From Paragordius varius (lineage: Eukaryota > Animalia > Nematomorpha), in contig OZ176055.1 of assembly GCA_964247055.1 (NCBI GenBank), forward strand, positions 124,001-188,000: a DNA stretch of 64,000 nt. The letters are read 5' to 3'. This document shows, one piece after another, positions 1 through 64,000 of this stretch. The notes beneath the pieces were generated by a model, which saw only the letters and a program-made list of their open reading frames with translations, was not told the DNA's origin and ran no database searches. How positions within the stretch are numbered: the first letter of the stretch is position 1; every line of letters starts with the position of its first letter. Both the position numbers and the translations under genes were made by a program.

Positions 1-304
1 AATCCTGACATGGATTTTAAATGGAACGGATAAGTCAATTATATATTTTCAAAAAAAATGGTTTTAATTTAATATTTTTTCCAAAATAATTTTAATTCCT
101 TAGTTTCATCGTTTTTCATAAAATAATTCTAATTTAATTTGTACTTTTTAATTGAGAAATAGTTTATTATTTTGATACTATATGGAATATCAAAAAATTA
201 AGTTAAAAAAATTTATATTCTGTCGTCCTATTCTGAAAAATTAAAAAACGTTTTTCAAATAAATGAGAAAAAAAATAATAAAATATATTTTTTTCCAAAT
301 TTTA

Positions 305-603
305 CAGTAAAAATTGAAATTATACGGAAAAAACGTAAAAATATAAATACAAATATTTTTTTCTAATAGACAACCCCATATTTTTGAAACTTGATTTTTT
401 TAATTATGACTGATTGTTTTAAACTACAAAATTGAAAATAAAAATGTAAATTGGTAGAACAATCAATTGTATAGTTTACTATTGTAATTAAATATTTTAT
501 ATAGCAAAAATTAAGGTTTTAAAAATAAGAGTTTATCTTTTGAAAAAAAATATTTGTCTTTATATTTTTACTTTTGCTCTCCGTATAATTTCAATTTTTA
601 CTG
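305..603. mobile_element. Family A Tc1/mariner-type MITE
   Basis: ~60-bp TIRs CAGTAAAAATTGAAATTATACGGACAAAACGTAAAAATATAAAGACAAATATTTTT with TA on both flanks. Confidence 0.85.
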
Positions 604-853
604 TATATAATACATTATATAAATTATTTTTAAAAAAAATTAAAAAACTTTTTTCAAATAAATGCAAAATAAAATTAATAAACTATATTCTTTATTAAAA
701 TTTTTAAAATGGGAAATAAATGTTATAAATTTCCTTTTATGTCGTTTGAAACCGCAAAAACGATTTAAAATTAAGGCTAATAGTTTAAGTTCCATAAAAA
801 TAGATGTTGCTTTATACCTGAAAAATAATTTTAATTCACTTTGATTATTTTAG

Positions 854-1241
854 AGGCCGTGAACTATTAGGCCATCCAGATTTACAAATCACTTTTTTGA
901 GCTCTCCACCCCTCTTGGATCAATCCATCATTGATGGACTTGAAGAAAAGTTTCAAATTCCCTTTTATATCTTTAAAGATTTTTAAGATTTTTTAAAATT
1001 CAGTGTTTTTAATTTAAAATTAACTTTCTATTTAATATCGATTTCAATTCCAAAAATTATATATTTTATTCCTATATATGAATGTAACATTAGTTATTTA
1101 GTAACGCTACAAAATAACGTACAAGAATGGATGAAAAATACGGTTAAATCGGATTCTAAGGTTATATGGAGATCATTTTTATAAATTTTTAAACAAATTG
1201 CGTTAATTATGATTTCTAAAAATTTTTTTATTTTTACCTTA

Positions 1242-1283
<42 letters not shown>

Positions 1284-4200
1284 TATAGGATTGGTATGCG
1301 GAGAAAGCTTAAAAATATAAAGACAAATATTTTTTTCTAAAAGACAATAACCATACTTTTCAAAACCTTAATTTTTGTCATATAAGCTATTTAGTTACAT
1401 TTGTAAAATATAGAATTAATTGTGTTAGTAATATATATCTAACTATTTCACACTTTGCCATTTAGAACAATGAGATTTCCATTGATATAATAAATCTAAA
1501 TTTAAAAAGTATGGGATTGTTTTAAAAAAAATATTTGTCTATATATTTTTACGTTTTGTCCGTACGTATAATTTCAATTTATAGGATTGGTATGCTGAGA
1601 AAGAACCTGATAAGATGAATCGAATGTATTTTAGCACACAAATGCCATTTATACTCAACGATATGTGTCAACAAAATGTATAAATATGATTTTTAAAACT
1701 AATTTTTAAAATTTTATTTAAATGAAATTTATGTGTGATGCTTTTTTAGATTAAAGTTTCTGAACAAGTGAGCCAAAGTTTGACTTCTAAAGTCGTACAT
1801 CTTTTGGTTAATCAAATGAGCGACTTTTCTCATTACTATACGGGTAAGATTTTTGAGTTTTAGATAATGAAAATGAAATAAAATATCTAATGTCATACTT
1901 CTTTATGTTTAAATTTGTCAATCTTTATGTGTATTTAATGGTCGCATGGGTTTGAAATTTGAAAAATTTTTGTGTGCCTGGGAATATATTTTATTATTAA
2001 TAAAAAACTAAATTATATACACATATAAATAAATTTTTTAAAGAGCAATTATATTTTAAAAATCTTAAATTAATTATATATAACTTATGATTTTGGGCTC
2101 TAAAGTAGGGAATCGTATTGTAAATTGTAAACGCATTCAATCATATAATTCAAGATTGTAATTTAATAGTTTATGTGGGAAAAATACAAGTTTAAAGTAT
2201 AATTGTCATTTCAAAGAATATATACTTGTTTCTTGGTTTTTACGTTTTGTATGATTTTAATCATGCTATCTTATGGTGATGCAGTGATATAAAGATCATC
2301 ATTATAAAAACTTTTATACTTGTATTTAGATGCTTTGATAGAATACCATCAATTCCATCTCAAGGATAGAGTTTATCCCCATTTCTACATTCATTATCTG
2401 GTATGGCGAATTTATTTTACAGTTAAAGTTAAATTTAAATTATAAAACCTAAAAAGTAGAACACTCATAAAATTATATTAAGATAAGTGCAGTAAAAATT
2501 GGAATTATATGGACAAAATTTAAAAATATATCAAATTCTTTCTAAAAAACCATACTTTTTTAAACTTTATTTTTTAAAATATAACTCATTGTTTCGAATT
2601 GCACATAAAATTGATATGTATATTGGTGATACGATCAATTCTATATACATTGTAATTGAATATCTTTCATGGGAAAAATTAAGGTTCGAAAAAGTATGGT
2701 TTTCTTTTAGAAAAATTTATTTGTCTTTATATTTTAACGTTTTGTCCGTATTATTTCAGTTTTTCCTGTATATATTTTTTCGTGATTTTTCATCATAAAA
2801 CCTATAGAAATCAAAGATATAAAACATCTTAACAAAAAAAATATCAATAGTTTTTTTTCCCTTTTTTTGTTAAGTTTTTCAAAATTTAATTTTTACTTTA
2901 GTTTCCAATTGAATATAAAATGCTTGTGAGCAATAAAATAGGTTGCAATCGCCAACAATTGTCAAAGTTTTGCAGAATTCATGTATAAACTCCGGGCTGA
3001 GGCTGTCGATGATTCTGACGTACAAGATGATATGAGTCACAGTATTCTCCAAATGAAACTCAACAACCTTTCTAAAACGCTTGACAGTGTTGCTGATAGA
3101 ACGTAAAACATAAATTATTAATTTTTCATTAATATATAATTTATTTCGTAAAATATATGTTTCATTAATAATCATATTTTTATATATTCTAATATCTTGT
3201 ATTGTAATAGCCTGAGTCAAAAACTTATTTTTTTGTGGGATGATTATAATTTTTATTAACTCATTAAAGTAACAAGTAATAACCCTGATATTACGATAAA
3301 AGCTTTGGAATTTTATTAGTATCGTCGAATAAAATAAATTTTATAAAAATCTGACAGGGTATAATAAAGTGTCCTTTTATTGCAACAATTATTTTTAAAA
3401 CAATTAATGTGTTTAAAAGGCAAATAATCTTATTGATTAATTGACTTTTATTCCATTTTTTAGATTTTCCTATTTGTTGGAAGAAATTTTTAAAGATCTT
3501 GAAGTACATACCAATGCTCTTTTCACAAAAGAATGGTAAGCGTTGTTGAAATTGAATTTGCCCATAGAATTAGAAAAATATTTTTGTCAATTTTTATAAT
3601 TTTTACTGTGTTTCTTCACAAGGATGACCAATAGAGAATTAGAAGGAATTATCCGCGCAACCTTTGAAGATTATGGACAAGATTTTGTATATCTCAAACC
3701 GAGATATTATGTCAGATTAGTCAATGAAATTGAGGCTCAACTTACCCTGGAATATCTGAAAGGACTTTTTGCAAAGTATATCAAAAAAAATTTGATGGCG
3801 CTTTTGCACTAATATTTTACGCATAGAGTTTTTGAGCAATAAATATAGTAAAAGTAAAATTATAAAAACAGATTGAATATATATTTTGTGTAGAATACCA
3901 TTTTTGATCGAACTTATTTAGAAACCCAAAATAGTTTTATTAAAATTTTGCTAAAATATTCGGTTTTCTCGAAAAATTAATTTATTTTAATGTTTTGTCT
4001 TAATAATTTTATTTCATACTGTTTTTTAAATTATATTTAGGCGATACATTTACAAAAGTTACGAGGAACGGAAAGAAGCAAGCGAAAAACTTATGCTGGA
4101 AGCGACAAATTACATTGAATTTTTCGCCAATCTTCGGACTATGGTTGCTTTTTTTTCTCCTAAATGCTTTGAATTCGAATTCAGATTAATGTTTTTATAT

Positions 4201-6619
4201 TAAAAAATTGAAATTATACATAAGTAAAAAACGTAAAAACCAAAGGACATATATTTTTTTCAAAAGACAAACTAACTTTTTTAAACCTTAATATTTCTCC
4301 TATAAATTATTTATTACCAATATATATAATCGATTGTGCTACCAATAAACATCTCTTATTTATACTATAAAGTTTTAAAACAAGGTCTTATATTTAATTA
4401 AATCAAAAGTTAAAAAGTATTGACTTAAAGAAAAAATTTGTTTTTATATTTTTACGTTTTGTCCGTAAATTTTAATATTTACAATCTTTAAAGACAAAAC
4501 GGAAAATCTGCTAAAAAGACAAATTTTCTTTTAATAGACAGCTATACATTTTTTAAACTTGGTTTTTTATTTAAGCTATCGTTTTAAATGCAAAAATAAG
4601 ATATAGAAATGTATATTTCATTTATTTTAACAATCGTATAAGTTATACACGGAAAATCAAGTTGCAAAAAAAGTATGGCAGTTTTTTAATTTTACGTTTT
4701 GTCTTTATATCTATTTTACTCCAATTCCTTTTGATAGCCAATAACTAAATTGGGAATTACGGATGTTGATGCATGTAATATTTATAAATCGTCTCTGTTA
4801 ACTGTTGTTCCCCCCAATAATAATGCTCTGACAACGGCCAATTTCCCAAAAGCGGGGACCAATGAAGGGCCTCCCTTACCCCCTAAACGAAGTCGATCCG
4901 GTGCTCTTATCATGAACAAATTGGGTAAATTCTATTACAGTGTATAAGACAAAATTGATTGAAAAAGATTACCATACTTTTTACACCCTTATATATATTA
5001 ATATAACTTATCTGGGTCGCGAACTAAGAGTTAATTATCAACGCACTTGATATATTTGACAGCCATAGTTATAGAGGTAGGAATCACTAATTTTTAAGAA
5101 TATATAAGATCTATAAATATATTGTTAATTACTTTAATTACTTAAAAGTTTAGTTTTGACTTTAAAATTTTTCTTTTACTGGAAATTTTTAACTTTTTAA
5201 AAAATTGATGTGGCACTTTTTCCACGCATCAACATTTATGCTTCTTACGATCTATACATAGCAGCATCTCCAGAAAAATCTTTAACGCCATCCACAAATG
5301 CATTATTAATGGGGAATCAAACTGCCAGTTGCTTAACATGCCTGCTTTCTATCGCTGAAATCTTGAAAATGCGCGACACCTCCTTACTTAATCTGGAGGT
5401 GAGTGGATTGGTTTCACGATTCAAAGATATCACTTACGATAATTTGGTCAATATTTTGCTCCTTAGGGAAGATTTAACCAGGACAGAAATCAAAAATGTA
5501 ATATATACATACCTACAGTAAAAACGAAAAATATTTGCCAAAAATTAAATGTGTGTTTAGTAAATGATAAAAAAATGCCAAAAATTTAGTTTTGGTTATA
5601 ATTACCTTTTAATTTGCTTTTTTGATCCTATTGAAAAAATATCAAAAAATAAAATTGTAAAGACAAATAATTTTTCAAAAAAAATTAGTTTAAAAATATC
5701 TGTCTTTTATTTAATAATTTTATTTTATGGATATATATACATTTTGTTTCAAATAATTTTTGTTAATTTCTACTGTAATTTAAAATATTTGTTCAAAAAA
5801 ACGATTTATTAATTTTTTTGTGCAAAGATATTGGCTGATGTCCCTCTCCCCTCCACGACCAATAAAGGCAATGCAAGTGGCGGGAGTTCCAGCGAAGAAG
5901 AAAAGTCAGGGGGTGGTTTATTAAACATTCCTTATCGCCATGTCAGGGAACGAAGTATAATAAATATCTCACATTTAAGTTTTTTTTTCAAAACCTATTT
6001 TTTTCACTTTAAATAATTTGTATAAATTTTATAATTTACAGTAAAATTTAAATTATACAGTCAGAACATAATAATATAAAGACAAATAATTGTTGAAACC
6101 TATAATTTATTTAAACCTAAATTTTTCTATATAGACTATTTAATTACAATAAAATTTATAATTGATGAATTTATCAAAATCTATTATTCATACTTTTTAG
6201 TTTAAAACGGGGCAGCGGCCTTTTGAAAAAATATTTGTATTTTATAGTTTCGCATAAGTCTGTATAATTTCAATTTTTACTCATCTTTTTTATAAAGATA
6301 TATGCATAAAAGAAGTTATTTAGCGGTTTGAAATATATTTTAAAAATTGGATTATAATTCATCATGGCTCTTTTATCGAATCATCCCTCAAAAATGGTTT
6401 ATAATGCTATATAATTAATTTATATGGTCAATAAAAGTAGATATATATTCTTTGGTTGATTCAATATACTTAAAATTATTTTAAGGTAAAATGGCCTTCA
6501 GTGGAGCTGGGTTGGGATTCAGTTCAAGCAATGCAAGTATTATGTCTGACCTCAAAGGCCGTTTTGTGGTGGAACCGGAAAAATCTATATTTGCTCGTTT
6601 GAACACCTTATCAACATAG
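854..6619 (+). CDS. EXOC3: Exocyst complex component 3 (Sec6); 5' part lies upstream of the window
   Basis: Phase-compatible GT-AG exons: 854-949, 1094-1160, 1585-1677, 1750-1843, 2330-2400, 2942-3102, 3464-3535, 3623-3775, 4041-4142, 4738-4924, 5262-5497, 5828-5954, 6486-6619 (TAG). The translation follows the Sec6 C-terminal domain in order: DWYAEKEPD..YFSTQMPFIL, VSEQVSQSLTSKVVHLL, YPHFYIHYLVAIANNCQSF, LLEEIFKDLEVHTNALFTKEW, IIRATFEDYGQDF, SYEERKEASEKL, LSIAEILKMRDTSLLNLEVSGLVSRFKDI. Confidence 0.93.
1246..1282. repeat. (TA)n microsatellite; shorter ones near 10017, 30386, 34448 and 61436
   Basis: Directly visible dinucleotide run. Confidence 0.9.
1308..1580. mobile_element. Family A MITE, end-truncated, in an EXOC3 intron
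   Basis: Inner TIR parts are present at both ends. It is flanked by a 24-bp direct repeat of the splice acceptor. Confidence 0.75.
2490..2768. mobile_element. Family A MITE, EXOC3 intron
   Basis: CAGTAAAAATTGGAATTATATGGACAAAAT...TTTTGTCCGTATTATTTCAGTTTTTCCTG. Confidence 0.8.
4200..4720. mobile_element. Two abutting family A MITE copies, EXOC3 intron
   Basis: Two successive left-TIR/right-TIR pairs (about 4200-4480 and 4490-4720), both degenerate. Confidence 0.65.
6039..6281. mobile_element. Family A MITE, EXOC3 intron
   Basis: Both TIRs are recognisable. Confidence 0.75.
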
Positions 6620-7371
6620 GAAATGTTTCAAAACTGTTTTGTTAAATTTCTTTTGATAGTGTAAAATATTTGATATTTATTTTTATTGTTGTTGGGAATA
6701 TACATATCATAATAATATATATTAATAAATTTCCTAAATATCAATTAAGTTATGAATATATATTTTGCGATTATAACGAATTAGTCTTTGCTGATTTACC
6801 GCGCTAATAAACCTATCGTTTGGTTTTCAAAGATAGAATTATAAATGAAAATTAAAATTTTCAATTATATTCACAATTGAATCATTTATGGCAGGGGTTG
6901 CCAAACACGAATTGCACACATTTTGTTAAAACATAAACACAAAGAACTGATAGGATTCTATGAATTAGAGTTATTTAATATTGAATAATTAATGGTCTTA
7001 GCGATATTGAAGCAATATAATGTTTCTTAGAAATTTAGACATGACAACATTGATATTTATTAAAAAGAAACATGATTTTATTTTATTTTACCAATATTTT
7101 GTAAATAGAATAAATATAATTGCAAAAAATTTTATTTTTATTTGATCTATTAAAATTACGCGCGCAACACAAGGATAGCTTGTTGGGTACCTTGAATTAT
7201 GCATAGGGAATTTAAAAAAATATGGCTAAAGTTTATATTTTTTTAAATTAAAGGACACTATCATTAAAATGAAAGCTATTCAATTTCCCCCAAAATTGTT
7301 TTTTATTCGTATTCATAAATTAATAGAAATTTCTAAATGCTAGATTTTAATACAATAAAAATTAAGATATA

Positions 7372-7616
7372 TACTGGCAAAATGTAAAAATATACAAATT
7401 TTTAAACCATACTTTTTAAAATCTAAATTTTTCCCACATAATTATTCATTTACATTTAAAAATATATAATTGATTTGTTACCAATACATCTCCATTTCAT
7501 ATTTTGCAATGTTAAAAAATTATTTATTTCGAAAATTCGAGATTGAAAAAGTTTTATGAAAAAAATATTTGTATTTATATTTTTACATTTTGCCTGTATA
7601 ATTTCAATTTTTACTG
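7372..7616. mobile_element. Family A MITE between the EXOC3 and LamG-WD40 3' ends
   Basis: The right TIR is intact (...ATTTCAATTTTTACTG|TA); the left end is truncated. Confidence 0.7.
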
Positions 7617-9143
7617 TATTTTATGAAAAATAGTACGATTTATAACCTAACCAGGGAAATCGAAAAATTATATGCGTTATTTGAATTGGTGTAAAATTTA
7701 AATGGTTATTTTACAGGCAATTATTAAATTTAATTTATCGTTTTGATATCGTTGGCTACATAATTATGACTTAGTTTCATATTTTTTAAAAAAAATTGTC
7801 TAAAATTTATCATTAGTTTTAAAACATAAAATTTCGCCAAGTTTAAGTTTGAAACGAAAAATCTTTTATTGGCAAAGAGACCCTATTTTTTTATCAAAGC
7901 TATATATAGTTTTGGAATATTTCTTTTTATTTGACCAAACAATATTATTAATTTTTTCTTTATAATCAAATTAAAATGATTATAAGAGGGAAGTACGCCA
8001 TCTAATTACAATCTTAAAATACAGAATCAGAGGCCCGCATGTTGACCAGCCCGATTTAAATAAAAAATGCGTTTTTGTATGAGAAAGTGTTTTTAAAGCA
8101 AAAATTTAATATCTATGCTAAAAACATTACATTATAGAAAGCGTTTTCGAGAAACTGGAGAATATAGGGATATTTTAATTATAGATATAATTTTCCCAAA
8201 CTTTACCACAAAAAAGTAGATTATTATGATTTTACTTTTCAATTTTTTGGTTGAAAACAAGTAATTTAGTATTTTTTAAATATCATATATTTTAGTGAAT
8301 AAGATTTTGAGAGAAATATACGAGCCTTTATTAAACATTGATTGAACGATTTTAGGCAGAAATTTTTTCAAAGTATTTTGGCTGATAATATATTAAAAGA
8401 AATTAAAATTTTTTTGGTTTTAATGATATTTCTCTATAAATGCCAAAATTTATTTTTTGTTGGTTTTTATGATTTTGATTCAAAATTGCGGGCAAATTAT
8501 GCATAAAAATTATTAAAGGTATATAATAATGTAATAGGAGATTAGCGTATGTTTAATACAATGCAATTTTCGTATCAATTATTAAATTTATATTTTTTAC
8601 AAACTTAAAAATAAAAAATGTTTATATACAATGTAAAAAATATTCAAAATTTCATAAAGACACACTGTTTGTAATTTTAAATAATAATTTTCAAAAAAAT
8701 ATGTATTAAATGGTACCTATTCTATATTATTAATAATTCAATCCGCATACTTAATAATAAATAATTAAATAAATTAAATTAACAAAAAATCATATAAGGA
8801 AGAACGCACAGGTTTCGTTATGATTTAAAATTAAAAAAATTTGATCTTTTTATGAAAATAATTTTTTTGATAAGATAAAACAAGATTATGTTCACTGTCA
8901 AATATTATTATGATTATGAATATACATTGTTAATTTTAGATATTATGAATTTTTTGTAATTCGTATAATGCTGTAATCATCAAGTTGTGTCTAGAAAGTA
9001 TGAATTCCAATTATATTTTCCAATACGATAATAAATAGTAATTTGTTTTGGATTTATGTATGATGTTAAGTATGCGACGTTTTGTAAATGCAACCGGTTT
9101 TCAAAGTTGTTAATGCAAATATTTTTGAGAGAATAAAGAATTT

Positions 9144-11390
9144 TTAAGGCAAAACTTTCAGGATTATAAGTTTTTTAATGCCATCCCGTTGTCCAATAGC
9201 TACGATAGTCCTATTATCTCGACTAATGCGAATGTTTAGGATTTCTGTTGAAGTTTCAAACGAACACAAATGGCTTCCGTCTTCAAAGTTCCAAAGGCGA
9301 ATCATTTTGTCGCTTGAACCGCTTGCTAACAATTTTCCGTCGCGCGATAAATCCAGGCAGGTTACCTATCATAAAGTATTAAATTAAATTAATGAAAAGG
9401 TTTTTTTGACTGCAAAAACTGGATGCTAAAACAAGAAATTCAAATTATCCAAAAGTAAAAGAACGGTGACCAAAGAATCAAGTTCATATATGTCGTTTTG
9501 CATTTATGTGTTACAAAACAATTTTTATTATAATATTTTTTACTATTTGATGGGTGTGCAAAAATAAATTCTATAAGGTTTTTGGTTGTTGAACACAAAA
9601 ACCAGTCTTGACGCTTATAAGCAATTGATAATTTATGGAAGAAAAATTCATTTTCACAGTCAGAATCTATGCATAAACGATCACCAAATTTAGGTCTATT
9701 TATAAAAAAAGGCACCATATTAAACCTTTCTGATATGGCATTAATTAAAATACAAGGTGATGCATAGAAATAACAAATTTTTATATACATCAGATTTATG
9801 GCCATGGAAAGTTAGTTTGTGAACGTATTCCCGATTTCCCAAATCTTGCCAAGATTTGATGGTCGTATCCTTGGAGGCGGAAACTAAATATCGCCCATCG
9901 TAGGAAGAGATGAGCGCTAAAACCGGTCCTAAATGGGCCGGGCTATTCGAGGACCCCGAACTCGATTCACGCAATTGACTTTGTTTTTTGCCTACGTAGT
10001 AAGAATAAAGAAAACCGATTTTAAGAAATTTAGTTAGATATATATATATATATAGAAAATATTAAAAAATTGGTGGAAAATGTGTGCAAGGTAGAATTCC
10101 AAACTCACTTTTAAACAGAGACAAATGTAAATGCTAAACTTAATTAGGCCTTAATAATTTGTCGATTTATGTCGCTTTTAAAGTCAAAAATTTCAAAATT
10201 ATGTGGATAATGCCGATATACCAGTATTGAGATTCCAAATGGTGATTTCACCACGTGGAGATCCGGTTGCTGTTCGGTCGGGATTGAGAACACAAACGCA
10301 ATCAGGACTCGTGACCGTACAGCTAAAAGCTTTAGAGTCTGTGTTTCCGCGTTTTATTTCTCCCAAATCGACAATAATTATATTACAAGTTCCTATATAA
10401 GATATATAAATATGTAGGATTATATATTAGAAAAATTAAAAATATTAACATATATGTATATAAAGGGCATAACAATGCCCAAAAGTTACTATATTATTTT
10501 TTCATATATAAAACTGAAAAAAATTTTGAAATTTTTAAATAAATATGGAGTCGAAAATATTTGTGAAATACTTTTAAACTATGTGTCTTACCTCCTAATG
10601 TAGGTTCATTGACTGAACCAATAGGATCGAAGAATCCAGCTAAGATAAAATTATCATCAGCTGATTTGCATAGGAACGATCGAACATTGCCAAGTCCAAA
10701 TGTTGGGGTGTAACTTAAACGTTTATCTACCACCCCTAAATACATTCAAAAAATATAGGTATAAAATATTCTTAATTTATTATGAATGATTAAAATTATG
10801 TTTCACATACCTCCATTCAAAACATCCATTAGCGTGACATTAACTTCATTATTTCCACTTTTGATTCCTTCATCAAAAGATGTTAAAACACCTGTTCGCC
10901 TGTCGTTTAGGAGGGTTAGAGCCGTGAAAATATCTTTACCATATGTCATGGTTTTAGTTCCTGAATCTATATCCCATGTCTATACAATATAGAAAAAAAA
11001 TTATATATCTGGCGTTTAAACTTTAATTTATATGTATGTAAAGTTTTATATTTTAGATATACCGTCAATTTTTTCTTGGGTATATGGTTGGGCGATGTAA
11101 TGGGTTCAGTCAGAGCCAGACCAACTAATGTCCGATTGTTGGGGCCGGCCAGGTAAAGATCTGATGATCCTTCTTCGCCTTCCAAGATCTTTGAAATTTG
11201 GCCCGTCTATCAGTGACACAAAAATAAATAAATATTGAATGTTAAACAATGTGTAAAAAGCATAGATAAAACAAGCCTGTCTCATCTCCTACCTCTAAAT
11301 TCCATATTTGAGGGGGGACAGTATCTGAACCCGTTATGACGCTAACGTTATCAGGTGTCACAATCAAACTTTCGATAGCCATGAGAGGAG
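9144..11390 (-). other. WD40 repeat region (7-8 blades) encoded by the last 7 exons of the LamG gene
   Basis: Recognisable repeats include IESLIVTPDNVSVITGSDTVPPQIWNLETG, TATGSPRGEITIWNLNTG, HLGPVLALISSYDGRYLVSASKDTTIKSW and [31 protein letters not shown]. Confidence 0.88.
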
Positions 11391-14300
11391 AGGTAGGGGT
11401 TAGGCCTAACGGCGTTGATCCCCTTAAACCGATCGGGCCACCACCCAGGAGATTGTGAGAAGATTCACCGGGAGGTGCTCTCATATTAAGTGTTGCGGCC
11501 CGAGGTGTTTCAATAAAGTATGGGGGAGATCCTCCTGTAAAATAAACAAAATTTATAACATAATTCTCAATATATATGTGTAAGTTTAAGTATTGATTTT
11601 ACCATCACTACGGTACTCTTCGTAGCGAGATGCTTCTTGATCTAAGCCGCGTGTAGTTTCTTTGTATCTAGGGTCTAACCTTTCTTCCCTCGTATTTCTG
11701 TTGAGTGTATTCATGTTCTGAAGTTGATAATCGTACCCAGTTCTTGATGGCGGTCTATAGGGCTCTTCCCGCGTTGATGGACCAATAAATGGGGCAGGTC
11801 CTGTAGCAATCAAAAATATATTTGCATCAATAAAAATCATCAATTGATTAAGTGGGTAGACTTTAGATTAAATTATATTACCTCCCCAATAACCTGGTCC
11901 ACGTGGGGCGTCTCGTCCGTATCGCACAACTCGAGTATATTCTTCCGTTTCTTTCTCAACTCTGGCAGGTTGTGTGGCAGAAGTGTGGGCTGTTTGTGTT
12001 GCCAACACACGCGGTTCTCTATCAATGGCTCGGGAAAGGGCTTGGACACTGGTTGAGGCTTCGTGTTGATCTCTACTGCGTGCAGCGTTACTGCTATCAA
12101 ACGTTTCACTCATGAGCGTGGATGTGGTCGTTCTGCCTTGAGTTCCACCAGTCCCAATCGCTGTAGACATGCCAGCAGTTGTCCCACCACCACTACTCCC
12201 GCCCTCCTTGATCATAAACTCTTCTTCTTCGCGTCGTCGGTGTCTTTGGACCTGACTGTACATTCCACCCCTTTGTTGTTGATCCACGACATCCATCACG
12301 CCTTGAGACACCATGGGTATGGGTCTATAATCACGAACCGCCCCGCCGGCTCCTTTACGACCCCAGGGGCCTACACACATACCAGGTTTGCATTTGTAAC
12401 AAGCCCAAAGCAGACCGGCAAGGAGTGGGAATAGAGCTGCAATGGCAGCTAGGACAGGCCCTAAAGCTCCGCCCATCAAATGACTCTTGACCGGGCGAAT
12501 GACATCATACGTGTTTTGTACTATCCCACCCGTGCCAGCTATAACTGGTGGCTCACCTATAATGGGTGGAGCCGTGGGTGGAGGGGGAGGCGGTACCCAC
12601 TCAGTAATGGGAATGGGTGGGAGCGGAGGTTCCGTTGGAGGCGGAATGGGTGAAGGGGACACACGATTTATGTTTAGCGGATAATAGATGAGATGGCCAC
12701 CTCGATCTATGAGTCCATGATGCATGCGGAAAAAGTCTCGGCTATTTATACGGATATCCCGCATGTACCCGGATAACCCGGGTAAGTAAGCATATTCTGG
12801 GATGCGTGTTTCAAATCCACCAAAATGCGCTTCATCCAAACACAGTGTAGCTCCTGCGCCAGCGCGATCAAATAGTTGTGCTATACGAATAATATGTTAA
12901 TGTTAGTTGTAATCAAAAGATAAACAATCAATCAATCAAAAAAATTTAATACAAGTAATGTGGGGATAATCATCCAGATAAACTGTAACATCATTGCCAT
13001 TGTGAACGACTTTGAGGTTGTGCCATTTCCCGTCATTGAGTTCGGACCCAATCAAAATATCCTATGAAATAAAAGATAAATTGCATTTATTTATTTAAAG
13101 GCCACCGAACAAAATTATAATTGAGATAAATTTTTTCGCATTTTATATTATAATTTAAATTTTATAATAGTAATAGGATTAGACAAGTGTATTATTTTAG
13201 ACACTTCAATTAATAAAGGTTTAAATATAATTGTTTTTAAAACAAAACTTTAAATTTATCTATTCAAGAGCATGAAATTATGGAACTTTTTTCGCATACG
13301 CAGCTTGCAGGATAATTTCAAAAATGACGCATATATTTATAGCGAATACCTTAAATTAAAAAATTTCACATACAATAATAGGGCTTAGGCATAGATATTC
13401 ATTTAAATAATATAAAATAATTTTTACTTAAATAATTACTTATCCTAATTAAATTACTTACTGTTTTACCTTATACTGTTCCCCGTCTCTCCCAATGATT
13501 TTAAGTACACCGTCCTCCAACAAGCCAACCAAATAGGTAGAATTACCATCTGTATCATCACAGGATATGGTGGCAAAAACTACGCCATTCTCATTTTTCG
13601 TATTGAATTTCATGCTGAATTCATTGCGCGTAAAATTGGGTTTAGGATGCGGGAATATGACTTTCATAAATTGATACCCATTGAAACTTAGATCAGGCAC
13701 TGATGCTAAAAAAGATATACAGAAAGATTAGTTTTAAAATTAAAAAAGTTTGAGATTTTTACAATTTTGTATTAAGTATAAAACTATTTACCTATTCTTA
13801 TGGGATAATAGACGGTATATGGGCTTCGTCTATTGTTTGCCCAGTCACATAAAATGTCGCTATTGTCTTGTCGATAATCTCTAATTTCCCCTTTGAAGGG
13901 AGCCACATTTTCGTCCGTAAAAGCGTCCGTATTATCGTAACCGAGGTAGGATTCCGAAATTTGGAGAGGCTTGAAACCAGGCACATCGTCATAATCTAAT
14001 GTTAATAAATATTAATGTAGTTTTTGAAACAAGTTGCATATTCAGTAATAAATTTAAATATTTCGGACCTAAAATGATCCTTTATCATTTAAACAATTAA
14101 AATGTAAATTTTTTTAAGATGCAACATTTAAAAAAATTAAATTTGATAAGTTATTACTTGTGCTGCGTTCTCTGTCATCCAGAATGAGTTCCAGCCCATG
14201 ACCCCTTTGATTTATTCGAACTTTATGCCATCTATTATCATTAAGGCCATTACCGACGGATAGAATCTATTTGATAGAAAATGGCATATAAGTGAAGGGT

Positions 14301-17300
14301 ATATTAAATTTAAAATTTTTGGGATATTAGAACATTTTCCTACCTTGTCTACTATACGGCCATTCTGATCTTTAAACCGGTATATGAGTTTAAGGGCTCC
14401 ATCATCCGCATTATCGAGGTAGAGTAATGCATTAGATTGGCTTTCTCGATCCTCGGATCCAGAAGTGCCATCTGTAGACGACAAAATGGCCGTTAGGCCA
14501 TCACGTGAATTCCGATCATCTGATCGGAAATGGAGTTCTAGGTCACGGTTACCAACTAAATTAGATTGCACATTAGCGGGATGAACAACCTATATAATAT
14601 GATAAAACTTATTTTAAAGATACATGAAAAATACAGTCGGACGAAACATAAAAAGTAAAAGACTAAATATCTATTTTTAAACAAAGCCTATTCGGATTTG
14701 AAAATAAATAGCGATTTAATTGGAATAGTGAATATACACAATTGTAATCATTTAGTTTCTATTCAAAATATAAAAGATTAGAAATATATGCTTTTCCTTA
14801 TTATAAAATTAAATGTTGACTTAACGTTATTTTCCCTGCATGGTTTTCATTTTATAAAATAAATATTAGCATTTTACTTTTTGTGTCTTGTCTTCATAAT
14901 TTTCTTACTGTTTAGTTTGTTGTATATCTTATAATATCAGCTAATGTGTTGTTTCTAAACATACTTTTACTGTTACGTCGCATATAATAAATACCAGACT
15001 TTAATTCGTGTGTTGTCTTTAAACGTATTTTAACTCTCTTACATAAATAAATGACAGTGTTTTAGTTTTATGCGTTGTTTTTTAATCCAAGTTTTTTAAC
15101 TATATGGTTTCTTTACATGAAATAAATATAAATATGTTTTCACTTTTCATGGTTTGTCTTTTATAAGGTTATATATTTTAATTCTATGGTTTTTTTCATA
15201 AATAAATGAAAATGTTTTAGTTTTTTGCGTTTTTTTGACCTCAAGTTTTACTATATGGTTTCTTTACATGAAATAAATACATATGTGTTTTCACTTTTCA
15301 TGGTTTGTCTTTTATAAGGTTATATATTTTCATTCTATGGTTTTTTTCATAAATAAATGAGTGTTTTAGTTTTTTGCGTTGTTTTTTAAGTATATAGTTT
15401 CTTTACATGAAATACGTATATGTGTTTTCACTTTTCATGGTTTGTCTTTTATAATGTAAAAAGTAAAAAGTAACCTTAGCATAAGTCTTTCCATCAAGCG
15501 CTATAAGGCAAGGCCGTGAAGGTGCGGGTGGTGCCTTGGTTTGTGGCGGTGGAGGAGGTGGGAGAGGAGGTCTTGTCATTGGCGGCGGTTGAGGATAATA
15601 CTTGGGAGGAGGTGGCGGTGGTGGTTGATAAATCACTTTTGGATAAGAATCTGAAAATATATTTTATAAAAGGATTAAGTCTGAATAAAAAGTTTGAGTG
15701 TTGAACATGAGACTTTATGGTTAATTCGAATTAGCATTAAAAAGTGTTGGTGTTTTTTTAAACAAGGATTAAGTCTGATTAAAAAGTGTTGAACTTGAGT
15801 TTGTGGTTTAATCGAGTTAGAATTACAATTTAGTGTACTTAGTTTTATTGCAAAAGGATTAAGTCTGAGTAAAAAGTGTTGAGTTGAACTTGAGTTTGTG
15901 GTTCATCTCGAATTAGAAAACAATTTAGTGTTGTTAGTTTTGTAAAACGATTAAGTCTGAATAAAAAGTGTGAGTTAAAGAACTTGAGTTTGTGGTTCAA
16001 TCACGAATTAGAATTAAAACTGTTAGTTTTGTTTTGAAAAAGGATCAAGTCTGAATAAAAAGTGTTGAGTGTTGAACTTAAGTTTGTGGTTTAATCCCGA
16101 ATTAGAATTAAAAAGTGTTAAGCTTTGAAAAAGTATATCTATATATTTTGTTTTAAAATTAAAAATCAAAACTTTAAAGAAAACTTTCTTACATGTTGGT
16201 GGCGGTGGTGGGGGAGGAGGTGGTCTAGTTGGCGGCGCATAATATTTTGGTTGATAAACTGGATCTAAAAGACATATCGTTAGAAAAAATAATCAATTAA
16301 TAAATCAGATAAAATATCATAAGGAAAAAAACCTAAAATGCAAAAATTTATAAATTGGATTGAAAACCCACGTGAATTTTACAAATGAATTAGATAAATA
16401 TACCAATTAAAATAAAGATCCCAAAAAGCGATTATTTTGTTTAATTAATTGGATCCACAACTTAATAATTTCATTAAATTAATTCATCAAATCAAAGCAA
16501 TATCCCAATTAAAAATCCTGCTATGCAAGCACAAAAGGCACATAATATTTTGGTTGTTATACTGGATCTAAAACACACAATATAAGTAATCAACCAATCC
16601 AACCAAATTAATTATCATATGAAAGATATTTAAACAATTATTCAATCAAATCAGAACAATATCCCAATTAGACATTAAAGCCCCAAAAAATCTTACATTG
16701 AGGTGGTGGGGGAGGAGGAGGCAAAGGTGCCGCTTTTTGTGGTGGCGGAGGAGGAGGTGGCGCATAAGTCATGCTTTTCATGGGCGGTTGTGGATATTGA
16801 TTGTAATGAGGAGCAGCAGGCGGTCTGGGTGGAGGGGGAGGTGGGGGCGGAGGAGCCCAAACTTTGACCCATTCGCTCGACAAGTCAATCCCATCACATT
16901 GTGGGTTCTTCAGCTGACCGATAAAGTGACCAGCTGATCGCCCGCCATAATATGGATTCTGTTGTTGCTGTTGTTGTTGCTGTAAACTGGAATCACTCGT
17001 GCCCACGAGGATTTGATAGATGGAAGGAATCATGTTCCCACCTGGGATGTAATGACTCTGCTTACTCCCATCAACTTTAAGGGTTATGCTTTGCCCATCT
17101 CGGGCCACTATAAGGTCATGCCAATTCCCATCATCGATACGGATATCAGAGTAGAGTGGCTAACACATATATGGAAGCAAATATTTTAATTTTAAAGACG
17201 TTTTTTTTCAAAAAAAAATTGGAAATAGCATTATTAAAAGGCAAAAATTTGTACCACGTCGCGGCCTTCATAAGAAATCAAAAGTTTAGGTCGACCGCCT

Positions 17301-20300
17301 TCAGCCTCTAAATTCATGCGAACAGGGGAGTTTGGTGATGATATCGATAAAATTCCCATATCAGGGCGATTGGTGCGTGTTTGCACGCGAACGATATTGT
17401 TGGAATATTGAAAGCCTTGCTTATCATCCGTGTATTTGTAATAATAATTCCCGTCCATATTAAAAATTTTATAGTGATGTCCTAACACATAACGCACAAA
17501 TTAAAATTTAAGTCCACATACACAGTAAAAATTGAAATTATACGTAAAAAAACGTAAAAACAATATATTTAAAAGACCACTATACTTTTTTAAACTTGTT
17601 TCCTTAAATAACTCATTATGTAAATTACAATGTTGGAAATAAAAATATAAATTGGTGAGACATTGAATTTGAGATTGTCATAAAGAAAAATAGGTTAAAG
17701 TGATATTTTGAAAAAATCTCTTTTACATTTTAACGTTAGGCCTGATAATTTCAAATTTTACTGTATTTTTCACTAAAAAATTTAAAGAAAAAAAAGATTA
17801 AATTAAATTACTTTTATCAACACTATTATCCACAACGGGTTGAGTTATGACGCGTGAGGAAGGGATAGGTGCCCTGCCATCCGCATTAATAAAGGGTAAG
17901 CCATTAACCATTAAATGTTGAATGGATCCCTGGAAATAAGCGGATTGTGGATAAGTATCTATCCCGCCCACTTGAATCGTTTCAATGGTCATTGGACGTG
18001 CAACGCTTGCATATTGCATTTCGGTCCCGTATATGTCTGCATCTACGAAAAAAACATATTTTGTAATGCATTACAAAGAATTTATGTAAAAACAAATCAT
18101 AAAAAGACTTGTTAAAGTATTAGAGGGCTTTAGACTAAAAAGACTTTTAAGTTTGTTATAATTTAGATTTCTACTGTAATTTATAATTTACTTTATGAAC
18201 GTATTAACATTTTTTTAATCAAATAGATATAGTAAAATAATCATTCAAATTATTGATTAAGAGTCTATACTTCTATAAACTTCATCATCTATTTGAACTT
18301 TAACGTTTTGTCCATCTTTGCGAAAATCAACTTGATGCCAGTTCCCATCGACATAACTGTTGCGTGAAGTGACAGACTAATTTTTTGAGAAAAAAACAAA
18401 ATGATTATATAAAATTTGCAAAATAAACTCCATAAAATAGGTTTAAATCTATATACATTAGTTTGGCCCGCATTAACGTAATTGACTTTAACGCGGCCGC
18501 CTTCCAGATAAATCTTGAGATTATCAGCCGAACTGCAATCTGCATACAAAACAACGCTGTCCCTATTATGCGTCGTTTTAAACCGTAAAGCAATCTCCGT
18601 AATGGTTGAAGTGAAATTGCTGGGCAATATTATTCGAACAACTTGATCTCCTTCAAGATTGAGTGTTGGGGCATCTGTTTTAATTTTATTAGAATAAAAT
18701 TAGGAATTTATAGAAAATTTCTAGGGAAAGTTACCTAAGAATATCCATACTAAACACAGATTAAAATATTGGTAATGTATAAGTTGGTTAATTTACCTTT
18801 CTCACATCGTTGGCCTGAATACGGGGTGCGTCCACAATCACAATAAGTCCTATTATAGCCTTCTTGACATAACCTATAAAAAATTTAATTAGATTTTTTT
18901 ATAAAATAAAAAAAAATCTAAAAAAAACTTATATTTTACCCATTATTGTAACAAGCCGTTCTACGACACCTAACTTTTGGAGCTTCGCACCGATCCACAC
19001 GATAAATTTTTATTGAATTTTCATCTGCATTCAGCATTGGACTTTCACTAAATTTGGGGGCTGTACTCATCCCTGAAATATATACAGTAAAAATTGAAAT
19101 TGTACAGACAAAACGTGTAAAACATAAAGACAAATATTCTTTTTAGATATATTTACTTGTATGACCATTAAATAAATTATTTAATTATAATTGTAAAATA
19201 CATAATTGATTGTGTTATCAATTTACATCTCTATTTTAATACAATGAGCTATATTAAATTTAAGTTGGAATAATATGGCGGTCTTTTGAATATTATTTGA
19301 CTATATATTTTAACATTTGTCTGTATGATCTAAATTTTTTCTGTTTATTTAAAAGATTATTTTCAGAAATAGAAAATAAAAATTTCTGAAATTTAACCGA
19401 TATATTAGCTAAATTTACCATCATTTATGGTGAGATCTTGTATGCATCCAATAAAACTGTTGGTTGAAAGTGTAGGCAAGTTAGATTTGGCCCTTGGGTT
19501 TCGCCCGCCTATCGTTATATCGCCATAAACGACATTGGATGAAGCCATGGTAGGGAGCGGGAAGGTTACAGGATTTTGTTCTCCGACCTGTACCGTAATA
19601 CCATGGTTTATGATCAATTCATATTTAAGCGATACCGGTTGCGACAACGGAAGAACATACAGTTCTGTTCTGTAAAGGTAGGACAGATAAAAATAAGTTT
19701 TATATATAGAGTTATAGTGAAATTTTAGAGTGTGTATAAAATCGCTAGTTTTTTTAAAAAAAAATTGCCAGCTAGCAAGCATACAAAGAAAATATTATCA
19801 GCTAAAACCGAAAAAATACAAAAAAAGTGTGACTTGACAATAACATGCAATTTTATACAATAAAATACTAGCCATCCATTATTTACTTAGTATACTTTAT
19901 ATAATACCTATAAGGAGTTAAACCGCCATCCACAGCGTACAAAAGGTAAAGACGATGACTAAATATTTCAATGCACACAGGTATGGAACTATCATCGTAA
20001 AGTACAATCCCACGCGGTTCATTTGTCATGAGTTTCATAGCTATCTTTCGGTAATTCGTGTATGTTTGTTGAGGGACCCTGTTTTGATTAGCTGTGTCTT
20101 GGCGTCGTACAGACTCCAAGAAATCTGAACTTAGTGTTAGATATGCGCCACCTTCTCGATGTACCTCATTGAAAGAATAGGAAACAGCAGCATTGTTTTG
20201 ATTATCGAAAGTCCCAGGATTAGAATTAGTATTGCTACCAACATCTAAAATTGCGGGTACATTGATATCCTGACGAGATAGGTATCTAAGTGTCCCAAAC

Positions 20301-23300
20301 ACTTGGACATCAGGCTCTCGGCGAATCAACATATCAACGGGGTAAAATTTTGTTTTTGTTGAATCTGCCGTTTCTTTCATTATAATGATCTAGATTCAAA
20401 ATATGGAGATTTTAATTATCATTCATGTAAAAGGCAAATATTTATCCTTTATTAAGAATATTAATTAAATACGGACAAAAGTTAAAACTATAAAGGCAAA
20501 TATTTTGTTTTAAAAGACCACCGCTATACATTTTTACTCTTATGGTTAAATTCGTAAAGGATGAAATAAAGATAAATATTGGTATGATAAATACCTATGT
20601 ATTTTACAATTGTAATTAACTCATTTATAGAGTAAAAATTTAGGTTTAAAAATATAATACGCACAATAAACCTCATAAAACGTGCCATTAAAGTATTCGG
20701 GGCGTGTAAGTGCCCTATCTAAGATAACTTGATTAGTTCCCCCAAAATCGAAATAAAACTCCTCTGAGCTTGTCGCGACACCGTCAGGTGACACGGTCAG
20801 GGGAGAAAAGTTTTTGGACATTTCCTTTTGCTGTACGTATTGATTGTCAACACTCAACATAATCTATAAATATATGCAAAAAAAAAATTATATTAAACCA
20901 AAAAATAAATTGTAATTTTTATATACAAAGTCATATATACCATTTACAATTCAAAATCACCCTTAAACAATTCAAATTCTCCCTCAAACAATTCAAATTC
21001 ACCCTGAAATAAAATTTATGTTTTTTAAGATTAAAAATTACCTATATTTTTAAACATTTTTAAAAAATAAAAAAATTTTGTTTTAAATTAAAATAGTATA
21101 CTGAAAAAATAATAAACTATGCCATAAAGATGTATTTCATATTAATAATAAGTTATATAAGTTCGAAAACACCTAATTTATTTTTAGGGTAAATTTGAAT
21201 TGTTTGAGGGTGAATTTGATTTGTGCAAGGGTGAATTTGAAATGTAAATGATATGTATCATTATAAATGGCATCATTACCGACCACAAAAAAATTATAAA
21301 GTTATAATTTTTTTGTTTTATACTAGTTTTGTTTTATTAAAACCGCATAAAATTTAGGTCAAAAATCGCATATATGTGTAATAAAAAAATTTTTATTGAC
21401 TAACCCTATTTGAAGTTTTTTTGACAATGATTTGATGTTTAGCGCCAGGAACAATTTCATACCCTGGGGGATAAATAATTTCAAGGCGATTTTGCTGTTT
21501 TCCAAATTCCGTATTTATGTAAAGTATTACATTACCTTCCTATCCAATTCAAATAAAAATTTATCAATTTATGGTAATCATATGCACAGTAGAAATTGAA
21601 ATTACACAGACAAATTGTAATAACATATAAAAATAAAAACAGTTTTTTTTTTCAAAATACTCTCATACTTTTTTAAACCTTGATTTTTTTCTCCATAAAC
21701 TATTTGAAATATATAATTATTGAGAGTGTTACCAATTTACTGTCTTTTACAATAAAATATATGTCCCTATGTTCATTTTGTCTGAATAATTTATATAAAA
21801 ATTCCCTAAAATTTATAAAAAAATATATAATTTAAATCATTTAATAAGCTAACTTCAAGTTTTAGAAACATATTTTCCATATCGCGACCAACGTAGAATA
21901 GGAAGCCATTCTTGACTTTGGTGTCGAAATCGAGGAAAATCTCAAAATCGTCCGCTAAAATTTTCGCATCGCGTGACGTGAATCGTATAAATCTGTATAT
22001 ACAAATGTCATTTAATAATTTTTAAAATATTTAAAATATATATTTTTAAAGTTATTATTGCTAAAATTTTATTTTCCTTAAATCTTAATTTATACTGGAA
22101 CATTAAAAATCAATTATTGATTTATTTTAATCAATATGTTCCCAGTGGGTGATTTTACTAATTTAGAGATGTAATGAAAATTAAAATAATAAATTAAATT
22201 ATAAGTATAAGATATTTAAAGTTCAATTTAAACTTCAAAATTTGAACTTTAACAAAAAATATGCAAAGTTTTAACCATATGTTAGCTATTAGTTAGAAAA
22301 ACATATTATTTATTAACTATTTTTTTTTCAATGTTAAAATACTTTAAAACAAGAAAATTGAATTAAATAAAAAATGAGATTCAAATACTTCATAATACTC
22401 AAAAAATTATGTAATATTCTCTGCATGATATTTTTCAATATAAATGGTTTTACAGTTTTTATAAAAATATTCATCCATATTGATTAGTGAGAATGTAAAA
22501 ATATACCCATTATTAATGAAACTTATTCGATAAGTATTTTGCGTTTTTCGAAGGGCATTGCGTGGATGGGCAGGAATTTCACCTATCATATAAAAAAAAT
22601 AAAAGCACGGATAAAAAATATAGAATAATGCACAAAAACTAGGTTCAAAATTATATCTTCTGACCGCTAAATAGAAAATGATATATTCAACCGTTTATTA
22701 ATGATTTTAATAAAAAAACAAGGGAGTTAAAAATAGTTTGAAAATTTATGACATTTTTGCCAAAAATTTAATTATCATTTAAACAAGTTTCTAAAATGTG
22801 TTTTTTATTAATCATATCACAGTTCGCAAATGCAGTTATAACTGTTTTCTAATAAGTAAAAATTTACACAGCTTAAAGAAATTAATTATATTACAAATAT
22901 AACTAGATTTTTTTGGGTATCTTTAGTAGGAATCACCTGATCGACCTCGAACCACATTGCCTCGGGAATCAATGATGGGAGGGGATCGGGTCGTCCGCAC
23001 CCTAACTGCGCCATCAGATGTTCCCCGATCAACAGCTGTGAATGTGACCGGATGTCTCGCGGCATCAGCTGATCCAATGACTTGAATATCGTGATGACTG
23101 GACCAGGAACCGGTCCCTTCCTGCGGTCCGCCATGGCCGACCCGCGTGCCAGCACCGCCATCATCCCCGCGGGCAGCCATTGAAGCTTGGAACGAATTGA
23201 ATCGCGAAGAACCAGCTGTTGTACTTCCTCTCCCAGCTGTTCGCTAAAATGAAAAAATGACACATGCTAAATTAGAGTTTAATTGAGAGGATATTTTACG

Positions 23301-26300
23301 GTATATTATTAATACAAATGTAGTAAAAAAAGCATTCCCCTAAATAACCATATAAAATTACAATTTTAAAATATACCATTTAAAATTTAAATTCACCTTA
23401 AAAATAGATTATGTATTTTCGGGCATATAACTTTTTTATAAACATAAAATTTTTTACGACATAGTTTATTATTCAGCATTATAAATATTAAACAGAATTT
23501 TTTTAAATATTAAAAAATAAAGGTTAATTTCAATCTTAAAAAAACACATAATTTATTTTTTGGGTGAATTTGAGTTGTTTGAGGGTGACTTTCAATTTTT
23601 CAAGGGTAAATTTGAGCAGTAAATGGTATACATAATTTAATATGTTAATAATTTCTAGAGTTATTATAAATGTCTTTTTCATTAAAATATTTGTCTTTTA
23701 GTTTTTAATTTTTACTGCCCTTTAATCCATGAACCTTAAAGACCCAGGACAAAATCGATTGAAAAGGTTTTCTTACAAAATTAATAACCATCATTAATCA
23801 TAAGCCAACATTCCGCTTACCTAAAATGGTTATGCCAAATTTTTTTGTAATATTTATAAGTCAAATGATTTGAATTTTGATTACATTTATAAAACTAATT
23901 CAATTTTGATAAATTGTAAATAAATACCAAACAATAATAACATATAAATAGGGAAATATGTGATTTTTTCTCCGAAATTATTGTTTTATAAATTAAGTAA
24001 AATTTTAAAAGTTTAACACAGCGTTAAATTAAAAATAAAAATTGTTTTTCAGTTTGAAAACCTTGTTTACACAAACTGTTTCTAACGAGTGAGTTATTTA
24101 AATTTTAAACCAGGTACCCTAACGAAATATGGAAAGAACAAATTTGAACGGTCAAAAATACCTGATTAATGGTTGATTGATGTTGGCTCCTATGTATTTG
24201 GTTGTGTTGTCTTTGAGCCTGATGAGCCAATAAGTAATGATGTTCATGTGTTAACAAATGTTCTCGGTTTTGTGTTACTAAAGATTGTTGTTCCTTATTC
24301 AGATGATGCGGTGATGATAACAAAAAAGCATTTTTGAGCAATAATTGCATTTGAGGGACTTTAATGTGTCCGCGTTGGACACCATTAACAAAAAGGGACA
24401 ATCCTTCGGCCGGCTTAAACTGAAGTTTAATTTGATACCAAAGGCCAGGCGTAAAGCCTGTAGCTGATAGGGTCCACGTCGTTTTATGTAGCAAAGAGTT
24501 AGTGGGAGCATCAATCGTATTCTGATTATTTTCAATGTTTCGATTATAATCTGTATTCCTTCCAATGGATATGCTAAGGACGCCATGAACGTACACAATT
24601 TTAACATACGGGTACCGACCTTTGAGTAAATCCGCCCCTCGTCCCAAATCAAAATCGTGGCCTAAATCACCCCGACCACCCTCATGTTGCTGAATGCTAG
24701 TTGAAGTTTTATTGGGTTGTCGAATAATCCACGAGAATTCGAGTCTCATGTTTCGATCGCAATGACTTAAATCGCTCCAACACGGGAGCGTTAGGGCATC
24801 CGAAGTATCGGCAATCAAGATTTCATAGTTGTTGGAGTAGGGGCTGGCCTCAAACGCAGACTCTTCTGTAAATGTTACAAATATTTTATTTTTGAATAAA
24901 ACGAAATCAAAATTATTTATTAATTAACATATGGTTAAATTTTTAAACTTAAAAATTCAGAGCCTAACTCTAGTGTTGGGTTGTTTAACCAGTCAAAAAA
25001 CCATCGCTTATGGTCATTCTCAGTCAAAACTAGTAAACTAAACCACGATTGCAAATATATCTATACTTATATATGATAAAATATAAATTTTTATAGGAAA
25101 AACATTGACTGGTTATTTTCTAAAGCGATCATAGTGATAAATGATTTATAACCTAACCAATCCAACCCTACCTTAGTCTAAAACAATTTTTTCCTGAAAT
25201 ATCAAAACAATGTAAATTGATTTGTCAGTCCTCTTAGATAATTTACTTTTTATAAAAATTAATTCTTTTGGTGGTAAAAAAATTAAAAGGCGGCTAGCTC
25301 TTTTATTATTATTTGTAGAAAAGTTTTTTTGTTCAAAAATATAAACTACGAAATATCTTTTAACCAACCAACCACACATTGTATTTCATTATTTTTATTA
25401 TAGTTGCAATAAAATGTATATATGTATGTATATAAATAAAAATAATATTTATATATCTTTTAACCTTGTGCCATTTCAAAGCGATTAATGTAAATTTTTT
25501 TTATTATTATATTATCGAATTGAATTGAATAAAAAAAATTATGTATATATAGCATGTAATGTAAAATAATGATAAAATTTGCATGTTTTTTTGAAAATTA
25601 TTGCGCAGTTAAAACGTATATTTATATTATCGTAAATTGGTTGTGATTAGTTATTATCTATAAACATTTTATAAATATAGAAATATATATTTTAAATTCA
25701 GATTTTTCTAGAAAAATAAATAATTTTATTCAATATTTGAAATTGTCAAACCCTAAAACCTTAAAAAATATTAACAAATAACTAAAAGAAAATATTTAAA
25801 ATTGTTCCAACAGGTATCTTTGACTTAGAATTTCCATCGGACTTTAAATTTATATATGGTAAAACATCAATGTAGAATAATTTTTTTATAAAAATAACAC
25901 AAATTATAAATGCTAAAATATCAATCCATCTATAATAAAATAAAAAAATATAAAATGCAACAATGGTAATTTATGTATGTAATAATAATTATTAATACAA
26001 ATTGGCTTTATAAAGGAATAATAGCAATTGTCCAAATATTTACTTATTGTCATTGCTTATTATAATTAAAGATATAACATGAGTCCGACACATGTCACCT
26101 CAGAAAAATAAAGAGTTTTTATAATTTTTTCTATTTTTATAAAATTATTATTTAAATAAATATAAAACCAAGCATATTTTGGGGTTATCATACTATTTGC
26201 TCACCTATAAATCCAATATTAAAAATTATTATAATAATTTTATTAATAATATAAAGCGACAAAAAGTAAATAGAAAAGGAAATAATCCCTCTTTTTTGTA

Positions 26301-27591
26301 AAATTATTATATATTATTAGAAAAAAAGGGTGTTGAAAATTTTTTGTTAAATATAAATATTATACAATGTTAATAATTGACGACAAAGTTCATGTCAATA
26401 TTTACCATTAATTTTTATTTTTTTTATTAGAAAAATGACATATAAAAATGCTTTAAAATATATTATATAAATATTTATTATTAATCCGCTATAACGGAGA
26501 TGATTATATGGAAAGCAAGGGATATTTATGCACAATAAAAGCTCCTTGTTGAAAAAATAACCACAAAAATAAAACAAGATAAATGACAATAAAATCGATA
26601 ATTAAGCCATATTTTGACAGCGATGTTAAAATTATAATAATATAAATATTTAGTCATTATTTAAGTATCAAGAAAATTAGTATATAGCTATTTAAGTTTC
26701 TAAGAGCGAATTGGAAGAATTATCATGGCTAAAATCAGTATAGTTAATTTATAAAAAATTAAAAAATATATAAGAATTATATAATATTTTAATCTGTTTA
26801 TAAGATTTGTCATATTTTGTAATTACTGATATGGTCACATATTATATTTAAGGATACAAAGCAAAATATACTAAAATATATTTCAATATCGTCCATGTCT
26901 TTTCTTTTAACAACTTTTGTTTTGTGAAATTTATTAAAAAATTAAGCTGGAATGCGTATATTATAAAAATATATATTATTTTAATATTAGACTTTTATAG
27001 TAAAGTCTTTATCGAAAAAATCATCAAATAATTTAGATTAGTTTAAGCTAATATTTTTATAAATTAGGCTTTATAAATTTCCAGGGATTAAAATATTTTG
27101 ATTGCAAATGATATATTGAAAGGGTTGATTCTAAATATTCCTTGCTTAAATAACATTTGTTTCTATCATCAGACATAAATTTTTTTAGGGTTGACTCATG
27201 GTTGTCTAAATATTTCAAGTGAAAAACAAAAACAAAAAAAGAGATAATTAAAATAAAACGCAATAGAAATTCCGATTTTTGAGTCTAGGACAAAACTCAA
27301 AGGTGTTTTATTGAGATTTCCAAAAAAATACTCCCGAAAAAAATAATCAAAAATTCGTATTATAAAAAAAATAAAGAAAATCGAAAAAAACTAATTTATA
27401 TAATAAATATAATTCTCTTTAAATGTAATAATGCAGTTGGGCACACTTTTATTTTAGATTTTTCTCAACTGTAATATACTTGGGGTTATAAATGTTGCAG
27501 TTTGACGTTGAAGAATATTTGAAGGATTTATAGCATTTAAGGGGGATATCACACAACAACATAATAATAATAGCAAGTAATAACTCATCAT
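9144..27591 (-). CDS. Neurexin-like LamG/EGF type-I membrane protein with a cytoplasmic WD40 beta-propeller (about 2,500 aa, 32 exons)
   Basis: Exons in transcript order: 27591-27480, 24865-24162, 23243-22937, 22582-22507, 21992-21854, 21539-21405, 20863-20672, 20389-19908, 19669-19419, 19072-18940, 18873-18797, 18674-18457, 18376-18271, 18042-17812, 17481-17255, 17159-16697, 16264-16193, 15650-15475, 14589-14344, 14266-14158, 13995-13792, 13705-13470, 13061-12953, 12880-11882, 11800-11603, 11534-11293, 11206-11063, 10979-10811, 10735-10592, 10392-10222, 9991-9789, 9365-9144 (TAA). All junctions are GT-AG and phase-compatible; the sum is 7497 nt. LamG motifs: DGNWHQV, DDGNWHDL, NDNRWHKV, NDGKWHNL, FIGCIQDL, SGYMRDIRIN. 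EGF: CRRTACYNNGLCQEGYNRTYCDCGRTPYSGQRCE. The first exon (signal peptide MMSYYLLLLLCCCVISPLNA) is the least certain join. Confidence 0.85.
12399..12467 (-). other. Single transmembrane helix of the LamG-WD40 protein
   Basis: ALGPVLAAIAALFPLLAGLLWAC follows a Pro-rich stalk. It is followed by a basic, Cys-rich juxtamembrane segment (YKCKPGMCVGPWGRK), consistent with positive-inside type-I topology and possible palmitoylation. Confidence 0.85.
15036..15455. repeat. Intronic tandem repeat, ~140-150-bp unit, about 3 copies
   Basis: CTTTACATGAAATA...GTTTTCACTTTTCATGGTTTGTCTTTTATAA recurs at 15111, 15262 and 15401. Confidence 0.85.
15668..16130. repeat. Intronic tandem repeat, ~93-bp unit, 5 copies
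   Basis: AAGGATTAAGTCTGAATAAAAAG recurs at about 15669, 15764, 15855, 15947 and 16040. Confidence 0.88.
17523..17763. mobile_element. Family A MITE, LamG-gene intron
   Basis: Both TIRs are present. It fills 241 of the 330 nt of the intron. Confidence 0.8.
19085..19343. mobile_element. Family A MITE, LamG-gene intron
   Basis: Both TIRs are present. It ends about 10 nt from the acceptor AG at 19074-19073. Confidence 0.78.
20938..21252. mobile_element. Family B foldback-like element (TIRs built of 21-bp subrepeats)
   Basis: TACCATTTACAATTCAAA...(AACAATTCAAATTCACCCTTG)n arms in inverted orientation around a conserved AT-rich core. Confidence 0.8.
23374..23628. mobile_element. Family B foldback-like element
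   Basis: Same termini (TACCATTT...AAATGGTA) and core. Confidence 0.75.
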
Positions 27592-29483
27592 TCTTAAATC
27601 AAAGTAATAATAATTAGAGATCCGATGCTTAGTTTTGGAATTTTCATCATAAGGACAGGGGGACTTTTTACAAAGGCCAGCATATGCTTTTTTCTTGACC
27701 CTTTCAATTTTCCCCGTGGGCGTTTGATGTGAAGAATATTGATGGTGTAATTCACTCATTTTGCGCGGCGTTTTGCAAAAATCTGCGCTTTCAAATCCAA
27801 AGTTAGGTCTTATTTTCGATACTACCTTGCCTTGATTAGGGAATAATCAAAATTTCGATGTATGGATATTTGTATTAACTTCATTGGGATATATCTCTTG
27901 AAATATTGATGATTTTAGCTGTAAAATATAATTAAACTGTGCAGTTATAGTGAGGAATATTGAATAATTGTTCAAAACGCTTTTACTAAATAGGGTTATT
28001 CTCAATTACTATTTCATTTAGTTGTAGTTGGTAATAAAAAAAACTTCAACTCTGCACTTTTAAAGTAAGAGAATGGAAGGGGGTTTCGATTTCAGTTTTT
28101 TTTCCAGTGTATATAAGTGCGCGCGGAAAACTAAAAAACTGTGAGTTTAATACAGCGTTATTTTGTGTGAAAAGAAAGCTGGGAATGAAAATCTTAAAAT
28201 ATCGATCAGATTGAATTGCGTAGAAAGATTTTTTCACAAAAATAAGGCAGCAGAAATAATGATTGATTGCAATCAATAATATAAGTTCTGCGCTCTAAAG
28301 GTATACAAAATTGTGTATAGTTTCTAATTAAAAAAATTTTTTTTTTCGTAAAGTAGTTTGCCAGTTAGTTTTTACAAGATAATTACTACTTACTTAAGAT
28401 ATTTCTCGATAAAATAAAATGTTCGATTTGAAAATAGTAGTATAAATGAAGATGGAATAAATATTTAGAAATGCAAAGATTTTGCGGATTTATAAATAAC
28501 GTCAGTTGTTTTTAATTCTCTGCAAAAAATTACATAAATTTAAAATTAAATTTTTGTGATGTACGCAAAAGCACAAACTGGCCATTTATCATTATTTATT
28601 TCGTTTTTAAAATAAAATTTATTTAAAATGTATTATTCTATATCTTATTGTTTATTATTGGATTTTTTTCGGAAATGTGGAATTTGCAATTTGCAATAAT
28701 AATAATATTTTTTTTTTAAATAAATGATATAATTTTTGCAGATTTTTTATAATTTAAATATAAATATTTTATTCATATATACAACATACATGTGTATACA
28801 CGCGAAAAACGTAGTATAAAAGCGATAATAAAATAAAATAATTGGAAAATGTAATATAAATATATATAATATATAAAATCACATGGCAATAGGCTTTTTT
28901 AAAGGTTATAACTATAATTATATTATAAAAAAACCATTTTTTTAATCAAATAAGATTGGATTAGGGAATAAAATAGATTTTGTGCGGGTGATTTCAAAAG
29001 ATAAAATCCGACGTGGATTAAATGATTTTAGTATATGGGAATAATATGTAAAATATTAGAAAATTTGTTTAACAATCCCAAATGCAATAGTGGTTTAAAC
29101 AAGTTCAAGTTTATTTAATGATAAAAAAGTAGTTTTTGAAAGTTACAACATATAGTTAAACTAATAATATATTTGAATATTAAATTTTTGCAATGGACAA
29201 AAATATTTACAGGTAAAATAATATATTAAGTATAAAAGAGGTTTTTCCAAAAAAAATAGAAACATTGTAAAGGGAAAACAAAACAAAACGAAAATTATAG
29301 TATAAAAATAAAATAAAATATTTTACAGGTGAAAAAACGCTTAAGCTTTTATAGGTAAAAACGAAAAAAAATGCTCTCCTCGCAGAGTATTTTGAACACT
29401 AAAGTTTTTACATTGCACATAATAGTATATAATTAATTTAGCCACACATAAATACTTATTAAGCAAAATATTTGACCCTTATA

Positions 29484-29738
29484 TGCCATTTACAATTCAA
29501 ATTGACCCTTGAACAATTCAAAATCACACTATAAATGAATTGTCTTTTCTGACTAATATAACTCTTTATTAATAAGAAATATATCTTTATGGCATAGTTG
29601 ATTAATTTTTCAGAATTATATTAATTTGATACAAAATTTCATTTTTTGAAAAAATAAAAAAATATAATCTTATAAACACATAATTTATTTTAGGATGAAT
29701 TTGAATTGTTTAAGGGTAAATTTGAAGTGTAAAAGGTA
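29484..29738. mobile_element. Family B foldback-like element
   Basis: Same termini and core. Confidence 0.75.
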
Positions 29739-30639
29739 TAATTTTATTTAAATACAAAGGATAAATTTTAAATTTCAATTAATTTAAATAAAAGATTCAA
29801 GATTTTTAAACAATAGAGATCCTATGCATTTAAAAGACGCGGAAATTTAATATAATCCATCAAACTATACATATGATTAATTTGATTGGATTTTACAATC
29901 AGTGTATTATGTATTCTTGTATATCTGGATCCAAGTTTAAAAGCTTGAACAATATTTTAAAACGCATATTCAAAACTCATTTAAAACTTTAAAAATTTCA
30001 AAAATAACTGTAAATATCATTATAAATTTATGGATAGCACCATTTTTCCGCACAAGAATAAAACAAGGAAAATAAAAAACGGCACGATCTAACTGTCCTT
30101 TCAGTTTTTTTTACTTTAAATTTAAAAATAAATCTCATTTTTTCCATTTTATATTTTTTTTCGTAAATATAGAAAATATAAATAAAATTACATATAAAAT
30201 ACATAAAATAAAAAAAAATGATAATAAAATAAAATGGAAAAAAACACAAAAAAAATATAATAAATTTAAAATTCAAGGTTCCCTGTATGTCTGTGTTTAG
30301 TTAAAATTGTGACACATCTTTTCTATGCAATTATTTTTAGAGGTTGGATTATCAATAAAAATAATAAAATAAAAATAATACAATGTTTATACATTATATA
30401 TATATATATATATATTTATATAATGATAATTGTTTTATATGAAATTTGGCCTTGAGAGACAGGCCATTAGAAAAAAAATATTGGAAATTTCCGTTACATA
30501 ATAGTCTTTGCTATATAATGTGCACAATGATGAGCATTATATTAAATCGAATTTTAAGATCGTTTTAAAAAAATTTATTTGAATGGTTTTAAGTCAAATG
30601 AAGTTAATTTTTAGAAAACCAACGATAAAAATTCATTTA

Positions 30640-30972
30640 TACCATTTACAGTTCAAATTCACCCTAGAACAATTCAATTTCACCCTTAAACAATTCAAAT
30701 TCATCCTCAAACAATTTAAATTTACCCTTGAACAATTCAAATTCATCCTTAAACAATTCAAATTTACCCTAAAATAAAAGTGTTTTTTAAGTTCAAAATT
30801 CCTTGAATTTTTATATATTTTTTAAAAATAAAATTCTATCAAAATACTAAAATAATAAATAATTCCATCAAGACATATTTCATATTAATGATGAGTTATA
30901 TAAGCCCGAAAACACAAATTATTTTTAGGGTGAATTTGAATTGTTGAAGGGTGAATTTAAATTTAAATGGTA
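30640..30972. mobile_element. Family B foldback-like element
   Basis: About 6 subrepeats in the left arm and about 2 in the right arm. Confidence 0.82.
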
Positions 30973-31729
30973 TGTAAAGATTTTAAAAAATTCCTAGATC
31001 AGATTTTATAATTGGCAAACAGAAATTTGTACAGTAATTTATAATATTTTCTGTGTCATTTTTATAATGTGCGAATATTTTTACACAGTGCTTAAAAATA
31101 TTATTTGTATGGGTTTGCAATTTTGGTAAAATGTATAAAAAGTATGGATAAACAATTATATTAAAGTTACAATAGTCAGTTTCATTTTACATTTTATTTT
31201 TTTAATTAACCTTTAGAGAGCCTTATCTTTAATATTCCATAAAAATCAGATGACCAAATTGTAAATAAATGTATAATGATAGTCAAAGTGTTTTATTTTC
31301 GGGTCCGACTCCTGCTTTTAAACAAAAGCATATATTTTTTGAAAAAAGTTTTTATGTGTGTTTTACCACGGGGATTAGAACTACGCGAACCGTTTTTTGT
31401 CTCAGCTTCACATATAATTATATAGAAATTTTAACGAAAGGGTTTGTGTTCCTTTTCCTTTAATAGAAACAAATATCTACTTTTACAGTAGCGTATGGCA
31501 TAAACAATGGTGTCAATAAAAAAATAAATGTTTTTTTAAAAAAGCAACAATAAATACTTAATAGATTTAATAATTTTAATTAAATACAGTGGTTGCTTTG
31601 AAGTTTTAAAAACTTTTAAATAATGGCAGATTTTTTTGTAAAATGTCAATTTTGACTTTTTTACACTAGAGTTATTTTCCATTTGAATTTTGAATATCTT
31701 AAATATTTAAGATAATAAGCCAAATTTAA

Positions 31730-32870
31730 AATATGCTTTTTAGCCTTTTCGGGGAATTATACAAACTTTTTTTTAAAAAATGTAAAATTGTAAAAAAAAC
31801 CTCATCTCCAACATTTTCATCGCTAATGCAACAGTCAAATAAATATATATTATGGTTAGAAAATGTAAATAATTAACTTTCAAAAGCTTTTAGGATACAT
31901 TTTACCAGCAAAAAGTTGATATATTTTGATTTTAGTATCTGTTCGTTTAAATTGTGTTTTAGAGGTCCCAATTTTAAACTCCAGAAGACACAAAACTGCA
32001 AAAATATAAGTAATCCATGAGAACAATGTTTGATATTAAATTTTAACTTAAATAACTATCAAAACAGTAGTTTATTTACAAAATTGAACTATGGGATATA
32101 AAACTACCCCAATATGTCAACTAGAACAAAATGAAAAGGTCATGAAGTGATAATTGTGATTAAGCTTTAGTGTAGTGCATAAAATGTTTATAATTTTATA
32201 AGGTTTCAAAATTTTATTAATATATTCTATGTTTCCCATTAATATACATGGATAAATTCAAAAAAGTATTCATAAAATAAATCACTCCAATAATATTAAT
32301 TAAAATTTTCAAATTAAACTAATTTTAACGGGTATCATATGGAGATTGTTTTACGTTAGATAACACTTCATGATCTTTTGGGGTAGTTTTATACCCCAGG
32401 CTCAGTAATATAAATATGTAAAAAATCTTTTTTAGCATTGGCTCATTAATAATATGCTTTTTTTAGTATTTTAGCCTCATCAAATTTTATTTTTAAAAAA
32501 TAGGTAAATTGTTAAAAAAGGCTCATCTCTAATTTTTTTTTTACTTAAGTTTTTTTAATTTCCCAATACAACAAGCAAATAAATGGTTAAAAATATAAAT
32601 AATTAACTTTGGTAAGCTTCAAATTATATTTTACCATCATTTTGTTTAATATCAGCTGTTTCATGTTAAGGAACAAATCGGGACCATAAAGTTTAAAAGT
32701 TCAAAAGTTCTAAAGTTTTTTATCTAATACAGGCCAAGAGATTTTGATAATTAAATTTTAACCCAAACAGCCTTCAAAACACAATAGTTTGTTTAATATT
32801 AAATGTCAGGCTAGAAAATTACGCTAAATTGTCATCGTGTCCAAAAAATGAAAATGTAATGCTAATTCAA
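31730..32870. repeat. Diverged direct duplication, ~720-bp period
   Basis: Shared blocks (CTCATCTC at 31801/32522, AAATAATTAACTTT, CATTTTACCA, AAATGAAAA at 32128/32846) keep a constant offset. Confidence 0.6.
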
Positions 32871-35685
32871 AAACTTTAAAAAGTTATATCCTGTCAAAAA
32901 ATTTTAATCTCTGATCTGACCCCTTATTAATGCAGTAATTTATTGTTTGGAGGAGTCCTCAGTATTAAAAATATAGGTTGTTAAACACTAAACAACAAAA
33001 AGATAACCGTTCAAATTGATTTGTTTAGCTTCTAATTTAATAAAATTTAAAATTTACCAAAATTTATGCGAAATTTTTACCATTTTATATAAAATGTAGC
33101 CCGTGAAACTATATGTATAATTATTTGTCTATATTAAAAGGTCAGACCCAATCTAAAGTCAACTATAAAAATTTACTGGAATACATTATTCCATTAATAG
33201 ACCAAAAAACGGCTAAACCAAATTGAGAGGCAACTTTTAAAAAATATTTTTTTAGCCGGAATCACAAAAACCAAATAACGAAAACTCTGGCTATTATTTA
33301 ACAAATTGAAAGTTGCATTAGTATTTTCACCATTTATCCTTACACAAATAAGGTAAAAAGTACAAAAAAATGAGATGATGCGCTTAGATATAAGGATAAT
33401 GGCCTCCTTAATGCTAAAAAAGGTAAGAGATATATTACTCATCACACAATAATTTTAAACCAATCTATGTACTATTATATATTTTTGTTGTACCTTTAAA
33501 CAGTTTGATCGCATTTAAGTGATAACATTTATATGTAGATCAATTAAAATTGGCAATTGAATGCAATTAACATAATTATTCAAGTTAAAAGTTATCATCG
33601 ATATTCAGAATAGGTTAAAATTTTTGCTATAACTTATTATATTTTGGCCCTTCAATTAAATATCTTGAAAGAATTTAAAGACAAATTAACGTAAATTGTC
33701 TCCATTTCTAAAATATACAATCCAAATTCCAGATATCAATTGGTAAATTTCAATTTTTGGGCATAGTTTCGGATAATTTTGGCAAAAAATAATGATTTAA
33801 AAATTTGATGATATAAATTCAAACGCGTCATAAAGGATAATTAGCAAAAACTTGAAATTAAAAATATGAATAGTTGTGTGACTATTTTGATTCCAGTTTT
33901 TACAATCCTAACAAGTCATCTAAAACCGAAAGTAACATTTCAAAGAGGTTAGTTTATAGATAAAACGATTTCGATATGTCGGAAAAGATATATGATTTGC
34001 TATTATGCTTCAACAATTAAGTAAAGAGTGAAAAGGATCCAAACAACAATAGGGTTAAACTATTTACTCTACGATTTTGAAATCTATTCTAGGATAGTGT
34101 TTTTAGTTTTAATAAATTATTTTTTATTTTGGATGTTTCCAATTTTAATAACCCATATCTGACCATACTACAATCTCGAAAACATTGTTTAAAAAAAGTA
34201 TTTGACAATGACAAAATATTGATATAATCCTAAAATCATCTTTAATGATGCGTAAATTTTTTAATGCCATCCATATTCCTACAAAAACATTTTATAAATA
34301 AAACAATCAAAAGTGATAATATGTGATTTGAAGATCCACCCTAAATTTATGGTAATTTTTATCGAACTAAAAATAAAAATGTAAAATATTTTTTGTTTTA
34401 TGATAAAATATTAAAAATTACTTAAAATAACCATTTTCCACAAACAATTATATATATATATATATATAAACTTAATAAAAAAATTAAAAGGTGTAATAAA
34501 ATGGTTTAAATATATCAAATTACACAGGTAAGGTATATTCTTAATTATATAATAATAACGGAACAACAATAATAAATAAATATATAAGAAACAAATATAT
34601 TTTGCTCATCTTTTCCCACTTTTAACAAAAAATTAAAATTAAATGATAATTTTATTTTTTTCAAAAATTTTTACTTTTTTATATAATATAAATTTATAAC
34701 TATTTCTAGTTTTTTCTTTTCAAGTTTATCTCAGATGTAACACATTTAATTATTATTATCAGAGATAATAATTATTTTTCAGTTATAACAGCTTCAAAAA
34801 AAATAAAAATTTGAGAATTTACTAAAAAAATTTCACCTGAGTTTTGCCTTGATTTATTAATATTGCACGAAAATAAAATATTTGTTAACTTTACGCAATG
34901 ATATATTGACCTGTTTATTATACATTAAAATAAATAAATCGATCAATATAATTTATTGATAACTTAAAAGTTTTCTTATGTAAAATAAATAAAAATTAAT
35001 AAAATTTATGCAGTCAAATGAAATGGATGGATATATCGATTAAAGGTCATCGGAAAATATATTTTGTTGTCGCAAAAAAGGGGGATTATATTATATTATC
35101 AAATTTTGTCAATTGTTATAATGTTTCCTAACATTGCAAAATCAATTTATTTCGAAACAATATATTCGAAGTAAATTTTTTTTAATATAAAATAAGCTTC
35201 AAGATTAATATATTAAATATATATCATTAAGAATATATTTATATAACACCTGTGTGCTATGGGAACTTTCTGGAGCCAAAACGCAAATATTAGACCGATT
35301 TTGTCACAAAAAATAATATTAAAATTGTATTGTGAATGTGACTAATAGAATGGTTATATTCCGGATAAAACATCCGAAATGTCATTAAAACTAACCGAAA
35401 ATTATAAAATTTTGATTAAATAAAATTTAAACTTACCTGTTGTTTTCAATGAATACTTAGTAGAGACGCATAAATTATAATGTCGGAATCAAAAAAAGGC
35501 TCAATAGTAGTAATCAAATCCGATTAAAAAATTATAACTAAAAAACCCGATTCTATATTTAAAATTGGCAGACGACAACTTAATGCGCATGTGCACACAT
35601 TGTATAATCGTTTGGCCCCCGATTTTAAGATTTATATAAATTTACAATTTTTACAATTTTTAGAAATTATATTTAAAAGGACTAA

Positions 35686-35864
35686 CCTGCATCATATTCT
35701 GTTTCTATAAATTCTTCTCCCAAATCATATCCGCCATCTATGTGGACCGCAGTCTCAGGAGCCAGATAAATTTGACAATTTATTTGTAGGGGAAATTTCG
35801 TTATTACAGATATCAGGCCGATCAAAAGGAATATCCGGATTTTGAAGTATATTTCCATTTTCAT
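35686..35864 (-). CDS. Putative first exon of an unknown secreted protein
   Basis: ATG followed by a signal-peptide-like MKMEIYFKIRIFLLIGLISVITKFPLQINC, an acidic tail (DLGEEFIETEYDA) and a donor gcag|gttagt. Downstream exons are not securely identified. Confidence 0.35.
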
Positions 35865-36631
35865 TGGGCTTTTGTGATGTGGTTTTATATTTTTGATTAT
35901 AAAATATAAATTATATATGGTTATTGAGCAGTGTTCAGGTTAAATTTTTCATAATATTATAATATTTTATCCAATATCAAGAAGTGGTAAAAGAATTTGA
36001 TTATATCTCGGCCGAAATAATCGTAGAAAACGCGAATATAAAAGTTTGGGTTTAAAGAATTGGATTGAAAGCATATTTCTGGGTTTTTCCATTCGTGAAT
36101 TCGGAAATTCCGATCGATTCCAATAAATAATTTAAAAAAGTTATAAGGTAAATTATAGCATATTAAAATTAAACAATGTTTATGTTGCCGTCAAATACGC
36201 TCTTTTCGTAATAAATAAAAAAAATATACAGAAAATGTTTCAATTCACAAAATTGTTGTGTTGTACATCTTGCAATGTTAATCTTAAATCAATGATGATA
36301 TTTTAATCATAAATATAATATTATTTATTAAATAATCTTTTTAATTTTCCATTATATAATTATAATTAAGATTGAAGGGGTGGAGCAAGGAAAAAAAATA
36401 GGAATATTGATGAGCTAAATAAAGATTTTTATTTCAAATGGATTTTTCTTACCTGTTCTGCAACATGGCATGTGTTTTCTACCTTTGTATATGTACTATT
36501 TATTATGATTAATATTTTTAATTATGGTAAAAGTTTTAATTAAAACAAATAATTTTAATAAAAAGAAAAACGGATAGAAATCTTAAAAATGATATTTATT
36601 CATATACAAGTGTTTGTATATATATACTTTA

Positions 36632-36744
36632 CAGTAGCGTATGATATAAAAAAAGTTTGTTAACAATTAAATAGGAATAAATGTTAAAATATAGGAAAAT
36701 ATGTTTAATTTCAAGCATTTGTTGTTTTTTGCCATACACTACTG
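36632..36744. mobile_element. Minimal 113-bp TA-flanked MITE (family C)
   Basis: TA|CAGTAGCGTATG...CATACACTACTG|TA. Solo ends of the same TIR occur at 31486 and 50111-50124. Confidence 0.6.
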
Positions 36745-37579
36745 TATTATTAAACTAAAATATACAGTTTATTATTATAAGGTAGGTTAAATTACAAAGT
36801 TAATGATATGTTACTTCACTTTTTTTTCATTCTTAAAGATTTTTTTCTCTCTTCCTTTATGGAAAAGGTAGAAAGAGAATTACAAAATACTGGAATGCTA
36901 ATCTACCTTTTGTTGTTTTGCTTTTCTATAGAAGATCTTCTAAGAGAATATTTTATCATTTTCTTATTATAATTATCTTTTAAAGTTTTTTTAAAAATGA
37001 AACGAGGAATTTAAAGTTATAAAACAATACATTTAATAAAAGTAATACTATGTACTTTTATGCAAAGACAGCGTTCTCTGGATCGCGCGAAATATGAGGA
37101 GTCAATCGATAGAATAAAACTTTTTTCTCACACCTTGAATTGTAGTTTGCATGTTTAACATAAATCAAATCTATATTTGTTGATTTTTAAGCAATGCTCA
37201 TATAAAATATTTTTTTCATAAAAATATCTTTTTAATATGTCAAATATTATTACTAAATTTTCAAAAGTGTATAAAATGATAAAATCTCCACTTTTTCCTT
37301 CAGTTTATATTTTTACAACTTAGAGTTATTTTAAAAAATTTGCAAAGGAAAATAAATATTACCCTTCAATACAGATGTTTGTTCAGCGTTTGTAAAAATT
37401 GTCTTATAATTTAAAAGACAAACATACTTTTTGAAATTTAAAAATTTTTTGTATACCGTACACAAGGAAAAATAACGCCACTTTTATTAATTAATAATAT
37501 TTTAGCGGTTTTATGGAATTTGAGTTAATCTTGGAAGGTAGAAATAATTAAAAATTTACTTTAGATATGACTCTTAAGG

Positions 37580-37903
37580 CAGTGGCCCCCAAAAAGAGTT
37601 TAGCTAAGGGGTGCGAAAAATTCAAAGAACAACTTTAATGTAAATTGACATTGAGTCTATTATTAATTGTATGGATTATAAAATATAATTTAATTTAGAT
37701 TATAAAGTTACTGTTTCAATTTAAAAACAAACGAAACAAATTGAAGGTTAATGAAAATCTTAAATTATCTTGATTTGTTCCCGCTGTGGATAAAATCATT
37801 TCTGTAAAAATTGCATTGATAATAATTTTTATAACATGTAATTTTGCATTTTTATTTCTCTTTTTACTTGGTGGGGCGTGAACATAAAAGCTTGGGACCA
37901 CTG
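37580..37903. mobile_element. hAT (Charlie/Buster-type) MITE remnant
   Basis: Termini CAGTGGCCCCCAA...TTGGGACCACTG. The 8-bp flanks TCTTAAGG and TGCTAAGC match at 5/8 and share the central TA. Confidence 0.5.
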
Positions 37904-38049
37904 TGCTAAGCGTTTTTGATTTATTTTTCCGTTTTTCCCTCTATTATGTAATATTCCAATTTTTAAGAATGTCGAATTTCTTTATATGCGCTAGTTCTAG
38001 TTAACATTGTTTAATTAAAACACATCAAATTTAATTTAAATCAAGAAAC

Positions 38050-38600
38050 TTAGCAATTTAATAATGAGAGAATTTCACAACGTGGATATTCTTTCTCAAA
38101 TATTTTTTAATGCCCCGGGGGTTACTAAGCAGTTTTTTGTTTAAACCCCTCGGCTTAGTAGAAAATAGGAATTTCTAAATAGGACTTTTAAAAATTGTCG
38201 TAAGCAATTTTCCGGAAAATGTGAATCTCAATTTGAATTCAAAGATGGTTTACTCATTTATAATGCGCTGAGGGTGAAGGAGCCATTTTTGAAGGGACCC
38301 TTGGTATACCGCCATCTTCTGTCAGAGTTTTTTATAAATTGTTGGTTTTATTTTATGGAAAATGCCCCATTCAAAGGTGGAAATTTTTAATTTCTTTATA
38401 AATGCGCCAGGTATGGCTGGGTTATTTTTAAGGTCGGTTTAGCGTAACCCATTGGCAATGAGTTTTTGAAATGTTGAGAAAACTTTCCAGGAAAATGTGC
38501 AAGTCAATTCAAATAAAATAATGGATTCTTTTAATTTTTATGAATATGCCGAGATTTTTTTAAAAAAAAGTCTCTTATTTCAGCCTCACCACGTTGCAAA
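38050..38600. repeat. Diverged ~140-bp tandem units
   Basis: T(A)ATGC-GC-rich starts occur at about 38107, 38260, 38398 and 38545. The block GGAAAATGTG..TCAATT..AATGG occurs at about 38212 and 38490. Confidence 0.45.
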
Positions 38601-39329
38601 AAACGTAAATTTTTCTAAAATATTAAAGATAATATGCATTGAATATACCCTCCTAATCTTACAAAATTAATTAATAAAGCTATTTTTTATTTAACACTTA
38701 GCCGTTTGTTATGGCTTTTCCCTCTAAATACGTTACGTTACCATAAGTAAAAAATGCTATTTTGTTGAAACTTTTTGAGGACACATATGGGATCATATAA
38801 ATTTAAACGATTTTTAGTATTTCCCTTAGAAAATGAAAAACTTTAATCGATCGCTTTAATTAGCTACTGGATTAGGTTTCATCAGATATAAAATATAGGC
38901 CATAAAATAAAGATTTAAGCAATTTTTCAGCAAAAGAATGGTTTATTCTACAGAAACCCATGCTTTTAATGCGTCCTAAAGGCTGATTATTATATGTTTA
39001 TATTTGGCTTAGTATCTAAATCGCCCTAGGAAAATATATTCCGGAAGAAAATATGGTGCTCAATATTTCACGCGTGTGGTTTATACCACAAGCATGACAT
39101 CATTTAAAGTCACACGGGGTGAGCCCCTTAAAGTTCTTAAAATAAATGACTTTTTAATATATGCTGGATAATGTCATATAGTTTTTCAAAACTTTTTTCC
39201 TTAAATAAATTTTGTTTCGTTTAGTTTCTATGGTATTTTGAAGCGTTTCTATATATTTATAAAAATGGAAAATGCTGGCTTTGTGATCTAACTCCGGAAA
39301 ACCGGTAGACGCATTCAAATCCAAATATC

Positions 39330-39809
39330 GAAAAAATATAATCATTAATGAATGCCCCGACAATAGCTTCGCCCTTTTTTTGAATTAAGCCCCCAGTTCG
39401 GGCCCACCCTGTGTAAAAAACGGTTTTTTTTTCAAAACAGAAGTCCACAAAAATCGTGTCTTTGAGACAATTTTTCGTAGAACGTGTTGGACCATTCAAT
39501 TTCAAATATGATTTTTGTTTACTATTGCGCCGAACCTCGCTTTTTTAATTTAGGCCCTCTTTTTACCCGCTCCCCCCGTAATATGCCATTTTTTTCAAAA
39601 AAAACGTCCACAAAAATAATTTTTTGAATCTATTTTTCCCCCCAAGTAAACAATATATTAGTATGAATGCACCGTTTTAAAATTCCTATGAGATTATAGC
39701 TATTAAATAATGGTTATAAATAATCCACATATGTGGATCATTTTATTGTCCCTTTATTCAAATACCCCCCTCACCCCCGGGCTGCGTAGCAGCACGAGAT
39801 TTACACTAG
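39330..39809 (+). mobile_element. Helitron-like non-autonomous element, 3' terminus; 5' boundary uncertain
   Basis: A hairpin CGGGCTGC-GTA-GCAGCACG (39778-39796) lies 9 nt before CTAG, which is followed by T. This is the canonical Helitron 3' end. The upstream sequence is GC-enriched and internally repetitive. Confidence 0.5.
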
Positions 39810-40569
39810 TATATTATATAAATCGCTTGATGACTGAATAAAATTAAAAAAAACAAATTTGAAATTCAATCAATAATTTGAGGTAATGACTTTATTATTT
39901 ATGATGTCAAAAAAAATTAAGGTGTTTTTTACTATTTTCACCATGTTTTACACCCCCCCCCCCCCGATTTGGTGCATTGGATATTATTTTATTTAAAAAA
40001 ACATACCTATTTTGTTCCACCTCTGGTCCCGAACGGATTGTTTACAAGTTATATAAAAAGCTGTGTGTTAAGCAAACTAAGTGTTTTTGGACATAAGATG
40101 CTTTAAATTTTTCAGAACTTAAAATGTACAAATACGACTTTATCAAAACTGTTAATTTTGTTTCAAAAATTTTATTATTGTATTTTGGATCCTTCACCTT
40201 ATAAATGTTGAATCTAATTGACACACAATCTTATAAATTCTGTTTACATTTTTATTTTTAGATGTGGGCCCCGCAAAAATTTTCGCTCCTCTAAAATGGA
40301 CTAGTTCTATTATAATAAACGCAAAAATGCCGCTACGCCAAAAAAAATTTTATGCTAAATTTTGACATTAAAAAAATATTAAAAAGCATACTATTTAGGA
40401 AAGAGTATAAAAACGCTTTTGATATTATGAAAACACTTTTCTATATAATTTGATAATGCTGGACATTTCTATCGCTTCAGAATTGTAAAGGTTCGATTAC
40501 TTTAAAATATGACTGAACTTTTCTGTAAAAACGCAATTCACAATAATTTTAATCAAAATTCTGAGGTGA

Positions 40570-40930
40570 TAAAAATGTTCAGTATCATTAAATGTTGTGT
40601 TTATAATATCTTATAAACTGAATGATAAAAAAAGGATTGCAGTATTTGAAATATGGTGTTGGAGGAGAATGTTGAATATAAGATGGTCTGACAAGGTTAA
40701 GAATAAAACAATGATAAAATTAAATATGAGAGTCACTTAATGGGAGCTATAATAAAAAGAAATACGCAAATGGCCACATTTTAAAAAATATATCCCAGAA
40801 GATGTTTGGAAAAGTTGAAGGGAAAAGAAAAAAAGGAAGGCCGATGTTATGATGGCTGGACACTGTAAAGAAGGAATCTGGAAGATATATGAGTGAATTG
40901 CAGCAAATAGCTTGGAAAAGAGACAAGGTT
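40570..40930 (+). mobile_element. RTE-clade non-LTR retrotransposon, decayed 3' ORF fragment
   Basis: KRIAVFEIWCWRRMLNIRWSDKVKN and GKVEGKRKKGRPML*WLDTVKKE match the RTE/BovB C-terminal pattern (IDAFELWCWRRLLRVPW; GKIEGRRRRGRQRMRWLD). In-frame stops are present. Confidence 0.8.
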
Positions 40931-41521
40931 TTAATTTCCAAGGGTAACTCTACCTAGGGAATTACCTACCTTTATAAATCGTTTTCATACCGTTCCCATC
41001 ATGTCTTAAACTAGTATGAAGTACGGTCCCACATGCTAAAAATTTAATTTTCGAAAAAAAGTATGCATTTTTCTAAAAATATTTTTAGTTGATATCAAAA
41101 TTTTTCATATATTTAAAATATTTAGCAATCCCGGCATTTTTTCGTTTATCATAGAACTATCCATTTTAGAAGAGCGATGATATATGCGACATTTGGTTTT
41201 TAAATATAATTTTGCTTTTTATCGGTAGTTTAGGTTATATATTATGATATTTTTTGAAATAAAGCATTAAAACCAAAAAAAGAATATTTAAAAATGTGTG
41301 CAAATTTTGCCATTTCCTAATACGAAGCCCTTACCACAAAAATGTAATCAACTTTCTTATAAAAAGTTTAAGGGCCGAAACCCAAAGCACCATGATAATC
41401 CTGATACATTTCCTATCGGAGAATTTATATATAGGTTATATTTTGGGACCTATGCCACATTACCGTAAATAAAATCACTTGAGTAAAACAATAGTTAAAA
41501 CGCTAATTCTTTTAATATATA

Positions 41522-43328
41522 TTATTTTTTAATAAATGGTTCAATAAAATCCAAATATTGCCTAACATCAATGTAAAAAGACACTTTCAAATCCAGTTCA
41601 GGCTCATTGGCTACCTCAGAAGCTACACCAAACACTTTGTTATTGCAAACGAGAGGTCCTCCGCTATCACCCTATAATAATAATAAATATATTTATTATT
41701 ATTATAGTCAAAAGATGTAGTTAATATGTATATAATAGCATACTTACCATTTCAGAACCGCGCCAATTATCGTCAGATCTGCCACAAACTTTTCTATCTA
41801 AATTTAATTTTCCAGCTTTGATTCTTTGCTTGACCATTTCTATATCACTGCATGCGGCTTGCTCCAAATGATTTAATTCAACACTTTTTAGGATAGCTAA
41901 ACAATGTATTGTTATGAGAATATCAATATAAAATTATTGATTCAAAGAAATTAGAACCCAGTTAATAGTATCAATTAACGTTAGTTTTCAATTGAGTCAT
42001 GATAAATGTAATTTATTAAAGTACTCACCTAAGACAGGTCCCCATCCATAGGCAGTACATTTCCCTGAAACTAATTCTCCTTTATTGGGTATATCCATAG
42101 TCATTAAACCAGTTAAGGGTTTTGCCAAACTCAATATAGCAATGTCATTTTGTTGCAGTTTACTATTATAATGGTCATGTGGTATAATTTTTTCAACAGG
42201 CACAGTTTGTCCGGGCTGAGAAATATCTCTAACACCTGCTTTTATAGTTATCCTAGAGGGCTTTCTAAAATACAGGACACAAATAAATTAGCATAATATG
42301 GTATTTAAGTTTTATTCAAACATAGAAAATTATGTCATATGTATTTAAAGTTAAACAAACTTACAATTGATATACGCAATGCGCTGCTGTTAAGATGGTA
42401 AGGGGATTAAGAAGAGTGCCAACACATCGATCATCCGGCAAGTTCAAATGTACCTTTAGAATTGAATTCACCCCCATAAATAAAATTTATTTTAGAACAA
42501 TAAATTAGCCAAAATTATAGAAAAAATATTTTTTACGACGTAAGTGGTTGGCGTGGTTACAACAGTGCCTCCTGCAATCATTAATGCTAATGTGTGAAAG
42601 AAAATATTAAAAACACTTAACGAATATATTTATGAGGTAAATTACAGTCATGTACCTTTATTTTATGAAAAAATTTGTTTTCTTCGTTAAATGCGTAAAA
42701 TTATTTGGTAAAGAAGGGAAAAAACAGGAGCTATATGGTATTAACAATATCATATTCATCAAAAAAAGTCTAACAATTACCATAGAGCTCTTGTTTTTTC
42801 CATTCTTTACCAAATATTTATACCCATTAACGAAAAAAAATAAATTTTTGATAAAATAAAGGATATATGACTGTAATAAATACAACGTAAAACATGGAGC
42901 GGTTTAAAAAAAACTATATTTTTAAATGTATTTCACAGATTATATACTAGGGTTATAAAATAAAACATTACACCAAATTTAACTGTTATTTTACGATTCC
43001 ATAGATTTATATTAAAAAATAAGGATTTTAAAATGTGCTTGACTTTATAAAACATTCTGTAACTTATTAGTGTGCCGTTCATTGTTATGTTGTTTTAAAA
43101 GCAATATTATTGGATTTGAGTGTTAAGTTAACAACATAATTTATTTTATATGATAAATATTAAAAAAAGATTCATACCTCTGGCTTTTTTCATGGTTGTT
43201 GTATTGTATCCATTGTCACTTTCGTTTCGGCTATAACGATAAAGTCTTCCATTTAACTGTGAAGCAGTACATTCGAAATTTTTTACATGGATAATTAACA
43301 AAGTTACAAGGAAAGATTTTAGGAACAT
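41522..43328 (-). CDS. Secreted chymotrypsin/trypsin-fold (S1A) serine protease
   Basis: Exons 43328-43178, 42586-42537, 42453-42365, 42264-42029, 41896-41748, 41671-41522 (TAA), all phase-compatible. Signal peptide MFLKSFLVTLLIIHV, activation site IAGG, and an intact catalytic triad: LTAAHC (His), NDIAIL (Asp), GDSGGPLVC (Ser). Confidence 0.92.
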
Positions 43329-44410
43329 TTTGATACAAAATTTAAAAATAAACCGTTTTAAGATTAGTCGCCCTTTTACCAACAATTACAAATAAAATGA
43401 GGGCAGAAGGTCACCAAATATTTAATTAGTAGATGATGTTTTATTATAAAATGACTCTATTACCTGACCTTAAAATAGGATTTTAATTCCAATAATACAT
43501 AGATGCTAAAACATGGGACTGTTAAAATTATCAATATTGACACTTTCTAATCGGAAGCTATTAATGATACTCTATATTAGATAGCTTATCCTAATACAAG
43601 TAAAAGGAAAAATACTTGGTCAATATTGATTTTGGTAAAATTAAATTTAAATGGTTTCAACTGAACGTACTAAACATTTTGGATGTAAAATTCAATGAAA
43701 ACACATTAATTCGTTGCTTATTGCACTGCATCCAATCTCGGGTGTATAAATAAATAAGCTTATATATTGTTAAAAATGTAACAAGATTATTTTGATTTGA
43801 ATCCTGATATGTTACATTAGATCATAAAGATAGTGAAATGATAATGAATTTCTCAGAAAAAAGAGTTATTTCAATTTTTTATAAAGGTTATTTACATGAT
43901 ATCACAACACAACTATAAATTAAAGATAATTGACGGTATTCGCAGGTAACATACAAAAATACGTGTAAATTAATAGATAGGATATTTGCACCATAAAACA
44001 AAAAATAAAAGTATATATAAATATATTATCCTCACTAAAATTTGTATCATGCATAAAAAATTGTAAATATAACTAATTCGAATAGGCTACAACAGATTCT
44101 TAGAGTGATTTTAAAAAATTTATCATCGTTGTAACTGCCCCCTATCAAGAAATTAATTTGCGCACATTTTATAAGCATTATAAAAATATATCACTAAAAT
44201 ATTTCATAAACTAGACATAACAAGTAAATTTTAATTTTTAGATATAGACTCCAAAACTTCCGAATCTCATCCCTTTAAATTAGACTTATACCCTTAAAAA
44301 TGCAAAAAAGCTGAAATTGCGCGATAAAAATTTTAATGGTATGCTAAATTTTGAAATCAAAAAGTATTTTCTAAAAAATGGATATTTTGTTTAAAAATTT
44401 AATTTATAAC

Positions 44411-47400
44411 TAAGGTGACCAGATTTTTTGAAGGAAAAAGCGGGACAAATCTGAAAAAGGGGGGGGGGGGTCATTGGGGGATACAACCAAAAATTTTTAT
44501 ACAAAAAATTTATTGTAATATTTATTTATTTTTAACACAAATACATTATATAAATATAAAAAATTTGTACCTTACAAGTTGTTTGTACCTTATTCAATAA
44601 ATTTAGTGCACGAACAAAAGGTGAAGTGATTTTAATATTCTAGAAAAAAATAATAAAGACGAAATCATCACAAAGTGCGCTGGGTGATGCAAGAAGCGCC
44701 ACAAAAAATATTTTTAACAATTTAGCGAATAATCTTAATCAAAATTGATAGATACACAACGCTATTCAAACAGCTACTGATTTGTTACCCCTGGATGTGG
44801 AAAATATAGATGTTAAAATGCTTGGATATTGTAGAACTGTTGGTTAGCTCTTTTGCCGGCGATTGAAATATTTATAAAGATGTGATCTCCTAGAATCCTA
44901 TTTTTTATCACAGGACAAAGGTCAAAATTCCAAGTCAAAAAAGGTTAGAAAATAATTTTATACCATTACCTAATCGCAATTTTATAAAGCATCCAGAAAA
45001 ACAAGGCTTATGAATAGCCAGAATATAAAAATGTTTTATACAAACAGAAACGATTATTTGGAAGACAAGACGGTGCACAATGACACTTTTTTATGAAGTC
45101 TCATTATTAAATAAATATATTGAATGAAAACTTATATTATGAACAACAGAAAAAATACATAGAAATAGTTAAAATAATCATTTTTAAACAAATTATGTTC
45201 CATACAATAATTTTTTAATTGTAGAATTTGCATTATCGTTACCTGAACCACTGCTATTGAACGCGTTTTTCCACAGTAAACTAAGGACACGGAATCAAAT
45301 TTAAATGTAAAAGCCATTTTATGTGTTCAAATATAATTTGACAAATTATGAAGACTTTTACAATATTTTAAGTAATTTTGTTTATTTTTTAACATAAAAA
45401 CTTTATAAATATAAGAAAATATTTTATTCTTTGGTATATTTTTTGTTTGAGTGAATGCGTTTTAGCAGATTGTCATCATTTTTTAAAATATTGTAGAAAT
45501 GAATTTGTCAAATTATATTTGACAGATAAAAGGCCTTTAAAGGTTCAACATTTAAATTTAATTTTTCCGATGTCCACACCTGATTTACTGTGGAAAAACG
45601 CGCTCAGTAGCAGCGTTGGCTCCAGGTGAAGCTAGTAATTCCACAATTTTTTAAATATTATTGTATGTAATATAGTTGGCTTCAAAATGATGAAATATTT
45701 CCAACCATTTCTTTTCTACTGTATATTTTTTTGTCCATAATTTAAGTTTTTTATTATTAATATATCTTTTAACTAAGAATTTTTGGGAACAGTTATAATC
45801 AAATGATTTTTGAACATCGCACCAATTAAATTATGGTTTAATGTTATCCTATGAAAATGATCAATTTCATTGAATTGTGTCGTCCAGTCTTCCAAATAAT
45901 CTTTACAGTTTGTATAAAACATTTTTATATGGTACAGGATATCTTGGCGATTTATTAAGCCGTGTTCTTCTAAATTATTTATTTTGCGGATGGTTAATGG
46001 TATAAAATTATTTTCTAACCTTTCTTGACATTGGAATTAAGTTCTAACTTAATTGACTAATTCAATTGCCGAAATTTTGTCACCTTCTATCAATTTAATA
46101 ACATTTTGAAAGAGAGAAGCTTGATTATGTAGGGACTCTAACCATATTTTTGAAGAATCACTTTCAAAAAACTTTTCCAAAGTTTTAGGACATTTGTCCT
46201 GTGATAAAAAATAGGATATTAAAGGAAAATACATATTTATAATTCTTTCGATAGCTGGCTGAAGAGCTAACCAACGAGTTTCACAATATCCAAGCATTTT
46301 TTGATATTGAACTTCTGCATTTTCACAGAATTCCTTGAGCGTTTCAACGCGTAACGTGTATATATAAAAAAATATATATTTTAATAACTAAATTTTCCAC
46401 ATCTAGGGGTAACAAATCAGTAGCTCTTTGAATAGCGTTGTGTAAATGCGCTGCACACCCAACGCCAATAATGTTTTGATTAAGATATACTGTAATTTAT
46501 GAAAAATATTTTTTGTTCCCCTCCTTGCTTTTCCACCTAAGTTCGTATTGGTGTTGTCAGCGCAATATGCGATAATTTTGTCTTTTAAATTATTTTTTTC
46601 TAGAATATGCATTATTGAAGTAAATATTATTTCGGAAGTTTCACCGGGTAGAGAAATAAATCTAAAATTTTAATTTTTCCGGTTTCTGAATCAAAATATC
46701 TTATTAAAGTGGGAAATAATTTTGTTTCCTTGTGAGATGAAGTATAGCGATATGAAATTAATTTTCAGTAAATCTTTTTGTATTTCAGAAAATGCATGTG
46801 GCGAAAGGAATTGCATTTAATGGCTTCGGCCCTTGTACGGGTACATGTAAATTTTTTAATGAATAAGGTGCGAATAACCTGTAAGGTACAGTTCATAGAT
46901 CTAAAGGAATGATTGTGATTAACGGCGTGAAAAGATAACACGCCCTCAGCTAGTGCCAAATTCTTTTCTTCCTCTCCAAAAGCGGTTTTACGAAAAAGAT
47001 CGCTCATTTTGTAAGATGATGCCCCATATCTAAACATTTTTTATGTTTCTGTGTTTCCATATGCTTTGTAATATCATGCTTGCCGCCATGTGCTAGGGTG
47101 AATTCCCCCTCGCATATAAGACATTTAACAGATGATTCATTCTTCGTTTTTTGATAAAAGGAAAATCTTTCATTAATTCATCGTTGAATTTACAACCTCT
47201 TTTGCGCTCATATTTATAAATTACTATTAGTATAATAATTATATTACCTTAAATTTCTGGAATAAACGTGTAAGGTCCGATTTGTGGTATCAATATGTCT
47301 TTTAAGCTACCGATTTGTGGTATTAATTTGTATTTTAATCTAGAGATTTGTGGTAACTTGGCTTTTTGATAATGATGACAGTAGTAGTAGGATGCAAAGT

Positions 47401-47657
47401 GTATAATCATATGATATAAATTCGAAAAAAATAAATATTTTAATTTAAAAATAAAAAATTTTAATTTAAAATTGAATATATTTTAAAGATATTTAATGAT
47501 AAAAAATATAAACGAATAAAAAAATTTATTTGTATTTAAAAAAAATTTTTTTATATAATCGTGAAAAAGCGGGACATTTTAAAAACGTAGCGGGACGCGG
47601 GACAAAGTGTGAAAAAGCGGGACTGTCCCGCCAAAAGCGGGACGTCTGGTCACCTTA
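44411..47657 (-). mobile_element. hAT DNA transposon (Blackjack-like termini), defective
   Basis: TIRs TAAGGTGACCAGA...TCTGGTCACCTTA, subterminal GCGGGAC repeats, and an identical 8-bp TSD TTTATAAC at 44403-44410 and 47658-47665. Confidence 0.92.
45450..47211 (-). pseudogene. Frameshifted hAT transposase
   Basis: Fragments occur in the right order: BED finger (CLICEGEFTLAHGGKHDITKHMETQKH), AEGVLSFHAVNHNHSFRSM, IAYCADNTNTNLGG, ETRWLALQPAIERI, and the dimerisation motif PGANAATERVFS. Several frameshifts and stops interrupt them. Confidence 0.85.
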
Positions 47658-48649
47658 TTTATAACAGATGTTAAAGCATACATAATAGTATTAGGCATGA
47701 TAACGGTATAAATACAATTTAAGATAATCTATAAACATGTTGTCTATATAATTAGATAATGCTAAACATTTGTATTAGACCTCCGCATTTTACAAAGTTT
47801 TTTTTATAAATTTGGGTAATTATTTTAAATAACACATATAAGGCGAAAGAATATTTTATAAATATTCTGAGATGATATCAATTCCGCATCATGGAATTAT
47901 ATATAAAAATGTTATATAATTTATTAAAATGTACCTCCATCATGCTTTGACATAGTTTGAGGTACATTCAACAGAATTTCATAAATTAAATCTTTAAGGC
48001 AAAATATTCATTTTTTGTTTGAAAATAGGGTCAAAATTTACCATATATAAAAATCGCGCAACCTTGGCATTTCTGCTTTTATTTTAAGATAACTAGCCCA
48101 TTTTAGACGAGCAAACAAATTTGAACTCTTGGGGCATCTAAAAATTAAAAATCATGAAAATTATCGTTCTGCTATTTATATGCAGTTTACTATATTTTAG
48201 TGAAATATATGGAAGTTAAAATTTTGATATTTTAATAAAATTAACTAATTATTCACGGCCATAAAATAGCACTTTTAGAAGCGCATGCGACCCATAGGCT
48301 GCGGATTAAATATCTTTGGTTTGGTGTTCCAACTAAATATATTTAATTTAACAAATATGTTTAATTTATTTCACTGCGTCCGTCGAATGTGTTTTTATTA
48401 CATTTACATTTTTGTTAAATGGTACCGATTTCGTTATAATATTATAATAAATATTGCAATTTGGATAACCATTTTATCCAGCGTGAATAAATAACCGCAA
48501 AACATCTCAAATATTATTGTCAGCTTCTTTTTATTTCAAACAGGATACTAGATGTGATTAAAAAACTGAATATTTTTGTTAGAGAGTACATACAACTGGG
48601 GTGATTGTTTAAGGGGTAATTAACATGATTGGCTTCGCAGGACAAATAA

Positions 48650-49135
48650 AGTATTTGCACTTCAAGAGTGTCCTTGAACACTGCAAGTTGGTCCTTAAAA
48701 TTTTTAAATTTTGTTTTAACCATAATTTTTGCATTTATTTTTTTATTTTATTATTTTTTAACCTAATTTGCTTTATTTATTATTTATTTCTTAATTTAAA
48801 AATAATTTTTTATTAATTTAACAAAATTATTAACTTTTAAATGCTTTCAATGAAAAATTTAAATAATAACCCAGAAAACCTATATATCTTTAATTACGTG
48901 AATCTTAGAAATATCTAAAATAATTTTAGAATAATAAAGATATACGGTTTCATAATTAAAGGTTGATATTAATTAAAATTTATATTAAATAATAGAAAAT
49001 TGGTTAAAAACGTAAAGTAGATGAATGATATACGATTTGATTAAAAGCAAAACAAAAAAGTCAAAGGACCAACTTGAAATGTTCAAGGGTCAACTAGAAG
49101 TGTTCAAGGACATTCTTGAAGTGCAAATGGTATAA
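48650..49135. mobile_element. Diverged family B-related inverted-repeat element
   Basis: TTTGCACTTCAAGAGTGTCCTTGAACAC... at 48654 is inverted at 49090-49132 (...GTGTTCAAGGACATTCTTGAAGTGCAAATGGTA). Confidence 0.55.
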
Positions 49136-50309
49136 TATGGGTATTGATGAATATAAGATTACAAACAAAACAATGCTAGCACAATATAAACTTTTTTCTA
49201 ATTAGATCCCAATTTAGACTTAATTAATTTGTAAAAATCATTAATTTTACTAATTATTTGTGAGCATATTTTTGTTCCAATTTTTCGTCGGCCGTTCATA
49301 TTTGGGGGCCGAATGTGGCCCGCAGGCTGTGTGCTGAACACCAGTGTACTGGAGCCTAGAGTTTGTAACTCAATTACATAATTATCGAATCATAAAATAT
49401 AAAATAAATTAAGTATTTATATATGAGAAATATATATAATTTGTTTTTGAATCATAAATTTACAGTATGGATTTTTATGGTGGTTAATTGGTAAAGTAGA
49501 GTTAACACTTGGATGCAAGACATTCATTTCAGTCCTTTGATTCAAATTGGGGTAGTTGGATACATCAGGCCTGTTTAAAATTAAATAATCAAAAAACATA
49601 CAAGGAATCGAAACTATGGCAAAATTTTGAACCTTTGGTAAACCGAAATATATAAAATGTTTTATTTAAAAATACTTGATATTTCCTTTTTAATGTAAAA
49701 ACCAAAGGTAAAATGTAGTCAATGTAACATATGTGCATTGGCTTAATTGAATAATAATATAAAAATAAACCACTTTTTCTATTTCCATCAATGTTAAATG
49801 TAATGTAAATAGGAAATCAGCTTTGATTTTTACGTTAGAATCAAATAAACACGATATTTTGCAAATAAAATAAAAATGGCGTTTAAGTAATTTCACATGG
49901 AACATTTTTTTTCAAAAAATTTTTTTTTAGTATTTTGGCTTTTTTATATAATATTATAGGGAGAGAAGCATAAATTTAAATCTGGACTGTCTTCAGTAGT
50001 TTTTTAAATAATTAAAATTTAGTCTGGGGTATTTAGATTCCCCAATTTGAATCAAAGTGTTAATATATTTGTCCATTATTTTTTTTATTTTAACCATTTG
50101 ATGTTTATTACCCATACGCTACTGTATTACGAACTGCCCAAATAATATGAATTGGTTAACAAAAATGTGCATAAATATTTTACTTGTTTGTATATTTATA
50201 TCAGGATAGAAGCATATTAAAACGGTTTTTAGTAGTTTTTTGATAATATCATACTATACAGCCCCATATAGAGTCGACCTTTATTGTAAATTGATTAAGG
50301 AATGATATA

Positions 50310-50585
50310 CAATCGAAATTGAAATTATAAGGACAAAACGTAAAAATTTAAAAACAAATTTTATTAAATATAACAATAATTTTAATACCTTAGTTTTTCT
50401 CATATAAGCTATTTAGTTACAATTGTTAATTACAGAATTGATTGTGTAAGTAATATTCATTTTAGCCATTTAACACAATGAGTTATATTTAATAAATTTA
50501 GATTTAAAAATTATAGTTGCATTTTAGAAAAAAATATTTGTCTTTATATTTTTGCGTTTCGTTAATATAATTTTAGTTTTTATGA
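50310..50585. mobile_element. Family A MITE upstream of Aurora
   Basis: Both TIRs are recognisable; the outer ends are eroded. Confidence 0.7.
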
Positions 50586-51194
50586 AATTAACTAATATTT
50601 TTTGGAATGATGCACTACAGGTGCGTGACTTTTAGAGGTTAAAATTGGAACAACTCAAAAACACGATTAAAACATACAGCTAATTAAACCAAATTATATC
50701 ATGTTGGTAATATGTGGCCTGAATTTAAGTTATAAACATTTTTAACCATAATATACATTTAATTGCCTGTTTCATTTGCAATTTAATTTTATAGAAAAAA
50801 ATGGAGGCAAAAATGGTAATGAAGCGTTACATAGTTATACTAAGGATATTTGTAAGATATTTTTTTACAGCGGTCAACTACTTCAATTTGTATCAAAAGA
50901 TTAAAGAAATGATTTGATTCTTGGTGTTTGTCACACATTTTTCTGGATACATAAATACTTGTTGTATCATGTTTCTTTAAAAAATTTTCTAAGTATAAAC
51001 TAGACGAAAATATATTTAAAAATTATATAGTAGCTAAGGGTTAAAAAATTATTTTACAAATATATTAAAATGCAAATCTCAAAATATTTATTTATTTTTA
51101 GAACATCCCAAACGATGCATGTGACACACATTCATAAATCTTTTTGATGCGCAAAATTTAAATTTAGAATTATTTCACTAAAGATTTTGATAAT

Positions 51195-56656
<5,462 letters not shown>

Positions 56657-56724
56657 TGAAATGGGCGAAATCTGTTACAATCAAAAAAAAATATTTCTAA
56701 CTAATTTAAAATTTTTATGCGCAA

Positions 56725-56970
56725 AGTCAATAAAACTTGAAATTATACGGATAAAACGTAAGAATATAAAGACAAATATTTTTTTCTAAAAGATAGCCAC
56801 GCTTTATATCTCGAATTTTTAAAAGCAAAATAATTGTTAAAATATATAATTCAATTACATATTTTATTTAGTAAAAATTTGGAGGATTCAAAAAAGTATG
56901 TTTGTCTTTTAGAAAAAAATATTTGTCTTTATATTTTAACGTTTTGTCCGTATATTTTCAGTTTTTACTG
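56725..56970. mobile_element. Family A MITE between the convergent Aurora and WRN stop codons
   Basis: Both TIRs are present. It starts about 70 nt after the Aurora stop. Confidence 0.8.
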
Positions 56971-57221
56971 TAATTTTGCAAATGTAACGCATAAATCACA
57001 CCATAAAATGAACGCAACTATCCTTTGGTGCATGGGTCTTAAATTATACTTTTTGAAAATTATTTTAATTTAAAGGACAAGCTTTTCATAGAATATATTG
57101 CTTACTTGGAGGTAACACTCTGCAAAAACCATTTTATTTTTATTATATATTACGAGAATAAAAACCCACATAATTTATAATATTTTTTATTAAATGTATC
57201 ATTTATAATTTATTTCTGCAA

Positions 57222-60200
57222 TTATGAAATTGATTCAAAGTATTCCAACGCTTTGCGTGAAAATAAAAGCTTAGCTTCCTTTAAATTTCCGTCCGTATTT
57301 TCTTGAGGCGAGGTTTGAACGATTTGTTGAACAATTCCTTCAATATTATTTGGTCTAAAGCATAATTTTTTTTGGAAAAAAACCTTAAAATATTTTTTAC
57401 AAATACAGTAAAACTTGAAATTATACGGACGGACAAAACGTAAAAATATAAAGACAAATATTTTTTCAAAATACATAACACCATACTTTTAAAATCTTGA
57501 TTGTTTTCAATAATACTCATTGTTTTATACTCCAAAGTATTGTATAGAGATGTATATTGGTAATAAAATCAACAATTTTACCATTGTTAATAAATGATTT
57601 TAAAAGGATAATTCAAGGTTTAAAAATGTATGCTTTTCTTTTCGAAAATATTTTTAATCTTTTTTATATTCCTACGTTTTGTCCGTATAATTTCATTTTT
57701 TACTGTAATACTAATTTGAACAAACCGAATTTTTGTTAGGCTTAGCAATTCTGCATTAGAAGCAATCATAAAAGGACTAAAACCATCTGTTTGTCCAGCC
57801 ACCGAACTTCGTAACGCCAATAGTTTTTGATAAATTTTGACTTTATCCGTGTTGGTATGAGAAAAGACATTATTATCAGAATTGCTATTTGAATTATTAT
57901 TAATGTTTGTGCTTTCGTTATTAATGAAACTTTTTTCAGTGTTCAGATTTTCCTCTAAAAAATATATATATACCATTTACAGTTCAAATTCAGCCTTGAA
58001 CAATTCAAATTCACACTAGAACAATTCAAATTCACCCTTGAACAATTCAAATTCACCCTTGAACAATTCAAATTCACCCTTGAACAATTCAAATTCACCC
58101 TCGAACAATTCAAATTCACCCTAAAAATAAATTATGTGTTTTCGAACTAATATAAATCATTATTTATATAAAATATATTAAGGCATAATTCATTATTTTT
58201 CAGTATTATTTTAATTTAAAACAAAATTTTATATTTTAAAAATATATTAAAATATAAGTAATTTTTGATTTTAAAAAACATGTTATTTATTTGAGGGTGA
58301 ATTTGAATTGTTCGAGGGTGAATTTGAATTGTTCAAGGGTGAATTCGAATCGTAGGGTGAATTTGAATTGTTTAAGGGTGAATTTGAACTCTAAATGGTA
58401 TATTTATAGTATAGATAAATATTTTAAGGACAAAATGTGAAAATTAAAGACAAATATCATGTTAAAAAGACACCACCATATTATTAATTAAAAATTCATT
58501 TTTTAAAAATAACTCTCGTTGTTTTAAACTGCAAAGTATCAAATAGAAATTGGTAACAAAATTAATGATATATTTTACAATTATAAATAGCTCAAATAGG
58601 GAAAATCAAGATTTTAAAAAAGTATATAAGTCTCTTTTGAGATAAAATTTTTATCTTTATATTTTTACGTTTTGCCCCGTACAATTTCAATGTTTACTTA
58701 TTTATCAAGAAACCTTACTACAATATCATCTATGGTAAAACTATATAAATTTACTCATATTTTTTTCCGTTTGTACATTAACAGCTGTTGATATGGTTTT
58801 AGATGCGGTAGACAACTCTTTCAAACAGGCCTGGGTAAAGAATGATCGTTTAATAAACAGTGTAGGGGTTGAATTTTCAGCATTATGATTTGTTACTGAT
58901 GATAACCAATTTACACCCTTTGGACTAATTTGAAGCGTGGATCCATAATATTTGGGAATTTTGGCGTTCTTTACATACTTTTCCACAATATATTCCTCCT
59001 CGATTAATGCTTTAGCTAAGTAAGATACAGTAAAAATTGAAATTATAAGGACAAAACGCATTATTATATAAAGACATTTTTTTTTTCAGAAAATCGCTGA
59101 ATATTTTATAAATTTATTTTTTTTGAATAAAACTCATTTTTGCAAATTGTAAAGTATAAAATAGAGATATACATTGGTAAAACAATCAATTATGTATTTA
59201 ATTGTATTATATACTTTATCTAAGAAACATCAAGTTTCAACGAACTATGGTCACCTTTCGACAAAAAAATTGTGTTTGATTTTTGCGTTTTGTCCGTATA
59301 ATTTCAATTATTGCTTTAAAAATAAAGATGCTAAAATTCGCACAACTACCTTAGATATATAAGTGCTAAAAACATTGCTGTATAAAAATTTTTACCTGGT
59401 GATTAATCAAAATCGGTATTAGTAAAATAAATTTTATTTTAATAAAAAAACCTAATTCTTTCCACCAGTGCTCTGTATAGGATTGACCTTTGCCAAAATA
59501 AACGCTTTTTTTATGCCACGGACGTAATCTTTTGTTTTGAGAACCCCTGAGAATCAGAATTATACTTGAAAGTCCATATAAACCGCGTAATTCCCTCACG
59601 GTAGAAAGAAAAACATGAGTTTGTGGACCCACATTCAATTCATTAGAATTAAAAGCTTCCCCATTTTTTTCTAAAAACAACAACAGTGAATTGAAAATAT
59701 AATGACAAAACATAAATATATAAGGACAAATATTTTTTCTAAAAGACAATCCCAGACTTTTTAAATCAGGTTTGGTTAAAAATTTAAGACATTGTTTTCT
59801 GCAAAGTATAAAATAGCAATGTAAATTCGTAATACTAAATTATCGATTTTACCAATTTTAACGATTTAGATCATTACATAAAAATAAGATTACCAAAGTA
59901 TAGATGGTGACTTTATAAAATAAAATTTTTTGTCATTTTATCAAATTTAAATCCTTACTGTAATCCTTTGCTGGTATTAAAGTTTGACTGCTGGAATCAA
60001 ACATTAGTTTTGAGGGTATATTCAAACTCTTCTGTATTTTACTTTGCCATTCACCATCATTTATATGTTGAGTTTGATTTTGGGAATTGGTATTTAAAGG
60101 GTCATTTTCGTTTTTTTCATGTGGAATATTTTGTGTGACAGTCGTCGCCATACTTTTTAACCGTTTTTCCATACGTCTACCATCATAAATATGATTTAAT

Positions 60201-60801
60201 TTTTTTGACATAAGAATCAGTAAAACAAAAAATAGAGTTTAAAAACGTAAAAATTCATTGATTTGTTTAAAAAAGTGATTAAAATTAAAAGGTAATGAAA
60301 ATTGGATAACTTGATATTTTAAGCCAAATTTATCTTAAACAACTAAATAATTTAATATACCTAATAGAATTACCAATCAAAAAAAATAATTTCTTTCTTG
60401 AACAAGCAAAACCTAATATTACCAATTTGATTAAATAAATTTGATATACCCAAAAGAATTACCAATTCAAAAAATTTTCTTTCATAAATTACAAATAAAA
60501 CCTAATTTTACCAATTTTTTAAAATAATTGAAAAATGATTTTTTAATCAAAATTGTTAATCAATCTTAACTTAATTTTCGAGCAATTATCACAACAGCTA
60601 TATAACATTGGTTGAAACGTATCAGAGTTAGTAGTTTGTTGCTCTTCAGAATTAACATTAGGCGCCATAAAATAGGATAATAAAAACTGCCTTCGACATT
60701 CCACCTCTAAATTACAATAAGCTTCTATGGCTTTCACCATTTTGATTTGTTGATTAATGACTGCTTGTCGCGATTTTAATTGACCATTTGCTGCAAAATT
60801 T
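57222..60801 (-). CDS. WRN: WRN-like RecQ helicase, C-terminal part (Zn-binding, RQC winged helix, HRDC); helicase core not in the window
   Basis: Exons 60801-60571, 60176-59959, 59670-59452, 59015-58755, 57954-57726, 57354-57222 (TAA), all phase-compatible. Motifs: CRRQFLLSYF...CCDNC; VGPQTHVFLSTVRELRGLYGLSSIILILRGSQNKRL...FGKGQSYTEHWWKEL (close to the WRN RQC); IYQKLLALRSSVA...FMIASNAELLSLTKIRP (HRDC). Confidence 0.85.
57406..57705. mobile_element. Family A MITE, WRN intron
   Basis: TA|CAGT...ACTG|TA. It fills 300 of the 371 nt of the intron. Confidence 0.85.
57971..58400. mobile_element. Family B foldback-like element, WRN intron
   Basis: About 7 subrepeats on the left and about 4 on the right; flanked by TA runs. 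Confidence 0.85.
58425..58700. mobile_element. Family A MITE, WRN intron
   Basis: Inner TIR parts at both ends, adjacent to a family B element. Confidence 0.7.
59028..59312. mobile_element. Family A MITE, WRN intron
   Basis: The left TIR is intact and lies about 10 nt from the acceptor AG at 59017-59016. Confidence 0.78.
60290..60530. repeat. Intronic ~90-bp tandem repeat, 2-3 copies
   Basis: GAATTACCAAT and ACCTAAT..TACCAATTT recur at a ~90-nt offset. Confidence 0.6.
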
Positions 60802-60856
60802 CTAATGCATAAAGAAAATAAAAATTTTCCATCAATTAATTTCAATTCCAAGTATA

Positions 60857-61156
60857 CAGTAAAAATTGAAATTATACGAAAGGACAAAAGGAAAAAATAT
60901 AAAGAATTATTAGTCTAAAAGACAACCCCATACTTTTTATGTCTTGATTTTTTATTACATAAGCTACTTGATTACATTTTTTAATGATATAATTGAATGC
61001 ATTAACAATTTACATATATAATCACTATTTCGCAACCCAAAATAATGAGTAAATTATGAATAAATTGAATATAAAAAATATAGGGTTGTGTTTTAGAAAA
61101 ATATTTGTCTTTATATTTTTACGTTTTAACCTAATGTAAAATTTCAATTTTTACTG
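60857..61156. mobile_element. Family A MITE, WRN intron
   Basis: TA|CAGT...ACTG|TA with full TIRs. Confidence 0.85.
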
Positions 61157-62156
61157 TATTTATACTTTCAAATAACCTAAATTAATATTATTATAAATAC
61201 AGTAGTTATTGATATTAAACAGACAAAATGTAATAATATATGGACAATTATTTATTTATAAAAGATCGCTATACTTTTTACTAAATTTCCTCAAATTTGT
61301 CCTTATATTTTTACATTTTGTCCATATAATTTCAATTTTTACAGTATATTCCTTAAAGAAGTACAAACTAAATCAATATCATAATACTACGGTTATCCTG
61401 TTTTTTTATATTAACAAACACTAACCGTGTCACTTATATATATATATATATACGTAACCTTGTACCATTTTTTTGCGACAATGACATTATTTATACCATT
61501 TATATACAATCTTAAAAACAACATTTTTGCGTCTTAGTTATATAAAGTACATATTACCTACAGGTAAGTACCAAGGAAATGAAAAAAAATCAATAAAATA
61601 GTATATAGTTTTAGATATTGGGAATAATAGGAATCTACACTATGAACACAAAAATTAATTAATTAGTAAATAGGAGACCATTTTTTTGTATGGAAAAAAA
61701 CGAATTCTTATGTGGTAAATCCCCCTTTTTCCATATAATTAAAATCTAATATTTTTTTTCATTGCTCGCTGGTATATAAGGACAACATTGTACAATCCTA
61801 AAGATTTCTACAGCCAATTATTCAAAATTAATTGAATATTAATAATAATGGAATTGAAAAGTTAATTAATTAAACGGAAATGTTATACTACTATTTACGC
61901 AATTTAATTTATATTATTAACACACCTTTCCAATGTAGAAAAAAAATCCACAGATCTATCTCTACTGTCTATATAACTCCCACACAACATATACTAACTA
62001 TATACTAACTATTTTAATTAATTATTTATGAGAATTTTATACACATCAAACAAACCATTGCATAGAGAAGTGCCTACATAGTAATAAATTGGATCACATC
62101 AATTTTTATGCGTTATTTATGTATATAAATACGGCAAATAAAACCCTTGAATAATA

Positions 62157-63417
62157 ATGGAAGAAATATTTCCCAGTTATAAAAAGTTGTCCAATATCCC
62201 AAAGCAACGCCTAAAAGATATTTATGAAATATTCTCTGTCCTTGATAAGGATAAAGACGGTTCTATATCTGCCAAAGAAATTCATGATTTCCTAGTAACC
62301 TTAAAACTTGACCCTAGCGCCACAAAGTCAAAACCAAAATCAGCTGATACGGAAATTTCACCCCAAAATAATGAACAAGAACCCAAAATAAATCCAAATC
62401 TTGAATACGTTGTGGCGAATGAAGAATCGTCACGTGATAGTCACGATGCTGTCCCACGTGATATGGTTAGGGCTCTTTCGATTAGTTCTTCGACCGAGGA
62501 AACAAGATTGGCCAATGAAGGTGCAATAATTGGTTCATCGTCGCCGACTACACGTGATGCCAGAGCACGTGATGAAGGACCGCGGATAGAGGATAGGATT
62601 ATGCAACTTATTGATGTGGATAAGAGTGGTTCCATCGATTTCGAAGAATTTGCACGGATAGCGGATAAAGAATTACCGCTTAACCATAACATACGGCAAT
62701 CATTTAAAAAGCATAATAAGAATAAAAAACGGGCAAGTCCAACGTTGACACAAAAACAACAGCTCAGAAAACAATCCTCGACAACTGTGCGGACGACAGC
62801 ACAAAACGGTGATAATAAAAATCACAGAAGACTTACACATGGAAGCCAATCCCTTAGTTTTGCTAATGATGGCGCATATAATGATACCACCTCTAACTTT
62901 GCGGAAAAGAAAGAAGATAAAAAAGTAACCTTTAGATTACTTAAAAGAGCTTCAACCACCAATGAAGACATGTTGTTTGGACAAAAAAGAGGAGAAACCC
63001 CACAAAACCGTTATAATAAGCAGGCAGGTCAGCAAGAACGCCAAAACAATCAAGATACGTTATTGACTACACCACTCTTGTCGTCGAAGGAGGGTGGGAC
63101 TGTAAGCGGTGGCGATGAACAATCTATGCCTACAAAAGAAATGCAACCAATCCTCAAAACTAACATTAGTAATTTAGAATCACAACCAGAAGAATCAAAT
63201 GCTGGAAAAGAAAATTATAAGGCTCCTGAAACTGAAGGAGAGGGCGAGGAACAAGACGAAGACGTTGAAACTGACGATGAAGGCGAAAGGGAATATTTGG
63301 ATTTATTGCGTCACGTGTTCTCGGCCTTCGATGCGGATGGCGACGGATTCATCGATAGGGATGAAATCAAACGGGTGCTTCACGCCCTTGGACTTGACAT
63401 TACGGAAAAGGGATTAG
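62157..63417 (+). CDS. Calmodulin-like EF-hand protein with long disordered inserts; first coding exon, 3' end probably beyond the window
   Basis: A 420-codon open exon with three canonical EF loops (DKDKDGSISAKE, DVDKSGSIDFEE, DADGDGFIDRDE) ends at a donor ttag|gtatat. The expected fourth EF-hand exon was not found before 64000. Confidence 0.85.
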
Positions 63418-63945
63418 GTATATATTATGGTTTTTGTTTTTAAATTGCATTGTCTCGTATTAATGAATGATAGATACTATATACTCGGCGAAAGATGAAA
63501 AAAAGAGTTTTTTCATATTGGTTTATACCTTAGTTGTTCACGATATTTTCGATGATGTATAAATTAGAGGCCGTTCCCCTTTTCTCATATTGGAAGAAAA
63601 TTGACAATAATAATGGTTTATTGATAGAATGTAATGTTGATATTGTAGTTGTTTTAAAAAGATTAAATAATTTCTTTAAGTGGTAGAATGATATGTAAAT
63701 AAAATTTTTACGAGATATAGTTAGGAATCGTCTGCTAATAGTACATAATGACATTATTATAAAGAAAACTTTCAATATTTTTTTAGTTTCATATCTCATT
63801 AAATATTTTTACTTGTTACTTTAATTTTTGGTTTATATTTTAATTTTATTTTTTACGTTTGAAAAAGATTCCTAGTAGTAATCGAAAATTCACCCCAATA
63901 AATTTATATATTAGCTGAATTATAATTGCAATAATAATATAAGTA

Positions 63946-64000
63946 TACCATTTACAGTTCAAATTCACCCTTAAACAATTCAAATTCACCTTCGAACAAT
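63946..64000. mobile_element. Family B element, left arm cut by the window end
   Basis: TACCATTTACAGTTCAAATTCACCCTTAAACAATTCAAATTCACC. Confidence 0.75.

Follow-up and report, generated by a model that had tools for sequence, protein, structure and literature searches.

A PHRED-1-type LamG/EGF receptor with a predicted intracellular WD40 region in the horsehair worm Paragordius varius

Neurexins arrange their ectodomain in three LamG–EGF–LamG cassettes, and their short cytoplasmic tail has a PDZ-binding C-terminus. Crumbs, CASPR/contactin-associated and Fat-type receptors are also single-pass proteins with LamG and EGF ectodomains, and bear short FERM- or PDZ-binding tails, or cadherin/discoidin modules. 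None of the latter receptors is known to carry a cytoplasmic WD40 domain.

PHRED-1 (Pharynx regeneration defective-1) of Schmidtea mediterranea, described by Adler & Sánchez Alvarado (2017, bioRxiv 10.1101/131789), is a protein of 2,536 aa with a signal peptide, six LamG and nine EGF domains and a transmembrane (TM) helix, its WD40 repeats being intracellular. It is made from one 8-kb transcript verified by 5′ RACE, the western-blot signal is consistent with the predicted 298 kDa, and its RNAi produces a muscle phenotype, the protein organising muscle fibres (bioRxiv 10.1101/131789). Homologs of this layout were reported from flatworms, molluscs and annelids—lophotrochozoans only (bioRxiv 10.1101/131789). 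The 100-aa antigen peptide printed there spans a generic LamG boundary, and a match to it would not distinguish orthology from LamG similarity at large.

Here, we describe a locus of the horsehair worm Paragordius varius within a window of 64,000 nucleotides, the whole stretch of DNA that was analysed. It very probably holds one gene for a type I receptor of the PHRED-1 type, with LamG and EGF modules outside and WD40 repeats inside, for which we propose an adaptor-free scaffold role. The gene model was built with a simple splice-aware dynamic programme, with exon 1 corrected, and exon matches were also obtained by tblastn; splicing was deduced from genomic DNA and comparison, while domain content, topology and conservation were computed. 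The features are listed from the start codon downwards, after the whole coding region.

9144–27591, minus strand: whole coding region, supported by the exon chain and by an alignment of 2,302 residues with Gordionus P0001 (62% identity)
27480–27591, minus strand: exon 1, with the start codon and the signal peptide (hydrophobic, aa 1–24)
22937–24865, minus strand: exons 2–3, N-terminal extracellular domain of ~335 aa, 37–51% identical to Gordionus
19065–21928, minus strand: LamG1 and LamG2 (aa 422–558 and 676–802), mapped from Pfam Laminin_G_2 matches on the ortholog
18810–18968, minus strand: single EGF-like module (aa 835–865) across two exons, with the six-Cys EGF pattern
16893–18582, minus strand: LamG3 and LamG4 (aa 901–1025 and 1089–1219), mapped from Pfam matches on the ortholog (2.2e-15 and 4.1e-12)
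15511–16847, minus strand: Pro/Tyr/Gln-rich spacer between LamG4 and LamG5 (~aa 1235–1350); a stretch rich in Pro, Gln and Tyr occupies the corresponding position in Gordionus
12741–14430, minus strand: LamG5 and LamG6 (aa 1416–1524 and 1582–1710), mapped from Pfam matches on the ortholog (4.3e-08 and 2.2e-18)
12399–12473, minus strand: single TM helix (~aa 1800–1824; Kyte-Doolittle maximum 2.35), followed by basic residues KCKPG...RKG
11882–12398, minus strand: first part of the cytoplasmic tail, in exon 24, with conserved motifs and ending at the donor GAG/GTAATA
11801–11881, minus strand: in-frame 81-nt intron (GTAATA...CTACAG, 23% GC) containing a TAA at 11870–11868
11603–11800, minus strand: exon 25, a 198-nt linker of phase 1 at both ends, 70% identical to Gordionus
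11535–11602, minus strand: 68-nt intron (GTAAAA...TTACAG, 18% GC) separating the linker from the first WD40-bearing exon
9144–11534, minus strand: exons 26–32, with the end of the tail and the WD40-type region (~aa 2111–2493) up to the stop codon

An earlier note on this DNA had proposed a single phase-compatible exon chain running from the LamG domains to the WD40 repeats, and this is what we find: a chain of 32 GT–AG exons on the minus strand from 27591 to 9144, with a CDS of 7,482 nt in one open frame, a single terminal stop and a product of 2,493 aa. Both termini agree with that note (ATG at 27591, stop codon ending at 9144); its length of 2,498 aa differs from ours in the poorly constrained Pro-rich micro-exons. 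Mean GC content is 45% in exons and 21% in introns, and intron length is divisible by three in about 11 of 31 cases. The donor of exon 1 (CAA/GTATAT) is in phase 1, which is the phase of the acceptor at 24865. An in-frame ATG upstream at 27759 is a possible alternative start. The 2,493-aa model contains only two hydrophobic segments—the signal peptide and one TM helix.

Among the 1.84 billion representative proteins of the library searched, the only relative found is LOC135929791 of Gordionus sp. m RMFG-2023, an ‘uncharacterized protein’ of 2,393 aa that is deposited under both submitter and RefSeq accessions (CAK9303629; XP_065322578/79/80). These proteins are computed models; the submitter annotation made use of RNA-seq. 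It was the sole phmmer match to the fast-evolving tail exon that served as query. It is 62% identical to the window protein along almost its entire length, shares its domain order and passes from tail to WD40 region at the same junction; by sequence comparison it is clearly the ortholog of the window gene. Over the last 73 residues, identity between the two proteins rises to 97%, the Gordionus protein lacks the species-specific insertions that the window protein has in exon 3 and in the tail, and its annotation comprises an alternative first exon and a linker-skipping isoform.

Pfam detects six LamG domains, a weak EGF and two WD40 repeats on the full-length ortholog, and mapping onto the window at 57–74% identity upholds the earlier count of six LamG domains and one EGF. 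LamG1 and LamG2 score 3.9e-11 and 1.5e-10 on the ortholog, and the corresponding window regions are 68% and 61% identical. Per-exon Pfam scans of the LamG region of the window remained mostly blank because introns split the domains; the direct match on the exon at 19405–19782 is weak. The EGF-like module, which lies between LamG2 and LamG3, reaches 18.4 bits on the ortholog (cut-off 21.5) and is 71% identical to it in the window. Neither the N-terminal domain of ~335 aa nor the Pro/Tyr/Gln-rich spacer has a Pfam match. The micro-exon boundaries within the spacer are the least certain part of the gene model. Exon 3 stands out by an unusually high GC content; a frame-2 reading of this exon was rejected, as Gordionus aligns in frame 1.

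The TM helix is the sole internal hydrophobic segment and is near-identical in Gordionus. From this helix to the first WD-like repeat the tail measures ~285 aa, in line with the single TM helix and ~290-aa tail proposed before, and the whole cytoplasmic part amounts to ~670 aa, ending in ...ILKVLP after the WD40 repeats. The tail had been called low-complexity, which describes it incompletely, as long motifs are conserved between Paragordius varius and Gordionus. Residues 1690–2270 of the Gordionus protein match no Pfam family, the Syndecan-type domain included. In the window itself, Pfam PF00400 (WD40) scores above cut-off in the last two exons (3.1e-09 and 3.2e-06), and a WD40-repeat HMM built here matches aa 2115–2146, 2337–2354, 2372–2401 and 2414–2453. 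The first of these matches places the beginning of the WD40 part inside the exon at 11534–11293, as had been suggested. A total of seven to eight repeats, also suggested there, is plausible by spacing and W-D/N motifs, but four are statistically detected and the three intervening blades are assigned purely by those two properties. We consider the WD40-type region probably a seven-bladed propeller closed by its last strands, with a presumed number of blades. Identity of exons 26–32 to Gordionus ranges from 62 to 97%, the highest value belonging to the last exon, and PDB and generic WD40 proteins align to the last ~160–180 aa only. An AlphaFold2 single-sequence model of the Gordionus C-terminus was unusable (mean pLDDT 36), and a MAFFT alignment of the window exon peptides to the Gordionus propeller was discarded, as repeats were stacked on one another.

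In ESM Atlas feature searches, neurexin-like and LamG_3+WD40 clusters were retrieved with scores of 0.72–0.76, which serve as leads only; neurexin was the nearest named kind, with weak scores of 0.72–0.75. Like neurexin-1 and the alpha-neurexins, the window protein is a type I protein in which EGF is interspersed among six LamG (LNS) domains. However, it has a single EGF instead of three LamG–EGF–LamG cassettes, and in place of the short neurexin tail it bears the long cytoplasmic region ending in WD40, whereas the neurexin clusters in the Atlas carry a Pfam Syndecan-type tail domain. By architecture (LamG/EGF/TM/WD40) it is a PHRED-1-type receptor, a likeness of domain layout. Both proteins begin with a signal peptide, have six LamG domains plus EGF-like sequence, cross the membrane by a single TM helix, end in intracellular WD40 repeats and measure ~2,500 aa; in both, the ectodomain is neurexin-like and the C-terminal WD40 part is the most conserved portion. 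They differ in the EGF count—one, with a sub-cut-off Pfam score, against nine in PHRED-1—and in the Pro/Tyr-rich spacer and unnamed N-terminal domain of the window protein. The host differs as well, Nematomorpha being Ecdysozoa and the PHRED-1 family having been reported from Lophotrochozoa; this concerns the reported range and is not a structural criterion. Hence, the statement of the earlier note that no characterised protein has this architecture was wrong, PHRED-1 having been published with the same layout. Its mention of similar flatworm proteins was correct; the window, however, is not from a flatworm, and the only relative found for it is a nematomorph protein.

The region between tail and WD40 repeats decides whether one gene or two are present. 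The TAA lies 11 nt after the donor GTAATA and, because the 81-nt segment is divisible by three, it is in frame, so that the unspliced reading is a legal end of an open reading frame. The locus could then consist of two adjacent genes: a LamG receptor ending at the TAA at 11868 (...WGGNII and stop), and a separate soluble WD40 protein with its own promoter, or made from an operon and trans-spliced at 11800. Downstream, in-frame ATGs are present near 11838 as well as within the linker exon and exon 26. No part of the stretch occurs in the RNA runs from this species; the runs that do contain it are DNA. We nevertheless regard two genes as very improbable. The acceptor follows the stop after only 68 nt, neither AATAAA nor ATTAAA occurs from the TAA down to 11535, and the 81-nt segment is intron-like in its GC content and its strong GT/AG ends. 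The Gordionus protein reads continuously through the junction as ...GPGYWGG-PAPFI..., where precisely the 27 codons of this segment are absent. The linker exon is coding and 70% conserved, yet its only Met is an Ile in Gordionus and the Met just after it is not conserved either, so that there is no conserved independent start for the WD40 part, as the earlier note had also held. Moreover, isoform X3 of Gordionus lacks exactly the linker, its tail exon being followed at once by the first WD40 exon, and in PHRED-1 a single transcript and a single protein, both verified, carry this fusion as well (bioRxiv 10.1101/131789). Both junctions proposed in the earlier note, 11882/11800 and 11603/11534, have good splice sites, and Gordionus has the same junction. 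Logan DNA contigs from independent runs cross 11453–11957 without a gap, so the junction is no artefact of assembly; contigs of the DNA runs read through introns and make two haplotypes visible. Among the 40 variants listed of ~250 between these haplotypes, 30 are exonic and 24 of the 30 are synonymous; past the in-intron stop, the exons contain 13 of the listed variants, 12 of them synonymous, and the one listed in the linker exon is synonymous too. The best explanation, judged from the genomic sequence and the comparison, is that the stop after ...WGGNII would lie in a normal 81-nt intron and be spliced out. This single gene might still yield two forms, if regulated retention of the 81-nt intron gave a WD40-less receptor (...WGGNII), and a third form by skipping of the linker. 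An in-frame intron with a stop 11 nt past the donor would fit an on/off switch for the cytoplasmic module. The linker exon, with phase 1 at both ends, can be skipped without loss of frame, and it probably is a cassette exon. On the other hand, of the three Gordionus isoforms not one terminates at the corresponding stop. Chance alone will also produce short, stop-containing in-frame introns where DNA is AT-rich, and about a third of the introns here have the required length. A regulated pair of forms thus appears quite unlikely to us.

A further question is whether this fused gene is an ortholog of PHRED-1 or a product of convergent domain shuffling, LamG and WD40 parts having been joined independently in nematomorphs or ecdysozoans. 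For the latter speak the finding of LamG, EGF and WD40 together in lophotrochozoans only (bioRxiv 10.1101/131789), the disparate EGF numbers, and the tail and N-terminal domain, for which no relatives outside Gordionus were detected (by phmmer for the tail and Pfam for the N-terminal domain). A word-index search with the non-canonical blades (Gordionus residues 1975–2262) returned generic WD40 proteins, and neither it nor the tail-exon search recovered a lophotrochozoan protein. These searches were limited, however: phmmer was run with the fast-evolving tail, the word index needs shared 5-mers, and of the 440 matches to Gordionus residues 1880–2393, a query containing the canonical WD40 repeats, the 120 listed were dominated by bacterial multi-repeat WD40 proteins. 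The word index, which considers candidates of 0.55–1.75 times the query length, gave no match to the 323-aa tail exon. In addition, no nematomorph genomes existed in 2017, and the shared plan extends to detail, down to the canonical WD40 repeats at the extreme and most conserved C-terminus. We therefore hold an independent origin to be possible but unlikely, and true orthology to PHRED-1, as judged by architecture alone, to be probable.

It is reasonable to see in the window protein a receptor with a cytoplasmic scaffold built into it. The LamG array would bind a presumed ligand in the extracellular matrix or on a cell surface, and the cytoplasmic propeller, together with the tail motifs, would recruit putative cytoskeletal or signalling partners directly, without a PDZ or FERM adaptor. 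By analogy with PHRED-1, the most likely site of action would be muscle, where the receptor may help to organise myofibrils.

The architecture itself was already known from PHRED-1, and the ortholog is present in RefSeq as an uncharacterised protein. What is new is its occurrence in a horsehair worm, outside the reported lophotrochozoan range: a neurexin-like receptor fused to its own WD40 scaffold, studied so far in planarians only, occurs outside Lophotrochozoa. If the orthology is true, the family dates back at least to the protostome ancestor and its absence from flies and nematodes is a loss—through which this receptor type would have escaped genetic study. On balance we favour, with some reserve, the view that a LamG receptor with a built-in WD40 propeller was already present in the protostome ancestor, was kept in Nematomorpha and was lost in nematodes and arthropods, and that its nearly invariant C-terminus marks a conserved cytoplasmic partner. 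The tail motifs, the cassette linker exon and the 97%-identical last exon amount to a strong conservation of the cytoplasmic part, which points to a specific binding partner.

The window is AT-rich (21–40% GC in 2-kb bins), and its minus strand carries, from 27.6 kb to 9.1 kb, a string of open segments that are GC-richer than their surroundings. The exon chain was built by a simple splice-aware dynamic programme scoring codon log-odds and GT/AG sites; its doubtful first exons were swapped for a signal-peptide exon at 27591–27480, since the phase-1 donor of this exon is compatible with the acceptor at 24865. The resulting receptor model has 32 exons and 7,482 nt, encodes 2,493 aa with a single stop at 9146–9144, and is nearly the same as the 2,498-aa chain proposed in an earlier note made from the sequence alone. 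All 31 introns are GT-AG, and mean GC is 45% in exons and 21% in introns.

In a phmmer search of 1.84 billion representative proteins, a 342-aa stretch around exon 24 had a single match—P0001, a protein of 2,393 aa that is 61% identical over its residues 1577–1918 and then continues for 475 further residues. P0001 is the 'uncharacterized protein LOC135929791 isoform X2' of Gordionus sp. m RMFG-2023, deposited with identical sequence under two accessions, one from the submitter and one from RefSeq. Gordionus is a nematomorph (Ecdysozoa), whose genome of 26.9% GC was annotated by RNA-seq-guided BRAKER. Together with this single, nematomorph match, a base composition like that of the Gordionus genome points to a horsehair worm of another genus as the source of the window. 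Aligned with P0001, the window model matches along nearly all of its length (62% identity over 2,302 residues). Exon by exon, identity is lowest for the signal peptide (19%) and one Pro-rich micro-exon (33%), and highest at the C-terminal end, where the last exon reaches 97%. Per-exon conservation is 70–97% in the cytoplasmic part and mostly 50–80% in the extracellular part. Searching the window with P0001 by tblastn recovered almost all exons; those missed were the exon for the signal peptide and two of the Pro-rich micro-exons.

The true start codon is uncertain, as a further ATG in the same frame, 168 nt before the start chosen in the earlier note (27592–27759, minus) would add 56 hydrophilic residues ahead of the signal sequence, and the hydrophobic segment is preceded by 20–30 residues in both Gordionus N-termini. 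Gordionus isoform X1 differs in the first exon only. Exon 3 (22937–23243, minus) has 58% GC versus a gene average of 45%, and two of its frames are open; Gordionus aligns to the frame-1 reading only and lacks about 35 of its residues, so that the N-terminal domain seems to carry a GC-rich insertion peculiar to this species. Between LamG4 and LamG5 lies a Pro/Tyr/Gln-rich spacer (15511–16847, minus) made up of several micro-exons, and it is in their boundaries that the model is least secure. As a similar stretch, rich in Pro, Gln and Tyr, occupies this position in Gordionus, the spacer is kept as a feature and not as a sequence.

The transition from the cytoplasmic tail to the WD40 region is built from the following elements.

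Elements of the tail-to-WD40 junction
Exon 24: 12880–11882, minus strand; end of LamG6, proline-rich stalk, TM helix and most of the tail
Junction intron 1: 11881–11801, minus strand; 81 nt, donor GAG/GTAATA (11882/11881), acceptor CTACAG/G (11801/11800)
Exon 25, linker: 11800–11603, minus strand; 198 nt, phase 1 at both ends
Junction intron 2: between exon 25 and exon 26, minus strand; 68 nt, GTAAAA...TTACAG
Exon 26: 11534–11293, minus strand; first exon after the 68-nt intron

The 81-nt intron (23% GC) is in frame and holds a TAA at 11870–11868, which ends the reading '...WGGNII'. No AATAAA or ATTAAA occurs between this TAA and 11535. P0001 reads across the junction as ...RGPGYWGG-PAPFI..., missing precisely the 27 codons that the model assigns to the 81-nt intron. 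Between the two genera the linker exon has 70% identity; its Met (QNMNT) is an Ile in Gordionus, and the Met of LNMRAPP a Ser, so that no conserved start codon lies ahead of this conserved coding stretch. P0003, the Gordionus isoform X3, is without exactly the linker segment (...GPGYWGG-SPPYFIETP...), and the linker therefore behaves as a cassette exon. NCBI Gnomon normally issues additional isoforms only given transcript support. From the comparison of the two genera, the linker looks like a conserved cassette exon altering the spacing between tail motifs and the WD40 region.

The sequencing runs that contain the stretch are DNA, with contigs passing through introns, and represent two haplotypes; the RNA runs available for the species, which are small, contain none of the stretch. 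Independent DNA contigs are gapless over 11453–11957, so that the genome is contiguous across the tail–WD40 junction. Among the 40 best-supported variants listed, out of about 250, 24 of the 30 exonic ones alter a third codon position without changing the amino acid; past the in-intron stop, 12 of 13 exonic variants are synonymous, the exception being Ser to Thr. For the 40 variants listed of about 250, this synonymous excess—also in exons past the stop—is the signature of a translated frame. Splice sites, a Gordionus protein that reads through the junction, linker conservation and synonymous variants thus bear out the fused exon chain of the earlier note, and on these sequence data the LamG receptor and the WD40 region very probably form a single fused gene.

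Second-haplotype contigs skip 416, 74 and 112 nt at 9367–9784, 11213–11288 and 14657–14770. These skips are all intronic—the first two in introns of the gene model, the third in the 885-nt intron 15474–14590—and the two haplotypes seem to have exons in common with intron sequence replaced or strongly diverged. Run X3 (organism B) covers the bin 9448–9646 at a word depth near 9,160, compared with <10 elsewhere; the bin lies inside the 423-nt intron 9788–9366, together with a 121-aa ORF (9440–9805, minus), and is probably a high-copy repeat common to another organism's data set.

Further ORFs are found elsewhere in the window. On the plus strand, 62157–63443 encodes 428 aa with EF-hand-like loops (DKDKDGSISAKE, DVDKSGSIDFEE, DADGDGFIDRDE) set apart by acidic and Ser-rich low-complexity sequence, and is probably part of an EF-hand calcium-binding protein gene extending past the ORF. 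ORF pieces at 57620–60887 (minus) resemble, by eye only, the C-terminal part of a RecQ-type helicase, with a Cys-rich CRR..LL.YF...CCDNC zinc-binding-like motif in one and an HRDC-like segment in another. A low-complexity ORF of 279 aa, rich in Asn, Ser and Lys, at 55817–56656 (plus) within AT-rich DNA may be a neighbouring-gene exon or a chance ORF.

In P0001, scanned whole and in pieces, Pfam finds six Laminin_G_2 domains (389–517, 624–742, 838–955, 1020–1147, 1332–1438 and 1496–1622), a sub-threshold EGF (772–802) and, from about 2199 to the C-terminus, two WD40 repeats and several propeller-family profiles; it finds no match in the first 340 residues, the Pro-rich spacer or residues 1690–2270. 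The LamG and EGF modules mapped onto the window are 57–74% identical to P0001, and the last two exons of the window gene score above the Pfam WD40 cut-off. A custom HMM made from 2,892 repeats of generic WD40 proteins detects four repeats in each species, in the window gene at aa 2115–2146, 2337–2354, 2372–2401 and 2414–2453—the first of which agrees with a WD40 onset inside exon 11534–11293. The 190 residues between detected repeats hold three more W-D/N-type strand ends, properly spaced and below sequence detection. We infer a putative propeller of seven blades plus a closing strand, of which the HMM detects four repeats; the seven to eight WD40 repeats counted in the earlier note are plausible, with these four detected by sequence and three more placed by W-D/N motifs and spacing. 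PDB and generic WD40 proteins align to the last ~160–180 residues only, and a single-sequence AlphaFold2 model is all-beta with a pLDDT of 36, and unusable.

The receptor bears just two hydrophobic segments: a signal peptide, and a single TM helix with basic residues on its C-terminal side. This places the WD40 part in the cytoplasm. The topology is type I: the ectodomain is rich in LamG, and the cytoplasmic region, long and conserved, has the WD40 repeats at its end. The tail, described earlier as low-complexity, is so only in part: long blocks are kept between the two genera, around GMYSQVQR..RR.EEEEFMI.EGG, VEKETEEYT.VVRYGRD, GYDYQ, NTLNR, RYEE and SPPYFIETPR.

The earlier note's view of the architecture as uncharacterised is refuted: a full-text search showed it to be published already as PHRED-1 of the planarian Schmidtea mediterranea, a protein of 2,536 aa with a signal peptide, 6 LamG, 9 EGF, a TM helix and, by SMART, 3 intracellular WD40 repeats (Adler and Sánchez Alvarado, 2017, bioRxiv 10.1101/131789). 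Support for PHRED-1 comes from a cDNA clone and from 5' RACE, which gave an 8-kb transcript, and at the protein level from an antibody used in a western blot (predicted 298 kDa); it is expressed in muscle, and its RNAi leads to disorganised and thickened muscle fibres (bioRxiv 10.1101/131789). Homologs with the same domain combination were reported from lophotrochozoans only (flatworms, Lottia, Octopus, Capitella), the two C-terminal WD40 repeats being the most conserved part, and the family was called distinct from neurexin, Crumbs and Notch (bioRxiv 10.1101/131789). The window gene shares this plan feature for feature, apart from bearing one EGF instead of nine and residing in a nematomorph, whereas the reported hosts are lophotrochozoan. 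The window gene is not a neurexin: neurexins have three cassettes and a short, PDZ-binding tail of Syndecan type, against one EGF here and a tail that has no match to the Syndecan type and is not of the short PDZ-binding kind. Filed by architecture, the window gene is a PHRED-1-type receptor. Protein searches beyond phmmer gave, among the matches listed, Gordionus or generic WD40 proteins only; true orthology to PHRED-1, assigned by architecture, is favoured with some reserve.

Like the LamG domains of laminins, agrin and neurexins, the LamG array would bind a ligand in the matrix or on a cell surface. The propeller and the tail motifs, in turn, would recruit cytoskeletal or signalling partners with no separate PDZ or FERM adaptor, and this cytoplasmic module could be adjusted or lost through linker skipping, and possibly also where the intron with the stop is retained. 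If PHRED-1 is a guide, the receptor would act in muscle. An ortholog was already present in RefSeq as an uncharacterised protein; what is new is the probable extension of the PHRED-1-type family to Ecdysozoa.
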